In this document: positions 1 to 64,000 of the stretch, piece after piece | Position numbering within the stretch: position 1 is the stretch's first letter | Layout: every line of letters starts with the position of its first letter | Made by a program: the position numbers and the translations under genes | Notes under the pieces: model-generated | Seen by the model: only the letters and a program-made list of their open reading frames with translations | What the model was told of the DNA's origin: nothing | The model's database searches: none | Assembly (NCBI GenBank): GCA_965240325.2 | Contig: OZ251225.1 | Location: 1,860,001-1,924,000 of the forward strand | Length of the DNA stretch: 64,000 nucleotides | Direction: 5' to 3' | Source of the DNA: Rebecca billardiae RCC1528 | Taxonomy: Eukaryota > Protista > Haptophyta

Positions 1-1147
1 CGTCACTCAGCAGCTGGTGCGGCAGTGGCATCGTCGGAAGAGGTGTTCATGGCAGTGCTCTGAAACTGCAGCCTGATCTTCTTCGATTGGCACCTGGGCC
101 GCCAGGCCGGCGGCGACGTCGCATGTCGCAGCTGAGGACGAGTCACGCGGTGCGCAGGCTGAGGCGCGGCCCGGGGCGCCGCGGGCGATACCTGCTCAGC
201 AAGTCAGAACTGCTGGCTGGACCACTGGCTGGTTTCTGAATTCCGTAGTGTCGTCAAAGTGATGACAATAAAGTCGTCAAGCTCCGAGTGCACTCAGCAC
301 TGCGGGTCTGCGCGGCTCCGGTGAGTCGACCGTGTCCGTGCCCGTGGACGAGAGTGGTCGTGATGGACAGACTGATCTGATGGTCATAGATATAGCACGG
401 ATATATATATATATATATCTAGATATAGATATATATAGACAGTCCAAGCCATCGTCTGTCGTCAAATAATATATATTATTATTATATATAGCGTAGTTAG
501 ACGACTTATGATTCACTGGTAACTCCGAAGAAGATTCGTCGAAGAACTTAGCTGCGCGGGTGCAGTGCACTCTGACCGCGCGTGTGCGGTGTGGGCGATA
601 GGTCCACCGGAAGCGACCACTGGTGCGGGGCTAAGGAGTTACTAAGGACCGCCCCAGAGGGCGGCAATCGCGGGCAATAAGGAGCTGTCACGTTAAGAAA
701 CTGGGGATTGCTATCTGCGGATCTGGCCTAGAAACCGAGACTAGCGATTGGCTGGTTCGCTATACGCATAGTCACACTAAGAAACCGGGACTACGTCGTC
801 CCGGCTGACGAGTGGTCCGCCGAGGGCGAGGCGCAGTCGGCCCGTCCGGGGGACGCGGCGCGCGGCCCGACTACGAGTACAGGCCAAGTCCCGACTTCTC
901 CTGATGACTGACTCCTGGCCAGTGCGCCGCAGCATCCATGCAACATCATGCCAGATTTACACCTCACAATGCTACGAACTTCCGAGTTTTTGAGAATTTC
1001 TCAAAGAAGCGCAGATCCAAGGTGATCACAACAGATCGTGCGAGATTGCGTGCAGCAGCCAATGAACAAACTCAGGCAGTGCTCGTAAGGACTAATGACA
1101 ACTTAATGCTCATTAAAAAACGCAGAATTCTCACAAGAAAAACTAAA

Positions 1148-1287
1148 GCTGTAATCCACACAGTCTTCGCGCCACCGCTTCTTCTTAATCACAATAAGCA
1201 ACATCTATGCACAACTTAGCTGTAATTCACACGATCTTCGCGCCATGGCTTCTTCCTATTCACAATATGCAACATGTATGCACATTC
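1148..1287. repeat. Diverged 71-bp tandem duplication in an AT-rich, apparently decayed segment
   Basis: agctgtaatccacacagtcttcgcgcca...catctatgcaca repeats immediately as agctgtaattcacacgatcttcgcgcca...catgtatgcaca. Confidence 0.8.
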
Positions 1288-1636
1288 GAAACCAACACAT
1301 ATAATATCAATACGACTCAACAAACAGGGACGCTGGGGCTGCACAGATATTGTAACTGGTAGAGAGAGAATCTAAGCAATCAGCAGCCTTGTAACGCATG
1401 AAGCTAAACGGGTGTTATCATACAACGTCCGAACACTTAGCAGTTAACTACAATAATTCACCGCCATATCAGCAGTATCATACCTGGCGGAACAACACGC
1501 TCCTCGCGAATCTTCCGAAGGTCCACTCGTTAATGACAGATTCACGAATCACGTGAACCCTCTCGCCCTCATCAAACCATTCACCATACTGTAAACCGAT
1601 TCACAGCTACACTTCACAACTTTTTAAATTCCCCTT

Positions 1637-1687
1637 TGGCCAGCCCCCAACCAACCACCACCCTCACCCAACCTCAAACCACTGACC
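1637..1687 (+). repeat. 51-bp dispersed direct repeat, copy 1 (copy 2 at 7707-7757)
   Basis: tggccagcccccaaccaaccaccaccctcacccaacctcaaaccactgacc is identical at both positions. Confidence 0.9.
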
Positions 1688-1870
1688 CATTCTATGATTT
1701 AACGACACAGGTAGGACGACGCGGGTCTCCTGATTCGTCGGCGGCAGTGCCCGATCGTTGACCGATACACCAACTAACGCTGAAGAACAGGTTCGGTAGG
1801 CCACGCACCCAGTCGCCCGATGCAGGCAAGGCCGGGTGGTCCAGACACGCCGCGGAGATAACCTGCGATC

Positions 1871-2638
1871 ATGCACGAAGACGTGTGCATCACGGCGCCG
1901 AACGCCGGGCGAAGGGGAGCAGCACAACCGGCTCTCTCGATCGGCGCACCACGGGCGCAAGGCTCGTCAGAGCCAACGCCGCCACCGTCGACCCATCAAT
2001 CACACACGCCTCGGTCGACATCAACGGATGCGTGCGCAGACGCATTGCAAGCGATGCTGGGAGATCGCTTACACGATCTGCACGCCATTCTGCGCTCGCT
2101 TACGCCGTCACGAACAGCGCCGCCCGATATCGTACTGCTGCAGGCGGCTTACGATTCGAAACGATCCCAAAAACCGCGATCGTCCTTCTACCCGCGGGAG
2201 GCGGGGCTTACAACTTGCGATGGGCGCGTTCGGCTGCTTCGAAACGAGCTGCTACGCCGCGATCGCGCCTTACACGACGCCATCTTCAACTTGCAACCGC
2301 TACCACCTGCGCCGGCATCGCACGACCGGTGCCACTCATCTTGTTGCTCACACCAACCTCAACGCTCGCAACTAACATGTCTGCCTGCGTGTGCGAGCAC
2401 AGCAGCCACCACCGCTCCAAGCGTGACATCAACAGCACACGCGCCATCGTTGCTGCACGCCGGCTCGCCGTACGCACCGCCACCCGCGAAGAACGCGCAC
2501 GCCACGACCAATACACCTAGGCCCGTCGAACGAGTGAGGACCCGCACGCCTGACGCGCCCTGCACGCTCGGCAGCAGCGCTAGGACGAGCAGAGCGGGGA
2601 GGTGCCGACTCGTGGCAGCAGGCGCCATTCTCATCTGA
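1871..2638 (+). pseudogene. Uncharacterised ORF, possibly a diverged member of the repeat-borne family also seen at 18.1-18.9 kb and 6.3-6.7 kb
   Basis: LHAILRSL...DIVLLQAAY...CDGRVRLLRNELLRRDRALHDAIF aligns by eye with LHTALRTM...DIGLLQSQY...CKERLLRLRDIVDRLEPRLLATLF at 18.2-18.6 kb. Confidence 0.35.
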
Positions 2639-2991
2639 CTGACTGTCTCAAACCGGTAGAAAACCCGTTATTTTAGAGACACGGGCACGAGGGTGGCAGT
2701 GGCTGTCATATCATCATCATCTCCAAAAAGGCCCAAAATTTTCTCCGGCCTCGCCGGCCGGGCCTAAAGACTCAGCGGGGGGCTCTGCCCCCCTGCGCCC
2801 CCCGCGCCTGCGCGGCGGGCGGGACCTAGCTAAGAAACTGAGACTCCGTAGGCGCTCGGGCTACCGAACGGCTAAGAAACCGAGGCTAGCCGTGAGATCT
2901 CTGACTTCTTATTGCCCGCGATTGTCTGTAGGGCAGAGGGCGGCAGAGTGGACGCCCGCGGGCGCAGCGGACGGATGTCACACTGTGACGG

Positions 2992-3498
2992 GGCTCCGGC
3001 TCCGGTCCACCCCCCCCCCCCCCAGCTCCGTTACCTTGGCCCCGAGCCGAAGTCACCAAGCGGACGATGCAGCAGAGTCGCTTCCGACCCCCGATTTATG
3101 ACTTCAACGAGAAATGTCGCAGCAGCATCCGACCACCTCCCAATAGCGGTTCAGACTCTATTTTTACTATGTAATTACCCGTCCCTTACTCAGATTTCAG
3201 CACAGTCCGGGAGCGTTCCGGATACGTGTATACATATGCGAAAAGGGTCCCCGGGCTGGGTATTTATTTATTATAGAAAATAGCAGACGAGTCTGAACCT
3301 ATTGGAGGTGTGGCTGATGATCCATCTGTAGGGCATCTCAGGCCGCCTAATCGGGCTAATGTCGTCCAAGGGACCGCCTGGGGTGGTCTAGGAGCTATTG
3401 TAGATCATCAGAGGCGGCGATCCCGCCGATTGCAGTGTCATGATGTAACGCTCCAGTGACCGGACTGGGGAGGGGGGGGGTGGACCGAAGCCGGAGCC
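2992..3498. mobile_element. Degenerate ~500-bp foldback/MITE-like palindrome
   Basis: Outer arms ggctccggctccggtccac(C)n-ag (2992-3024) and ctggggag(G)n-tggaccgaagccggagcc (3465-3498); inner arms ccacctcccaatagcggttcagactc (3133-3158) and gagtctgaacctattggaggtg (3289-3310); central tgtataca. No clear TSD. Confidence 0.6.
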
Positions 3499-3605
3499 AC
3501 GGATGGATGCGTCGTAACGTATGTCACACGGTCCATGAGGAATATTGCAGCCTGGCGTTGCAGCAGCCAAGCGTAGGCTGCCACGGCCCGCGCTGCCTCC
3601 GGAGC

Positions 3606-4886
3606 TCACCGGTCATGACCCACCGCAAGCTCAGAGTTCACGACCAGGACCATTGCCACGGCGCGCGCTGTCGCGTCTGTGAGGTCTGTCGCGACATCGT
3701 ATCGCAGGCTGCGCGCGTCGCTGCAGGCGCGCGAGGAGTTGAAGGCCAGGGCACGGACCTTTCGCACCTTGCCGTAGCTGTTGTCCAGCATGACGTGATG
3801 CTTGTGCATGAGCAAGGCCATGATACTCGCATGCAGCCTATCCGTTACAACCACCGAGGCAGTCGACAGGAGCTGCATGCCCGCCTTGACCATGTACCCA
3901 TACGGGTAGCGCATGCCAGACCGGGTCCCTTTCAGCGCACCGGACTGCAGCTTGTGCAGGTCTGGCGCGTACCGCTCCAGCGCATCTCTCCAGTCCACAA
4001 TGTCGAACGTGCAGCAGCGTGGCGACAAGCCGCGCTCCGCTCGGAGCGCGCGAATGGCCGCGGAAATCGACGCCTCTCGAGACGATGCCGGCGATGTGCC
4101 CCCGGGCCCGCTCGCAACCACGGCGCTCTCCCTGTCGTTCCGCAGCAGGAAGAGGATGTGCTTTGCGTGGTGCTGCGGCACAGGCCGGGGCCGGGGAAGC
4201 GGGCCGAGGAGGAATGCCATGTCCGGCGCGGAGATGTGTCGCACCGCGGGCATCTGCTGCAGCGCCCACAGGTAGCTGTCCTCCTGCCGCCACAGGATGG
4301 TGAGATTGGCCGGCCCAGCCTGATTTATCATGGCACTGTCACGGAGAGCGGAGCGCGCGCGGTTGTAGTGGTGGCTCTGAGGCAGCTGGAGCACCGACGT
4401 GCCCGCACTCAGAAGCGTTTTGATTCGCTGGAGCCGAATTCCCTGCACCCGCGTGTAGATGTCCCCCCAGTTTCCCCCCGCGTGATAGAGGAGGAAAGAC
4501 ACGTTGCTCAGGAGGTCGGTGGGATCGCCGCCCCTCTCCTGAATGCACTTCTCACCGTAGCCTGCAGACTGAGGCCCGATGCAGACCAGGATGCGGTCTT
4601 CGCTCCAACCAAGATGTCTGAGCGCCGTCAGTTCGGCCGCAGAGAGCATGATGTCCCCGATGTTTGAGTGAGTCGCGGGATCCATGAGCACAATGCTGCC
4701 AGGTTGCGCGGGTGACACAGGCATGTTCGCCTGCAGGATGCGGTACAGCCGCGCTTGGATGGCGGTGATGCATGTTCGCCAGGCGATCGATGCATCGTCA
4801 GCAGGAGGAGATTCCGGCGCTGCCCATACCGGCAGCAGCAGCAGCAGCGCCCACGCCAGCGTGTGCCTCGTCCGAGGCGCCGCCAT
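3606..4886 (-). CDS. Polysaccharide pyruvyltransferase family protein (EpsI/EpsO/Pvg1-like), signal peptide or anchor
   Basis: 426-aa ORF; N-terminal LAWALLLLLPVWA; motifs HSNIGD, GGNWGDIY, QLPQS, APDMAF, FLLRNDRE, VVTDRLHASIMALL, DNSYGKV. Confidence 0.88.
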   Translation of the reverse strand: MAAPRTRHTLAWALLLLLPVWAAPESPPADDASIAWRTCITAIQARLYRILQANMPVSPAQPGSIVLMDPATHSNIGDIMLSAAELTALRHLGWSEDRILVCIGPQSAGYGEKCIQERGGDPTDLLSNVSFLLYHAGGNWGDIYTRVQGIRLQRIKTLLSAGTSVLQLPQSHHYNRARSALRDSAMINQAGPANLTILWRQEDSYLWALQQMPAVRHISAPDMAFLLGPLPRPRPVPQHHAKHILFLLRNDRESAVVASGPGGTSPASSREASISAAIRALRAERGLSPRCCTFDIVDWRDALERYAPDLHKLQSGALKGTRSGMRYPYGYMVKAGMQLLSTASVVVTDRLHASIMALLMHKHHVMLDNSYGKVRKVRALAFNSSRACSDARSLRYDVATDLTDATARAVAMVLVVNSELAVGHDR

Positions 4887-5019
4887 GCGCGACCCGGGCA
4901 GGTCCAGACTCCAGAATATGCATGTTCCTGATGGATTTTGTATTTTTGTTGCAGCGCTTTACATCAGCTTTCGGGAGCGCGGCTGAGGAACCGCGGCCCA
5001 TCATCGTCTCGACGGCACC

Positions 5020-5634
5020 ATGATGGCGCACGTCGTTATCACCGCGAGCGTGCTCTCGGCCTCGCAAGGCTGCACGCGGCGAGGGGCGCTCAGCTTCGCC
5101 GGGCGTGCGGTCGGTGTGATCGCCGCGCACCGCCTTCCGAGCGTTCTCAGAGCGACGGCGGCACCCCCCATCGCCGTGATTGAGGAGGAGCTCGGGTACA
5201 TGCCCGTGCAAGACGACAAGGGCCGCACGCGGTACGCGCCGAGCCGGGTGCTTGAGCCGTCGACAGAGCAGGCAGTGCGCCTCGCAGACCACCTGCATCG
5301 CTCTGGTGCAAAGTTTTACGGCGCCTTCTGGTGCCCGCACTGCCGCAACCAGCGGCGCATGTTCGGCAAGGATGGCGTGCAGCTGGTCAAGTACATCGAG
5401 TGCGACCCACGCGGCGTCGGCTACAGGCGTGGGCGGTGCGAGAGCGCGCTCGTCGACGGTTATCCGACTTGGGTGCTGGGGAAGAAGCGCATGTCGGGCG
5501 AGCACTCGCTGGCTGAGCTCGCGCGATTCTCGGACTACCCAGGGAACTTCGATGCAGAGTTCGAGGCTCGCAGTCCGGCCGCCCTGGGCATGATGGCAAG
5601 CGCCAAGGGCGGGCCTGGGAGCGCGTGCAATTGA
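5020..5634 (+). CDS. Thioredoxin-like disulfide oxidoreductase (LTO1/VKOR C-terminal Trx-type domain), probably plastid-targeted
   Basis: LADHL..SGAKFYGAFWCPHCRNQRRMFGK..YIECDP..C..VDGYPTW..SGEHSLAELA; N-terminal RR-containing presequence; divergent from the pyruvyltransferase with a 133-bp spacer. Confidence 0.85.
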   Translation: MMAHVVITASVLSASQGCTRRGALSFAGRAVGVIAAHRLPSVLRATAAPPIAVIEEELGYMPVQDDKGRTRYAPSRVLEPSTEQAVRLADHLHRSGAKFYGAFWCPHCRNQRRMFGKDGVQLVKYIECDPRGVGYRRGRCESALVDGYPTWVLGKKRMSGEHSLAELARFSDYPGNFDAEFEARSPAALGMMASAKGGPGSACN

Positions 5635-6228
5635 CCTTTGGTGCACGCGCGCACGGGTGCGGGCGTGGTCGTGCCTCTGCCGGTTGGTGCGTTGGGCTCG
5701 TATGCTAGCTGGCGGGCCTGCGGGCCTGCCCCCTGCTTTTACTGCAGCGGTTGCCGACCTGGCGTCGCACAGTGTTAAAGGCCGGACCTCGTGGCACCGG
5801 CCGGCGCCGCAACGGCGCAACGGTCAACGTACTGGTCATGATCGAGACTGGTGCATGCAGCGCAGTGACGTTAGCGTAACTATAACTAAGTTCGACATCA
5901 CTGGCTCGCGCTAGATAGATTAATTGCTATACGACGGTATAGCCGTGCTACATAGTAGCTTACAGCACAGTCATCACGACAGCTTATTAAATTTTAATAA
6001 CACATTCTAAGCAGCTTTTAATTTTAAAGCTAGGCGTCTGCTAGGCCGCAGCTCAGCAGCCCAGCTCCGGCCGGCGCCCGCCCCCCCCGGTCCGACTCAC
6101 CACTCACAACACTCAACAGGTCTACTACTGGTTTGACCGGGTCCTGCCCCGCCCCCGGCGAGTCACCGCGTAGTAATTTAGTCGTACGTCTCAGCAGTAA
6201 TAAGCTGTTAGTGAATATATATGTATAT

Positions 6229-7540
6229 ATGATCGGCTACGCCGATCTTCGGGTAGTAAACAACGAGGTTGAGGGCGCACGGCCCTACTGGTACCGTATG
6301 TAATAGTCGTCGCGTTCTTCACCGAATCACGATGCGCGCGCCCGGCGCGTCGCCGTGCACGGTGCAGGAGGCGCGGGCGCGAGTAATCGACGCGGTCGAC
6401 GGCCCGGGCCTCGGGGGGCTGCGCCGCCTGTCGAACTCGACGCGCAGCAGCCGCAGCGCCTCCGCCCGGTGCGCGTCGGGCAGCCCTATTGTCTGTGGCC
6501 GCGCGCAGCGCGGAGATCGCGCTCGGCAGCTCGCCCGTCTCAGCCTCGCACAGCCTCGCGCGCTCGGCGGGATCGGCGCAGCGTCGGACGAGCTCGCTGC
6601 GGGGAAGAGCGTCGCGAGCAGCCGCGGCTCGAGCCTGTCTATCTACGACCTCCCGCAGCCGCAGTAGCCGCTCCTTGCACGCCTTTGTCTGTCAGCCTCG
6701 CCGCCGCGTCGATGCACTCGGTGCGAGGGCCGCTGTGGCTGTGCGCGTCGGTGCCGCCGCGGGTGCTGTCGGCCGACGGCCCGGAGCGCGAGGACTACTG
6801 CGAGCACGGGCGAGAGGGGAGCACGGCGTCGCCCGTAGCATATGCCAACTCGCCATCATCGCGGGCTCGCCGCTCGCAGATCTAAGCCTGTGGCTCTCGT
6901 GTCAGGCACGGTCAGGCATCCGTCGAGTGAGCGCCAGAGCCCCTCCTCACGGTCAGCGCGCGGCTCGCGCGCCAAACGCCTGCCCATGCGCCAGTCAAGC
7001 CGTGGATGGTGACTCGAGACCGGCGGACGAGAGCAAAACAGATGTGCGCGGTCCAGCTCGTGCTGCGAGGACTCGCCCAGCCTCTGTCGCGAGCAAAATA
7101 GATAGATGTGCGCGGTCCAGCTCGTGCTGCTCACGAGGACTCGCCCAGCCTCGTCGGCGTCGCCCGCAGATCTGCGCGCGCTGCTTGCCGCGCCGCCATG
7201 CGCAGCCGTCAGCACGCCGCACGCGGCTCAGCCATCACAGCTCGGCCATGGTCATGGACGGCGCGAGCGTGAGCGGTGAGGGTTGGGCGAGCGACTTCTG
7301 AACATGCCGAGAGCCTCAGCTGCGCGGCGTGCGGCGTGGCGCGCGCGGGCGCGCGAATGGTCAGCTACGAGCCGGTCGACAACGGCCGCGTTTGTGCGAC
7401 CGAGTGACGACGTGCTCGGTTGGAAAACGCACTGGGCCGAAGAGGCATGGCAGGGCGGGGCGCGCGGGATGAACGAGGCACGAATGCAATGCCGACGGCC
7501 GTTGGGACCCGCCGCAGATCTGCGCGCACCTGCGCTGAGT
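6229..7540 (-). repeat. Left outer arm of a large degenerate inverted repeat; contains a decayed copy of the 18-kb ORF
   Basis: 6229-6685 is the reverse complement of ~18540-19002; 7430-7540 is the reverse complement of ~17749-17862, with small indels. Confidence 0.85.
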
Positions 7541-7706
7541 CTTGTCGGATTGAACGATCGCGTGCAGTGCCCGCCTGTTCGCGAGCCCGCGTCGAGTTTG
7601 CGTGGCCAGTGGCCAAGGCAGCAGCGCCTTTTGTAGCAATAATAATTTCTTCTTTATAACGGGCTCCGGGTGATCAGACTGGCGGCCGAAGGCTCCAGCC
7701 CTACCC

Positions 7707-7757
7707 TGGCCAGCCCCCAACCAACCACCACCCTCACCCAACCTCAAACCACTGACC
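7707..7757 (+). repeat. 51-bp dispersed direct repeat, copy 2
   Basis: Identical to 1637-1687. Confidence 0.9.
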
Positions 7758-8136
7758 GAGACACCTAGCGCCTTGACACCACTCCACTGTGGACGTAGCT
7801 CGCGCGAAGCCGTGTGACCAGTATTAATCAAGAGAGATAATATGATGAAGTTTTGTGTGCGCTCAAGTTTTTTTAATCATTATCGGCTGTCCCGGACACG
7901 CTGGCACGTTAGCACGCCGTAGCCCGTAATCACCTTTACATATATTTTCGGCCCTCGTCCGGTAAGAGGCGCCCTGAAAAATAATGATAGGGTTTCGCTT
8001 CGAAGATTCTGGCCTGCCTCATGCCTGAGCTGTGTGCGTATCTTATTCTTAGCAAACTGTAGGTGCGCTGAAAGACGGCGTTTGGCGCTTCATTCAAAGA
8101 TACCGGTCGCCCTATGGGATTTCGATGAGATCTTAC

Positions 8137-8690
8137 TGATTGGCGCTTCGCGCGTGTCGTGCGGTCCTTACTGTGTTTCGTGGGGCGAAGGGGCGTCCCC
8201 CTTGCTGATGGCTGGTTTCAGGTAAGCTGATGTTTCAGTCTGGTGAAAGCTGATGGAAGTGGCATCGAAGATTTTGGAATCTTCGTGTGCCTGCTTTCCT
8301 CGGTCGGAATGCTCTCGGAATTCCGTTGATTGCCTTCGCGTCATTGCACGAAAGCTTCCTGTGATGATCGGGACGTCTCCTCGAAATGAAAAGAAAGTTC
8401 TGATGACTGCATGGTAGTCTCTGGTCCAGTTCAGGGTACCTTCCCAAGTGGTGAAGAATCCCTGGACCCTTGGATGTGTAGTCCGAAGACCTCATGTGTG
8501 TGCCGATACTCCTTATCTTTGGAGTAGTAAATTGCATGAACAATGGCTGCTGTTGGCCTTGCTCTTGAATGGTGAAACCGATTGAATTGCATGATGAAAG
8601 TCTGCAGCTTGGCGGCTGAAATTGCTCAGCGCCTTGGAATTAAAGTCTCGAGCTGGGGAATGGCGCCGATGGCTGCCTTGGACTTTGACA
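8137..8690 (-). repeat. 3' LTR (554 bp)
   Basis: tgattggcgc...gactttgaca; no differences from 15351-15904 seen by eye. Confidence 0.97.
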
Positions 8691-8700
8691 CGCCCCCTCA
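8691..8700 (-). other. Polypurine tract overlapping the pol stop codon
   Basis: Minus strand TGAGGGGGCG directly precedes the TG of the 3' LTR. Confidence 0.8.
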
Positions 8701-11700
8701 ATTCGAAACTGGTGTAACCATGATGTCTCGAAATTTGGTGAACTTGTCCTTGGGTAGTGCCTTGGTCAGGCAATCGGCGATGTTTTCCGATGTGTGCACC
8801 TTGGTGATGTTGACTGCACCGAGGTCGACACAATCTCGAATAAAATGGTGTCGTACGTCGATGTGCTTGGTGCGCTTATGATGAATGCTGTTCTTTGAGA
8901 GATCAATCGCCCCCTTGTTGTCCTCGTGGATCACAATGGGAGTCTTTGGAATGTTGAGGATATCGCTGATGATGTCGCGTAGGTAAACTGCCTCTTTGGC
9001 TCCTTCCGCGAGAGCGACATATTCGGCCTCACATGATGAGAGGGTTGTGATTGACTGCTTGAAGGTGCGCCACGATACTGGGCCGTCAGCATGGAAGTAG
9101 ATATAGCTTCCGGTCGAGCGGCGATCTTTTGTATCGTTGGCCCAGTCCGAGTCCACAAACATCTCCGTTCGTGGCTGAGTAGTAGCCGTTGATGTGAAAG
9201 TGATGCCGGAATTCTTTGTCCCGGCCAAGTACCTGAGCACTCGCTTGGCACCTTTAAGGTCGTTCGAGCTTGGGCTTGCCATGTGCCTTGCCAACATATT
9301 GACTGCATAGCTGATGTCGGGTCGGCAGGTGTTCATGATGAATAGTAGCGCTCCGACAATTGCTCGGTAGGTCTTTGATTCCTCCGGCGAGCACGATGAT
9401 GAATCGTCTGTCTCGACTGCTGTCGGATGCTCTGCTGCCGATCTGCACGGGTTGTCGACGGGCGTAATGTCGCTCATGTCGTGCTTCTTGAGGAGATCGG
9501 TGATGTACTGTGACATGGAGATAGTCGTCGACTTGGGCCCCTGGGCGATACTCATGCCTAGGAAAGTCGTTGCTGGTCCCAGATCCCGGAGGGTGAATTC
9601 TTTTCGAATTTCTCCGATAATCGAGCTGGGTCTTGCGCTGTCGGGGGAGCTGCTCAGAATAAGCAGGTCGTCCACGTACACTGCGATGACGTCGATGATG
9701 TCTCCTGAGGTGCGGACGAAGATGCACTCCGACTGTGTGAGTTTCTTGAATCCTTTCTCTCGCAGTTTCTGGCTGAGGCGGATGTGCCATCGTCTGCCGC
9801 TCTGCTTAAATCCTGGAAGGGCCATATCCCAGTCAGCCGCAACCACGTGTCCCTCGGGTGGCTTGAGGGCACACGGGTACAGCGGGGGTAGCGTAGTGTA
9901 GATCTTCAGGCCGTCCTCCAATGGGGCTTGGAGGTACGCCGTACTCACGTCTGCGGAGTGGATGATCCAAGGTCTTTCTGGTGTTCGTAGCTCCGTCGTC
10001 AGTGCCAATAGGAGGCGTACGTTCTCGTACCGGATAGTAGGCGAGAATACCTCGTCGTAATTGACTCCTTGAATCTGGCGGAAGCCTTGACCAACCAATC
10101 TTGCCTTGTACCGTTCGATGGTACCATCTGGATTGGCTTTGACCTTGAAGACCAGCTTCGATGGGATAATTGCTTTCCCTTTGGGAACAATGACGGGCGT
10201 GAATGTGCCCAGCCTGTCGTGGGCCTCGTATTCTTCCATGATAGCCCTTGTCCAATCGGATGCTTGCTTGCTCTCCATCGCTTCCTTGAACGATGTAGGT
10301 ACCGGGATATCTGATGCGAGCTGCGCGAGCTGCGCGCGCGCGCGCGCGCGCCGCGTCGGCGGGAAGTATGACTTGCCAGTCATGTTGCGAGTCCGCTGTG
10401 GGCGGCGATCGGCGGAGGGAGGAGGCTGCTTTGGCTGCGGTGGCGTATTGCTCTGCGATGGTCCGCCTCCAGCTCCGGGGCCGTCTCCATCACCGTCGTC
10501 GCCGTTGCCATCATCTCCCTTCTCGTCGTCGTCGGGTTTGTCCCTGTCGTCCTTGTCATCGTCGTCTGATTCCTCGTCCGGCGATGGCGGATCGTCTCCT
10601 CCGCGCTCGGAGTCGCTGTCGGCGTCACTGCTGCTGCTGGCAAACTCTTCGTCGCCCTCCTCGTTGGTGTTGCTGTCACGGGTCTTACCAGCATCTGCAC
10701 CTTGAGGAGGTCGCCGAGCGCTCCACGCCAGCAGGGGGTCCCGAATTTCGCGGATCTCCTTGAAATGCGTAGAGATTCGATCCAAAATGACTTGCTCGTT
10801 GAACTTGACGTGCCGAGTGATGACGATTTTCCCGTCGTCGGCACTCAAAACGATGTATCCGTGCGACCGCTTGATGGTGCCTCGCTCGAAGATACCGTCA
10901 AATCCGTATCCCAGTAAGATGCCCTCCCGCGCGCGCGGGAGTAGCTTGTTCTGCTTGTTGATCGACTGTACGAGGTAGATGCAGGGCGAGCCCCAGACTC
11001 TCAGCTTTTGCAGGAAGGGCCCGGGCGAAGTGCCAAACATCAACTCGTGCGGTGAAACCAGCTTGCCATCGCTGGTAGGATGCTTGCTCATCAGGTTGCG
11101 TTGCGCGGCAGCGCACTTGGCTGCCCAATACCACCATTTGTGGTGTACGCCTGAGAGGTACAGCATTGTCCTCGCGTCATTCATGATGACTCCGAGGCCA
11201 CGTTCGGCGACGCCGTTCAGCTGCTGCGTGTGGGGGGGCGACATGTAGTTGCATAGCATGTCGTACCTGCGAAGGACTCGGTTCCAATTCTTTGAATGTA
11301 ACTCTCGGCCTCCGTCGAGGTGAATGGTGCATCCGGCGATGCCCTTGTTCTGCATGGTGGCGGATAGAGAGTTGGCTCCCATCTCGCTGGCCATGAGGTC
11401 GAGCTTCTCCGGCGCTTCAGCCTTGTTTTGCATGTCGTAGAAGCGCATGTATCCGGAAAAATCATCGATGAATAGAGTTCCCCACCTTGGAGTCTTTGCG
11501 GGCAGCCCGTTGATGGGCCCGATGACATCGTTGTGGAGCATCTCGAGCGGTCGAGTTGTTCTCTCACGTGTGCCCGGGAACGGCTTGGCCTTGAACTTGG
11601 CAACGTCGGAGGGCTGGTACGTGCAGGGCGATGCCTCCGACATCTTGTCATTCGCGCGGTAGGTTGCGCGTACACGCTTGATATCGGCATATCCTAGTCT

Positions 11701-14700
11701 GGATTGCCAGAGCGTGATCTTCCGCCCGTTCTTGATCGGGTCGACGTCTGGTGGCACGTCGTCCGCGGTGGCCGGCATGGCTGTCTCGGCCTTGGGTACG
11801 ACTGCCTTGAATCCGACCGTGTTGTCGGGGCGCAAATGAACCCTCTTGGGGCCGATGCGGATGTATGGTCGTTCGTCGAACACCACAGCCATTCCGACCG
11901 CGGCGAACGCGTTGACTGAAAAGAGAGTAGTATCGAGATCTTCGACTCCGACGACGTTTTCCAGGCACACCGGCACGGTTGTGTCTGAGTCGGCGTCGAG
12001 TAAGTATACGTACATGTCGCCTGCCTTGGATGCGTGCAGCTCAATGTCGCGCTTGGCAACCTTGACAGACATGCTGATCGGGTGAGCATTGTGTAGCAGG
12101 CCGAGGTTGATATCGACAAATGATTGGGACGCGCCCGAGTCCAGATACGCGTATTGCGTCGGCTCGAGATCTGCGTCATCGGGTTCCGGGTCGATGTCCT
12201 CGTCTTGCACCATCTGGGCCAGCGGCCTCCCCGCCCGCTTTTGGGGCGGAGGTACTTTGATGAACTTGCCGTCGCGCCCGCCGGGCTTGGCGGGCGGCCT
12301 GAAGTTGCCCTGCCTTGGTGCGCCGGGCGGCCTGGGTGGCCGCAAGTCTGGATGTAGCTTCCAGCACCGCTCTGCGGTGTGATTGCGCAGCCCGCAGTGC
12401 GAGCACGTGACGGCTGGTTGTCGGCGGTCCGCCTCCTCAGTATTGAGAGCGTGCGCGGGACCGCCCCGCTTGGGGTCACGTTGCGTTGCCTGTCGTCCCT
12501 TGGGCGACTGAGTCCAACGCCTGTATGCGTCCTCGATCTGGGCGGTGAGCTGTTCGGTCTGCGCCACGCATTGCTGGGGCGACATTGAACCGTAAATAGA
12601 GATGACGGTCGAGTAGACCTCTGGGTGCTCGTGCATCCCGTTGTACAACTTGAAAACGAGGAGTGTGGCGTCGTCTAGCTCTCGATAGCGTGATGCGCGT
12701 ACCATCTCCACCGTTTGCTTGATCATCTCAGGGCCGCTCACCGGGGTCGGTCGGTCCGGGTAGAGCTTCTTGAACTCAGCTCGGAGCTCCGACATGGTCG
12801 ATACGTTCAGCTCGTGCTCGAAGATTTCGAGCAGAGTATGTAAATTCAGGAAATTCTCATTCGGGTTCACGATGTGCCGTTTCGACTCGAGGTACGAAAA
12901 GAGACTCGGCAGCATCATGTCCTTGATACGCTTGAAAAGTACTTCCACCGATCGCTCGTAGACGATCGTCATCTGCATGATGGTGGTGTCAGCATCCATG
13001 TTTGCGAATGCGGTTGCGTACGGTTCCCGAATAGCATTTTCGGCTGTCCACACGGCGGCCTCAGCCAGCTCGTATCCGGAGAGCCTGGCTTCGACGAGGG
13101 TGACCATGGACGACGTAGTGTCGGTCGCTCTTCCCTTGAAGGAAGCCTTGACCTCGGTGACTGCGTCCTTGATCGCTCCGTGGATAGCCATTTTCGATTT
13201 GATTGTGAAGAAATTCAGCTTGTAGCTTCCGACGCCAGGCTGGCTTGTCTGCACAGCCATCATTGCATGTGCGTCGGGCAAGTAGGTGATGCAAGCTTCG
13301 CCTCCATTTCTGCGCGTTCGTGGTGACGCTTCGAGCGAGCTTGTCTCAATGTGGTCCTCTGCTGTGGCATAGCTGCCCATGTCCGACGATGTAGAAGACT
13401 CGTCCCCATCGCTGCTCTGCTGTGCGCTGTTGTCGTCACCAGTCGTGGCAGGTGGGTAGGTTGTGACACCACCAGGTGGGCCGTCGTCAGCCGGCGAGTG
13501 TCCCTCGCTCGCTTCAGAAGTCAGCCCATAGAACTCTTTGTGCAGGAAGCATGCGACACCTGGCTGTAGGAGTGCGTCATTACAATGGAACATGAGATCG
13601 AACTTGCTTTGGTGAAGCTCGTCCCTCTCCCGCACATAGTCTCCAACTGTGTAGTTGTGACCTTGCCGCTCTGCGGCTGCTGCGATGAAGCCTCCCGAGT
13701 AGATAGTGCATCGTTTGGATGGCCGCCAAGGGCAAATATCATCGAGGCTGGCGCCTGCGTCGTTCACGACGCTCAGGCTGCGGCGATCAGCCGCTGCGAC
13801 GGGTCCGTCCTGCCGGTGGAAGTGAATGCCATCATCATCGATGTCAATCCCGTCGTTCATCGCTGCAAACTGGATAATCTGCTCACATTCGAGCTGATGC
13901 TGAACTTGGATGGCGTCTGCGCATCGGTAGCTGCAGACTCTGCCCATCCCACAGATGATGCATTCGAGGGTGCAATGCATCGATGTGCACGACTGATTGT
14001 CGCATGGCTGGCGCGACTTCGGATCATCGTCGTCAATCTCACTCCACTGGCTGCAGTAGATGCCGTTGCCCATGTTCTTGCGCGCCGGGATCTCCGGGAT
14101 GATGCAATCGAAGGTCTCGCCTACACCATACCAACTGCTGACAGCCAGGAGGGGGTAAGTGCACAGGTATGAGGACATGCGATGCTTGTCGCGCGCAGCG
14201 TGTTCCCATGCTGCCTTGTTGCAGCACAAGATGGATTGGGGCCGGTCACTCAAGTCGCTGCACATACCTCCAATGGTGAAGATGTCGTCTCCGATGTCCA
14301 TCGGATCCTGGTAGACGAGTCCGTTGATGTCGATGGCCGCATCCTTGAGCACGTTGAGGACATCATTGAGGCTCAACGCGTCCGGCGGCGGGGTCGAGCC
14401 GCGCGCGAGGTCGTCAAGCTGCGGCGCGAACTCCTCGAACGGCTCCGACCGCTCATCGCCAGGGATCTGGCCCGGGTCGAAGGGGTAGTGGCTGTGCGGC
14501 TCCTTGAAGTCGGTCACGACGCTGATGGTCGGGAGGTCGCCCGCCATCGCGTCCGCCTCCGGCGCTGCGACGCTGCTGCCTCCATGCTGGTCGTGTCCAG
14601 TCGCAGTCGGCGACGCCGAGTCCGGGGATTCCGTCTGTGTCGTAGCGTCGCGATGCAGCGACTGCGACGACGGCGAGTCGTCCTTCTGCGAGGACGGGGG

Positions 14701-15351
14701 CACTCGCCATTGCTCAGGGAGCACGACGGGCTGCTTGTAGTCCCAGCCCAGCGTGCCGGAGGGCCGCGGGCCGTTTGGGTACTTGTCGTGCGCCGACGAT
14801 CGCTCCTGCGCGCTGGGGATCGTCATGGGTTCAGTTGCGCGCGCGCCGGTGCGCGGCGCGGCGCGCTCGGCCTCGCTGTGTTGCGAGGGATGGTATCGGT
14901 GGCCCCGCGAGTGGGGCGGGTGCCAGTGCGCATGCGCGGAGTTGGATGGCCTTGTGCTCTCCGCGAACCACGTCCCGTCGTAGGGTACGAGGTTGTCGTC
15001 GCTCCGCCGGTGGTGCTTGTACTCGGTCGGTGCGTGATGCCGGCCGCCGCCGTTGCCTTGGCGACTGGGGCCTTGCTCGCCACGCGGGTAGTGTCCGTCG
15101 TGGCGGTCGCGGTTCTCGATGGAGCTGCGACTGTCCTCGTAGAAGGTACGCGGGCTCCCGCCCTGGTCGTACCATCGCGAGGATGGGAACTCGATGTCTT
15201 CCTTGCGGCCGGTGTCGTTCCGTGCCGATCCGGCGTTGTCGCCGAAGTCGATGTCGAGGAGCATGGGGCTCCCGCGGTGGCGGAGCCGTTCGTTGCGGGT
15301 CCGCTTGCGCTGATTGTAGGATCGGACGACGTTGTGCACCCGTGAGCTCAT
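8698..15351 (-). CDS. Copia Gag-Pol polyprotein (2217 aa) with long N-terminal extension
   Basis: Zn knuckle CSHCGLRNHTAERC; protease YLDSGAS; integrase LHNDVIGP/HLDGGRE/QLNGVAER; RT YKARLVGQG, ADVSTAYL, VYVDDLLI; RNase H FVDSDWA, SSCEAEY, EDNKGAI, KHIDVRHHFIRD, NIADCLTK; no stops or frameshifts. Confidence 0.97.
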   Translation of the reverse strand: MSSRVHNVVRSYNQRKRTRNERLRHRGSPMLLDIDFGDNAGSARNDTGRKEDIEFPSSRWYDQGGSPRTFYEDSRSSIENRDRHDGHYPRGEQGPSRQGNGGGRHHAPTEYKHHRRSDDNLVPYDGTWFAESTRPSNSAHAHWHPPHSRGHRYHPSQHSEAERAAPRTGARATEPMTIPSAQERSSAHDKYPNGPRPSGTLGWDYKQPVVLPEQWRVPPSSQKDDSPSSQSLHRDATTQTESPDSASPTATGHDQHGGSSVAAPEADAMAGDLPTISVVTDFKEPHSHYPFDPGQIPGDERSEPFEEFAPQLDDLARGSTPPPDALSLNDVLNVLKDAAIDINGLVYQDPMDIGDDIFTIGGMCSDLSDRPQSILCCNKAAWEHAARDKHRMSSYLCTYPLLAVSSWYGVGETFDCIIPEIPARKNMGNGIYCSQWSEIDDDDPKSRQPCDNQSCTSMHCTLECIICGMGRVCSYRCADAIQVQHQLECEQIIQFAAMNDGIDIDDDGIHFHRQDGPVAAADRRSLSVVNDAGASLDDICPWRPSKRCTIYSGGFIAAAAERQGHNYTVGDYVRERDELHQSKFDLMFHCNDALLQPGVACFLHKEFYGLTSEASEGHSPADDGPPGGVTTYPPATTGDDNSAQQSSDGDESSTSSDMGSYATAEDHIETSSLEASPRTRRNGGEACITYLPDAHAMMAVQTSQPGVGSYKLNFFTIKSKMAIHGAIKDAVTEVKASFKGRATDTTSSMVTLVEARLSGYELAEAAVWTAENAIREPYATAFANMDADTTIMQMTIVYERSVEVLFKRIKDMMLPSLFSYLESKRHIVNPNENFLNLHTLLEIFEHELNVSTMSELRAEFKKLYPDRPTPVSGPEMIKQTVEMVRASRYRELDDATLLVFKLYNGMHEHPEVYSTVISIYGSMSPQQCVAQTEQLTAQIEDAYRRWTQSPKGRQATQRDPKRGGPAHALNTEEADRRQPAVTCSHCGLRNHTAERCWKLHPDLRPPRPPGAPRQGNFRPPAKPGGRDGKFIKVPPPQKRAGRPLAQMVQDEDIDPEPDDADLEPTQYAYLDSGASQSFVDINLGLLHNAHPISMSVKVAKRDIELHASKAGDMYVYLLDADSDTTVPVCLENVVGVEDLDTTLFSVNAFAAVGMAVVFDERPYIRIGPKRVHLRPDNTVGFKAVVPKAETAMPATADDVPPDVDPIKNGRKITLWQSRLGYADIKRVRATYRANDKMSEASPCTYQPSDVAKFKAKPFPGTRERTTRPLEMLHNDVIGPINGLPAKTPRWGTLFIDDFSGYMRFYDMQNKAEAPEKLDLMASEMGANSLSATMQNKGIAGCTIHLDGGRELHSKNWNRVLRRYDMLCNYMSPPHTQQLNGVAERGLGVIMNDARTMLYLSGVHHKWWYWAAKCAAAQRNLMSKHPTSDGKLVSPHELMFGTSPGPFLQKLRVWGSPCIYLVQSINKQNKLLPRAREGILLGYGFDGIFERGTIKRSHGYIVLSADDGKIVITRHVKFNEQVILDRISTHFKEIREIRDPLLAWSARRPPQGADAGKTRDSNTNEEGDEEFASSSSDADSDSERGGDDPPSPDEESDDDDKDDRDKPDDDEKGDDGNGDDGDGDGPGAGGGPSQSNTPPQPKQPPPSADRRPQRTRNMTGKSYFPPTRRARARAQLAQLASDIPVPTSFKEAMESKQASDWTRAIMEEYEAHDRLGTFTPVIVPKGKAIIPSKLVFKVKANPDGTIERYKARLVGQGFRQIQGVNYDEVFSPTIRYENVRLLLALTTELRTPERPWIIHSADVSTAYLQAPLEDGLKIYTTLPPLYPCALKPPEGHVVAADWDMALPGFKQSGRRWHIRLSQKLREKGFKKLTQSECIFVRTSGDIIDVIAVYVDDLLILSSSPDSARPSSIIGEIRKEFTLRDLGPATTFLGMSIAQGPKSTTISMSQYITDLLKKHDMSDITPVDNPCRSAAEHPTAVETDDSSSCSPEESKTYRAIVGALLFIMNTCRPDISYAVNMLARHMASPSSNDLKGAKRVLRYLAGTKNSGITFTSTATTQPRTEMFVDSDWANDTKDRRSTGSYIYFHADGPVSWRTFKQSITTLSSCEAEYVALAEGAKEAVYLRDIISDILNIPKTPIVIHEDNKGAIDLSKNSIHHKRTKHIDVRHHFIRDCVDLGAVNITKVHTSENIADCLTKALPKDKFTKFRDIMVTPVSN

Positions 15352-15904
15352 GATTGGCGCTTCGCGCGTGTCGTGCGGTCCTTACTGTGTTTCGTGGGGC
15401 GAAGGGGCGTCCCCCTTGCTGATGGCTGGTTTCAGGTAAGCTGATGTTTCAGTCTGGTGAAAGCTGATGGAAGTGGCATCGAAGATTTTGGAATCTTCGT
15501 GTGCCTGCTTTCCTCGGTCGGAATGCTCTCGGAATTCCGTTGATTGCCTTCGCGTCATTGCACGAAAGCTTCCTGTGATGATCGGGACGTCTCCTCGAAA
15601 TGAAAAGAAAGTTCTGATGACTGCATGGTAGTCTCTGGTCCAGTTCAGGGTACCTTCCCAAGTGGTGAAGAATCCCTGGACCCTTGGATGTGTAGTCCGA
15701 AGACCTCATGTGTGTGCCGATACTCCTTATCTTTGGAGTAGTAAATTGCATGAACAATGGCTGCTGTTGGCCTTGCTCTTGAATGGTGAAACCGATTGAA
15801 TTGCATGATGAAAGTCTGCAGCTTGGCGGCTGAAATTGCTCAGCGCCTTGGAATTAAAGTCTCGAGCTGGGGAATGGCGCCGATGGCTGCCTTGGACTTT
15901 GACA
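15351..15904 (-). repeat. 5' LTR (554 bp)
   Basis: Copy of 8137-8690, followed by TSD CTTAC. Confidence 0.97.
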
Positions 15905-16272
15905 CTTACATGTGTATTGATCAATAGACTTAACCAAATACCAACCGCGATCACATCAAGGGGCTGGTATTTTGTAAGCCCCTTGATCACATCCCCTGAC
16001 TTCAATCAAGCGGCAGAAGAGCCGATCCACACTACCTCTCTTTCCTATACTTGGCGAGCTGTTTCAGGCTCTTACAATTCAGACATCTTACCATAGACGA
16101 ATGTTCGAACGCAGGGTTGGTGTTTGCTATTGGAGCATGCTTTTTCCCAAGTGTTACTAACGCTTAAAGTTAAGATTAATACGAGGCTGGGAGAATCTCA
16201 CATATTGACGCAATCAAACCGCCATCAAGGGGGGTGAATGCCATTCATAAGCATCATCTTTCCCCCTCCTAA

Positions 16273-16420
16273 AATTACAAAATCCCCACCATCACACACG
16301 CCATTATCTTTTTTGATTTTGCGGAGCACGTGCGCCCCCCCCCCCCCCCCTCCCCGGCTTTCGCTCACGCGCAGACCTTTCGGGGGGGGGGGGGGGGGGG
16401 GGGGGGGGCGTGCGCCACTA
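16273..16420. repeat. Inner inverted-repeat arm (left), with long C and G homopolymer runs
   Basis: tcttttttgattttgcggagcacgtgcgcc...ccggctttcgctcacgc-cagacctttcgggggg is the reverse complement of 16995-17110. Confidence 0.85.
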
Positions 16421-16827
16421 GTGTCAGTACTATATATGTATATACACACACATATATATATATATGGTAACGGTTTATGAAAACGTACATGAATCGTCAG
16501 GCGCACTAGACCGAGTAGCTAGGCTGCTAGCCCGAAACGCCGCCGAAAGTGGCGAATAATATACTCAAGGCGTCGATCAGCATCGTCAAATAATAAGGAC
16601 TCATTCTCGGATGAAACTTTGAGCGTACAGTACTCAGTAGCAGTAGTTTGAAGGGCGGCACGACCGCACTCCGACGCAGGAGCACGCGATCACGATTATA
16701 ATGATGCCAAGTACACTACAGGGGCGTTCCCCGCATTGGTCATACGCCAAATCGAACCACCTTTCTATTGCAACGAGCTTCCTTCGTCCATTTGAAGCGG
16801 GCGGTATACATTTGAATACGGGAAAAG

Positions 16828-16854
16828 GCAAAGCCCCCGCAGCGGGGGCTTTGC
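16828..16854. other. Perfect GC-rich hairpin flanked by A and T tracts
   Basis: GCAAAGCCCCCGC-A-GCGGGGGCTTTGC, preceded by AAAAG and followed by TTTT. Confidence 0.8.
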
Positions 16855-16994
16855 TTTTCACGAGCGTGACTAGCATGGCAGGATCCCGGGAACGCCCTTG
16901 TATACTGACTCACTTCTAAGTAGCTGGGCGAGTCAATGACTATAATATGAGTCATGTCACATGTGTGCGCAACGCTGCTGGCATAACTTTGAAT

Positions 16995-17110
16995 AATGGC
17001 GCGCGGCCCCCCCGAAAGGTCTGAGCGTGAGCGAAAGCCGGGGGGGGCGGCGCACGTGCTCCGCAAAATCAAAAAAGAGGATGCGCGCAGGATTTGGGGG
17101 ATTTTTGTAG
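16995..17110. repeat. Inner inverted-repeat arm (right)
   Basis: ccccccgaaaggtctgagcgtgagcgaaagccgg...gcgcacgtgctccgcaaaatcaaaaaaga mirrors 16273-16420. Confidence 0.85.
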
Positions 17111-17748
17111 GTGGATTTAGGTGTGAAATCCGCATTTGACTCGATATCGCTGCTCATGATTGCGTTTGTACTGCTCCTTAATCCTTGGATAGTAAGTAAT
17201 AGAAGAAATCGAACTCGAATAGGACAAAGGCGTCTGCATCTTTCTGATAATTATGGTGGGCCGTTCGTGATTCTCCTGCTGATATACACTTTTGGTTTGC
17301 TGATTCCAATTCAAAGAGTAAAGTATCGTCTCCTATTATCCTTCTCCTCTGAAGAGAACCACACTTCAGCAAAAACAACGTTTCAGTATCAACGTATTAT
17401 GGCACGACGTTCGTCATCGCGGCTCGTTTGTCTATTGGTACCCGCGAAATGAACCCTGCCAGATCTTCGCCTAATCAAAAACGCCTAGGCACGCGTTTTC
17501 GCACCGTTTCGCCGTACCATTTATGAGATTAACTTATAATTATACAAACTTACAAAAACAGCGGTTCGCTTCGACCAGAATATATGCGCCCGTGCGGGCG
17601 TGGCCGACTAAGTGATATGACCAAATGAGGGAATCTTACCCGTAAGCGTTATTTGGCGGCCCCGGCACACGCCGAGCGAGTAGCGACCGAGGGCGATCGG
17701 AGGCTCAAAGCCGAAAAGGCGGCTCTCGTTTTGCGTGCCGGTGCGCGC

Positions 17749-19002
17749 GACTCAGCGCAGGTGCGCGCACTGCAGCTGCGGCGGGTCCCAACAGCCGTCG
17801 GCATCGCATTCGTGCCTCGCTCACCCCACGCGCCCCGCCCTGCCATGCGTCTTCGGCCCAAAGTGTACACCCCGCCCGGCCCGCGGCGTCGGCGCCCGCC
17901 GACGAAGTACGTTCACGAACACGGCCATCGGACTGCCGCGCCGCGCAGGTGACTCGACCTCGAGCGAGCCTGGGGCGTGGAGGCGACCGACGGCGGGGTG
18001 CGACTTGCCCACCGACCCGAGCTGCATCACCCAGCGCAGCTTCGCCCGCGACGATGCTTCGCCTGGCTACCACTGCTCAGCCTCGTTACCCACCGGCTGT
18101 GATGGCGACGCTGTCTGTCCGCGCGGCGTGCGGCGGCGCGCAGGCAGGGAGAGCGGCAGCCGGGCACCGAGCCGCAGGACGAGCTCTTGCTGGAGGACTC
18201 GCCCGAGCGCGCGTTCGCGCGCTTGCACACCGCGCTGCGCACCATGCACGACCAGCGCGTCCTGCGCTTCTACACGCAGAACGACTCGTCGTGGACGATC
18301 GATCACGGGACATTGGCCTGCTGCAGTCGCAGTATCGGCGCACGTGCTGCACGCGACCTCGCAGCGCGCGTGGCCCGCATTCGAGGGGAAGACGCCGAGG
18401 GCGTGCAAGGAGCGGCTGCTGCGGCTGCGGGACATCGTAGACAGGCTCGAGCCGCGGGACATTGGCCTGCTGCAGTCGCAGTATGCGCTGCTGCACGCGA
18501 CCTCGCAGCGCGCGTGGCCCGCATTCGAGGGGAAGACGCCGAGGGCGTGCAAGGAGCGGCTGCTGCGGCTGCGGGACATCGTAGACAGGCTCGAGCCGCG
18601 GCTGCTCGCGACGCTCTTCCCCGCCGACGCCGACGACGAGCTGCGCGAGCTTGTCCGACGCTGCGCCGATCCCGCCGGCGCGCGAGGCTGTGCGAGGCTG
18701 ACGGACGGGCTGCCGAGCGCGATCTCCTCAGCGCTGCGCGCGGCCACAGCAGGGCTGCCCGAAGCGCACCGGGCGGAGGCGCTGCGGCTGCTGCGCGTCG
18801 AGTTCGACACGGCCCAGCCCCCCGAGGCCGTCGATCGAGTCCGGATTACTCGCGCCCGCGCCTCCTGCACGGCGACGGCGCCGGGCGCGCGCATCGTAGT
18901 GATAAATTCACAGTGATTCGGTGAATAAGAACGCGACAACTACCAGGGCCGTGCGCCATCAACTTCGTTGTTCACTACCCGAAGATCGGCGTAGCCGATC
19001 AT
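17749..19002 (+). repeat. Right outer arm of the large degenerate inverted repeat
   Basis: Reverse-complement homology to 6229-7540 in two blocks. Confidence 0.85.
18120..18916 (+). pseudogene. Frameshifted uncharacterised helical-protein ORF with an internal ~148-bp tandem duplication
   Basis: Coding-like GC3-rich frame ELLLEDSPERAFARLHTALRTM... is broken by small insertions near 18300 and 18335; 18306-18454 repeats at 18455-18600 (RDIGLLQSQY...DRLEPR). Confidence 0.55.
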
Positions 19003-19261
19003 GATACTATATCCGATATAGTATGCGGTAAGTGCTTGGGCGCCTTGCCCTTGGCAAGCGCCAGACTGTCCGGGCATCTCGTAACAGTCTAGTGACGTAA
19101 TTTCTGCGTGGACTCGATCCCCCAGTTGCCACGCCTTCGGTCCGGACCTGGCAAGTAGGTGGCACACACCTCGTCCCTGGTCGAGTCACCCGCCGCCGGT
19201 GACTCACCGGGTGAGCAACGCGCGTGACGCGTGCTGCGAAGTGCGATGCCGATGCGCGCCC

Positions 19262-20230
19262 TCATTGCCCCGGGTCCACAGACCGCAGCGCCTTCATCGC
19301 GAGGAGACGATCCTTCTCACCGCGCACCTCGCCGAGGGCAAAGTCGAGAAGGCGATCGACGTCAACAATCTGGAGCGCCATCGCCCGCCGATCGCCAGGT
19401 AGCCAGCGAAGCGCGCGGAACGCGCGGATGCGCGTGCGGGCCTGCAGCTCATCTCCCATGCCCTCGTCATCCCCGCCAGCCGCACTGGCAGCTAGCTCGC
19501 GCGCCAGGTTGGCGTCGTTCTCCTCCTCCTCCTCCGGGGAGTGCACGTCGAGGCCGAGAGAGGCGCGCAGCTCATTGCACTCCGCGAGTGCTGCATCAAG
19601 CGCCGCCGTGTCGCACGCCGGGCTCTCGGCGTCGCCACTTGCCCCAGCCGGGATGGGCTGCACTCGTGCGCGGACATGCGGCTCGAACTGAGTCACCTCG
19701 AGCACGCGGCATTGGCTGATGCCGACAATGTCGGCCTTGAGCGACGGTGACGTCTCGCCGCGCACGTTTGCCTTCGAGGATGGCGCGACCTCGAGGACAC
19801 GGCACTTCGTGCCCACCGCGATCACACCGAACCGCCGGTTGGACGCTGCGCGCGGGTCGAGCGCCACGTGCATGAAGGTTGAGGAGATGGACATGGCCGC
19901 GCGCAGCGCCGCGAGGTTGGAAGAGTCGTAGAGATGCAGCTGCTGCTTTTGCCCGGGCAGAGTCAGGCGATCGAGGTCATGCTGAAGGATGACGGGCACG
20001 CTCGAGTCGTCGAAATCGTCGCCTTTGCGCCGGGCGCTGGATGGGAGGAAGCCGAGCGACACCTCGTCGGAGCTGCCCGCCGCGCGCATGCACACGCGCG
20101 CGGGGAGTGGAATGCGAGTAGACAGCCGCGCCAGCGAGGTAGGTATCGACGCCGTGTCGAAGCAGGACGCCGCCGTGAGGAGCATGAAGGCGCGAACACG
20201 CATCATGCTTAGGCTCGTGGGAGCCATCAT
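19262..20230 (-). CDS. Lon protease N-terminal (substrate-binding) domain-like protein, probably plastid-targeted; start placed at MMAPTS
   Basis: LTLPGQKQQLHLYD..LAALRAAM..F..VGTKCRVLEV..ADIVGISQCRVLEVTQFEPHVRARV; C-terminal DRRAMALQ..DRLL; signal-like MMRVRAFMLLTAASC. Confidence 0.7.
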   Translation of the reverse strand: MMAPTSLSMMRVRAFMLLTAASCFDTASIPTSLARLSTRIPLPARVCMRAAGSSDEVSLGFLPSSARRKGDDFDDSSVPVILQHDLDRLTLPGQKQQLHLYDSSNLAALRAAMSISSTFMHVALDPRAASNRRFGVIAVGTKCRVLEVAPSSKANVRGETSPSLKADIVGISQCRVLEVTQFEPHVRARVQPIPAGASGDAESPACDTAALDAALAECNELRASLGLDVHSPEEEEENDANLARELAASAAGGDDEGMGDELQARTRIRAFRALRWLPGDRRAMALQIVDVDRLLDFALGEVRGEKDRLLAMKALRSVDPGQ

Positions 20231-20354
20231 GAAAAGCTCAGGCCGGGCGCGGGGCGCCCGGACCTGGATGGCTGGCTCGGCGCTCGAGATCTGAGCCGAC
20301 CCGCCGCCGGCGCGGCAGGCTGGCTCCGCGCCGACGCGACATCTCCACAGCGCA

Positions 20355-20768
20355 ATGCGGGCGGTCACGTTCGCCTTCGCCGCGCTCATGTTCTGCGACA
20401 CAGTGTGCTCAAGCTTCTACGCACCCCGCCCGGCCGTCATCCAGCTCACGGAGGCGGACATGCTCAAGCGCCGTGAAGATGCGGTCTTGTTCCGCCATGT
20501 CGAAGAGATGGTCCCGTGGTACGACTCCGTGGCGGCTGGCGCGCTTGCGGGCTGGGCCACCGGCAAGTTCATCGCGGGGGATCCCACAGTCATGGCGATC
20601 GCTGGTGCCATGTACTGCACATACGCGTCACGCAGGCAACCGCTCAATCGCCTCGCGCACGCCGCAAACAGACTCAACATTGAGTACACGCTCATTCGCC
20701 TGAAGATCGTACGCGTCGTAAACGCAGAGCTGAATACATTCTCACGGTCGAAGCTACGCCGCAAGTGA
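20355..20768 (+). CDS. Hypothetical small protein with signal peptide and a Gly/Ala hydrophobic hairpin
   Basis: 137-aa ATG ORF, MRAVTFAFAALMFCDTVCS; divergent from the Lon-N gene with a ~124-bp spacer. Confidence 0.55.
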   Translation: MRAVTFAFAALMFCDTVCSSFYAPRPAVIQLTEADMLKRREDAVLFRHVEEMVPWYDSVAAGALAGWATGKFIAGDPTVMAIAGAMYCTYASRRQPLNRLAHAANRLNIEYTLIRLKIVRVVNAELNTFSRSKLRRK

Positions 20769-21048
20769 CGGGAGACGTGGGCAGAGTATAACGCGCGGTG
20801 CGTTGATGACTACTCGCGTGACCCACCGTGACCGGAGACAGCCGTCCGCGGAGACCGGACCGTGTGTCTGCCGACTGCCCGACTGCGCGGCCCGTAATAA
20901 AATCAAATGATACTATTTATAACTTACTAGCTTCACGATCGGGCTCGATGATGCATGGCGTCTCGATCGGCGATCACGCACATGGCGTCCCGATCGGCCA
21001 TTGCTAGTAAGTTAGTTACTATAGGACTTCACTACGACTAGACGGGCA

Positions 21049-23040
21049 CTACGGCGCCGTCACGGCCTGGACAAAGTCGAGCGTGATCGCCACCGTCTCG
21101 TCGAGGTGGCGCCGCGCGACGGGCACGCCGTCGCGGCGAGCGAGGGCGAGCGCGAGCTGCAGCGCGTTCTTGATCTGGCGGCCGTTCAGCTCGTGCCGCG
21201 CGAGCGCGCCCACGTCGACGGCGCCCTCGTCCGCGCCGGCGCGCCCGAGCAGGTTGCGCCACACCTGCGCGCGCCCCGCCTGGTCGAGCGGCTCGTAGCG
21301 GAGGGCGCACTGCACGCGCGACTGGAAGGCCGGGTCGAGCGACTCGACGCGGTTGGAGGTGAGGAAGAGCACGCCGGCGTAGTACTCGAGCAGCCGGAGC
21401 ATCACGCACACCATCGCGTTGCGCACGAGCGCCTCCTTCGCGCGGCGCTCGAGCAGCATCTCCGCCTCGTCGATCAGCACGAGAGCGCGCCACGGCGCGC
21501 ACAGGGCGAACACTTCCGAGAGGGCCTTCTCGAGCGCCTCGGGGGTGGTGCCGAGCTCGCCCATGGAGACGACGTACAGCGGGCGTCCGAGCAGCTCGGC
21601 GATCGCCTCCGCGGTCAGCGTCTTGCCCACGCCCGGCGGGCCGTGCAGCAGGAAGATCGATCCCTCGCCCTTGCCGGAGATGAGATCGGCGCCGCCGCCC
21701 GCCGCCGAGCCGCCGCCGTCGGGGTCGGCCGAGTGCACGACGAGGGCCTCGATGAGCCGCTTGCGCCCGGGCGGCAGGACGAGCTGCTCGAACGCCTGCC
21801 TGTTGAAGTGCACGTCGCTCAGCCCGTCGACCAGCGCGATCCCCCACCGCTTGACCGCGAACGAGAAGCCCGCGACCGTGGGCCACGTTCGCCACACGAC
21901 AGCCTCGGGCATCGGACCCCTGAGCAGCAGAACTCCGGACTCATCCGTCGACTCGTCGGCGGCGGCGGCGCCGTCGGAGGGCGCGGAGCCGGCGCGGCCG
22001 GCAGCCGCGCGTGCGTGGTGCGCGAGCGCGCCGAGCACGCCCGACACCGCCTCGCTCGCCAGCCCGGAGCCCTTGCCCGTGTGCACGCTGCGGCGCAGCG
22101 CCGCAGCGGTGTCCACCATCATGCGCCCCGCGACCGGGCGCGCCGGCACGTCCGCCTGCCCGGCGGCGCTGAGGGGCCGCACGGCGGTGAACGCGTCGGC
22201 GGTGTGCTCCATCAGCGTCGGCGCCTGCGCCACGCGCTCGTACGCGCGCCCGCGCGCCACCAGCCGCTCGCGCGCCTCCGCCGTGAGCAGCTTGAAGTCC
22301 ATCCCGGACCTGACGGGGCGCGTGCCGGCAAACTCGCCGACCAGATGGTTGTGCTCGATCAGCGCGAAGCGCTCGCCGACGGCGACGGCGCACTCGAGCG
22401 CGGCGTAGAAGGTGCGCCCCTCGCCGAAGAGCGTCTTCGTGCGCGAGTAGTAGCAGCCGCGCACGAGGAAGCCCGTCGGCGCGCCGTGCACGCCCGTCGC
22501 GACGCCGTGCTCCACGACCTCGCGGCCAGGCGTGAACAGCTCGGCGAGAGAGTCAAAGTCGACGGCGCCCTCGGCGACGGTGCGCCGCGCGTGGGCGATG
22601 GGCTCGGCGTACCAGGACTCGATGGTGCTGATCAGCTGGTCCAGCCCGAGCACCTCGACCGGGCCCTCGTCCGCCTGCGGCAGCCGCACGCCGAAGGAGC
22701 TCGCCTGCTGCAGCAGCCTCCACGTGCCCACGCGCACGCGACTCTGCCGCGCATGGCGTGCGTCGGCTGTCTCGGCGTCTGGCGCCGAGTTGAGAGCCAT
22801 GGCTTCATTGTACAGCTTCACGTCGTACTGCAGCGCGCGCAGGAGGCCGAGCGCGTCGTACAGCCGCTGACGCTCGGTGCGCACTTCCTTCTTGCCCACC
22901 GAGCCGCTCATCCGCGCGTTGGTGATGCGGCGCACGACGGTGGCGAGGTGGATCGCGTTGCCGGGCTTGTCTTCGAAGACGACTAGGTTGCCCTCCAGCG
23001 TGAAGTGCGCCGCGTCGGAGGGGGTCTCGGCCGCCGCCAT
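21049..23040 (-). CDS. AAA+ ATPase of the fungal/protist single-AAA family; start placed at MAAAET
   Basis: Walker A LLHGPPGVGKTLTAE, Walker B LIDEAE, RNAMV..LRLLEYY.GVLFLTSNR, LDPAFQSRV, LNGRQIKN. The ORF-track start (23151) lies inside a transposon TIR and is spurious. Confidence 0.92.
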   Translation of the reverse strand: MAAAETPSDAAHFTLEGNLVVFEDKPGNAIHLATVVRRITNARMSGSVGKKEVRTERQRLYDALGLLRALQYDVKLYNEAMALNSAPDAETADARHARQSRVRVGTWRLLQQASSFGVRLPQADEGPVEVLGLDQLISTIESWYAEPIAHARRTVAEGAVDFDSLAELFTPGREVVEHGVATGVHGAPTGFLVRGCYYSRTKTLFGEGRTFYAALECAVAVGERFALIEHNHLVGEFAGTRPVRSGMDFKLLTAEARERLVARGRAYERVAQAPTLMEHTADAFTAVRPLSAAGQADVPARPVAGRMMVDTAAALRRSVHTGKGSGLASEAVSGVLGALAHHARAAAGRAGSAPSDGAAAADESTDESGVLLLRGPMPEAVVWRTWPTVAGFSFAVKRWGIALVDGLSDVHFNRQAFEQLVLPPGRKRLIEALVVHSADPDGGGSAAGGGADLISGKGEGSIFLLHGPPGVGKTLTAEAIAELLGRPLYVVSMGELGTTPEALEKALSEVFALCAPWRALVLIDEAEMLLERRAKEALVRNAMVCVMLRLLEYYAGVLFLTSNRVESLDPAFQSRVQCALRYEPLDQAGRAQVWRNLLGRAGADEGAVDVGALARHELNGRQIKNALQLALALARRDGVPVARRHLDETVAITLDFVQAVTAP

Positions 23041-23195
23041 CGGAATCCGCGTCGGGCGTGGACGACGGCGGAAGTTGACGACAACGCCGCGAGCTTGTGT
23101 GGTAAGACTTGGGGCGATGGCCGACGCGACGGGAGTGGTGGGTTTGGCCAAAGAAATAGAGGGGGTAGAACCGAAAGCTCACCTCCCGGACTGAA

Positions 23196-24881
23196 ATGAC
23201 CGGGCTTCAGAGTCCGGACGGCTTGCCCCAGCTCCGCGCCGCCGCACTTGGCAAAGACTGGCGTCGTCCGCCCCTGATCCCCGCAGCCATGCTCACCGAT
23301 GCCGCACGGGCGGAGCTCGTCGCCGTATTCCAGGCGAAGAGCGCCGAGTGGGAGAAGAGGAAGACGAAGGGGAACGCCAACGGCTTGCCGCAGATCGACC
23401 GCGTGCTGGAGCTGAAGCTCATCAAGGTGCGGCACAAGCTCAGCCAGCGGCAGATCGCCCTCGCGTACAAGCGCTACCTCGATCCGCCCCAGCGTGTGAA
23501 GCTGGCGCCGGTGAGCGGCTTCGTCGAGTCGACGCTGAAGCAGCTAGGCGACAGGTCGCTCATCGTCAAGCGCGCCGTCGAGTTCTGCCGGACGAGTTCT
23601 CATGCGGCGATGTTGATGGGTGATCCCACGCCAGCCCGCTTCGACAAGCTGGCCTCGGCGCTCGGGGACGAGCTCGAGGAGCGCGTGCGGGCCATGGTCG
23701 ACGTGATGGCGACTCACCGCGCGAAGTCAACCACGGCGATCGGCAACGTGCGCTCGGCCTTCCACTCGGAGCTGCGTGAGACACGACAGGCGTTTATCCA
23801 GGAGCACGCGGCGCGCGCAGAGGAGGCGATCCGGAGCTTGTCAGCTGTGAACGCTCGGCCCATGTTGCACGTCGCGCTCCTGGACGAGCTGGACGAGGCG
23901 CTCTTCGCGGCCACGTGCGAAAAGCTCGCCGCCCACCCACCCGTCCAGGTGCCACCGACCTGCTCGCCGGATGTGAAGGACCTCCGCGCCCAGCTCCTGT
24001 ACTACCTCACCGGCTGGCTCATGCGCAAGGTGCAGGCTGCCGCTTGCCGCGGTACCAAGGCGCTCCTGGAAGCGGGGCCCTTTTGGCTCGCGTGGCTCAA
24101 GGCGAACGGGCTCGCGAGCAGCGATGTCGTGTCCCTCTGGGATCTGCCGTCGGTGCGTACGCTCAGGCGCAACGTGCACGACTCTGCCCTCTACCTCCCA
24201 CGCAAGGAGCTATTCATGCTCGTGTGGAGGATGGAGGAGCACGTCGTCGCCGTCCTCACTCGGGACCACATCGCACTCGTCAGGGGCGACATCATGCTCG
24301 AGGCGTCCAAGCTCATCCTGGCTAGTGCGGAGTGCGCAGCGCTCTTCGCTGCCACGCTGCCCGACCCCAAGCCTGCCGAGGCGGAGCAGCTGGCCCTCTT
24401 CGAGTTCCTCGTGGACAAGTACATGCGCGTGCGCGGCCCGAACTTTGCACGCACGGCTCTCGATCACATGTTCACGTCGCTCACCGTGGAGAGCCAGCGG
24501 GCCAACCTGCGCACCAAGCTCGCTACGGTCGCGGCGAAGTCGCCCGGCGCCCAGCTCAGCGTGCCGGCGCCCGAGGCGATGCTGACGCATCGTGAGTCGC
24601 TTGCCAAGGCGATTGCGCTTGGAGACGTCGACGAGGCTGATGGCGAAGGGCAGTCAGCAGAGGAGGTGAAGGCTGATGAGCGCATGGTGGACTCGTTCTT
24701 CGCAGACATCGAGAGCGAGCAGCAGCGCTGCCTGCTCGACGACGAGGTCAATGACGGTGCTGATGTCGAGCACCTCAACTTGATCACGAAGGGCGTGCAG
24801 GCGTGCTTCGGCAATGCAGCCAGCGCGGGCGGCAGTGCAGACCCCTTTGCTGTGAGCGGCGATCATGCTGACGACGAGTGA
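23196..24881 (+). CDS. Transposon-encoded 561-aa protein: homeodomain-like N-terminus plus region resembling the P-transposase C-terminal domain; no DDE core seen
   Basis: Intact ORF starting 47 bp inside the left end; LLYYLTGWLMRKV...SALYLPRKELFMLVWRMEEHV...LVDKYMRVR resembles the Y-x-x-G-Y/W...L-x-x-P...E...R pattern of P/THAP9 C-termini; acidic tail. Confidence 0.7.
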   Translation: MTGLQSPDGLPQLRAAALGKDWRRPPLIPAAMLTDAARAELVAVFQAKSAEWEKRKTKGNANGLPQIDRVLELKLIKVRHKLSQRQIALAYKRYLDPPQRVKLAPVSGFVESTLKQLGDRSLIVKRAVEFCRTSSHAAMLMGDPTPARFDKLASALGDELEERVRAMVDVMATHRAKSTTAIGNVRSAFHSELRETRQAFIQEHAARAEEAIRSLSAVNARPMLHVALLDELDEALFAATCEKLAAHPPVQVPPTCSPDVKDLRAQLLYYLTGWLMRKVQAAACRGTKALLEAGPFWLAWLKANGLASSDVVSLWDLPSVRTLRRNVHDSALYLPRKELFMLVWRMEEHVVAVLTRDHIALVRGDIMLEASKLILASAECAALFAATLPDPKPAEAEQLALFEFLVDKYMRVRGPNFARTALDHMFTSLTVESQRANLRTKLATVAAKSPGAQLSVPAPEAMLTHRESLAKAIALGDVDEADGEGQSAEEVKADERMVDSFFADIESEQQRCLLDDEVNDGADVEHLNLITKGVQACFGNAASAGGSADPFAVSGDHADDE

Positions 24882-25143
24882 CTTCGACTACGATGTATCA
24901 TCAATGATTGTCAGTTAGCGCGTCATCGATGATATATATATCGTCACGTGTCATCATATCAGTAGTCACAGATATATTATATATACATATAGGTGAGCAG
25001 CGCGCCACGGCGCCGGGCACTGCTGTGTCTGTATGACTCGGGGCAGTGACACTGTCACTGTGAGTCCTGCTACTGCTAGTAGCAGCGCTCGCCGCCGGAT
25101 TACTGTATGTAATTTACGTACGTACTTATTACATAGCAGATTA

Positions 25144-26148
25144 TTACGCGACTATACGTATCCTCATCCTGTCGGCGCGCTGTTGCATCGGCGCCCAGTC
25201 GGCGAGTTCGGAGGACGACGTTTTGTGGCGGACGACGGTGGGGCGAGGACGACGGGCGCTGGCGCGCCGCGAGGCGGCCGCAGCCCTCATCCATCCTGGA
25301 GGCGGTGCCTCCGGAGCAGGGGGCGGCGGGGCGGGAGGCGCGAGTTGGTGCCCGACGCCGAGCTTTCGTTCGAGAAGCGCATACGCGCTCACGAGCCCGC
25401 CGCCCGCGTCTCGCCGGTCATTCACGCGCAACGGCTTGTGTGCGAGGATGAGGCCGAGTGTTCTCGCCCGAGGCTCGAGCTCCGTGCCGTGCGCGCCGTC
25501 CGACGAATCGAGCGACACGCCCACCGTGGGCGCGACAGACCGCAGCACCTCGGCGAACTCGTCGCGTGCGAGCAATGCAGCGAGCGCGCGCTCCTCGACA
25601 GCCCCATCCTCGTAGAGGGGCGCCAACAACTGCTCGAGCTGGAAAACAGGAGCCGGTGGGCATAGATAGCTCGGCTGCCCGGCCGGCTTCACGTAGTACA
25701 CCATCCGTCCGTCTACGACACCGGGGACATGCCGCGCTCGGTCTTTGATGATGTCGTGGGGCGTGCCGTTGCCCGTCAGGTGCTCCGCCAGCGCCTTTGC
25801 CATGTTGATATCCCCAACCCACCAGTTCGCCGCCAACCTGTAGTGCGCACGAAACGAGGGCGGTTCGGGGGCGCCAAAACGGGTGAGATTCGTGTCCCTC
25901 AAGGTTCGAGCGGTGGGTAAGCACACTGCCCCGCTGGCTCCATACTTTAGGGACACGAAATTACGCGCAGTATCTCTGTGTTGGGCAGTCGCGCGCCACG
26001 CGGGCAAGTTTGGGGCTCGACGCTCAGGCCCGGTCGCGGGCGCACCTGGAGACACCATCGCCGGCGCCGCTCGCGTCGTCGGTTTGGTCGGTGGAGTTTC
26101 TGCGTGGTCGCATGGCTTCAAGCCCCGGGCTGCACGTCGGGCGTGCAC
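25144..26148 (-). pseudogene. Second, convergent ORF of the P-like element, possibly a decayed or internally deleted transposase
   Basis: RNFVSLKY...LPTARTLRD resembles the LPSxxTL helix-turn-helix segment of P transposases; lower-GC codon usage at ~25650-26000; no complete catalytic triad; start uncertain. Confidence 0.35.
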
Positions 26149-26332
26149 TGCACGAGCCGAGAGTCAGCGCGGCTGCGACGAGGTGCAGGGCGAGGAGCAA
26201 CCAGGGCATCTCCGCGCCTGAGGGCGTGACGAAGCTGAAGCCCGGTGTTCCGGAGCGAGCAGTCTGAAACCATATTAATCGGGAGAGCTTTCGGTTCTAC
26301 CCCCTCTATTTCTTTGGTTTGGCAGTCCGCGG

Positions 26333-28371
26333 TAGCCTGTCCGGCCCCCCTCCGCTGGCTACGGGGGGCCTGCCGAAAGTCTGCTCTAGCGGGACCCCCG
26401 CGCACTGGGGCTGCACTGGGCGCGAGCTCGGCGGGGACGTGGCGAGCGGGTCGGTGCGCGCCGCGGGCTGGGTGCGCGATTTTACCAACGTATCGGTCGA
26501 TCTGACCCTCCCCGTCGCGCCGCTCTTGCCCTCGCGGCCTCTCTTCCCCCCAACACGGGTGCGCGCAGCCGCTTGAACAGCCTGGCTGCAGGTCGTTCAC
26601 AGACGGCGGGCCGCGTGCAACCTGCGCGGGTGAAGAGGGGTGGCTTGTTGCGTGGTTGCGTGGCTGACGCTCATATGTGGCCTTGCGAGCCTTTGTGTGC
26701 GAGATTACTTGCCCACATCCGCTCTCGCGTGTCATGCGCGCGTGTAACGTACACCATCGGATCTCCGCTGCGCTTGCGCTTGTCCACCTGCTGCCAGCTG
26801 GGCCAGCGTGGGGCCACTGCAGGCACTAAGACGGTGACGCCATATCGTTGACATGTTCTGTCGCATGCTTGTGGCCTTCGTCTTTGCCATCTGCGTGCTT
26901 GATATTGAAGGCAGTGCTTCTGGCAGGTGCATTCCTGAAGTTGCCCGTCGAGTCACCCTCGGCTCCCGCGTCACTGTGTTACACAGACTCACAGCTCCGG
27001 TGCGAGAGTGGGAATCATCAAGCATCGTCGCCCGCATGCTTGTGGCGTACAAGCACGCTCCGAGCGGGCAGGCTGCCGTCCCGTTCTCCGACGCAACGCG
27101 CCACAAGGTCATGTCGTTAGCGTGGCCGGGTTTAAAATTAAATCCACGGCGATGAATAAAATATTAAAAGAAACGAATATTGAGCAACCCCGCCCGCCGG
27201 CCAGGCCGACTACCTCCCCCACGGCTAGGCTGAGCGCCATCCCCGACCGCACCGGCGGCTGGCGTGAGCATCCACGCAGACTACTCTCACTAGCTTACTG
27301 CATCAACTCGGACCGTCACTCGTCAGCCGGGACCGACCGTCCGACGGCGGCAACGGCGTGACGACCGACGACTGCAAGTCACAGCGCGCGGCATCTCAGT
27401 GATCAGCATCGGCGACGACTCCCTCATCCGCGGCTAACGCGCTCACATCCTCCGCCTCCAATCAGTACTTCGACAGACGAATCAGGAGAGCTGCGTCCTC
27501 ATACCTGATGTGTCTTTAAATCCTAGAATTGTCAGAGTACAGTAGCGCTGTAGTGCAGCAGCGGCAGCAGGAGAGTGCGCACACCGCGCCGGCGACGTGG
27601 ACAAGCCGACGCTTGATCTAGTACGTTGCTGACTTCATCTGCCATCCGATGATCAGACGTGCGGTGCCCCATCACCCGAGCTATCCTGGGCACTGGCCTC
27701 TCAGCCTGGCGCGATGCCCGTCGTCACAGGTTGACACGAATGACGAGTCAGATGCCCATGTCGTTTTGGCTGCTGGACTCCGCTTCACAGTGCACACCTC
27801 CAGTGGACGGGAGGAACGTAACGCAGCGCGCGCACTTGCACTCGCCTGGATGCGAGCCCGTCAGAATGTCGACGATCTCGCGCGCGACGTGGATAGCCAG
27901 TGGCAGTGGCCTCGGCTGCTGCAAGGCGGGTCGCATACGGCATAGTGTTCGTTGCACGCGCGCATGACACGCGAGAGCAGATGTGGGCAAGTAACCTCGC
28001 ACACAAAGGCTCGCAAGGCCACACACGGGCGTCGGCCGCGTAACCACGCAACAAGCCACCCCTCTTCACCCGCGCAGGTTGCACGCGGCCTGCCGTCTGT
28101 GAACGACCTGCAGCCAGGCTGTTCAAGCGGCTGCGCGCACCCGTGTTGGGGGGAAGAGAGGCCACGAGGGCAAGAGCGGCGCGACGGGGAGGGTCAGGTC
28201 GACCAATACGTTGGTAAAATCGCACACCCAGCCCACGGCGCGCGCCGACCCGCTCGCCACGTCCCCGCCGAGCTCGCGCCCGGAACGACCCCAGTGCGCG
28301 GGGGTCCCGCTAGAGCAGACTTTCGGCAGCCTCTACACAGCCGACACAGCAGTGTAGAGTCGGACAGCCTA
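26333..28371. mobile_element. Non-autonomous MULE/Mutator-like element, 2039 bp
   Basis: 9-bp TSD AGTCCGCGG (26324-26332 and 28372-28380); ~420-bp TIRs (26333-26754 and 27945-28371) starting TAG(C/G)CTGTCCG; empty site present at ~32172-32190; no transposase ORF inside. Confidence 0.85.
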
Positions 28372-28839
28372 AGTCCGCGGCGGTTATCGCGTTATGACTG
28401 CCGCGTCGCTGCTCCGCCGCCGCCCGTGCCCCTCCCCGCTAGGTGGGCGTATACCCGGCCGGACGCGGGCTCGGCGCTCGCAGCGGCTCGCCGGAGTGAC
28501 CGGACGGTGACGAGATGTGAGTCGGAAGCAGCTCGCCTTTGCGGCGCGGGTACCAAGCGGAAAGTGAGCGTACCTGCAGGCGGGCCGACCCTCGGCGTGA
28601 CAGGCGCACCTTCGGGGCCGGTCAGGGCAGCCCACGTCGTGCAGCCGACCGCTTCCGCCGCGACTGCCCCCCGGCGCACCCTGCCCCGGCCGACGCCTGA
28701 GCACAGCGGCCCCGCCCGGGCCCGGGGCCCCCGGGCGGCAGGCCGCGGCGGCGCCGGCACACTCACGGACAGCCAGCGGCGCTCCTCCGCCTCCTTCGTT
28801 CTTCGTTCCTCGGTGTCCCCTCGGTGTGGCGAGCAGCGC

Positions 28840-29581
28840 GCGCATTCATCCCGCCCGGCCTCATGAAATTGCACCCGTGCTGCTTCTGGGTCCCCTGCGG
28901 CTTCCGGCGCTGGGCGCACAGTGGAGCGGAGTGTGAGGGGGCGGTGCGCTGCCGTCCATCGTGCGCGCTCTTCGCTCGTCACCACCCTCTGCCTCGCTCG
29001 AGCGAGGCGCGCGCTCCGCGCATTCTGCCTCGCTCGTGCGCCAGCGCGCTTGTATCCTGGGGATGACGCGTGCATCCGTGCTGCTTCGGCGTCCTCCTGC
29101 ACCGTCCGGCGGCCGAGCGCACAGCGGGGCGACGCGGGAGGTGCCGGTGCAGGGCCGTCCGTCGCGGTCACTCAGCGCTCATCGCCGTCTGCTTCGCTCG
29201 AGCGAGAGCGCCCTCAGCGCATTCATCCCGCCCGGCCTCATGCAATTGCACCAGTGCTGCTTCGGGGTCCCCTGCTGCTTCCGGCGCTGGGCGCACAGCG
29301 GAGCGGAGCGCGAGGGAGCGGTGCGCTGCCGCCCGTCGTGCGCGCTCCTAGCTCACCACCCTCTGCTTCGCTCGAACGAGCCGCGCGCTCCGCGCCTTCT
29401 GCTTCGCTCGAGCTCGAGCGCGCTTGTATCCTGGGGATGATGACGAGTGCATCAGTGCTACTCCTCCTGCAGCGTCCGGCGGCTGAGCGCGCAGCGGGGC
29501 GCCGCGGGAGGTGCCGGTGCGCGGGCGTCCGTCGCGGCCACTCAGCGCTCATCGCCGTCTGCTTCGCTCGCGCGAGAGCGC
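28840..29581. repeat. Two diverged tandem copies of a ~377-bp unit
   Basis: gcattcatcccgcccggcctcatg(a/c)aattgcacc starts at 28842 and 29219. Confidence 0.85.
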
Positions 29582-29799
29582 ACTCATCATCACCTTCCGC
29601 CACCTCGCTCGAGCTGTGGATGGAGCGCGCTTCGGCGGGGCGGGCAGTGGCCACATCCATGCTGCTACTTCTACGTCCTTCGGCAGCGCGCGAAGGCGGG
29701 GCGCATATCGATACGGACCAAGCCGCTCGCACGCGGCATGCTCGTGCCACGCACGCCGCCGCCGCTCGCCGCCGCTCGCCTGAGCCCGCACTCGCGCGG

Positions 29800-30290
29800 C
29801 TGCGTGTCAGCCTGCGCCCAACTTCTCCGAGCGTCACACGCGCGTAACTTTGCTCCTTACATGCGCGTGTCTTTGCGCCTCACTGCGCCTAACCTCTCCG
29901 CGCATCACATGCGCCTAACTTTGCGCCTTACATGCGCGTAACTTCGCGCGTCACTTGCGCCTAACGGTCACTTGCGCCTAACTTCTCTGCGCCTCACTGC
30001 GCCTAACTTCTCCGCGCGTCACATGCGCCTAACTTTGCGCCTTACATGTGCGTAATAACTTCGCGCGTCACTTGCGCCTAACTGTCACTTGCGCCTAACT
30101 TCTCTGCGCCTCACTGCGCCTAACTTCTCCGCGCGTCACAATCATGAGCCTAACTTTGCGCCTCACATGCGCGTATCTTTGCGGGTCACTTGCACCTATG
30201 ATAACTTCTCTGCGCCTCACTGCGCTTAACTTCTTCGCGCGTCACATGTGCCTGCCTGACGTTGCGCCTCACATGCGCGTAACTTCTCGT
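29800..30290. repeat. Minisatellite of gcgcctaact/gcgcctcact/gcgtcacat motifs
   Basis: Many degenerate 10-12-bp units organised in ~120-bp larger units. Confidence 0.85.
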
Positions 30291-31235
30291 CCGCGCGCGT
30301 CACCCTCTGCTTCGCTCGAGCGTGAACGCGCGCATCGTCAATCACCTCATGCCTATCGCTCGAGCAGCGGCCTTCAGTTCCGTTCCCGTGCGCGGTACGA
30401 GCGCTCCACTTCCATCTACTCACGCTGCGCATTCCTCTCATTCATCCCAGTCAATCATCCGCACGCGTCACCTTCTGCCTCGCTCGAGCGTGAACGCGCT
30501 CATCGTCAATCACACTCTGCCTATCGCGCGAGCAGCGGCCTTCATTTCCGTTCCCGCACGCGGTCCGAGCATTCCACTTCCGTCTCACGCCGCGCATTCC
30601 TCTCCTTCATTCCAGTTCCGTTCCGATCTACACGACGCGCGTGCGTCCGTTTCCTCACGCCGCGCGTGTCTGTTCCGTCTCCACAGCCAATCCTATCCTG
30701 CACCCCTGGCCAGTCATCCACGCACGTCACCTTCTGCTTCGCTCGATCGTGGACGCGCTCATCGTCAATCACCTTCTGCCTCTCGCTCGAGCAGCTGCCT
30801 TCAGTTCCGTTCCTACGCGCGGTCCGGAGCGTTCCACTTCAGTGTCACACCGCGCGTTCCTCTGTCTCTCCTTCAATCCGGCTCCGTTCCGATCTACGTG
30901 CATTCCCTGCCTCACGCTGCACGTTCCTGGTCCTTCCCATCTCGCACCGCGCGTTCCTTTCCTTCATCCCAGCTCCGCCTTTCTCGCTCGTCGCCTTCTG
31001 TGTCGCTCGAGCGGGGACGCGCTCATCATCGGCAATGACTTTCTGCCTGTCGCTCAAGCAGCTACTTTCCGTTCCGTTTCGTTCCTACTACACGTGTTCC
31101 ATCCCTCGCGCCGGGCGCACCTGATCCTTCCCGTCACGCACCGCGCGTTCCTTTCCCTCATGCCTGTTCCATCTTCCTCACTCATCACCTTCTGCTTCGC
31201 TCGAGCGTGATGGCGCTCATCGTCCATCTTCGAGC
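30291..31235. repeat. About five degenerate pyrimidine-rich tandem units beginning tcaccttctgcttcgctcgagcgtg
   Basis: Unit starts near 30298, 30466, 30725, 30990 and 31184. Confidence 0.75.
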
Positions 31236-31249
31236 CGCTGGGCGTGATC

Positions 31250-31465
31250 GTCACGCGCGCGCACGGTCATGCGCGCGCACCGATCATTATGTGCCGATCA
31301 TCAGTTCATCATGCGCGCGCTCCGATCATCATGCGTGCGTGCCGATCATCATGCGCGTGTGCCGATCATCATTCGTGCGCGCCGTCATGCGCGCGCACCG
31401 ATCATCATGCGCCGATCATCACGCGCGCGCGACCATCATGCGTGCGCCGCGCGACCATCACCATT
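31250..31465. repeat. Minisatellite (ccgatcatcatgcgcgtg-like, ~21-bp unit)
   Basis: ccgatcat(c/t)at repeated about 7 times. Confidence 0.85.
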
Positions 31466-32132
31466 CGCGCGCCGTGCGCGTCGTCTCGCACACACATTTT
31501 TCGGCGCGCTTTCATGGGCGCACGTGGTGTCTGCGGCCGGGGCGTGATTGACGACGCTATCGGCGAACCGGCGTCGATACCTGAGCCTCTTGGCGGCTCG
31601 GGCGTGTGCCGCGGCAGCTCGGGCGTATGCGCTCTTGCCGGCCGGCTGCCTTGGCGGCGGTGCGCGCGTGCTGCTGGGCGATTTCGGGCAAGTGGACGGC
31701 GCATGGCCTGCTGGTCACCTGCAGCGCCTCGCCTGGCCGGTGCCGGCGCGCGACGACGGGCAGGTTACCCCACTGCTCGGAAGGTCGCTGCCGGGCTCTC
31801 GGCGACCTCTGGGAAGGGCTGAGCGCTCGGGAGGGGGCGTCACGCCACCCGCCGCGCAGCGGCCAAACCCGCCGCGCAGCGGCCAAGCGCCGGCGGCGTG
31901 CTGTGGAGTGGTGGGCAGGGCGCTGCGCCTCTGGGGGTCGGGGCCGGGCCTGGCCTCGGCCGCGCCGGCCGACGCCGGCCATGCCGGCGTGGCGCCTGGC
32001 GCTGCGCCTCTTTGGGCGGGCGCTGCCTCGCCGCCCTGCCCCCCCCGTGGCGACTGGCGGCCCCAGGCAACCCCTGCATCCGCCTATCGTAAACACCGGA
32101 TCGCCAGAAGGAGCACGACGCGCGCGCGGTTA

Positions 32133-32779
32133 TGGGGCGATGGCCGACGCGACGGGAGTGGTGGGTTTGGCAGTCCGCGGCGGTTATCGCGTTATGACTG
32201 CCGCGTCGCTGCTCCGCCGCCGCCCGTGCCCCTCCCCGCTAGGTGGGCGTATACCCGGCCGGACGCGGGCTCGGCGCTCGCAGCGGCATCGCCGGAGTGA
32301 CCGGACGGTGACGAGATGTGAGTCGGAAGCAGCTCGCCTTTGCGGCGCGGGTACCAAGCGGAAAGTGAGCGTACCTGCAGGCGGGCCGACCCTCGGCGTG
32401 ACAGGCGCACCTTCGGGGCCGGTCAGGGCAGCCCACGTCGTGCAGCCGACCGCTTCCGCCGCGACTGCCCCCCGGCGCACCCTGCCCCGGCCGACGCCTG
32501 AGCACAGCGGCCCCGCCCGGGCCCGGGGCCCCCGGGCGGCAGGCCGCGGCAGCCAGCGGCGCTCCTCCGCCTCCCGCCCGCCCTCCCTGGCGTGGGATCG
32601 CCGCGCTGGGGTGGGTGCGGCTTGAGTCAGCGTCCACGGGGGGGGCGATGTGCTGCCGGGCGGGCGCTGCCTCGCCGCCCTGCCCCCCCCCGTGGCGACT
32701 GGCGGCCCCAGGCAACCCCTGCATCCGCCTATCGTAAACACCGGATCGCCAGAAGGAGCACGACGCGCGCGCGGTTATG
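32133..32779 (+). repeat. Second copy of a duplicated intergenic unit (uninterrupted, empty-site version)
   Basis: 32133-32574 matches 23110-23148 + 26324-26332 + 28381-28793; 32658-32779 matches 32014-32134. Confidence 0.9.
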
Positions 32780-32883
32780 TCTACGCGGGGCCCCGTCCGG
32801 GCGGAAGTTCTCGCGGCCGTTGGCGAGCGCCCGCCCGGCGGCACCCACTCAGCGCTCGGCAGCGTGGGCCGCCGTTCGCAAGC

Positions 32884-35188
32884 ATGAGCGCCCCTGCGCC
32901 GCCGCAGCATGGCGCTCCGGGCGCGCTGCCGTCGGTGGCAGACCCTTTGGAGACATTCACTGTCGCGCGCAAGGGCGTCCAGCTGACCCTCACGCCCGTG
33001 CTCGCCACCAACTCGGCCCGTGACGCCGAGCTCCGCGAGGCGGCCATCTCCTTGTACCACCACGTGCTGCCGAGCGTCGGGCGCAAGTTGGTGCGCACGA
33101 TACTCGAGGGCGAGCGCGCGCGGACCATCATGCTGATGAGATCTGTCGAGGGTGCGCGCACCGTCGCCACGCGCACGCATGCTCGCGCGCCCGCGCTCGC
33201 ACGCTCTCACGCTCGCGCGCCCCACCGCGCTCGGCGGCTCGTCGGTCCGTCCTCGCGCTGCGGCTTTGCAGATGTGCTGGCCGAGCGCGAGCTGGCGGCG
33301 GGCGCGGTGGGTGCGGCGGCGAAGGCGCCTGCTGCTACAGGCGGGTGCCCGGCGGAAGACGAGGACGCGGACGATGCGGCGACGTCGTCTTTCAGCGGGC
33401 CGTCGGATGGCGAGGACGAGAGCGGTGACGGGGGAGGCACGGGCAGCGACGCAGATGCGGAGGAGGGCGACGAGGAGGAAGGGGAGGAGGAGGCGGGCGA
33501 CGGGGAGGAGGAAGGTGCCGCTGCCCCGGGTGCCGAGCCCGCCGTCCGAGCCAAGCACCGCATCGTCGGCGCGGCGAGCTTCGAGCTGGTCGAGCCGTCG
33601 CAGTGCCCGCGCGGGCTCGCAGTCTTGCAGCTCACGCTGATCGGGGTGCGTACCAAGCACCAGCAGCTCGGGCTGGGCTCGCAGCTGCTGCGCAGGGCGG
33701 TGGACCCTCGGCTGGCGGGGCCGCACGACACGCTCCTCGCCTTCGCCGACCACGACGCCGTCGACTTCTTCAGGCGGCACGGCTTCACCGACGACGTGAT
33801 CGTCACCTCACAGTTCCGCGCGGTTGTCGACAGCTGGGAGCAGTCCGTGCTGATGGTGCGCTCGGTCGTGCCGGTGCCGCCGCGCGCCGGGTTCGAGCTG
33901 CACGCCGAGCCGGCCGACGCGGCCTCCGTCGCGCCGCGCAGCGCCGTGCTCTGCCCGCCGGCCACGCTCACCGAGCCCCGCTACGCGAGCGCCGCCGACG
34001 TCGGCGACGCGATCGACGCGTGGCGCGAGCAGCGGCTGCAGAGCTACTCACAGGAGCTCGGCCTTCTCGAGCGGCTTCGGGGCGAGGTGCAGACGCTGCG
34101 CAGGCGCTCGGTGCGGCAGGACGACTACGTGAGCTTCCTCATCGCGCAGCTGGCGCAGCTCACGCACGAGCGCGACGCCGTCGCCGCCGAATACGCCGCG
34201 TACCGCGCGCGCGCCGAGCCGGTGCTCGCTGCGGCCGCCAGCGGCGCGCCGCGGCCTGACGACGATGGCGAGGCCGCGCCGGGAGGTGATGGTCGCGTCG
34301 ACGCGGCGAGGCGGCTCGCGCAGGTCGAGCCCGCGAGCCGGCTCTTCGGCCGGCTTGCCGAGAGCTTCGCAGCGTCACTCCGCCCCTCCGAGCACGCGTG
34401 CCCGCCGCTCGCCGCCGTGCGCATCTGGCAGCTCGCCTCTGACGCCGAGCGCGCCGCGCGGCGCGCGCGCTACGACATGAGCCGCGGCCCTGCCGCCGCG
34501 GACAGCAGCGCCGGCGGCTCGCGCTTTGAGCTCGAGCTGTACCTGGGCGCGCCGCTGGCCGTGCTGCAGCAGGTGCGCGCGCCGCCGATGGCGAGGCACG
34601 GGGCGTGCCGGGCGGCGGTTGGCGCGCGCGCGCGAGCCGTGCCGTGTCCGCGCGCCGCCTCGCACCTGCTGCACACCTGCCGTGCTGCCCTCACACGAGC
34701 GTTGCGGTGGTCGCGCGCAGGTGCTGGCCTTTGGGTTCGACGGGTGCGACTGGCCGCCGAGGCACGAGTCTCACGCGCGCCTCGAGGCGTACGGCGAGGG
34801 CGCGTACCTCAGCCGATACGCCTCCAAGGCGCACCACTTCGGCGGCGGCTGCGAGCACGTGCTGCTCGTGGTCGCCGACCTGCGCAACGCGCAGATGGTC
34901 GTGCTGCCTAGCCCGGACCGGACGGCGCCCGACGACGGGGCGTCGGCGATCATCACGCCCGGGCGTCCACTGCCGCTCGGGGCGGGCGGTGTGGAGGGTT
35001 CGGCAGCGCTCGTCGGGACAGGGCAGGCGCAAGGAGAGCCACACGCGGAGGAGGGCCTGAGCGATCTTGCCGGCAATCACCGCTGCGGCGAGGAGATCGT
35101 GATCTTCCGCAAGCGGCTGCCGCCCCTGCTGCCCGTCTGCCTGATTGAGTACGTGCCAGCCTCGGATGCCCCCGATGGCTACGAATAA
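32884..35188 (+). CDS. GCN5-type GNAT acetyltransferase + coiled coil + PARP-like ADP-ribosyltransferase fold; exons 32884-33151, 33272-34572, 34721-35188
   Basis: GNAT motifs IGVRTKHQQLGLGSQLL and LLAFADHDAVDFFRRHGF; introns GTGCGC...GCAG (33152-33271 and 34573-34720) join two ORF-track ORFs in frame; PARP-like ELYLGA..VLAFGF..YGEGAYLSRYASKAHHF..VLLVVADL..EEIVIF..LLPVCLIEY. Confidence 0.8.
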
Positions 35189-35586
35189 TAAGCAGGCGCA
35201 AGTCGCCACCCCTGCTGCCCGTCTGCCTGATTCAGTTCTCAGTTCTCAGTACGTGCCAGCCTCAGATGCCCCGCCCGCGGATGGCTCAAACCCGTGAGGC
35301 GTGAGGTAATATGGGCAGCCCTACTGTGTGTGCACGTTAAAACATAGTAAACTGTATGATACTGTCTCTTCGGAGAGCGTGCGATGAAGGATGGCGCGGC
35401 AAAACAAATAAACTGTCGTACGACGACTTTACTTTACTTTGTGGGGCCGTATCTATGGGGGTATGTATGAGTAATGTATCATCCATACCGGGGGTACAGG
35501 GGATCAAACAACTTGATGCGTGACCAAAGGAAGCCTAAAGAGGGGTCAAAGGAAGACCATGCTGCATGATTGTCGCCCCTCTTGCC

Positions 35587-36780
35587 ATGGCTGGCCACAT
35601 GCGCGGAGCAAGTCGCTCGTGCCTGCCACTCATCAGCACGTGGGGGTGCCTGCTTGCGTGCGCCCTGCCACTCGTCAGCGCCAGCAGCTTGAGCTGGGAT
35701 CCAACCGAGCTGCCGCCTCGGTGGTGGCTCCCCCTCTCGCCCCCAACGAAGCCAGCCACGTGCGGTCCTCGCGGCTGGGGGAACGCTAGCCTCTTTCTCC
35801 AGATCGACGGCCCGGCGTTCAGCTTCCCCGCCAACGCGCTACAGACGATCCAGCGTGGGCTGATGGTGGCGCTCATGGACACGCCGCCGCGCGCACTCCT
35901 CCTCGTGTCGGAGCCCGGACACCGCTCGTTCTTCTCGCAGGTGCACCAGGTCATGGCCGCATTCGACCTCATCGCGGCCACCCGCTCGTGGGCGTGTGTC
36001 GTCGTGTGCCACGACAAGCCCACGGCCAGACGCCTGGGCGGCCGCGACCTCCGGCGGATGAACGCGGAGGCAGCATTCCACCTGCACGTGCAGCTGCGAC
36101 CTGCGCCGGGTGCCGTGAGCCCGCCCACCCTCTTCCATGAGGCGTTCATGGCGCAAGTGCTTCTCCGGCCACGGCCGGCGTTGCGGCGCGCGGTCGAGCA
36201 ACTCGAGGGCGCGCTCGGCCTCGACGCCGCGGCTGATTACGTGGCCGTGCACCTTCGTGGCACCGCGCACCAGTGTCACACGCGCGCTGGCTCCGGCCCT
36301 GCGCTGCGGCGCACGCTCATTCCCGTGCGCATGCCAGGCGGCACCGCCGTGCAAGCAGCCGACGTATGCAACATGACTGCGAATTACCTGGACGCGACGC
36401 TTGGCGCGCTGCGGGTGGCCGCTCCGACGGCGCCCGTGCTCGTCGTGCGCTCGGACCCAGACGTGCCGGCGGCGCTTCTGGATGACCTCCGCGGCCGTTA
36501 CGCGCGCGTGGTGGTGCCTGAGGAGCACGAGGCCTATGCGGGCATAGCTCACGCATCGGGCGCGCATAGCGACTTTCTGCTCATGCTGCTCGCGCTGCGC
36601 GCGCCCGCGTTCGTCGGCAATCCAACATCGACCTTCTCGGCAAACGTCGCTAAGGCGCGAGCGGATCTGCTGCGCGAGCCGCGAACCAACTTCCTGCGTG
36701 ACGCGGTGACGATCCACGCGGCCAACAGGGAGTCGGTGGGGAACAAAGAAGGCCTGCTGCTACGACATGATGAGTCATGA
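35587..36780 (+). CDS. O-fucosyltransferase-like glycosyltransferase (GT-B), signal peptide or anchor
   Basis: LRPRPALRRAVE..YVAVHLRG..C..C; C-terminal ALRAPAFVGNPTSTFSANV..R; hydrophobic WGCLLACALPLVSA; ATG at 35587 or 35599. Confidence 0.75.
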   Translation: MAGHMRGASRSCLPLISTWGCLLACALPLVSASSLSWDPTELPPRWWLPLSPPTKPATCGPRGWGNASLFLQIDGPAFSFPANALQTIQRGLMVALMDTPPRALLLVSEPGHRSFFSQVHQVMAAFDLIAATRSWACVVVCHDKPTARRLGGRDLRRMNAEAAFHLHVQLRPAPGAVSPPTLFHEAFMAQVLLRPRPALRRAVEQLEGALGLDAAADYVAVHLRGTAHQCHTRAGSGPALRRTLIPVRMPGGTAVQAADVCNMTANYLDATLGALRVAAPTAPVLVVRSDPDVPAALLDDLRGRYARVVVPEEHEAYAGIAHASGAHSDFLLMLLALRAPAFVGNPTSTFSANVAKARADLLREPRTNFLRDAVTIHAANRESVGNKEGLLLRHDES

Positions 36781-37129
36781 CGCGTCACGCGCCAGGTTAC
36801 GGCCGAGGCTACCTGTTGGCGCGGTTTGTGTCGCCACAGGGCCAGGCCACGTGCTATAGCTACACTTTTGACGTATACTACGACTACGAAATTGTGCTGC
36901 TGATATACATATATATACATATATACCGTCGCGACGTCGGATCGAGCGATAATATGCGCTGCTGTTTGTGCCTGGGGCCCTGGGGACCAGTGGCAGTGGC
37001 ACTGGCAGCACAGGTCACCACGCCGGGCAGTGCAATATGTGCCGACAGGGCGCGCCCCCTGCAGCTGCGACGCCTCTGCGCAGTGGAGGCGCTGGCGGTC
37101 GTCACCGTAGCTCACGTCAGCGTCGCCGA

Positions 37130-38368
37130 TCAGTCTGCGCACGACCACTCGCGAGCGCAACGTGTGCCGTCGGTCTCGTCAGAGCCTCCGCCAGCGCGCT
37201 CTGCCAGCGCCGCGCGTGCGCGGCTGCCGGCGCGCCTCTCCGCTGCCTCGGCATTGTTACGCAGGGCGCGGGCACCATGGGCGGCCGCCACAGGGCCCTG
37301 AGGCCGCGCAGCTCTGTACTCAACGCGGTATTCCCGATAGACCGAGCACGCGTACTCGTACAGCGCAACGTCAGGGGCGAGGACCGCGGCCGCCGCGGCC
37401 AGCTCCTCCGCTGAGATTGCGGCCGCGCGCGTGCCCGGCATGGCCACGCCCGCTTTCCGCGCCGCCTCCGTGCCCGTGTTGCGCCGAGGAAGCAGGCCAG
37501 TGCCGCCCACGCGGCCGAGCTCCGGCCACCCAAGCTTCCACGCCGCAACTGCGAGCCCCTCCTCCAGCGAGTCCTCGAAGATGAGAGGCAGCACGTGGCG
37601 ACGCAGGTTCGACTTGGCGTGGGCCACCATCGCCGCTTTCGCCTCCTCGTCGAATGGCGCGCGCTGCGCGCCGACGCCCGTGCGCTCTGGGCGGCCGCAC
37701 TGCTGGCGGTACCTGTGCGACTTGAGCACCGCCTTCCTCGAGCGCGCGCGGGGCAGATCGCACGGCGCGCACGCGTGCAGCCCGGAGATGTCCTCGGCGT
37801 ACATCGCGCCCTCGAGCTGCGTGTACTCGGCCAGCGTCAGGTTGGGGCACGCGCGTGGTAGGAAAGGCGAGTCCGCGTAGGCGTCTTGCCGGCACTTGCG
37901 CCCGCCCTCCGCGCACGCGACGCAAAAGTAGCTGTACGAGCTGACGATGCGCGCAAGGGGTTCGCGCAGGACCATGAAGTGCGCGCACGGCAGGTCGACG
38001 CGGCCCTCGGCGTGCCAGAGCGCGTGGCACACCCCAAAGCCGCCCGACACCAGCTTGTGCTCGGCCAGCTTGCCGTGAGGCATGGATGGGCTGTGCACGT
38101 AGTGGTACATGGGGACGCTGTGCCGAAGCACAGCTCGCAGGTGCCCGAGGACCGTGGTGGAGCCCGTCTTGCCATTCCTGATGTAAACGAGCAGGCCACG
38201 ACCGAAGGCAAAGCCCGAGAGGGCTTCAGCGCCGCCATCGCCTACGAACCCCGCAGGCGTGCAGTTCAGCGCGTCGAATGGCACTCGAGGGGCGCAGATG
38301 ATCGCTGGCACGAAGAGGAGGGCGAACGCCGGGACGGCGGGACCTCGGCGCCACTGCCGGTCGCGCAT
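37130..38368 (-). CDS. Golgi-type carbohydrate sulfotransferase
   Basis: 5'-PSB-like YIRNGKTGSTTV, 3'-PB MVLREPLARIVSSYSY, C-terminal PDVALYEYA; N-terminal anchor AFALLFVPAIIC. Confidence 0.82.
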   Translation of the reverse strand: MRDRQWRRGPAVPAFALLFVPAIICAPRVPFDALNCTPAGFVGDGGAEALSGFAFGRGLLVYIRNGKTGSTTVLGHLRAVLRHSVPMYHYVHSPSMPHGKLAEHKLVSGGFGVCHALWHAEGRVDLPCAHFMVLREPLARIVSSYSYFCVACAEGGRKCRQDAYADSPFLPRACPNLTLAEYTQLEGAMYAEDISGLHACAPCDLPRARSRKAVLKSHRYRQQCGRPERTGVGAQRAPFDEEAKAAMVAHAKSNLRRHVLPLIFEDSLEEGLAVAAWKLGWPELGRVGGTGLLPRRNTGTEAARKAGVAMPGTRAAAISAEELAAAAAVLAPDVALYEYACSVYREYRVEYRAARPQGPVAAAHGARALRNNAEAAERRAGSRARAALAERAGGGSDETDGTRCAREWSCAD

Positions 38369-39139
38369 CTACCTCCATTGATGAACAGTGGGCGCACAGC
38401 CGGAGACCGGGTCAGGAAAGTAAAAACATAGTAAACTGTACGCGCGTACAAGGCGCGTAGTTGGTCAGCATCGCGGTCGTCGGTATGATAATAAGTCGTC
38501 AAATCATTGATGAGCAACGCTGATTGGTAGCCACTTGTGAAACTGCAGCTACCGTTTACAGTTACCGTTGCAGTTACAGCCCGCCGGTCTGCTACTGCGG
38601 ATAACGCTAAGTCACACGCGACAACACTACGGTGTCGTGGCGGGTGGTATGTACTAATGTAGGCTGTCGTCGCGAATGACACAATGCCAGATATACGACG
38701 GAGACTGCCGCTGACGAGGCGGCCCAGACAGAGCCCAGACGGTCCAGACCCGGGCGCCGCCAGACCGCGCGCTGGCTGCAGTACCGAGTACGTGCCCCGA
38801 GCCTCGGATCAGACGGATGTCCCTCGAATGCCCGATCACCGATGGCTGACTAACAACTATACGAATACAGTAAGGAGGCAAGTCGTCGTTCGTTCGGGTG
38901 GGGACAGGGTCAGGGCGCTGCTATACATCGATGTGCATGGTGCAGCAGTCATCGGATATGACATATCTTCATCACTTCTACTATAGATAGTACGCGCAGT
39001 AAACTAAAAACAAGCTACGGATTATGGCGCCCGCGGCGCAGAATAAGCTTTGTCAACTAGCCAGCAGCAGCTGTACATAGCCGAGCGGGCTACGTCAGCT
39101 GTGTCACCGTCACGGGCTGATTCATAGCAGACGATATCG

Positions 39140-39500
<361 letters not shown>

Positions 39501-40479
39501 CTAGATCTGGCCTGGCGTGCACGTATAGAGTCGCGCTCATGCGTCGCTCACGCCTCGCGCCCGCCTGTCGGCCTAGTGGGGTCAGAGCCCCACTGTGACC
39601 GTCGCGGCGAGCTGACGAGGTACCTGAAGCACTGAGTCTGAGTGTCGGCCGTCGCGCAGGCGCGCTGGTCGAACCCTTCTGACCTGCAGATCATCGTCTA
39701 CTCCCGGTGCGCTGCTGGCGTCGCGGCGACGACGGTCAGCGGCAGGCCCGAACGACTCAGTCGAATCCGCGGTCCCGCGCCGTCGGCTCCCTCACGGGCT
39801 GTCAGTCAGCTCCGCGTGGCCTGGCGTGCACGTAGAGTCGCGCTCACTCATGCGTCGATCACGCCGAGTCGCATCCGCCTGTCGGCCGTCGCGCACGCGC
39901 AGGGGGTCAGGTAAGGGCCGTCTGTGATGAGGATTGATGAGGGCAGCTCGCGGCCGGCGACCGACATCCACACTCGGCGCACGCCAGCCGCCGACGCGCC
40001 CGCCCGGCGGCGGCGCGGTGCTGGGCGGGCACTGGCCCACTGGGCGGCGCGCCGCTGGAGTCTAGTTACGTACGGGACGACTGCGACGGAGGGTGCACCG
40101 CCATCACCGCGGGCCCCGAACTACGTTGGTTCTGCGGAAAAGGACCGCGGAACGCGGTCATTAATATTCATCAGCAGCAAGTACGCCGGCCAATAATGGC
40201 ACGACTGGCAGTAGACGTGTGCAGTAGCTAAGCTGCAAACTAGTAGTCCAGCAGCGGGCCGTCATCACCGTGCCGTGCCGCATCATCAGGAGTTATTCGG
40301 CGCGGATGCCGCTTATTGTCGTCACGCCCGGCGGTTCACCGTAGTCGGTAGTGGCATTCGCGGCAGGCCTCCGAGCCGGCGGCGGCCACCACGCGCCTGC
40401 CCCCGGCCGGTGCCACGTCAGATCCTGACAGGCGAGGAGGGGATCGTCGAGAGCGTGACCGTCATGCCGGCGCGAGACA

Positions 40480-43400
40480 TCATATGCGGGCCAACCGGGC
40501 CGAGCTGGCCTCCGCCTCGAGCTGCTCTAGACCCTGGGCCCACCTGCTCCGCTGGCGCACGCGCACTCTTGGCAGCGCCCACCACGCGAGCGCGAGGCCA
40601 GCCGGCTCGAGCGCGCACAGTGCGAGCGCGATCGCAGCGGCCCACGCCCTGAGCATGGGCATCAGAGCCTCGCCCGGGACCCGGTCGCCGCTCGCGGCGA
40701 CGACTGCAGCCAGCCCAGCGGTGCCGCCGATGAGCAGGGCCATCACGAGCGGCTTGCGCGATCGGCGCGCGGGCACGCACGGCTCGGCGCAGTGCGCGCG
40801 GTCGCGCTTGCGCCGGCGCCTTCGCATCTCGAGAGCGTGCTGCCGCGCGTACCACGCCGTGAGCTCGTGCTCGCTCACGCGCTGCCGGCGGGTCGTGTCG
40901 AGCACGCGCAGCAGCGCGCGCACCTCCAGGCTGGTCAGCGGGTCTCCGAGCTCGGTCATCAGCGTGGACAGCGCGCGCTCGTCGCACTGCCCGTCCTCGG
41001 CGGAGCCGAACGAGCTGTAGATGAGCTGCAGCGCTTCGAGCTCGCGCGCGTCCAGGGCGCTGTGCGAGGGCCGGCGGACAGCGGCGAGGCCGGCCAGGCT
41101 GGCGCGGCGCGCGCCCGAGGCCGCCGCGCCGAGCGCGCCGCGCACGCGCGAGGGCGCACGCGCGACCGGCGCGTGACGCGGCGGCGGCGGCGGCGTAGGG
41201 GCGCGCGGCGGCGAGGGCGGCGGCGAGGAGTGCGGGCGTACACTCGGCCCGTGCGCTGTGTCCCGCCGCCCGCCCGCCGTGTCGCCGTCGGGTGCGGCCG
41301 CAGAATCGGGCGCCGTCGCCGCGCAGCGCGCCGGCTCGCCCGGGCCGCGCGGCGGGATGAGAGACGCAGGTGTGTGTGCCAGTACCAGTCGTGCGCTCAG
41401 CAACGCCGCGCCTGGCGCATCGGCACACGGCGCCAGCTGCCGGCCGTGCTGCGCAGCGGCGCGACGGCCCACGACTTCGGAGGCGGCGGCACCAGCTCGT
41501 TGCGCGGCGCGTGCACGCACTGGCCTCACCTGGCCGCACGCGCTCGGCGGGCCCGACCGCGACGACGGCGGCTGCGCCTCGCGGGCTGCGCTGACCGGGA
41601 CGCACGTCGGCTGGAGGGTCGCGTGCGGCGAGCGGCTGGGGCGGCGAGCGGCGGGCGTGAGGGCGGCGGGTGGCAGCGACGGCGGCGGCCACACGGCGCG
41701 CTCCGCGCCGGCCAGCACGCCGGTCGCGGCGGCAGCGCGGCCACGAGGCACCGGGGCGATCGGACGTGTGGCTGGGATCAGCGCCGGCTCCGCCGAGTTC
41801 CTCGGCGCGCGCAGCTCGGCCGCGTCCGCGCGCGACGCCCGGGCCGTCGGCCGCCACCCGCGCGGCGGCTGGGCGGCGTGCCGGCGCGGTGTCGGCGCCA
41901 CCCGACCGCGACCGGCAGAGGGCGCAGCTCCGGCGGTGGCGTGCGCGCTTGGGCCGGAGCGCGCGGCTGCGTGCTCAGGCCGCGAGCGCGGCGCCGCGCC
42001 GCTCGAACGGTGCGGGCGCTCGCGCTCGGAAAGGGGCGCGCCGGCGGCGGCGAGGGTGGCGAGGGCGTCGTGTGCTGTGGCGGCGCCGCCGCCCGCGCAG
42101 GCGCCGTGTGCGCGCGGGCTCGAGGGCGCCGCGACGCACGCGGGGCAGCCGTCGCTGTGCGCTTGCGGGCTCGGAGGCGCTTCGACGCGTGAGCGCCGGC
42201 CCTCGCTCTGCGCGCAGCTGCCGTGGCCGTCGCCGCCCGAGGCTGACGTGGCGGCGGCGTCGGCGCCAGCCTTTGACGAGCAGCCGTGTGCACGCCTCTG
42301 CTGCCCCCGCCGCGGCCTCGCGCGCCGGCCGACCGAGTTCTCCAGCCGCAGCGCAAAGGTGTTGGTGGGCGCGATGGCGCGCGCCGCGCGTCGCGCCGCG
42401 GCGGCCGACTCGGCCCGGAGTGTCTCCAGGTCGGCTTCGAGCAGCTTGACCACCATGTCTCGCAACGCGTGGTACAGCCGAACGGTGGGCGGCGGCGGCT
42501 CCTGCGCGCGCGCGAGCGCCTCGCGCAGCAACCGCGCGCCCAGGAGCATCAGCGCCCCCGCCAGCGCGATCAGTGCCACGGCTGCGGGCAGCGGAAGCCC
42601 TGTGGGCGTGCGCGTGCGATCAGCGTGCGCTGCGATTCCGTGCCCAGTCTCCGCGCCCGGCTCCGCGCTGAAGAGGCCGACGGCGACGGTGAGCTGGACG
42701 AGCAGCGCAGTGCACACGCTCTGCGCCAGCAGCGCCCGCTGCCCCGCCTGCTCCGCCGCCATCAGCATGGCCGCCAGCACCGAGTGCTCGTCGGCCAGCA
42801 GCCACAGCAGGCCGCCGCACACCTCCGCAGCGGTGCTCCGCGGCGGCCGGCGCGGAATCGGGATGGGCTCGCGCGCGGGCGAGCGCGGGCGCTCGTGCGG
42901 GGCGGCGAAGCGCATGGCGCTTGCTTCGAGGGGGCCACTATCACCCGGCGTCGACGGGGGCACCCTCGCCTTGGCAGCGGGCTGGAAGCGCACCGCGGGC
43001 GCCGAGGGCGGGGGGCTGGCAGGGCACGCGTCCGCCTTCGCCGTCGCCGTCGCCATTGCCGGCGCACTCGCCGGCTGCGCGTCCGCGCCCTGCTCCTCCC
43101 CCTCCTCCTCGCTCGTGTCTCCGCACTCGACGACCAGGCTCGGGCGCTCGCGCGGCGAGAGCTGCAGCCCACTGCAGCTCCACTCGGGCACAGGCGCGCC
43201 AACTGCCGTCAAGTCGTCGTCGTCACACCAGCCCTCGTCCTCGGCCACCAGGCTCGGGCTTGCGCGGGGCGAGAGCAGCCCGTCGCTGCTCCGCTCGCGC
43301 GCGGGCGCGCCAACGGCCGTCCAGTCGTCCTCCTGGCTCTCGCCCTCCGCCACCGGGCGCGGGCGTGCGAGGGGCGAGCGGAGCAACTCGGCGGCATCGG

Positions 43401-46400
43401 TGCCGGCGCACGCTTGCGGGTCGATGGTGAGCGTGCCCTCGGACCAGGGCGCAGCGGCGGTGGTGTCGCAGGAGGGCTCGATCCGTACCGTCATCTCGTC
43501 CGCCGACCCCTCGCTCCGCGCCTCCTCCTCCTCCCCCTCCTCTTCCTCCACGACAGAGGCGTGAAGGCCGTCCAGCTCAGTCGAGCGCGCGGCGAGCACG
43601 GCCCCGACAGCAGCCGAATGCTCTGAGGAGCGCGCGGCCTTGCCGGCGTGCGGCTCGAGGGCGTGGGGCTTGAGCATGGCGCCCGCCGCGGCCGAGTGCA
43701 GCCGGGTCAGCACAAACGAGCGCCGCGCCTCCGCCTTGCGCACGAGCTTGCTCGAGTGCCGGCCGAGCAGGCGGCTACTTGTGTCGTCGGGCGACGCGGA
43801 CGCGCCCGCGCTCACGCGCTCGGATTCGTACCAGCGGCGGTGCTTCCAGAGCGCGCGGCGGTCGTAGATGGCGGCGAGGAGGAGGAGGCAGCCGTTGAGC
43901 GCGACGAGGAGGTACACGGTCCGCGGCACGGTGCGCGCGGCGAGCGAGACCACCGCCGCAAACGCCACCTGCGCGAGGCTCTGTCTCGAGGACGGCGCTG
44001 CCGGCAGGAGGAGCGGCGTGGCGGCTGCCGCGTCGTCGTCTCGCTCGTCCGCGCCCGAGCCGGTGTCGACGTCGATCGGGGGGACGACGCCGGCGAAGTC
44101 GGTGAGGTGGTCGCACGCGCAGAAGAGGAGCGGGAGGCTCGCCAGGTCGCCCTGCGCCTCGTCCGCCTCGACGCCATCCTCGGGCGGCGGCGCGAGCGCG
44201 CACCCCTCGGCGCTCCAGCCGCCGCGCGCCGTTTCCCAGAAACGGCATTGCGCCGCCGCGAGCACATCCGGCATGCCCACGCCGGCGCGCGGTGGCACGG
44301 CGATGAGCAGCGGCTCGGGCAGGCCCGAGACGTCGATCTCGCCGCCGCCCGCCGCGCGCAGCGTCACGGAGAACACGTGCGTCAGCACCTCCGCCCCGCT
44401 CTCCACCGCGCCGTCCGCGCCGAGCGCGAGCGCACCGTCAACGGACGCGCCAGACTTGAGGTCTCGCGCGACCGAGGTGAGCACGACGTCGACGCCGGCG
44501 GCGAGCGAGAGGTTGCGCAGGAAGGCGAGGGCCTCCGCGCGGACGAGCAGCCCCCCGTGCGCGTCCAGCGCCGGGATCCACCGCCCCGCCGCCAGCGCGT
44601 CCGCGGTGGTGCGCACGGCCGTCACGTTGAGCGACTCGCCTGGGTAATGGGTGGCCAGCTCGCCGGGCGCCGCGCCGGCCAGCGCGACGGCACCCAGGCC
44701 GTCGAGCGCGGCGGTGGCGGCGTCGGCGAGGGCGTCCTCCTCGCGCGGGGCGAGGTCGATGCGCGCACTCAGCACCGCGTCGATCGCACCCGCCAGCGCT
44801 GCCCTCGCGCCCAGCGCCGCGCCCACCTCCGCCACCCCGCGCGCGAGCTCCGCGGCGTGCGCGAGCGCGGCCGCGGCGTCGCCGCCGTCGAGCGAGATCG
44901 GCGCGTCGAGCACGGAGGCGAGCGCCGCGATCGCCTGCGCGAGGCCGGACGGCTCGCGCGTCGTGATGGCACCCGCCACAATGGCGAGCTCGAGCAGCTC
45001 GTCGCGCGCCTGCCGCAGCTCCTCGCGGCTCAAGCTCCCCTCGATCGCAAGGCGCGGCGGCGGCGGCGGCGGCGGCGCGAGCGGCGGCAGCGGCGGCAGC
45101 GGCGGCGCCGATGCGTTCTGAGCGGGCGACGAGGCATTCGGCACGCCGCCGAGCTGGGGTGCGTCGGCGCCGGGCTCGGCTTCAAGGCCGCCGCCACGCC
45201 GGCTGCCGCCGCCAAACACGTCGCTCACCAGCCGCGCGAGCGCGTCGAGCAGCTGGTACACCGCGGACATGTCGGCGCGGGCGAGCGCGGCGCGCGCTTG
45301 CTCCAGCAACGAGGCGAGTGCCTGCGGCGCCTCCTGCGTCCCGCCGAGCAGCAGTGGCGGCAGGACCGTCACGAGCGCGGACGCGCTCGCCGTCGCCGCC
45401 CACGCGTCGTGCACGCTCACGCGCACCGTGCTGTTCCCCGCGGGCAGCACCACGTCGAAGAGGAGCGGCGAGAGGCCGAGCGTGCGAAGAAGGCTCGTCG
45501 GCGCTCGGGCGGGCTCTGCGGCTCCCGTGGCGCCGCCGTCGGCGTCGTCGCCGAGGGTCGTCCGCTCGAAGGCGTAGCGCAGCGGCAGGTCGTCCGCGTC
45601 GTCGACCCAGCCGCTCGCGGACACGGCAAAGCGCGTGAGCAGCGCAATGCCCGTCGCGGGCTCGATCCCCACGCCGCCACCAAAGGGCGGGCGGTTCATG
45701 AGCACGCGGACAGAGCTGACCGCGGGCCGGTCGGCGCCTGAGACGGTGAGCTCGAACGCGTACTGGGCGCCGGGGGCGAGCGCGCCGCTGCGGAAGGCAA
45801 GGGTGGGTCCGGCCGCGCCCGTCGTCGTCACCGCCACCGTGTCCGACAGATCGACCCCCGCGTCGCTCAGCGCGCCGCCCGCGCCGACGAGCAGCGCGCG
45901 CCACGCGTACTCGAAGCGCAGCACGCCGCGCGCCTGCAGCCGCGCCGACGCCTCGTCCAGCGCCGTCGAGACCACCAGCCTGTGCTCGGGCAGCTCGAAG
46001 GTGGGGCTGTACTTGGGGCGCGGCAGCGGCGCGAACGCGATGGCAGGCACCACGCCGGCGATGATGCGCACGCGCACCGACGCCGCGGCGGACTCGGCGA
46101 AGCCGGCGCTCGACACGCGCACGCGCACTTCGTATTCGCCGAGCGGAAGCGAAAGGGGCGGCAGGGCGAGTGCTGCAAGAGCTGGCGTCGCGCCCGCCGC
46201 CGTCAGGTTGAGCGGCGCGCTGAGCGCGTCACCCGAGTCGAGGCCGCCGTCTGCGTCGGACTCGAGCACGCGCGCGACGCTCCACTCGAACGCCAGCCCG
46301 TCGGAGCCGTCCGCCCGGTTCGGATCGGACGAGGCCGAGGCGTCGATGACCAAGAAGTCCAACGCACCGGCGACGCGGTCGCCGCCCGCGATGGTGGCGC

Positions 46401-49400
46401 GCAGGGGCAGCGTGCGCACCTCCACGCGCACGCTCGCGCTGCCAAAAGCTTGGGCCGCGCCCGCGTCCGCGCCCGCGCCGGGGTCGCTCGCCGTCACCTC
46501 GAGCTCGTACGTGTGCCCGGCGCTCAGCGAGAAGGGCGGCAGCACGAGCGAGCGCGCGGTCTCCTCGCTCAGCGCCGGGAGTCGGGCGCCGCCCGCCGGC
46601 GCGCCGCCGCCCGGCGTGGCCAGCACGGACACGACGCGCCACGCAAAGGCCAGGGTACCTTCCGCGGCGTGCTCGCCGGCGCTGCAGCCGGGCGGCAGAC
46701 GGATGCTCGCTTCGAGCACGAGCGGCTCGGGCGCCCACGCCGGCACCAGCGGCGGGCCAGCGATCGCAGCAAGCAGCGCGCGCGCGGACGCGCGCTGCGC
46801 GCGGTGCCGCGCCGTCGCAGACGTGAGGCCGAGAAAGTTGGAGACGCGCAGCACAAAGCCCCACACGCGGCCGGCACTCGGCATGCGCACGGCCGCGACC
46901 ATCGCGCCCGGCGGCAGCTCGCGCAGCTGCGCCTCCACCGCCGCCACCTCCGCCTCGGGCGCGCTCGTCACCGCCCGGTCGAGCGCCCACTCGAAGCGGA
47001 GCGGCTTCACGCCGCCGCCCGACGAGCTCGAGCCCTCGAGCCGCACCGTCTCGTTGGCGCACGCCGAGAGCGTCGCGGGCGCGCTGAGCACGGCGAGCGG
47101 CGTGGGGCACGGCGTGTCGCCGCACGGCGCGTCCACGTCGATGGCCGCCTGCAGGCCCGTGCCCACGTACTCCGGCGCGCACGAGGGCGAGCATGCGCCG
47201 GGCATCAGCACGCCATCGCGCACGCGCACGCGCGCGCCGGGCGCGACGGCCGTGTCCGCGCTCAGCCGTACGACCAGCTCGGTGTCATGCGCCCAGTAGC
47301 AAGAGGGCGGGGCGGCGGCGGCCGAGAGCGGCGGCGCGCCCGCGACGAGGGCAAGCGTCTCGTCGTCGAGCACGGCGGTGCACGGCTGCACGCCCGCCGC
47401 CATGCGCGCGCGGTCGGTCGGCTGCGCGTCAAACTCGAGGCGCAGCGCGGTCGCGCTGCCGTCAAACGCGGCGCGCACGAGCTTGGGCGCGTGCAGCCCG
47501 ATCTTGTCGAAGTAGACGCCGCCCTCGTCGGCGGGCAGCGCGTGCTCGGGCGTGAACTGCTGCCCGTTCAGCGCCACGCGCACCTGCGACAAGCCGTCAG
47601 GCCCCGCCACTGGCGTGCGCACGAGCAGCGCGCCATCACTCACCACGTCGGCCGGCACGGCCACCAGCCCAAACGACACGCGCAGCAACGACAGCAGACC
47701 GGCTGGCCCCGCGCCGCCGAGCGCGCCAAACCCCGCGCCGCCGACGATGACAGCTACGCCCGCAAAGCCCGCCGTTGGCGAGCAGCTGTGCACCGACGGC
47801 TCGGCGTAGAGATGGAAGAGCGACCCCGACGCAGAGGTGCTCCCGGCCATCGCGCCGCCGACGGACAGCTCAATGGCCATCGAGCGCGGCTCCTCGGCTG
47901 CGGGCGCAGCGGGCAGCGTGCAGCGCGCGCGGCTCGTGCCGCCGATCGCCGGGAGCAGAGTGGCGGCGGCCGCGCACGCGAGGGGGTCGAGAGCGGGCAG
48001 CACGCAGCAGAGCTGGCCGTCGCCGTAGTCGGCGAAGCCCGCGCCGCTGAGCGTGACAACAGTCCCGCCGCGCACCGGGCCCGCAGGCGGGTCCAGCCCC
48101 TCCACCCGCACGCTGCCTGGGTCGTACAGCTCGACGCTCGGCGCGTCGAAGAGCGGGGGCACGGCGTACGCGCCGCCGTCGAGCGTGAGCCGCACCTCGT
48201 ACACGCCGCCGCCCAGCCCGATGCCGGTCGGCAACGCGCACGTCGCCTCGCGTGCGGAGAGGATGGTTGCGGGCGTACTCGCGAGCGAGACGAACGCACC
48301 GCCGGTACCGACGGGCTGCCCGAACGCGCAGCTGTCGCCACCGCCAGGCGTCGGTACAAACGCGGCGCCTCGCAGCGTAAGGAGCGCGCCAGTGACTCCA
48401 AGCGGCGCGCCGCGCGGCGTCACTGACTCGACAGTGGCGCGCAGCACCGGCGGCGGTGGGGGCAGTGGCGGCGGTGATGGCGGCGGCACCGGCAGCTGCA
48501 CGAGCGCTGGGCTCGGCGGCGCAGACCGGGGCAGGGAACTGGGCGGTGGTGGCGACGGTGGTGATGGCGGCGGGCTGGGCGGTTGGCTGGGCGGCGGGCT
48601 TGGCGGCGGCGATGGCGGTGGACTTGGCGGCGGGCTCGGCGGCGGGCTCTGCGTTGAGCTTGGAGGTGGGCTGGGTGGCGGCGGGTTTGGAGGGGGCGAC
48701 AGTTCCGGGCTGGGCGGAAGGCTCGGTAGTGAGAGTGGGGCTGAGGCGGGTGGCGGCGAGGGCGGCGGCGAGGGAGGCGACGGTGGCGGCAGAGGCTCAG
48801 TCCGAGGCGGCGGTGGTTCCGCTGGAGGCGGGCTCGGCGGCAGGGAAGGCGTTGAGCTGGGCGACAAGCTTGGCGGCGGTGATGGAGGCGGCAATGGTGG
48901 TGAGCTTGGTGGTGCGAGCGGCGGCGGCGATGGTGGTGGTGACGGCGGTGGGCTTCGCGGCGGTGGGGGCGGCGAGCTAGGAGGCTGACTCGACGGCATG
49001 CTCGGCGGTGGAGACGGAGGCGGGCTCGGAGGTGACCACAGTGGCGGCGACAGCGGCGGCGACGATCGTAGTGACGGCGGTGGTGAGGGAGGCGGATGCG
49101 GAGGTGGTGACGGCGGCGGTGGGCTTGGTGGCGGTGATGGGGGCGGGCTTGGTGGCGGGGCCGGCGGTGGGCTTGGCGGCGGTGGGCTCGGTGGTGGGCT
49201 TGGTGGCGGGCTCGGCGGTGGCAACGGTGGTGGTGATGGCGGCGGGGACGGCGGCGTGCTCGGCGGTGGGCTTGGCGGTGGCGAAGGCAGCGGCGATGGC
49301 GGGGGTGACGGCGGTGGGCTCGGAGGTATCGGGCTCGGCGGTGGCATCGGTGGTGGTGATGGCGGCGGGGACGGCGGCGGGCTCGGCGGTGGGCTTGGTG

Positions 49401-52400
49401 GCGGGCTCGGCGGCGGCGATGGCGGCGGGCTGGGTGGTGGCGATGGTGGTGGATAGGGCGGCGGTAAGGGCGGCAGCGACGGCGGCGGCGGTGATGGTGG
49501 TGGCGAGGGCGGAGGCGAGGGCGGTGGTGACGGTGGTGGCGAGGGCGGTGAGGGCGGTGGCGAGGGCGGTGGGCTGGGTGGTGGCGATGGCGGCCGGCTC
49601 GGTGGTGGGCTGGGCGGTGGCGACAGCGGAGGGCTCGGAGGCGGCGGGCTGGGCGGAGGCGATGGCGGCGGGCTGGGCGAAGGCGACGGCGGTGGGCTCG
49701 GCGGTGGGCTCGGCGGCAGGCTCGGCGGCGGCGATGGCGGTGGGCTGGGTGGTGGTGACGGTGGTGGCGAGGGCGGCGGTGAGGGCGGCGGCGACGGCGG
49801 CGGCGGTGATGGTGGTGGCAAGGGCGGAGGCGAGGGCGGTGGTGACGGTGGTGGCGAGGGCGGTGGTGATGGCGGTGGCGAGGGCGGTGGGCTTGGTGGT
49901 GGCGATGGTGGCGGGCTCGGTGGTGGGCTGGGCGGCGGCGACGGCGGTGGGCTCGGCGGCGGCGGGCTGGGCGGAGGCGACGGCGGTGGGCTGGGCGGAG
50001 GCGACGGCGGTGGGCTCGGCGGTGGGCTCGGCGGCGGGCTTGGTGGTGGCGATGGCGGTGGGCTTGGCGGTGGCGATGGCGGTGGGCTTGGCGGCGGTGA
50101 CGGCGGTGGGCTCGGAGGCGGCGGGCTCGGCGGCGGGCTCGGTGGCGGTGATGGCGGCGGGGACGGCGGAGGGCTCGGCGGTGGGCTTGGTGGCGGGCTC
50201 GGCGGCGGCGATGGCGGTGGGCTGGGTGGTGGTGACGGTGGTGGCGAGGGCGGCGGTGAGGGCGGCGGCGACGGCGGCGGCGGTGACGGTGGTGGCGAGG
50301 GCGGAGGCGAGGGCGGTGGTGACGGTGGTGGCGAGGGCGGTGGTGAGGGCGGTGGGCTGGGCGGTGGGCTGGGCGGTGGCGATGGTGGCGGGCTCGGAGG
50401 CGGGCTGGGCGGCGGCGACGGTGGAGGGCTCGGCGGTGGCGGGCTGGGCGGAGGCGACGGCGGTGGGCTGGGCGGAGGCGACGGCGGTGGGCTCGGCGGT
50501 GGGCTCGGCGGCGGGCTTGGTGGTGGCGATGGCGGTGGGCTTGGCGGTGGCGATGGAGGTGGGCTTGGCGGCGGTGACGGCGGTGGGCTCGGAGGCGGCG
50601 GGCTCGGCGGCGGGCTCGGTGGCGGTGATGGCGGCGGGGACGGCGGAGGGCTCGGCGGTGGGCTTGGTGGCGGGCTCGGCGGCGGCGACGGCGGTGGGCT
50701 GGGTGGTGGTGACGGTGGTGGCGAGGGCGGCGGTGAGGGCGGCGGCGACGGCGGCGGCGGTGACGGTGGTGGCGAGGGCGGAGGCGAGGGCGGTGGTGAC
50801 GGTGGTGGCGAGGGCGGTGGTGAGGGCGGTGGGCTGGGCGGTGGGCTGGGCGGTGGCGATGGTGGCGGGCTCGGAGGCGGGCTGGGCGGCGGCGACGGCG
50901 GTGGGCTCGGCGGCGGCGGGCTTGGCGGAGGCGATGGCGGTGGGCTGGGCGGAGGCGACGGCGGTGGGCTCGGCGGTGGGCTCGGCGGCGGGCTTGGTGG
51001 TGGCGATGGCGGTGGGCTTGGCGGTGGCGATGGCGGTGGGCTTGGCGGCGGTGACGGCGGTGGGCTCGGAGGCGGCGGGCTCGGCGGCGGGCTCGGTGGC
51101 GGTGATGGCGGCGGGGACGGCGGAGGGCTCGGCGGTGGGCTTGGTGGCGGGCTCGGCGGCGGCGATGGCGGTGGGCTGGGTGGTGGTGACGGTGGTGGCG
51201 AGGGCGGCGGTGAGGGCGGCGGCGACGGCGGCGGCGGTGACGGTGGTGGCGAGGGCGGAGGCGAGGGCGGTGGTGACGGTGGTGGCGAGGGCGGTGGTGA
51301 GGGCGGTGGGCTGGGCGGTGGGCTGGGCGGTGGCGATGGTGGCGGGCTCGGAGGCGGGCTGGGCGGCGGCGACGGTGGAGGGCTCGGCGGTGGCGGGCTG
51401 GGCGGAGGCGACGGCGGTGGGCTGGGCGGAGGCGACGGCGGTGGGCTCGGCGGTGGGCTCGGCGGCGGGCTTGGTGGTGGCGATGGCGGTGGGCTTGGCG
51501 GTGGCGATGGCGGTGGGCTTGGCGGCGGTGACGGCGGTGGGCTCGGAGGCGGCGGGCTCGGCGGCGGGCTCGGTGGCGGTGATGGCGGCGGGGACGGCGG
51601 AGGGCTCGGCGGTGGGCTTGGTGGCGGGCTCGGCGGCGGCGATGGCGGTGGGCTGGGTGGTGGTGACGGTGGTGGCGAGGGCGGCGGTGAGGGCGGCGGC
51701 GACGGCGGCGGCGGTGACGGTGGTGGCGAGGGCGGAGGCGAGGGCGGTGGTGACGGTGGTGGCGAGGGCGGTGGTGAGGGCGGTGGGCTGGGCGGTGGGC
51801 TGGGCGGTGGCGATGGTGGCGGGCTCGGAGGCGGGCTGGGCGGCGGCGACGGTGGAGGGCTCGGCGGTGGCGGGCTGGGCGGAGGCGACGGCGGTGGGCT
51901 GGGCGGAGGCGACGGCGGTGGGCTCGGCGGTGGGCTCGGCGGCGGGCTTGGTGGTGGCGATGGCGGTGGGCTTGGCGGTGGCGATGGAGGTGGGCTTGGC
52001 GGCGGTGACGGCGGTGGGCTCGGAGGCGGCGGGCTCGGCGGCGGGCTCGGTGGCGGTGATGGCGGCGGGGACGGCGGAGGGCTCGGCGGTGGGCTTGGTG
52101 GCGGGCTCGGCGGCGGCGATGGCGGTGGGCTGGGTGGTGGTGACGGTGGTGGCGAGGGCGGCGGTGAGGGCGGCGGCGACGGCGGCGGCGGTGACGGTGG
52201 TGGCGAGGGCGGAGGCGAGGGCGGTGGTGACGGTGGTGGCGAGGGCGGTGGTGAGGGCGGTGGGCTGGGCGGTGGGCTGGGCGGTGGCGATGGTGGCGGG
52301 CTCGGAGGCGGGCTGGGCGGCGGCGACGGCGGTGGGCTCGGCGGCGGCGGGCTTGGCGGAGGCGATGGCGGTGGGCTGGGCGGAGGCGACGGCGGTGGGC

Positions 52401-55400
52401 TCGGCGGTGGGCTCGGCGGCGGGCTTGGTGGTGGCGATGGCGGTGGGCTTGGCGGTGGCGATGGCGGCGGGCTTGGCGGTGGTGACGGCGGTGGGCTCGG
52501 AGGCGGCGGGCTCGGCGGCGGGCTCGGTGGCGGTGATGGCGGCGGGGACGGCGGAGGGCTCGGCGGTGGGCTTGGTGGCGGGCTCGGCGGCGGCGACGGC
52601 GGTGGGTTGGGTGGTGGTGACGGTGGTGGCGAGGGCGGCGGTGAGGGCGGCGGCGACGGCGGCGGCGGTGACGGTGGTGGCGAGGGCGGAGGCGAGGGCG
52701 GTGGTGAAGGTGGTGGCGAGGGCGGTGGTGAGGGCGGTGGGCTGGGCGGTGGGCTGGGTGGTGGCGATGGTGGCGGGCTCGGAGGCGGGCTGGGCGGCGG
52801 CGACGGCGGTGGGCTCGGCGGCGGCGGGCTGGGCGGAGGCGATGGCGGTGGGCTGGGCGGAGGCGACGGCGGTGGGCTCGGCGGTGGGCTCGGCGGCGGG
52901 CTTGGTGGTGGCGATGGCGGTGGGCTTGGCGGCGGGCTCGGCGGTGGGCTTGGCGGCGGTGACGGCGGTGGGCTCGGAGGCGGCGGGCTCGGCGGCGGGC
53001 TCGGTGGCGGTGATGGCGGCGGGGACGGCGGTGGGCTCGGCGGTGGGCTTGGTGGCGGGCTCGGCGGCGGCGATGGCGGTGGGCTGGGTGGTGGTGACGG
53101 TGGTGGCGAGGGCGGCGGTGAGGGCGGCGGCGACGGCGGCGGCGGTGACGGTGGTGGCGAGGGCGGAGGCGAGGGCGGTGGTGACGGTGGTGGCGAGGGC
53201 GGTGGTGAGGGCGGTCGGCTGGGCGGTGGGCTGGGTGGTGGCGATGGTGGCGGGCTCGGAGGCGGGCTGGGCGGCGGCGACGGCGGTGGGCTCGGCGGTG
53301 GCGGGCTGGGCGGAGGCGACGGCGGTGGGCTGGGCGGAGGCGACGGCGGTGGGCTCGGCGGTGGGCTCGGCGGCGGGCTTGGTGGTGGCGATGGCGGTGG
53401 GCTTGGCGGTGGCGATGGCGGTGGGCTTGGCGGTGGTGACGGCGGTGGGCTCGGAGGCGGCGGGCTCGGCGGCGGGCTCGGTGGTGGTGATGGCGGCGGG
53501 GACGGCGGAGGGCTCGGCGGTGGGCTTGGTGGCGGGCTCGGCGGCGGCGACGGCGGTGGGCTGGGTGGTGGTGACGGTGGTGGCGAGGGCGGCGGTGAGG
53601 GCGGCGGCGACGGCGGCGGCGGTGACGGTGGTGGCGAGGGCGGAGGCGAGGGCGGTGGTGACGGTGGTGGCGAGGGCGGTGGTGAGGGCGGTGGGCTGGG
53701 CGGTGGGCTGGGCGGTGGCGATGGTGGCGGGCTCGGAGGCGGGCTGGGCGGCGGCGACGGCGGAGGGCTCGGCGGTGGCGGGCTGGGCGGAGGCGACGGC
53801 GGTGGGCTGGGCGGAGGCGACGGCGGTGGGCTCGGCGGTGGGCTCGGCGGCGGGCTTGGTGGTGGCGATGGCGGTGGGCTTGGCGGTGGCGATGGCGGTG
53901 GGCTTGGCGGCGGTGACGGCGGTGGGCTCGGAGGCGGCGGGCTCGGCGGCGGGCTCGGTGGCGGTGATGGCGGCGGGGACGGCGGAGGGCTCGGCGGTGG
54001 GCTTGGTGGCGGGCTCGGCGGCGGCGATGGCGGTGGGCTGGGTGGTGGTGACGGTGGTGGCGAGGGCGGCGGTGAGGGCGGCGGCGACGGCGGCGGCGGT
54101 GACGGTGGTGGCGAGGGCGGAGGCGAGGGCGGTGGTGACGGTGGTGGCGAGGGCGGTGGTGAGGGCGGTGGGCTGGGCGGTGGGCTGGGCGGTGGCGATG
54201 GTGGCGGGCTCGGAGGCGGGCTGGGCGGCGGCGACGGCGGTGGGCTCGGCGGCGGCGGGCTGGGCGGAGGCGATGGCGGTGGGCTGGGCGGAGGCGACGG
54301 CGGTGGGCTCGGCGGTGGGCTCGGCGGCGGGCTTGGTGGTGGCGATGGCGGTGGGCTTGGCAGCGGGCTCGGCGGTGGGCTTGGCGGCGGTGACGGCGGT
54401 GGGCTCGGAGGCGGCGGGCTCGGCGGCGGGCTCGGTGGCGGTGATGGCGGCGGGGACGGCGGTGGGCTCGGCGGTGGGCTTGGTGGCGGGCTCGGCGGCG
54501 GCGATGGCGGTGGGCTGGGTGGTGGTGACGGTGGTGGCGAGGGCGGCGGTGAGGGCGGCGGCGACGGCGGCGGCGGTGACGGTGGTGGCGAGGGCGGAGG
54601 CGAGGGCGGTGGTGACGGTGGTGGCGAGGGCGGTGGTGAGGGCGGTGGGCTGGGCGGTGGGCTGGGCGGTGGCGATGGTGGCGGGCTCGGAGGCGGGCTG
54701 GGCGGCGGCGACGGCGGTGGGCTCGGCGGCGGCGGGCTGGGCGGAGGCGACGGCGGTGGGCTGGGCGGAGGCGACGGCGGTGGGCTCGGCGGTGGGCTCG
54801 GCGGCGGGCTTGGTGGTGGCGATGGCGGTGGGCTTGGCGGTGGCGATGGCGGTGGGCTTGGCGGTGGTGACGGCGGTGGGCTCGGAGGCGGCGGGCTCGG
54901 CGGCGGGCTCGGTGGCGGTGATGGCGGCGGGGACGGCGGAGGGCTCGGCGGTGGGCTTGGTGGCGGGCTCGGCGGCGGCGACGGCGGTGGGCTGGGTGGT
55001 GGTGACGGTGGTGGCGAGGGCGGCGGTGAGGGCGGCGGCGACGGCGGCGGCGGTGACGGTGGTGGCGAGGGCGGAGGCGAGGGCGGTGGTGACGGTGGTG
55101 GCGAGGGCGGTGGTGAGGGCGGTGGGCTGGGCGGTGGGCTGGGCGGTGGCGATGGTGGCGGGCTCGGAGGCGGGCTGGGCGGCGGCGACGGCGGTGGGCT
55201 CGGCGGCGGCGGGCTGGGCGGAGGCGATGGCGGTGGGCTGGGCGGAGGCGACGGCGGTGGGCTCGGCGGTGGGCTCGGCGGCGGGCTTGGTGGTGGCGAT
55301 GGCGGTGGGCTTGGCGGTGGCGATGGCGGCGGGCTTGGCGGTGGTGACGGCGGTGGGCTCGGAGGCGGCGGGCTCGGCGGCGGGCTCGGTGGCGGTGATG

Positions 55401-58400
55401 GCGGCGGGGACGGCGGAGGGCTCGGCGGTGGGCTTGGTGGCGGGCTCGGCGGCGGCGACGGCGGTGGGTTGGGTGGTGGTGACGGTGGTGGCGAGGGCGG
55501 CGGTGAGGGCGGCGGCGACGGCGGCGGCGGTGACGGTGGTGGCGAGGGCGGAGGCGAGGGCGGTGGTGACGGTGGTGGCGAGGGCGGTGGTGAGGGCGGT
55601 GGGCTGGGCGGTGGGCTGGGCGGTGGCGATGGTGGCGGGCTCGGAGGCGGGCTGGGCGGCGGCGACGGCGGTGGGCTCGGCGGCGGCGGGCTGGGCGGAG
55701 GCGATGGCGGTGGGCTGGGCGGAGGCGACGGCGGTGGGCTCGGCGGTGGGCTCGGCGGCGGGCTTGGTGGTGGCGATGGCGGTGGGCTTGGCGGTGGCGA
55801 TGGCGGTGGGCTTGGCGGCGGTGACGGCGGTGGGCTCGGAGGCGGCGGGCTCGGCGGCGGGCTCGGTGGCGGTGATGGCGGCGGGGACGGCGGAGGGCTC
55901 GGCGGTGGGCTTGGTGGCGGGCTCGGCGGCGGCGATGGCGGTGGGCTGGGTGGTGGTGACGGTGGTGGCGAGGGCGGCGGTGAGGGCGGCGGCGACGGCG
56001 GCGGCGGTGACGGTGGTGGCGAGGGCGGAGGCGAGGGCGGTGGTGACGGTGGTGGCGAGGGCGGTGGTGAGGGCGGTGGGCTGGGCGGTGGGCTGGGCGG
56101 TGGCGATGGTGGCGGGCTCGGAGGCGGGCTGGGCGGCGGCGACGGCGGAAGGCTCGGCGGTGGCGGGCTGGGCGGAGGCGACGGCGGTGGGCTGGGCGGA
56201 GGCGACGGCGGTGGGCTCGGCGGTGGGCTCGGCGGCGGGCTTGGTGGTGGCGATGGCGGTGGGCTTGGCGGTGGCGATGGAGGTGGGCTTGGCGGCGGTG
56301 ACGGCGGTGGGCTCGGAGGCGGCGGGCTCGGCGGCGGGCTCGGTGGCGGTGATGGCGGCGGGGACGGCGGAGGGCTCGGCGGTGGGCTTGGTGGCGGGCT
56401 CGGCGGCGGCGACGGCGGTGGGCTGGGTGGTGGTGACGGTGGTGGCGAGGGCGGCGGTGAGGGCGGCGGCGACGGCGGCGGCGGTGACGGTGGTGGCGAG
56501 GGCGGAGGCGAGGGCGGTGGTGACGGTGGTGGCGAGGGCGGTGGTGAGGGCGGTGGGCTGGGCGGTGGGCTGGGCGGTGGCGATGGTGGCGGGCTCGGAG
56601 GCGGGCTGGGCGGCGGCGACGGCGGTGGGCTCGGCGGCGGCGGGCTGGGCGGAGGCGATGGCGGTGGGCTGGGCGGAGGCGACGGCGGTGGGCTCGGCGG
56701 TGGGCTCGGCGGCGGGCTTGGTGGTTGCGATGGCGGTGGGCTTGGCGGCGGGCTCGGCGGTGGGCTTGGCGGCGGTGACGGCGGTGGGCTCGGAGGCGGC
56801 GGGCTCGGCGGCGGGCTCGGTGGCGGTGATGGCGGCGGAGACGGCGGAGGGCTCGGCGGTGGGCTTGGTGGCGGGCTCGGCGGCGGCGACGGCGGTGGGC
56901 TGGGTGGTGGTGACGGTGGTGGCGAGGGCGGCGGTAAGGGCGGCGGCGACGGCGGCGGCGGTGACGGTGGTGGCGAGGGCGGAGGCGAGGGCGGTGGTGA
57001 CGGTGGTGGCGAGGGCGGTGGTGAGGGCGGTGGGCTGGGCGGTGGGCTGGGTGGTGGCGATGGTGGCGGGCTCGGAGGCGGGCTGGGCGGCGGCGACGGC
57101 GGAGGGCTCGGCGGCGGCGGGCTGGGCGGAGGCGATGGCGGTGGGCTGGGCGGAGGCGACGGCGGTGGGCTCGGCGGTGGGCTCGGCGGAGGGCTTGGTG
57201 GTGGCGATGGCGGTGGGCTTGGCGGTGGCGATGGGGGTGGGCTTGGCGGCGGTGACGGCGGTGGGCTCGGAGGCGGCGGGCTCGGCGGCGGGCTCGGTGG
57301 CGGTGATGGCGGCGGGGACGGCGGAGGGCTCGGCGGTGGGCTTGGTGGCGGGCTCGGCGGCGGCGACGGCGGTGGGTTGGGTGGTGGTGACGGTGGTGGC
57401 GAGGGCGGCGGTGAGGGCGGCGGCGACGGCGGCGGCGGTGACGGTGGTGGCGAGGGCGGAGGCGAGGGCGGTGGTGACGGTGGTGGCGAGGGCGGTGGTG
57501 AGGGCGGTGGGCTGGGCGGTGGGCTGGGCGGTGGCGATGGTGGCGGGCTCGGAGGCGGGCTGGGCGGCGGCGACGGCGGTGGGCTCGGCGGCGGCGGGCT
57601 TGGCGGAGGCGATGGCGGTGGGCTGGGCGGAGGCGACGGCGGTGGGCTCGGCGGTGGGCTCGGCGGCGGGCTTGGTGGTGGCGATGGCGGTGGGCTTGGC
57701 GGTGGCGATGGCGGTGGGCTTGGCGGCGGTGACGGCGGTGGGCTCGGAGGCGGCGGGCTCGGCGGCGGGCTCGGTGGCGGTGATGGCGGCGGGGACGGCG
57801 GAGGGCTCGGCGGTGGGCTTGGTGGCGGGCTCGGCGGCGGCGATGGCGGTGGGCTGGGTGGTGGTGACGGTGGTGGCGAGGGCGGCGGTGAGGGCGGCGG
57901 CGACGGCGGCGGCGGTGACGGTGGTGGCGAGGGCGGAGGCGAGGGCGGTGGTGACGGTGGTGGCGAGGGCGGTGGTGAGGGCGGTGGGCTGGGCGGTGGG
58001 CTGGGCGGTGGCGATGGTGGCGGGCTCGGAGGCGGGCTGGGCGGCGGCGACGGCGGTGGGCTCGGCGGCGGCGGGCTGGGCGGAGGCGATGGCGGTGGGC
58101 TGGGCGGAGGCGACGGCGGTGGGCTCGGCGGTGGGCTCGGCGGCGGGCTTGGTGGTGGCGATGGCGGTGGGCTTGGCGGCGGGCTCGGCGGTGGGCTTGG
58201 CGGCGGTGACGGCGGTGGGCTCGGAGGCGGCGGGCTCGGCGGCGGGCTCGGTGGCGGTGATGGCGGCGGGGACGGCGGTGGGCTCGGCGGTGGGCTTGGT
58301 GGCGGGCTCGGCGGCGGCGATGGCGGTGGGCTGGGTGGTGGTGACGGTGGTGGCGAGGGCGGCGGTGAGGGCGGCGGCGACGGCGGCGGCGGTGACGGTG

Positions 58401-61400
58401 GTGGCGAGGGCGGAGGCGAGGGCGGTGGTGACGGTGGTGGCGAGGGCGGTGGTGAGGGCGGTGGGCTGGGCGGTGGGCTGGGCGGTGGCGATGGTGGCGG
58501 GCTCGGAGGCGGGCTGGGCGGCGGCGACGGCGGTGGGCTCGGCGGCGGCGGGCTGGGCGGAGGCGACGGCGGTGGGCTGGGCGGAGGCGACGGCGGTGGG
58601 CTCGGCGGTGGGCTCGGCGGCGGGCTTGGTGGTGGCGATGGCGGTGGGCTTGGCGGTGGCGATGGCGGTGGGCTTGGCGGTGGTGACGGCGGTGGGCTCG
58701 GAGGCGGCGGGCTCGGCGGCGGGCTCGGTGGCGGTGATGGCGGCGGGGACGGCGGAGGGCTCGGCGGTGGGCTTGGTGGCGGGCTCGGCGGCGGCGACGG
58801 CGGTGGGCTGGGTGGTGGTGACGGTGGTGGCGAGGGCGGCGGTGAGGGCGGCGGCGACGGCGGCGGCGGTGACGGTGGTGGCGAGGGCGGAGGCGAGGGC
58901 GGTGGTGACGGTGGTGGCGAGGGCGGTGGTGAGGGCGGTGGGCTGGGCGGTGGGCTGGGCGGTGGCGATGGTGGCGGGCTCGGAGGCGGGCTGGGCGGCG
59001 GCGACGGCGGTGGGCTCGGCGGCGGCGGGCTGGGCGGAGGCGATGGCGGTGGGCTGGGCGGAGGCGACGGCGGTGGGCTCGGCGGTGGGCTCGGCGGCGG
59101 GCTTGGTGGTGGCGATGGCGGTGGGCTTGGCGGTGGCGATGGCGGCGGGCTTGGCGGTGGTGACGGCGGTGGGCTCGGAGGCGGCGGGCTCGGCGGCGGG
59201 CTCGGTGGCGGTGATGGCGGCGGGGACGGCGGAGGGCTCGGCGGTGGGCTTGGTGGCGGGCTCGGCGGCGGCGACGGCGGTGGGTTGGGTGGTGGTGACG
59301 GTGGTGGCGAGGGCGGCGGTGAGGGCGGCGGCGACGGCGGCGGCGGTGACGGTGGTGGCGAGGGCGGAGGCGAGGGCGGTGGTGACGGTGGTGGCGAGGG
59401 CGGTGGTGAGGGCGGTGGGCTGGGCGGTGGGCTGGGCGGTGGCGATGGTGGCGGGCTCGGAGGCGGGCTGGGCGGCGGCGACGGCGGTGGGCTCGGCGGC
59501 GGCGGGCTGGGCGGAGGCGATGGCGGTGGGCTGGGCGGAGGCGACGGCGGTGGGCTCGGCGGTGGGCTCGGCGGCGGGCTTGGTGGTGGCGATGGCGGTG
59601 GGCTTGGCGGTGGCGATGGCGGTGGGCTTGGCGGCGGTGACGGCGGTGGGCTCGGAGGCGGCGGGCTCGGCGGCGGGCTCGGTGGCGGTGATGGCGGCGG
59701 GGACGGCGGAGGGCTCGGCGGTGGGCTTGGTGGCGGGCTCGGCGGCGGCGATGGCGGTGGGCTGGGTGGTGGTGACGGTGGTGGCGAGGGCGGCGGTGAG
59801 GGCGGCGGCGACGGCGGCGGCGGTGACGGTGGTGGCGAGGGCGGAGGCGAGGGCGGTGGTGACGGTGGTGGCGAGGGCGGTGGTGAGGGCGGTGGGCTGG
59901 GCGGTGGGCTGGGCGGTGGCGATGGTGGCGGGCTCGGAGGCGGGCTGGGCGGCGGCGACGGCGGAAGGCTCGGCGGTGGCGGGCTGGGCGGAGGCGACGG
60001 CGGTGGGCTGGGCGGAGGCGACGGCGGTGGGCTCGGCGGTGGGCTCGGCGGCGGGCTTGGTGGTGGCGATGGCGGTGGGCTTGGCGGTGGCGATGGAGGT
60101 GGGCTTGGCGGCGGTGACGGCGGTGGGCTCGGAGGCGGCGGGCTCGGCGGCGGGCTCGGTGGCGGTGATGGCGGCGGGGACGGCGGAGGGCTCGGCGGTG
60201 GGCTTGGTGGCGGGCTCGGCGGCGGCGACGGCGGTGGGCTGGGTGGTGGTGACGGTGGTGGCGAGGGCGGCGGTGAGGGCGGCGGCGACGGCGGCGGCGG
60301 TGACGGTGGTGGCGAGGGCGGAGGCGAGGGCGGTGGTGACGGTGGTGGCGAGGGCGGTGGTGAGGGCGGTGGGCTGGGCGGTGGGCTGGGCGGTGGCGAT
60401 GGTGGCGGGCTCGGAGGCGGGCTGGGCGGCGGCGACGGCGGTGGGCTCGGCGGCGGCGGGCTGGGCGGAGGCGATGGCGGTGGGCTGGGCGGAGGCGACG
60501 GCGGTGGGCTCGGCGGTGGGCTCGGCGGCGGGCTTGGTGGTTGCGATGGCGGTGGGCTTGGCGGCGGGCTCGGCGGTGGGCTTGGCGGCGGTGACGGCGG
60601 TGGGCTCGGAGGCGGCGGGCTCGGCGGCGGGCTCGGTGGCGGTGATGGCGGCGGGGACGGCGGAGGGCTCGGCGGTGGGCTTGGTGGCGGGCTCGGCGGC
60701 GGCGACGGCGGTGGGCTGGGTGGTGGTGACGGTGGTGGCGAGGGCGGCGGTAAGGGCGGCGGCGACGGCGGCGGCGGTGACGGTGGTGGCGAGGGCGGAG
60801 GCGAGGGCGGTGGTGACGGTGGTGGCGAGGGCGGTGGTGAGGGCGGTGGGCTGGGCGGTGGGCTGGGTGGTGGCGATGGTGGCGGGCTCGGAGGCGGGCT
60901 GGGCGGCGGCGACGGCGGAGGGCTCGGCGGCGGCGGGCTGGGCGGAGGCGATGGCGGTGGGCTGGGCGGAGGCGACGGCGGTGGGCTCGGGCGGTGGGCT
61001 CGGCGGGAGGGCTTGGTGGTGGCGATGGCGGTGGGCTTGGCGGTGGCGATGGGGGTGGGCTTGGCGGCGGTGACGGCGGTGGGCTCGGAGGCGGCGGGCT
61101 CGGCGGCGGGCTCGGTGGCGGTGATGGCGGCGGGGACGGCGGAGGGCTCGGCGGTGGGCTTGGTGGCGGGCTCGGCGGCGGCGACGGCGGTGGGTTGGGT
61201 GGTGGTGACGGTGGTGGCGAGGGCGGCGGTGAGGGCGGCGGCGACGGCGGCGGCGGTGACGGTGGTGGCGAGGGCGGAGGCGAGGGCGGTGGTGACGGTG
61301 GTGGCGAGGGCGGTGGTGAGGGCGGTGGGCTGGGCGGTGGGCTGGGCGGTGGCGATGGTGGCGGGCTCGGAGGCGGGCTGGGCGGCGGCGACGGCGGTGG

Positions 61401-64000
61401 GCTCGGCGGCGGCGGGCTTGGCGGAGGCGATGGCGGTGGGCTGGGCGGAGGCGACGGCGGTGGGCTCGGCGGTGGGCTCGGCGGCGGGCTTGGTGGTGGC
61501 GATGGCGGTGGGCTTGGCGGTGGCGATGGCGGTGGGCTTGGCGGCGGTGACGGCGGTGGGCTCGGAGGCGGCGGGCTCGGCGGCGGGCTCGGTGGCGGTG
61601 ATGGCGGCGGGGACGGCGGAGGGCTCGGCGGTGGGCTTGGTGGCGGGCTCGGCGGCGGCGATGGCGGTGGGCTGGGTGGTGGTGACGGTGGTGGCGAGGG
61701 CGGCGGTGAGGGCGGCGGCGACGGCGGCGGCGGTGACGGTGGTGGCGAGGGCGGAGGCGAGGGCGGTGGTGACGGTGGTGGCGAGGGCGGTGGTGAGGGC
61801 GGTGGGCTGGGCGGTGGGCTGGGCGGTGGCGATGGTGGCGGGCTCGGAGGCGGGCTGGGCGGCGGCGACGGCGGAGGGCTCGGCGGCGGCGGGCTGGGCG
61901 GAGGCGATGGCGGTGGGCTGGGCGGAGGCGACGGCGGTGGGCTCGGCGGTGGGCTCGGCGGCGGGCTTGGTGGTGGCGATGGCGGTGGGCTTGGAGGCGG
62001 CGATGGCGGTGGGATTGGCGGCGGTGACGGCGGTGGGCTCGGAGGCGGCGGGCTCGGCGGCGGGCTCGGTGGCGGTGATGGCGGCGGAGACGGCGGAGGG
62101 CTCGGCGGTGGGCTTGGTGGCGGGCTCGGCGGCGGCGACGGCGGTGGGCTGGGTGGTGGTGACGGTGGTGGCGAGGGCGGCGGTGAGGGCGGCGGCGACG
62201 GCGGCGGCGGTGACGGTGGTGGCGAGGGCGGAGGCGAGGGCGGTGGTGACGGTGGTGGCAAGGGCGGTGGTGAGGGCGGTGGGCTGGGCGGTGGGCTGGG
62301 CGGTGGCGATGGTGGCGGGCTCGGAGGCGGGCTGGGCGGCGGCGACGGCGGAAGGCTCGGCGGCGGCGGGCTGGGCGGAGGCGATGGCGGTGGGCTGGGC
62401 GGAGGCGACGGCGGTGGGCTCGGCGGTGGGCTCGGCGGCGGGCTTGGTGGTGGCGATGGCGGTGGGCTTGGCGGCGGGCTCGGCGGTGGGCTTGGCGGCG
62501 GTGACGGCGGTGGGCTCGGAGGCGGCGGGCTCGGCGGCGGGCTCGGTGGCGGTGATGGCGGCGGGGACGGCGGTGGGCTCGGCGGTGGGCTTGGTGGCGG
62601 GCTCGGCGGCGGCGACGGCGGCGGGCTGGGTGGTGGTGACGGTGGTGGCGAGGGCGGCGGTAAGGGCGGCGGCGACGGCGGCGGCGGTGACGGTGGTGGC
62701 GAGGGCGGAGGCGAGGGCGGTGGTGAAGGTGGTGGCGAGGGCGGTGGTGAGGGCGGTGGGCTGGGCGGTGGGCTGGGTGGTGGCGATGGTGGCGGGCTCG
62801 GAGGCGGGCTGGGCGGCGGCGACGGCGGTGGGCTCGGCGGCGGCGGGCTGGGCGGAGGCGACGGCGGTGGGCTGGGCGGAGGCGACGGCGGTGGGCTCGG
62901 CGGTGGGCTCGGCGGCGGGCTTGGTGGTGGCGATGGCGGTGGGCTTGGCGGCGGGCTCGGCGGTGGGCTTGGCGGCGGTGACGGCGGTGGGCTCGGAGGC
63001 GGCGGGCTCGGCGGCGGGCTCGGTGGCGGTGATGGCGGCGGGGACGGCGGAGGGCTCGGCGGTGGGCTTGGTGGCGGGCTCGGCGGCGGCGACGGCGGTG
63101 GGCTGGGTGGTGGTGACGGTGGTGGCGAGGGCGGCGGTAAGGGCGGCGGCGACGGCGGCGGCGGTGACGGTGGTGGCGAGGGCGGAGGCGAGGGCGGTGG
63201 TGACGGTGGTGGCGAGGGCGGTGGTGAGGGCGGTGGGCTGGGCGGTGGGCTGGGTGGTGGCGATGGTGGCGGGCTCGGAGGCGGGCTGGGCGGCGGCGAC
63301 GGCGGAGGGCTCGGCGGCGGCGGGCTGGGCGGAGGCGATGGCGGTGGGCTGGGCGGAGGCGACGGCGGTGGGCTCGGCGGTGGGCTCGGCGGAGGGCTTG
63401 GTGGTGGCGATGGCGGTGGGCTTGGCGGTGGCGATGGGGGTGGGCTTGGCGGCGGTGACGGCGGTGGGCTCGGAGGCGGCGGGCTCGGCGGCGGGCTCGG
63501 TGGCGGTGATGGCGGCGGGGACGGCGGAGGGCTCGGCGGTGGGCTTGGTGGCGGGCTCGGCGGCGGCGACGGCGGTGGGTTGGGTGGTGGTGACGGTGGT
63601 GGCGAGGGCGGCGGTAAGGGCGGCGGCGACGGCGGCGGCGGTGACGGTGGTGGCGAGGGCGGAGGCGAGGGCGGTGGTGACGGTGGTGGCGAGGGCGGTG
63701 GTGAGGGCGGTGGGCTGGGCGGTGGGCTGGGCGGTGGCGATGGTGGCGGGCTCGGAGGCGGGCTGGGCGGCGGCGACGGCGGTGGGCTCGGCGGCGGCGG
63801 GCTTGGCGGAGGCGATGGCGGTGGGCTGGGCGGAGGCGACGGCGGTGGGCTCGGCGGTGGGCTCGGCGGCGGGCTTGGTGGTGGCGATGGCGGTGGGCTT
63901 GGAGGTGGCGATGGCGGCGGGCTTGGCGGCGGTGACGGCGGTGGGCTCGGAGGCGGCGGGCTCGGCGGCGGGCTCGGTGGCGGTGATGGCGGCGGGGACG
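40480..64000 (-). CDS. Giant polycystin-1/adhesion-receptor-like protein, 5' end beyond window: Ser-Pro3 stalk, 3 IPT/TIG, REJ, GAIN/GPS, TM segments, EF-hand pair
   Basis: Open frame from 40480 to ~60990, continuing in SPPP register after two 1-bp G insertions. IPT starts VESVTPRGAP, VEGLDPPAGPVRGGTVVTLSGAGF and PSVHSCSPTAG. REJ motifs IAGGDR, IDASASSDP, MNRPPFGG..IEPATG..F..SGWVDD..DLPLRYAF. GPS CRFW..WSAEGC..CACDHLTDF (44095-44247). Hydrophobic segments follow. In-frame introns cannot be excluded. Confidence 0.85.
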   Translation of the reverse strand, partial: VPAAITATEPAAEPAASEPTAVTAAKPAAIATSKPTAIATTKPAAEPTAEPTAVASAQPTAIASAKPAAAEPTAVAAAQPASEPATIATAQPTAQPTALTTALATTVTTALASALATTVTAAAVAAALTAALATTVTTTQPTAVAAAEPATKPTAEPSAVPAAITATEPAAEPAASEPTAVTAAKPTPIATAKPTAIATTKPSAEPTAEPTAVASAQPTAIASAQPAAAEPSAVAAAQPASEPATIATTQPTAQPTALTTALATTVTTALASALATTVTAAAVAAALTAALATTVTTTQPTAVAAAEPATKPTAEPSAVPAAITATEPAAEPAASEPTAVTAAKPTAEPAAKPTAIATTKPAAEPTAEPTAVASAQPTAVASAQPAAAEPTAVAAAQPASEPATIATTQPTAQPTALTTALATTFTTALASALATTVTAAAVAAALTAALATTVTTTQPAAVAAAEPATKPTAEPTAVPAAITATEPAAEPAASEPTAVTAAKPTAEPAAKPTAIATTKPAAEPTAEPTAVASAQPTAIASAQPAAAEPSAVAAAQPASEPATIATAQPTAQPTALTTALATTVTTALASALATTVTAAAVAAALTAALATTVTTTQPTAVAAAEPATKPTAEPSAVSAAITATEPAAEPAASEPTAVTAANPTAIAASKPTAIATTKPAAEPTAEPTAVASAQPTAIASAQPAAAEPSAVAAAQPASEPATIATAQPTAQPTALTTALATTVTTALASALATTVTAAAVAAALTAALATTVTTTQPTAIAAAEPATKPTAEPSAVPAAITATEPAAEPAASEPTAVTAAKPTAIATAKPTAIATTKPAAEPTAEPTAVASAQPTAIASAKPAAAEPTAVAAAQPASEPATIATAQPTAQPTALTTALATTVTTALASALATTVTAAAVAAALTAALATTVTTTQPTAVAAAEPATKPTAEPSAVPAAITATEPAAEPAASEPTAVTAAKPTPIATAKPTAIATTKPSRRAHRPSPPPSPPPSPPPSPPPSPPPPSPPPSPPPSPPPSPPPSPPPSPPPSPPPSPPPSPPPSPPPSPPPSPPPSPPPPSPPPLPPPSPPPSPPPSPPPSPPPSPPPSPPPSPPPSPPPSPPPSPPPSPPPPSPPPSPPPSPPPSPPPSPPPSQPPSPPPSPPPSPPPSPPPSPPPSPPPSPPPPSPPPSPPPSPPPSPPPSPPPSPPPSPPPSPPPSPPPSPPPSPPPSPPPSPPPPSPPPSPPPSPPPSPPPSPPPSPPPSPPPSPPPSPPPSPPPSPPPSPPPSPPPPSPPPSPPPSPPPSPPPSPPPSPPPSPPPSPPPSPPPSPPPSPPPSPPPSPPPPSLPPSPPPSPPPSPPPSPPPSPPPSPPPSPPPSPPPSPPPSPPPSPPPSPPPPSPPPSPPPSPPPSPPPSPPPSPPPSPPPSPPPSPPPSPPPSPPPSPPPSPPPPSPPPSPPPSPPPSPPPSPPPSPPPSPPPSPPPSPPPSPPPSPPPSPPPSPPPPSPPPSPPPSPPPSPPPSPPPSPPPSPPPSPPPSPPPSPPPSPPPSPPPSPPPPSPPPSPPPSPPPSPPPNPPPSPPPSPPPSPPPSPPPSPPPSPPPSPPPSPPPPSPPPSPPPSPPPSPPPSPPPSPPPSPPPSPPPSPPPSPPPSPPPSPPPSPPPPSPPPSPPPSPPPSPPPSPPPSPPPSPPPSPPPSPPPSPPPSPPPSPPPSPPPPSPPPSPPPSPPPSPPPSPPPSPPPSPPPSPPPSPPPSPPPSPPPSPPPSPPPPSPPPSPPPSPPPSPPPSPPPSPPPSPPPSPPPSPPPSPPPSPPPSPPPSPPPPSPPPSPPPSPPPSPPPSPPPSPPPSPPPSPPPSPPPSPPPSPPPSPPPSPPPPSPPPSPPPSPPPSPPPSPPPSPPPSPPPSPPPSPPPSPPPSPPPSPPPSPPPPSPPPSPPPSPPPSPPPSPPPSPPPSPPPSPPPSPPPSPPPSPPPSPPPSPPPPSPPPSPPPSPPPSPPPSPPPSPPPSPPPSPPPSPPPSPPPSPPPSPPPSPPPPSPPPSPPPSPPPSPPPSPPPSPPPSPPPSPPPSPPPSPPPSPPPSPPPSPPPPSPPPSPPPSPPPSPPPSPPPSPPPSPPPSPPPSPPPSPPPSPPPSPPPSPPPPSPPPSPPPSPPPSPPPSPPPSPPPSPPPSPPPSPPPSPPPSPPPSPPPSPPPPSPPPSPPPSPPPSPPPNPPPSPPPSPPPSPPPSPPPSPPPSPPPSPPPSPPPPSPPPSPPPSPPPSPPPSPPPSPPPSPPPSPPPSPPPSPPPSPPPSPPPSPPPPSPPPSPPPSPPPSPPPSPPPSPPPSPPPSPPPSPPPSPPPSPPPSPPPSPPPPSPPPLPPPSPPPSPPPSPPPSPPPSPPPSPPPSPPPSPPPSPPPSPPPSPPPPSPPPSPPPSPPPSPPPSPPPSQPPSPPPSPPPSPPPSPPPSPPPSPPPSPPPPSPPPSPPPSPPPSPPPSPPPSPPPSPPPSPPPSPPPSPPPSPPPSPPPSPPPPSPPPSPPPSPPPSPPPSPPPSPPPSPPPSPPPSPPPSPPPSPPPSPPPSPPPPSPPPSPPPSPPPSPPPSPPPSPPPSPPPSPPPSPPPSPPPSPPPSPPPSPPPPSLPPSPPPSPPPSPPPSPPPSPPPSPPPSPPPSPPPSPPPSPPPSPPPSPPPPSPPPSPPPSPPPSPPPSPPPSPPPSPPPSPPPSPPPSPPPSPPPSPPPSPPPPSPPPSPPPSPPPSPPPSPPPSPPPSPPPSPPPSPPPSPPPSPPPSPPPSPPPPSPPPSPPPSPPPSPPPSPPPSPPPSPPPSPPPSPPPSPPPSPPPSPPPSPPPPSPPPSPPPSPPPSPPPNPPPSPPPSPPPSPPPSPPPSPPPSPPPSPPPSPPPPSPPPSPPPSPPPSPPPSPPPSPPPSPPPSPPPSPPPSPPPSPPPSPPPSPPPPSPPPSPPPSPPPSPPPSPPPSPPPSPPPSPPPSPPPSPPPSPPPSPPPSPPPPSPPPSPPPSPPPSPPPSPPPSPPPSPPPSPPPSPPPSPPPSPPPSPPPSPPPPSPPPSPPPSPPPSPPPSPPPSPPPSPPPSPPPSPPPSPPPSPPPSPPPSPPPPSPPPSPPPSPPPSPPPSPPPSPPPSPPPSPPPSPPPSPPPSPPPSPPPSPPPPSPPPSPPPSPPPSPPPSPPPSPPPSPPPSPPPSPPPSPPPSPPPSPPPSPPPPSPPPSPPPSPPPSPLPSPPPSPPPSPPPSPPPSPPPSPPPSPPPSPPPSPPPPSPPPSPPPSPPPSPPPSPPPSPPPSPPPSPPPSPPPSPPPSPPPSPPPSPPPPSPPPSPPPSPPPSPPPSPPPSPPPSPPPSPPPSPPPSPPPSPPPSPPPSPPPPSPPPSPPPSPPPSPPPSPPPSPPPSPPPSPPPSPPPSPPPSPPPSPPPSPPPPSPPPSPPPSPPPSPPPSPPPSPPPSPPPSPPPSPPPSPPPSPPPSPPPSPPPPSPPPSPPPSPPPSPPPSPPPSPPPSPPPSPPPSPPPSPPPSPPPSPPPSPPPPSPPPSPPPSPPPSPPPSPPPSPPPSPPPSPPPSPPPSPPPSPPPSPPPSPPPPSPPPSPPPSPPPSPPPSPPPSPPPSRPPSPPPSPPPSPPPSPPPSPPPSPPPPSPPPSPPPSPPPSPPPSPPPSPPPSPPPSPPPSPPPSPPPSPPPSPPPSPPPPSPPPSPPPSPPPSPPPSPPPSPPPSPPPSPPPSPPPSPPPSPPPSPPPSPPPPSPPPSPPPSPPPSPPPSPPPSPPPSPPPSPPPSPPPSPPPSPPPSPPPSPPPPSPPPSPPPSPPPSPPPNPPPSPPPSPPPSPPPSPPPSPPPSPPPSPPPSPPPPSPPPSPPPSPPPSPPPSPPPSPPPSPPPSPPPSPPPSPPPSPPPSPPPSPPPPSPPPSPPPSPPPSPPPSPPPSPPPSPPPSPPPSPPPSPPPSPPPSPPPSPPPPSPPPSPPPSPPPSPPPSPPPSPPPSPPPSPPPSPPPSPPPSPPPSPPPSPPPPSPPPSPPPSPPPSPPPSPPPSPPPSPPPSPPPSPPPSPPPSPPPSPPPSPPPPSPPPSPPPSPPPSPPPSPPPSPPPSPPPSPPPSPPPSPPPSPPPSPPPSPPPPSPPPSPPPSPPPSPPPSPPPSPPPSPPPSPPPSPPPSPPPSPPPSPPPSPPPPSPPPSPPPSPPPSPPPSPPPSPPPSPPPSPPPSPPPSPPPSPPPSPPPSPPPPSPPPSPPPSPPPSPPPSPPPSPPPSPPPSPPPSPPPSPPPSPPPSPPPSPPPPSPPPSPPPSPPPSPPPSPPPSPPPSPPPSPPPSPPPSPPPSPPPSPPPSPPPPSPPPSPPPSPPPSPPPSPPPSPPPSPPPSPPPSPPPSPPPSPPPSPPPSPPPPSPPPSPPPSPPPSPPPSPPPSPPPSPPPSPPPSPPPSPPPSPPPSPPPSPPPPSPPPSPPPSPPPSPPPSPPPSPPPSPPPSPPPSPPPSPPPSPPPSPPPSPPPPSPPPSPPPSPPPSPPPSPPPSPPPSPPPSPPPSPPPSPPPSPPPSPPPSPPPPSPPPSPPPSPPPSPPPSPPPSPPPSPPPSPPPSPPPSPPPSPPPSPPPSPPPPSPPPSPPPSPPPSPPPSPPPSPPPSPPPSPPPSPPPSPPPSPPPSPPPSPPPPSPPPSPPPSPPPSPPPSPPPSPPPSPPPSPPPSPPPSPPPSPPPSPPPSPPPPSPPPSPPPSPPPSPPPSPPPSPPPSPPPSPPPSPPPSPPPSPPPLPPPSPPPPSPPPSPPPSPPPSPPPSPPPSPPPSLPPSPPPSPPPSPSPSPPPSPPPSPPPPSPPLSPPPSPPPSRPPSPPPSPPPSPPPSPPSPPPSPPPSPPPSPPPSPPPPSLPPLPPPYPPPSPPPSPPPSPPPSPPPSPPPSPPPSPPPSPPPMPPPSPIPPSPPPSPPPSPLPSPPPSPPPSTPPSPPPSPPPLPPPSPPPSPPPSPPPPSPPPAPPPSPPPSPPPSPPPPSPPPHPPPSPPPSLRSSPPLSPPLWSPPSPPPSPPPSMPSSQPPSSPPPPPRSPPPSPPPSPPPLAPPSSPPLPPPSPPPSLSPSSTPSLPPSPPPAEPPPPRTEPLPPPSPPSPPPSPPPASAPLSLPSLPPSPELSPPPNPPPPSPPPSSTQSPPPSPPPSPPPSPPPSPPPSQPPSPPPSPPSPPPPSSLPRSAPPSPALVQLPVPPPSPPPLPPPPPVLRATVESVTPRGAPLGVTGALLTLRGAAFVPTPGGGDSCAFGQPVGTGGAFVSLASTPATILSAREATCALPTGIGLGGGVYEVRLTLDGGAYAVPPLFDAPSVELYDPGSVRVEGLDPPAGPVRGGTVVTLSGAGFADYGDGQLCCVLPALDPLACAAAATLLPAIGGTSRARCTLPAAPAAEEPRSMAIELSVGGAMAGSTSASGSLFHLYAEPSVHSCSPTAGFAGVAVIVGGAGFGALGGAGPAGLLSLLRVSFGLVAVPADVVSDGALLVRTPVAGPDGLSQVRVALNGQQFTPEHALPADEGGVYFDKIGLHAPKLVRAAFDGSATALRLEFDAQPTDRARMAAGVQPCTAVLDDETLALVAGAPPLSAAAAPPSCYWAHDTELVVRLSADTAVAPGARVRVRDGVLMPGACSPSCAPEYVGTGLQAAIDVDAPCGDTPCPTPLAVLSAPATLSACANETVRLEGSSSSGGGVKPLRFEWALDRAVTSAPEAEVAAVEAQLRELPPGAMVAAVRMPSAGRVWGFVLRVSNFLGLTSATARHRAQRASARALLAAIAGPPLVPAWAPEPLVLEASIRLPPGCSAGEHAAEGTLAFAWRVVSVLATPGGGAPAGGARLPALSEETARSLVLPPFSLSAGHTYELEVTASDPGAGADAGAAQAFGSASVRVEVRTLPLRATIAGGDRVAGALDFLVIDASASSDPNRADGSDGLAFEWSVARVLESDADGGLDSGDALSAPLNLTAAGATPALAALALPPLSLPLGEYEVRVRVSSAGFAESAAASVRVRIIAGVVPAIAFAPLPRPKYSPTFELPEHRLVVSTALDEASARLQARGVLRFEYAWRALLVGAGGALSDAGVDLSDTVAVTTTGAAGPTLAFRSGALAPGAQYAFELTVSGADRPAVSSVRVLMNRPPFGGGVGIEPATGIALLTRFAVSASGWVDDADDLPLRYAFERTTLGDDADGGATGAAEPARAPTSLLRTLGLSPLLFDVVLPAGNSTVRVSVHDAWAATASASALVTVLPPLLLGGTQEAPQALASLLEQARAALARADMSAVYQLLDALARLVSDVFGGGSRRGGGLEAEPGADAPQLGGVPNASSPAQNASAPPLPPLPPLAPPPPPPPRLAIEGSLSREELRQARDELLELAIVAGAITTREPSGLAQAIAALASVLDAPISLDGGDAAAALAHAAELARGVAEVGAALGARAALAGAIDAVLSARIDLAPREEDALADAATAALDGLGAVALAGAAPGELATHYPGESLNVTAVRTTADALAAGRWIPALDAHGGLLVRAEALAFLRNLSLAAGVDVVLTSVARDLKSGASVDGALALGADGAVESGAEVLTHVFSVTLRAAGGGEIDVSGLPEPLLIAVPPRAGVGMPDVLAAAQCRFWETARGGWSAEGCALAPPPEDGVEADEAQGDLASLPLLFCACDHLTDFAGVVPPIDVDTGSGADERDDDAAAATPLLLPAAPSSRQSLAQVAFAAVVSLAARTVPRTVYLLVALNGCLLLLAAIYDRRALWKHRRWYESERVSAGASASPDDTSSRLLGRHSSKLVRKAEARRSFVLTRLHSAAAGAMLKPHALEPHAGKAARSSEHSAAVGAVLAARSTELDGLHASVVEEEEGEEEEARSEGSADEMTVRIEPSCDTTAAAPWSEGTLTIDPQACAGTDAAELLRSPLARPRPVAEGESQEDDWTAVGAPARERSSDGLLSPRASPSLVAEDEGWCDDDDLTAVGAPVPEWSCSGLQLSPRERPSLVVECGDTSEEEGEEQGADAQPASAPAMATATAKADACPASPPPSAPAVRFQPAAKARVPPSTPGDSGPLEASAMRFAAPHERPRSPAREPIPIPRRPPRSTAAEVCGGLLWLLADEHSVLAAMLMAAEQAGQRALLAQSVCTALLVQLTVAVGLFSAEPGAETGHGIAAHADRTRTPTGLPLPAAVALIALAGALMLLGARLLREALARAQEPPPPTVRLYHALRDMVVKLLEADLETLRAESAAAARRAARAIAPTNTFALRLENSVGRRARPRRGQQRRAHGCSSKAGADAAATSASGGDGHGSCAQSEGRRSRVEAPPSPQAHSDGCPACVAAPSSPRAHGACAGGGAATAHDALATLAAAGAPLSERERPHRSSGAAPRSRPEHAAARSGPSAHATAGAAPSAGRGRVAPTPRRHAAQPPRGWRPTARASRADAAELRAPRNSAEPALIPATRPIAPVPRGRAAAATGVLAGAERAVWPPPSLPPAALTPAARRPSRSPHATLQPTCVPVSAAREAQPPSSRSGPPSACGQVRPVRARAAQRAGAAASEVVGRRAAAQHGRQLAPCADAPGAALLSARLVLAHTPASLIPPRGPGEPARCAATAPDSAAAPDGDTAGGRRDTAHGPSVRPHSSPPPSPPRAPTPPPPPRHAPVARAPSRVRGALGAAASGARRASLAGLAAVRRPSHSALDARELEALQLIYSSFGSAEDGQCDERALSTLMTELGDPLTSLEVRALLRVLDTTRRQRVSEHELTAWYARQHALEMRRRRRKRDRAHCAEPCVPARRSRKPLVMALLIGGTAGLAAVVAASGDRVPGEALMPMLRAWAAAIALALCALEPAGLALAWWALPRVRVRQRSRWAQGLEQLEAEASSARLARI
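48450..64000 (-). repeat. Coding tandem array: 12-bp SPPP unit, 159-bp (53-aa) subunit, 477-bp (159-aa) unit, ~30 units; degenerate at the 48.4-49.5 kb end
   Basis: Marker gcggaggcgagggcgg recurs at 50301, 50778 and 51255 (period 477); SPPPP interruptions every 159 bp. Confidence 0.95.

Follow-up and report, generated by a model that had tools for sequence, protein, structure and literature searches.

P transposases are regarded as one-chain enzymes, and the function ascribed to their C-terminal domain (CTD) rests mainly on one cryo-EM structure. PIF/Harbinger elements carry two genes, one for a DDE transposase and one for a separate DNA-binding protein, and both products are thought to be needed for movement. 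In the fly P enzyme, the CTD is an all-helical domain, tethered by a disordered linker, that sits against the GTP-binding domain of the other subunit (PMC7776569). The locus described here lies in a 64,000-nucleotide stretch of contig OZ251225.1 from the haptophyte Rebecca billardiae RCC1528 (the window, to whose positions all coordinates refer). A first-pass annotation of this window had proposed a P-superfamily-like transposon with two inward-pointing genes, forming a split-transposase or transposase-plus-accessory system. Our analysis makes it likely that the element at 23149-26316 derives from a P clade whose transposase is split between two proteins, and that it is itself non-autonomous.

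The element is 3168 bp long. It is bounded by perfect 32-bp terminal inverted repeats (TIRs) beginning with CAAAG (23149-23180 on the plus strand and 26285-26316 on the minus strand), a pair for which the chance expectation is none and which is identical in all five full copies. The 7-bp target-site duplication (TSD) GTTTGGC is read from the sequence on both sides (23142-23148 and 26317-26323), in agreement with the boundaries first annotated. An uninterrupted target carrying a single GTTTGGC is found at 32133-32180 (plus strand), where a 48-bp exact match spans the insertion point. This site had been taken for a local empty site; judged from the sequence it is real but paralogous, the 31-bp junction word of the insertion site having 74 matches genome-wide. 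The 12-bp subterminal motif ACCGGGCTTCAG occurs at 23199-23210 (plus strand), 51 nt from the left end, and again in inverted orientation at 26235-26246 (minus strand), 71 nt from the right end. A shared word of this length arose in only 1 of 2000 shuffles, and the diverged C38 copy keeps 11 of the 12 positions at the left site and all 12 at the right; the motif is a candidate protein-binding site.

Two open reading frames face each other inside these ends. ORF1 (23196-24881, plus strand) opens at the ATG at 23196 and runs intact for 561 codons. The start placed at the other end, the ATG at 26273, did not hold: it opens a frame of only 51 codons with a stop at 26118, and ORF2 (26148-25144, minus strand, 334 codons) is not in frame with it, the first in-frame ATG of ORF2 being codon 31. 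An A+T-rich intergenic spacer (24882-25159) separates both genes and is followed by a fragment of a dispersed repeat (25160-25296), which has about 94% identity to more than 100 genomic copies with one common end and a variable other end, as in 5'-truncated, LINE-like copies. The last 50 codons of ORF2 are read out of this fragment and the spacer.

Five near-identical copies of 3168-3170 bp were found in the 72-Mb genome, each with a different 7-bp TSD. Their differences amount to 4 substitutions and a single 2-bp indel. Because these copies are nearly identical, the element has moved very recently; they are also too alike to reveal selection on ORF1. The search for 7- or 8-bp TSDs at other copies that the annotation had called for gave 7 bp at 8 of 8 insertions (the five full copies and three related elements, representing four related TIR families). 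Three diverged TIR families in this genome carry ORF1 paralogues at 28-38% identity. The C3 element, with an intact ORF1-like gene as its sole gene, is bounded by TIRs of about 460 bp whose termini are homologous. A further 26 matches to the terminal motif in the genome lack a paired partner.

The longer, autonomous-type partner that had been anticipated was located on contig C21, as a master form of about 6.6 kb with two convergent genes, one of them a full catalytic gene. In a BLASTN comparison, the window element aligns to it in three blocks. The master copy contains a nested Copia element (563-bp LTRs, 100% identical, TSD TATAT) in the intergenic spacer equivalent to window 24882-25159, which is otherwise collinear between the two copies except for microsatellite-like indels. 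With the Copia element set aside, the two copies differ by one 3447-bp deletion, the window element joining C21 composite positions 10909 and 14357 at 25296/25297. The breakpoint falls inside the dispersed-repeat fragment, which is also present in the master element. A repeat spanning the junction (25160-25305) was considered and rejected: the extra 9 bp are an artefact of gapped alignment, and the master copy has the repeat too. The deletion took transposase codons 285-1317 and the 3' flank. Since the window element matches the master copy minus this deletion, ORF2 retains only the first 284 codons (26148-25297) of a 1317-residue transposase, as its earlier description as an N-terminal remnant had implied, with one substitution relative to the C21 frame. 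ORF1 differs between the two copies by 1 synonymous and 4 non-synonymous changes. The C21 copy lacks 11 bp of its right end and, because of this loss, probably cannot move itself.

The transposase encoded on C21 was assigned by Pfam, motifs and fold, and the family's full-length transposase is a member of the P superfamily. PF21787 (TNP-like_RNaseH_N) matches with 31.9 bits against a cut-off of 24.6 bits; PF21788 is weak in this protein (15.3 bits) and above its cut-off in clade relatives (25.7-28.6 bits). The D(2)H motif, which follows the second catalytic aspartate (PMC4168063), is present as SDFPHLIKKLRN and, together with the E motif DCLEHHFGQVR, aligns with Drosophila P transposase (6P5A); both motifs are conserved across six clade members. 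The top Foldseek match of the predicted structure, a moderately confident model (pLDDT 62, six-sequence alignment), is 6p5a_A, Drosophila P transposase, at an E-value of 7.3e-15 and with about 16% sequence identity to the fly enzyme in the structural alignment; the E-value of RAG1 is about 10 orders of magnitude poorer. The RNase H, D(2)H and E motifs lie at about residues 810-1225. Neither PF21787 nor the catalytic core matches any other gene in the 72-Mb assembly. A word-based protein search with the transposase core and with the six-sequence alignment gave no match, and Pfam, at E up to 0.1, showed no THAP domain (PF05485). The place of that domain may be taken by a conserved Cys-rich motif, C-x9-C-x11-C-x2-C, at about residues 473-498.

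The transposase stops about 90 residues past the catalytic glutamate. In all five stand-alone transposases of the clade, 40-90 residues follow the E motif, and they therefore have no CTD. The first-pass annotation had noted a resemblance of ORF1 to the non-catalytic P C-terminus. The ORF1 product is predicted to contain a homeodomain-like helix-turn-helix (about residues 29-101), followed by a helical central part, a domain resembling the P-transposase CTD (256-428) and an acidic, disordered tail. By fold it matches the CTD of the Drosophila enzyme, with the same all-helical fold across the whole domain; by profile the match is weak. When an ORF1 family profile of 146 sequences was compared with 177,635 PDB sequences, 6p5a_B ranked 2 with a weak E-value of 0.096 over only 48 residues, a stretch that includes the motif GGL..PS..F......E. 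The same PDB chain (118-135 residues) was picked by the fold search and by the sequence-profile search. The expected Pfam similarity was not found: the P-element C-terminal model (Tnp_P_element_C) does not match ORF1 or 75 relatives at E up to 10, and at the sequence level ORF1 has no match to any P-element model of Pfam. Foldseek of the ORF1 model against the PDB returned no match at E up to 0.001, a profile of three ORF1 sequences recovered nothing relevant among PDB sequences, and a word-based protein search with ORF1 found itself only.

Relatives of ORF1 form 147 cluster representatives in marine protist data (metagenomes and transcriptomes). In contigs L065-L071, ORF1-family genes are convergent to P-like transposases; three of these contigs (L065-L067) represent one and the same insertion, and the pairing occurs in at least four distinct metagenomic lineages. 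In one further case (P0114), a P-like transposase and a C-terminal half resembling ORF1 are fused in an uninterrupted 1342-codon ORF. Two convergent genes are the conserved layout of the family. The proposal of a two-gene system stands for the family, including unrelated metagenomic contigs, but not for the window copy itself, which by its alignment to C21 is a non-autonomous deletion derivative and not a working two-gene system.

These observations can be joined in the following mechanism. The master element encodes a 1317-residue catalytic transposase, with a predicted RNase H-fold DDE core and GTP-binding insertion, and the 561-residue ORF1 product, with its putative homeodomain-like DNA-binding domain and CTD-like helical domain. 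One 3447-bp deletion produced the window form, keeping both ends, the subterminal motifs, an intact ORF1 and the 284-codon stump. The five copies were presumably mobilised in trans by the only catalytic gene of the genome, in the C21 copy. The P transposase would then be split, with ORF1 as its second subunit. ORF1 would provide in trans a CTD that, as in the fly enzyme, would contact transposon and target DNA and be placed between the RNase H domain of one protomer and the other protomer's GTP-binding domain. Such a role would imply that ORF1 associates physically with the transposase and is needed for transposition. A complex prediction with transposase residues 700-1317 and ORF1 residues 250-440, run without alignments and without controls, gave a score of 0.00, which speaks neither for nor against the association.

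ORF1 might instead be a regulator, a DNA-binding protein derived from the CTD, which would damp or titrate transposition while the transposase works without it. We regard this as unlikely, though ORF1 is kept where the catalytic gene has been lost, in the five window-type copies and the C3 element, and P elements encode repressors from truncated products (PMC7776569), which would be comparable in role. Known P repressors are N-terminal and not C-terminal fragments (PMC7776569). The stand-alone transposases of the clade are all without a CTD, and the two genes stay paired in distant lineages and are fused in one ORF, which suggests that ORF1 is a required part more than a brake. It is less probable still, to the point of being quite doubtful, that ORF1 has no relation to the transposase and is a host or orphan gene picked up by the family, its CTD match being a chance helical-bundle likeness. 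The missing Pfam family and Foldseek PDB match fit such an origin, as does an ESM Atlas search that weakly pointed to SGT1 (score 0.88, low recognition), a lead that was dropped as unsupported by other searches. Against it stand the shared convergent position of the relatives beside P-like transposases in those metagenomic lineages, with one fusion, the paralogues in three diverged TIR families, and the agreement of fold and profile searches on one PDB chain. That the 3.2-kb element is itself autonomous, with ORF1 and the 334-codon ORF2 as a working split transposase, is hardly credible: both ORFs are open and the near-identical copies indicate recent activity, but none of the RNase H, D(2)H and E motifs is left in ORF2, which takes its final 50 codons from a repeat fragment, neither ORF matches a catalytic family, and the alignment to the C21 copy contradicts it.

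The reading of ORF1 as a detached transposase subunit can be extended, more tentatively and with slightly more doubt than confidence, to a P clade widespread in marine protists, in which both subunits of the split transposase would be needed and deleted copies keeping only the second gene would be favoured, still supplying or competing for that subunit. No such split P clade is described in the literature searched, Repbase and the subscription literature lying outside its scope. If the split is true, there is a natural family with the CTD as a separate gene, fused in a relative, so that the CTD can act in trans, and it would offer a ready-made system for the contribution of the CTD to synapsis and strand transfer. 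The results also place an unannotated protein family, with at least 147 clusters in marine metagenomes and transcriptomes, in a context and suggest its likely role, and they describe a DNA transposon that was active very recently in a GC-rich alga, where its one helper copy is probably immobile.

Among known systems, the window copy resembles KP and other internally deleted P elements in that a single deletion has left both ends and an N-terminal stump, and in that the deleted form is commoner than the full-length form. Unlike in KP, the Cys-rich motif lies in the deleted part, and the stump has no catalytic domain, no Pfam match and no otherwise recognisable domain; DNA binding or repression by it, and with that a role of ORF2 as a KP-like repressor, is speculative. 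PIF/Harbinger shares the two-gene arrangement in outline, but belongs to another superfamily, has a 3-bp TSD and uses a Myb/SANT-like accessory protein that is not a detached piece of a transposase. Galileo and 1360, P-superfamily elements of Drosophila, also have 7-bp TSDs, and some of their members have long foldback-like TIRs (PMC4168063), as does the C3 element here. Galileo has a single THAP-bearing transposase, and no separate CTD gene is described for it, unlike in the present family. The Drosophila P element (87-kDa transposase, 6P5A/6PE2) shares the RNase H-fold DDE core with its GTP-binding insertion and D(2)H motif, short perfect TIRs (31-32 bp), inverted subterminal motifs that lie nearer to one end than to the other, an all-helical C-terminal domain fold in the system, and internally deleted non-autonomous copies, which here too would be moved in trans. 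It differs in its 8-bp TSD against 7 bp, in its THAP domain, for which no counterpart was detected here, and in the length of its transposase, 751 residues against 1317. Unlike the one-gene organisation of the P superfamily, the CTD-like fold here lies in ORF1, a separate convergent gene on the opposite strand to the transposase, together with a homeodomain-like domain.

The window element, a P-type transposon copy, is bounded at window 23149-26316 by the perfect 32-bp inverted pair of CAAAG-starting terminal inverted repeats (TIRs) that the first-pass annotation had described; the first 24 nt of the TIR occur twice in the window, at the two element ends, where chance would give none. The 7-bp target site duplication (TSD) proposed earlier was read from the sequence as GTTTGGC on both sides (23142-23148 and 26317-26323), and the proposed local empty site was recovered as a paralogue, a 48-bp exact match at 32133-32180 spanning the insertion point with a single GTTTGGC. 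Genome-wide, a 31-bp junction word of the target was matched 74 times, many of these matches forming same-strand pairs ~4 kb apart (3.8-4.3 kb). Together with the uninterrupted 48-bp match, these indicate that the element landed in a repeat, whose paralogues fix the element boundaries. The paired spacing of this target repeat (23100-23148 plus 26324-26332, and 32133-32180) is as expected for the LTRs of a small retroelement. The 12-bp motif ACCGGGCTTCAG is present as an inverted pair, as had been noted, its left and right copies lying 51 nt and 71 nt from their respective ends; a shared word of this length between the two subterminal 120-bp stretches arose in 1 of 2000 shuffles, and the motifs are candidate binding sites.

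The sequence to the right of the element contains an inverted pair (26370-26757 and 27942-28329, 94% identity), a direct pair (28372-28749 and 32172-32550, 99.7%) and a tandem pair (28840-29216 and 29217-29586, 88%). Window 49000-64000, ~15 kb of 81% G+C with constant strong GC skew (+0.5) and an AT skew of -0.4, has the appearance of an extended satellite, or of a tandem array with strand bias, that continues to the window end. To the left, the minus strand at 21049-23040 encodes an AAA+ ATPase that carries DUF7025 and an AAA lid of fungal type; the element lies upstream, ~100 bp from the likely start codon of this gene, and may affect its promoter.

The assembly (72 Mb, 41 contigs, with the window at C7:1860001-1924000) was searched for copies, and five of 3168-3170 bp were found, on contigs C3, C7 (two) and C23 (two), together with a shorter, diverged copy of 2128 bp on C38 and a left end lacking a right partner on C21. 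Every insertion is flanked by a 7-bp TSD of its own, the length that the earlier check had anticipated for a P element, the C38 copy fitting 7 bp if one extra A is allowed in the left repeat. Among the five full-length copies the only differences are four substitutions and a 2-bp indel at 24833, the latter altering the last residues of ORF1 in two copies; this near-identity argues that the family moved very recently. The 17-nt terminal motif CAAAGAAATARAGGGGG occurs at 26 further sites with no partner within one mismatch; these could represent additional members of the family, MITEs (short non-coding derivatives) or broken ends. Three further elements in this genome share homologous termini of the form CAAAG...GGGGGTAG and have 7-bp TSDs: a 3047-bp C25/C2 element in which ORF1 is decayed and the transposase reduced to a stump; the C38 element, decayed throughout; and a 3201-bp C3 element with TIRs of ~460 bp, whose sole gene is an intact ORF1-like one (~28% identity) and which has two shorter relatives.

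Both ATGs reported inside the termini are present. The one at 23196 (plus strand) opens the intact ORF1 of 561 codons (23196-24881), but the one at 26273 (minus strand) opens only 51 codons, and the long convergent ORF2 (26148-25144, minus strand, 334 codons) lies in a different frame. ORF1 also occurs on C21, directly inside the unpaired left end, and the start of ORF2 recurs ~13 kb further along within a 1322-codon open frame. By BLASTN the window element matches C21:1521588-1541587 in three collinear blocks. The first gap is a Copia-type retrotransposon of 7792 bp (1951-9742 of the C21 stretch L051; C21:1524538-1532329), with a 2044-codon ORF bearing RVT_2, 563-bp LTRs that are 100% identical, and a TATAT TSD. 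Because it is nested in the P-like master copy, its insertion into the A+T-rich spacer is later than the P-type element and very recent. Without it the C21 element would measure ~6.6 kb, and the window form equals this element minus one 3447-bp deletion (C21 composite 10910-14356), which brings large-ORF codon 284 up against a dispersed-repeat fragment. ORF2 reproduces the first 284 codons of the C21 transposase with a single substitution and then runs through 50 out-of-context codons, in agreement with its earlier reading as an N-terminal remnant. The dispersed repeat (window 25160-25305; sequences L039-L050) has >100 copies sharing one end and varying at the other, a 5'-truncation pattern typical of a LINE-like retroposon. 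The C21 element, with its full transposase, supplies the predicted longer, autonomous partner, though its right repeat lacks the 11 outermost bp; its excision is therefore probably impossible, while it can still supply proteins.

The 1317-residue C21 transposase reaches 31.9 bits with the Pfam model TNP-like_RNaseH_N, against a cut-off of 24.6, and matches TNP-like_GBD weakly; no THAP domain was found by Pfam scan. It contains DCLEHHFGQVR and SDFPHLIKKLRN, the latter being the D(2)H motif by which P-superfamily cores are defined (PMC4168063), and HMMER aligned both motifs to Drosophila P transposase, the sole, weak PDB sequence match (E 0.2). Residues 700-1317 were modelled with AlphaFold2 (pLDDT 62, six-sequence alignment), and the best Foldseek match of the model was the Drosophila P transposase chain 6p5a_A (E 7.3e-15, probability 1.00), with RAG1 next at ~1e-4. 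Sequence and model together identify the large ORF as a P-type transposase, upholding the first-pass assignment to the P superfamily, and the whole assembly contains no second match to PF21787 or to the catalytic core.

ORF1 itself gave no Pfam match, only itself in a word-based protein search, and a weak, unsupported SGT1 lead in an atlas search. A full HMMER scan using a profile from ORF1 and its paralogues of this genome yielded 147 cluster representatives with an E-value of 1e-3 or better, 44 of them at 1e-10 or better. Most are stand-alone proteins 400-600 residues long; the sources of the set are marine metagenomes, Tara and one MMETSP transcript, and no Pfam family was found for its members. 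The ORF1 model built from the family alignment (pLDDT 79, pTM 0.68) is wholly helical, confident over residues 30-430, and without a Foldseek match in PDB. When the family profile (146 sequences) was compared with 177,635 PDB sequences, Drosophila P transposase chain 6p5a_B ranked second, weakly (E 0.096), through a stretch comprising the GGL..PS..F......E motif.

An ORF1-family gene followed by a convergent P-like transposase was found in seven metagenomic contigs, L065, L066, L067, L068, L069, L070 and L071; L065, L066 and L067 represent one element at the same insertion, and L070 a close relative. Pfam scans detected TNP-like domains in the neighbour transposases (PF21787, 28.5-31.8 bits; PF21788, up to 27.3 bits), and that of L066 shares 24% identity over 350 residues with the C21 transposase (E 6e-22). 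L066, of marine metagenomic origin, holds at 505-6326 a 5.8-kb two-gene P-like element with TIRs of ~380 bp starting CATG, as in the Drosophila P element. Six clade transposases were collected and align well; the five stand-alone ones end 40-90 residues past the E motif, so that none of these has a C-terminal domain (CTD). In the fused ORF P0114, one uninterrupted 1342-codon frame encodes a P-like transposase, then a linker, then a complete ORF1-like half.

The first-pass observation is thus confirmed, and its interpretation is upheld in large part. The window element is an ordinary deletion derivative of a DNA transposon, and its family seems to represent a new P-superfamily variant. The family's transposase would be split into a catalytic subunit and a second, HTH-CTD subunit encoded by ORF1; the window element would contribute ORF1 and rely on the C21 gene for catalysis, and the 12-bp subterminal motifs may serve as protein-binding sites. 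The split reading draws on the fly P enzyme, whose all-helical CTD is connected through a disordered linker to the RNase H domain, sits between that domain and the other protomer's GTP-binding domain, and touches both transposon and target DNA (PMC7776569). A domain used in the manner of the fly CTD could work as a separate polypeptide.

What the first reader, a model, noticed from the sequence alone, without database searches (positions are those of the whole stretch)
32884..35188. GCN5-type acetyltransferase fused to a His-less PARP-like domain
Splicing two canonical introns gives one protein: GNAT (with an acidic insertion), coiled coil, then an ART/PARP-like fold. The H of the H-Y-E triad is Leu (ELYLGA versus LFHGT), while the Y (GEGAYLS) and a distal E (EEIVIF) remain. 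His loss and the GxYLSRYA segment recall, from memory and unverified, the pseudo-PARP domains of TASOR/TEX15 that act in transposon silencing. An acetyltransferase coupled to a pseudo-PARP reader is an architecture I do not recognise as characterised.
Basis: partly seen in the sequence, partly recalled or inferred. Interest (0 to 1): 0.75.

Follow-up and report, generated by a model that had tools for sequence, protein, structure and literature searches.

The report
Acetyltransferase fused to His-less PARP domain
This alga has a real three-exon gene that joins a GCN5-like acetyltransferase, a coiled coil and a PARP-type domain lacking the usual NAD-binding histidine. The same layout is conserved from protists to fish and amphibians, and I found no study of it.

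Summary
Window 32884-35188 (+) is a three-exon, 678-codon gene with two GT..AG introns. Relatives support both exon junctions: one has exons 1-2 contiguous, one has the exon 2-3 junction contiguous, and three carry intron 2 at the same codon.

The N-terminal half is a GCN5/PCAF-type GNAT fold. It has a 92-residue acidic loop, and Gln replaces the GCN5 general-base Glu. A coiled coil follows. The C-terminal domain, split by intron 2, is a true PARP catalytic fold (Z 17-18 to tankyrase and PARP10/12/14). No His occurs at the triad position. Tyr and Glu are invariant in 47 of 47 relatives, and the nicotinamide-anchoring Ser is Ala.

Relatives match Pfam PARP, and DUF3715 is not among the families they match.

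The fusion is not unique to this genome. Full-length GNAT-coiled coil-PARP proteins occur in Cyanophora, rotifers, cnidarians, molluscs, echinoderms, amphioxus, Ciona, shark and amphibians, and a PARP-half match in Picozoa. All carry "uncharacterized" or automatic domain-based names, and I found no paper on them.

My reading is a dimeric acetyl-CoA-using enzyme whose PARP-like domain binds a ligand non-canonically. Catalysis by either domain is untested. The scan holds only this same finding.

The parts
32884..33151 (+). Exon 1: start codon and the N-terminal part of the GNAT fold (strands and helices before the insertion)
   Evidence: 60% identical over 70 aa to the N-terminus of P0003/L003, where it is contiguous with the exon 2 sequence. 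The relative's model places these residues in the GCN5-like fold.
33152..33271 (+). Intron 1 (GT..AG, 120 nt, in frame and stop-free)
   Evidence: Splice sites read. The 40 codons are absent from all relatives. A prokaryote-style gene call (P0001) reads through it.
33272..34572 (+). Exon 2: acidic loop, GNAT core, coiled coil and the N-terminal third of the PARP-fold domain
   Evidence: Pfam GNAT E 7e-6. Relatives are 44-47% identical over 84-92% of it.
33274..33549 (+). Acidic, Ser-rich insertion in the GNAT fold (92 aa, 29 D/E, 3 K/R) with the conserved TSSFSGPS motif at 33382-33405
   Evidence: Composition. It is low-confidence and unstructured in the relative's model (residues about 100-170). 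An equivalent F-x-D-V-F-S-D-S-E acidic stretch occurs in animal members.
33628..33630 (+). Gln at the position of the GCN5 general-base Glu
   Evidence: The profile alignment to Tetrahymena GCN5 puts its FAEVAF Glu on VLQLTL. The column is Q, H or K family-wide and never E.
33661..33678 (+). GNAT motif A (QQLGLG, of the form Q/R-x-x-G-x-G), the acetyl-CoA pyrophosphate loop
   Evidence: Read directly. It is conserved in all full-length relatives.
34012..34218 (+). Predicted coiled coil linking the two domains
   Evidence: Weak Pfam hits to coiled-coil families in relatives (SlyX, DivIC, Csm1_N, KASH_CCD). The W-R..R/K...Y-S-x-E-L pattern is conserved in animals. It was not modelled here.
34345..34572 (+). 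N-terminal part of the PARP-fold domain, including the strand LELYLGAP (candidate His positions: Leu 34543-45 or Gly 34546-48)
   Evidence: Aligned with the first 96 residues of the modelled relative domain. Neither column ever holds His.
34573..34720 (+). Intron 2 (GT..AG, 148 nt), interrupting the PARP-fold domain
   Evidence: An intron sits at the same position in L002, L003 and L008. The junction is contiguous in P0009.
34721..35188 (+). Exon 3: the rest of the PARP-fold domain and the stop codon. Triad Tyr 34805-07, Ala in place of the nicotinamide-binding Ser 34829-31, Phe 34838-40, invariant Arg 34919-21, invariant Gly-Arg 34961-66, triad Glu 35093-95.
   Evidence: Pfam PARP is weak on this piece alone (E 0.078), but E 1.6e-4 on the L003 exon 3 and above threshold on P0011/P0012. 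The relative's model matches PARP structures at Z 17-18. It is single-copy in the genome.

Best explanation
The locus is an intact three-exon gene for a 678-residue member of an old, uncharacterised eukaryotic protein family.

Shown here:
- The N-terminal half folds like the GCN5/PCAF acetyltransferase domain. It keeps the acetyl-CoA loop, carries a long acidic Ser-rich loop, and has Gln where GCN5 has its general-base Glu.
- A conserved helical segment follows, probably a dimerising coiled coil.
- The C-terminal domain has the PARP catalytic fold. It lacks the His, and also the Ser, that hydrogen-bond NAD+ in active PARPs. It keeps the triad Tyr, the stacking aromatic and the catalytic Glu, and adds two family-specific invariant Arg.

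Inferred:
- The protein works as a dimeric acetyl-CoA-dependent acyltransferase on a basic protein substrate, histone-like or an N-terminus. The acidic loop helps hold that substrate.
- The PARP-like domain does not carry out standard NAD+-dependent ADP-ribosylation. It uses its preserved pocket to bind a nucleotide-like or phosphate-bearing ligand that targets or regulates the enzyme.
For: Gene model and junctions.

GNAT domain:
- Pfam hits.
- The relative's model has pLDDT 80.6.
- Nearly all of its first 40 Foldseek ranks are GCN5/PCAF, with most target-normalised TM scores 0.72-0.81; NatD follows.
- The family profile hits Tetrahymena GCN5 at E 4e-13.
- Motif A is present, and Glu is replaced by Gln.

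PARP fold:
- The model has pLDDT 82.9 and pTM 0.81.
- 358 PDB matches reach E<=1e-3, and every match listed is a PARP catalytic domain.
- Z is 17-18 over about 175-185 residues at rmsd about 3 A.
- The profile hits tankyrase-1 at 3.9e-14, ZAP at 1.2e-12 and PARP10 at 3.5e-11.

Residue pattern: no His at either candidate column, Tyr 47/47, Glu 47/47, Ser-equivalent Ala 45/47, Arg 46/46, Gly-Arg 46/47. The window protein keeps all ten near-invariant positions.

The family keeps the same architecture in animals and protists.
Against: No activity, ligand or expression data exist for any member.

- Absolute conservation of the catalytic Glu and the Tyr over a very deep divergence is what one expects of an active transferase, not of a decayed pseudoenzyme. 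PARP13, TASOR and TEX15 all lost that Glu.
- The GNAT lacks the GCN5 general base, so it could itself be slow, use another base, or act on a non-lysine amine.
- The structural tests were run on relatives 45-60% identical to the window protein, because the exons were not joined.
- Residue-level superposition on a PARP structure could not be done, so the His-equivalent register (Leu or Gly) is unresolved.
- The coiled coil was not modelled.
Confidence: 0.5

Rival explanations
1. The PARP-like domain is an active ADP-ribosyltransferase that binds NAD+ in a non-canonical way. An aromatic or small residue replaces His, and the two family-specific Arg hold the diphosphate. The protein would then be a true dual writer for acetylation and ADP-ribosylation.
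For: Glu 47/47, Tyr 47/47 and the stacking F/Y are conserved from protists to vertebrates. R and PGR are invariant. The best structural matches are active PARPs.
Against: The His that binds the adenosine ribose and the Ser that binds the nicotinamide amide are both replaced family-wide. From general knowledge of PARP1, diphtheria toxin and exotoxin A, loss of this His abolishes activity. PARP9 and PARP13, which lack it, are inactive on their own (PMC7955679 Table 1).
Confidence: 0.28
2. Both halves are pseudoenzymes. The protein is a scaffold or reader that binds acetyl-CoA/CoA and an ADP-ribose-like ligand, or chromatin or RNA, without catalysing either reaction.
For: The GCN5 general-base Glu is Gln, His or Lys in every member. 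The PARP His and Ser are lost. The ZAP PARP-like domain is among the best profile hits.
Against: Motif A and the rest of the GNAT core are well conserved. Many GNATs work without a Glu at this position (general knowledge). Invariant pocket residues suggest chemistry or tight ligand binding.
Confidence: 0.15
3. It is a distant member of the TASOR/TEX15 DUF3715 pseudo-PARP group acting in RNA-directed transposon silencing.
For: It shares the loss of His and has a YLS-type second strand (TASOR triad L-Y-Q with 'YLS', PMC7955679). The zebrafish gene name that NCBI gives the shark family member appears among testis-upregulated genes (10.1101/650218), as expected for germline silencing factors.
Against: PF00644 matches 47 of 50 members, and DUF3715 is not among the 25 most-matched families. 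No TASOR structure appears among the 50 best structural matches shown. The Glu is kept, and there is no SPOC/DomI context.
Confidence: 0.05
4. The model is an annotation artefact: exon 3 belongs to a separate gene or is a pseudogene remnant.
For: No transcript data were available. Pfam PARP on exon 3 alone is weak. The last 55 nt of the CDS are duplicated just after the stop codon.
Against: The fold is split by intron 2, the junction is contiguous in P0009, L002 has an in-frame read-through ORF, and more than 60 full-length proteins elsewhere share the layout. All invariant residues are intact.
Confidence: 0.02

Closest known systems
Unnamed GNAT-coiled coil-PARP proteins in public databases (for example Patiria miniata XP_038068410, Actinia tenebrosa XP_031568080, Cyanophora paradoxa EP00741_P012043, Callorhinchus 'si:dkeyp-50b9.1')
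   Same: They have the same three-part architecture, the acidic loop in the GNAT, Gln/His/Lys at the GCN5 Glu position, no His in strand 1, and invariant Tyr, Glu, Arg and PGR.
   Different: They are only 22-30% identical to the modelled close relative (L002). The algal clade has Leu-Gly-Ala in strand 1 where animals have Tyr/Phe-Cys-Gly. None has a known function.
Canonical PARP catalytic domains (tankyrase 1/2, PARP10, PARP12, PARP14, PARP15; Pfam PF00644)
   Same: The whole-domain fold matches (Z 17-18, about 180 aligned residues). Shared motifs are G-x-G-x-Y-F/L, S-K, D-S-I and E-Y-V-V-F, and the triad Tyr and Glu are present.
   Different: The triad His is absent and the nicotinamide-binding Ser is Ala. 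There are extra invariant Arg residues, and the domain is fused to a GNAT rather than to WWE, macro, ankyrin or zinc-finger modules.
PARP13/ZAP PARP-like domain (PDB 4X52, 2X5Y)
   Same: It is a His-less PARP fold that does not transfer ADP-ribose. It gives a full-length profile match at E 1.2e-12.
   Different: ZAP's triad is Y-Y-V, so the Glu is lost. This family keeps the Glu in every member.
TASOR/TEX15 DUF3715 pseudo-PARP
   Same: It is a PARP-like fold with a hydrophobic residue in place of His and a Y-L-S second strand (PMC7955679).
   Different: DUF3715 is not among the families these proteins match. TASOR (L-Y-Q) and TEX15 (L-Y-S) lack the Glu, and their partner domains differ (SPOC, DomI, PIN).
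GCN5/PCAF histone acetyltransferase domain
   Same: It gives the best structural matches (most target-normalised TM scores 0.72-0.81) and the best profile match (E 4e-13). It shares motif A and the A-D-x-x-A-x-x-F-F-x-x-x-G-F segment.
   Different: The general-base Glu is Gln, a 92-residue acidic insertion is present, there is no bromodomain, and the fusion partners are a coiled coil and a PARP fold.

Membership tests
PARP catalytic domain (PF00644, H-Y-E clade of ADP-ribosyltransferases) | ART/PARP three-dimensional fold over the whole domain | tested here: met
   The model of the close relative L002:3347-4177 (pLDDT 82.9) gives Foldseek matches to PARP structures only among those listed and Z 17-18 at rmsd about 3 A over about 180 residues. 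The window pieces align along the whole model.
PARP catalytic domain (PF00644, H-Y-E clade of ADP-ribosyltransferases) | Sequence match to the Pfam model above its gathering score | tested here: inconclusive
   Window exon 3 alone scores 12.9 bits against a cut-off of 26.7. The domain is split by an intron and the exons were not joined. Relatives pass the cut-off (P0011 37.9, P0012 42.7, P0020 59 bits). 47 of 50 members match at E<=1.
PARP catalytic domain (PF00644, H-Y-E clade of ADP-ribosyltransferases) | His of the H-Y-E triad (H-G-S/T in strand 1) | tested here: not met
   The strand is LELYLGAP. The candidate columns hold Y/F/L/C/V/W or G/C/A in 42 relatives and never His.
PARP catalytic domain (PF00644, H-Y-E clade of ADP-ribosyltransferases) | Tyr and Glu of the triad | tested here: met
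   Tyr is at 34805-07 (GEGAYLS) and Glu at 35093-95 (GEEIVIF). Both are 47/47 in the family and align to the tankyrase GIYF and AEYVIY motifs.
PARP catalytic domain (PF00644, H-Y-E clade of ADP-ribosyltransferases) | NAD+ binding and ADP-ribosyl transfer | not testable with these tools
   This needs biochemistry.
GCN5/PCAF-type GNAT acetyltransferase | GNAT fold closest to GCN5/PCAF | tested here: met
   The model of L003:6001-6855 (55-56% identical to window exons 1 and 2; pLDDT 80.6) has nearly all of its first 40 Foldseek ranks as GCN5/PCAF. The family profile hits Tetrahymena GCN5 at E 4e-13.
GCN5/PCAF-type GNAT acetyltransferase | Acetyl-CoA motif A (Q/R-x-x-G-x-G/A) | tested here: met
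   QQLGLG is at 33661-33678 and is conserved in the family.
GCN5/PCAF-type GNAT acetyltransferase | General-base Glu (yeast Gcn5 E173, Tetrahymena E122) | tested here: not met
   It aligns to Gln at 33628-30. The column is Q, H or K in all members.
GCN5/PCAF-type GNAT acetyltransferase | C-terminal bromodomain, as in GCN5 orthologues | tested here: not met
   No bromodomain hit in the window exons or relatives.
TASOR/TEX15 DUF3715 pseudo-PARP | Match to PF12509 (DUF3715) | tested here: not met
   No hit at E<=10 for the window exons. DUF3715 is not among the 25 families most matched by 50 members at E<=1.
TASOR/TEX15 DUF3715 pseudo-PARP | Loss of all catalytic triad chemistry (L-Y-Q or L-Y-S) and a SPOC/DomI context | tested here: not met
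   Glu is kept in 47/47 members. The only partner domains found are a GNAT and a coiled coil. The TASOR and TEX15 triads are taken from PMC7955679.
Unnamed GNAT-coiled coil-PARP family (database entries labelled 'uncharacterized protein') | Same domain order plus the family-invariant residues (G-x-G-x-Y, S-K-A, R, P-G-R, E-x-V-x-F) | tested here: met
   A profile built from exon 3 and close relatives retrieves full-length members at E from about 1e-17 to 1e-5. These carry GNAT plus PARP Pfam hits. All ten near-invariant columns are kept in the window protein.

The most novel reading that the evidence does not exclude
This is a previously undescribed branch of the PARP superfamily, probably ancient in eukaryotes, kept in protists, invertebrates, fish and amphibians, and absent from the amniote, insect and nematode hits I saw. 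In it, a GCN5-like acetyltransferase and a His-less but Glu-retaining PARP domain act together. One possibility is a dual writer using a new mode of NAD+ binding. Another is an acetyltransferase switched by an NAD+- or ADP-ribose-derived ligand. In animals it may act in the male germline.
Probability: 0.25. Interest if true: 0.75.

Novelty: new variant of a known kind. Interest (0 to 1): 0.55.

Why it matters
PARP-family proteins and GCN5-type acetyltransferases are among the best-studied chromatin and signalling enzymes. Even so, this conserved fusion of the two does not appear in the PARP surveys I could read, and it has no named member.

Its residue pattern is unusual. The two hydrogen-bonding NAD+ contacts are lost, while the catalytic Glu and Tyr are invariant across a very deep divergence. 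This makes it a clean test of whether a PARP fold can work, or bind a ligand, without the His.

Members exist in tractable animals (zebrafish, Ciona, Nematostella, sea urchins), so the family's function can be tested directly. The algal gene here adds a distant member and shows the layout is not an animal invention.

Tried and rejected
- Single-sequence searches of solved structures gave only noise or weak GNAT hits. The exon 3 profile alone gave sub-threshold PARP hits. Only the wider family profile was decisive.
- The first word search with exon 2 found just 4 proteins, probably because the acidic stretch dominated the words.
- MAFFT misplaced window exon 1 in a small alignment. A pairwise comparison and the larger alignment corrected it.
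- Literature searches for a GNAT-PARP fusion found nothing relevant. Citarelli 2010 (PMC2964712) does not mention acetyltransferase partners. The Aravind ART review could not be fetched under the id I recalled, so a prior mention there is not excluded.
- Synteny with relatives (Arf-like, TBCA, TPR, RRP4 neighbours) is not kept in the window and gave no functional clue.
- I rejected TASOR/TEX15 membership and the two-gene artefact; the reasons are under the rival explanations.
- The exons were never joined into one typed or scripted protein. Whole-domain tests used natural ORFs of relatives instead.
- The organism's identity (a haptophyte of the Pavlova group, according to earlier scan notes) was not tested.
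Full report
**Gene model**

The sequence at 32884-35188 (+) reads as three exons: 32884-33151, 33272-34572 and 34721-35188. They are separated by two GT..AG introns of 120 and 148 nt and give 678 codons.

Intron 1 is in frame and stop-free. A prokaryote-style gene call in the protein collection (P0001, 675 aa) therefore reads through it and then runs on into the wrong frame past intron 2.

Comparative data support both junctions:
- The relative P0003 (locus L003) has the exon 1 and exon 2 sequences contiguous (RSAEDVLAERR against window RSVE|DVLAERE; 60% identity over exon 1).
- P0009 has the exon 2-3 junction contiguous (EVLQNVLINGFD).
- L002, L003 and L008 carry a GT..AG intron at exactly the same codon as window intron 2.
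- In L002 that intron is in frame, so one ORF (P0002, 639 aa) spans the GNAT, the coiled coil and the PARP-like domain.

Each was searched by reference, and whole-domain tests used natural ORFs of close relatives. The gene is single-copy in its 72-Mb genome.

**The acetyltransferase half**

- Exon 2 matches GNAT Pfam models (E 7e-6).
- I modelled the relative's N-terminal 285 residues, which are 55-56% identical to window exons 1 and 2. The model has pLDDT 80.6.
- Nearly all of its first 40 Foldseek ranks in the PDB are GCN5/PCAF histone acetyltransferase domains, with most target-normalised TM scores 0.72-0.81. NatD follows.
- The family profile hits Tetrahymena GCN5 at E 4e-13.
- Motif A (QQLGLG, 33661-78) is intact.
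- The GCN5 general-base Glu aligns to Gln (33628-30). That column is Q, H or K in every family member.
- Between the N-terminal GNAT elements and the core lies a 92-residue insertion with 29 acidic and 3 basic residues and a conserved TSSFSGPS motif. It is disordered in the model. An acidic, Ser-rich counterpart exists in animal members.

So 'GCN5-type with an acidic insertion' is correct. It is not a GCN5 orthologue: it has no bromodomain and no general-base Glu.

**The PARP-like half**

Exon 3 alone gives only a weak Pfam PARP hit (E 0.078). The exon 3 of L003 gives E 1.6e-4 over profile positions 73-197. More distant relatives found with the exon 3 profile (P0011, P0012) pass the Pfam threshold.

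I modelled the L002 relative domain from the natural ORF, including its in-frame intron, which loops out at low confidence. I used a 50-row alignment in which the window's exon 2 and exon 3 pieces were separate rows. The model has pLDDT 82.9 and pTM 0.81.
- Foldseek found 358 PDB chains at E<=1e-3, and every match listed is a PARP catalytic domain.
- The second-look aligner gave Z 17-18 over about 175-185 residues at rmsd about 3 A to tankyrases, PARP10, PARP12, PARP14 and PARP15.
- The family profile hits tankyrase-1 at E 3.9e-14, ZAP/PARP13 at 1.2e-12, PARP10 at 3.5e-11 and PARP1 at 3e-10.

The ART/PARP fold is therefore established.

**Catalytic residues**

- Counting back from the conserved G-F, LELYLGAP...GF has the same spacing as PARP10/PARP14 LFHGT...GF. 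The PARP10/14 motifs here are from my own recollection.
- HMMER's alignment to tankyrase instead puts the adjacent Gly there.
- In 42 relatives the two columns hold Y/F/L/C/V/W and G/C/A respectively, and never His.
- The triad Tyr (34805-07) and Glu (35093-95) are invariant in 47 of 47 sequences.
- The Ser that binds the nicotinamide amide in active PARPs is Ala in 45 of 47 (34829-31).
- The stacking Tyr is F/Y.
- The family adds an invariant Arg (34919-21) and an invariant P-G-R (34961-66).

Both hydrogen-bond donors to NAD+ are lost family-wide. The rest of the pocket and the catalytic Glu are under strong constraint. This differs from PARP13 (Y-Y-V), TASOR (L-Y-Q) and TEX15 (L-Y-S), which also lost the Glu (PMC7955679).

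**Relation to TASOR/TEX15**

PF00644 matches 47 of 50 family members, and DUF3715 is not among the 25 most-matched families. The partner domains also differ. No TASOR structure appears among the top structural matches shown.

**Distribution**

An HMM search of 1.84 billion representatives with the exon 3 profile found only 66 proteins. Sixteen of the 20 longer hits scanned, mostly 575-826 residues, carry GNAT plus PARP Pfam hits in the same order.

Sources of members:
- the glaucophyte Cyanophora, echinoderms, molluscs, a sea anemone and amphioxus;
- Picozoa (a partial, PARP-half match) and an MMETSP transcriptome;
- rotifers and chordates.

A word search with the amphioxus protein added brachiopod, nemertean, many bivalves and gastropods, corals, Nematostella, Ciona, lamprey, elephant shark, bowfin, caecilian, newt and axolotl. 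The vertebrate members I checked keep LYYCGG, the Tyr motif and QE[FY][IV][IV]F. No amniote, insect, nematode, fungal or land-plant entry appeared, but these searches are capped, so absence is not proven.

Most entries are labelled 'uncharacterized/hypothetical protein'. Some carry automatic names such as 'N-acetyltransferase domain-containing protein', 'PARP catalytic domain-containing protein' or 'glucosamine-phosphate N-acetyltransferase'. The shark entry is named after zebrafish si:dkeyp-50b9.1. The only paper holding that name lists it among genes strongly up in testis, next to meiotic and flagellar genes (10.1101/650218). That is a lead, not a function.

I found no paper describing the fusion. 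The library lacks most subscription journals, and one review could not be fetched.

**Mechanism**

What is shown: an intact gene, a conserved architecture, two recognisable folds, and the residue pattern.

What I infer, at about 50%: a coiled-coil dimer whose GNAT half transfers an acyl group from acetyl-CoA to a basic protein substrate, aided by the acidic loop. Its PARP-like half does not perform canonical ADP-ribosylation but uses its conserved pocket for ligand binding, targeting or regulation.

The main rival, at about 28%, is an active transferase with non-canonical NAD+ binding. The invariance of Glu and Tyr argues for it. A double pseudoenzyme (about 15%) is also possible, because the GNAT lacks the GCN5 base.

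**Verdict**

The gene is a distant algal member of a real, widespread family that I could not find described in the literature. I rate it a new variant of a known kind, namely PARP-superfamily proteins and pseudo-PARPs. Interest is moderate (0.55). The family merits experiments, but this locus by itself adds phyletic breadth rather than a new principle.

Noticed in passing
window 32014-32134 and 32658-32779: Two exact direct repeats (33 nt and 96 nt, overlapping) spaced about 645 bp apart. The second copy ends about 105 nt upstream of the start codon. This may be a recent local duplication of the 5' region or a repeat-element end.
   Followed up: partly
window 35119-35172 and 35205-35272: The last 55 nt or so of the coding sequence are repeated at 94-96% identity just downstream of the stop codon, with about 14 nt more between the two matched blocks in the downstream copy. 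A small tandem duplication seems to have rebuilt the C-terminal tail, which is also variable among relatives.
   Followed up: partly
window 31246-31435: A cluster of about 20-nt units of the form GATCATCATGCGCGCGC, repeated five or more times upstream of the gene.
   Followed up: no
window 48000-64000: A 16-kb stretch of about 81% G+C with a constant strong GC skew (+0.5) and negative AT skew. It looks like a long strand-biased repeat array.
   Followed up: no
P0051 (1199 aa): A database protein joins a reverse-transcriptase domain to a C-terminal PARP-like domain whose two checked motifs match the amphioxus family member (one identical, one differing at a single residue). It is probably a chimeric gene model with a retroelement.
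   Followed up: partly
L003 8087-13100 and L008 4746-10281: In two relatives' contigs the gene is followed by an Arf-like GTPase, TBCA (seen only in L003), a TPR protein and RRP4. None of these lies in the window (tblastn), so the neighbourhood has been rearranged here, in a region with several transposons.
   Followed up: partly
window 32884-34911 (P0001): The public protein collection holds a prokaryote-style call of this gene. It reads through in-frame intron 1 and into intron 2, giving a 675-aa product with a spurious Arg-rich tail. Searches with such entries would miss the PARP-like domain.
   Followed up: yes
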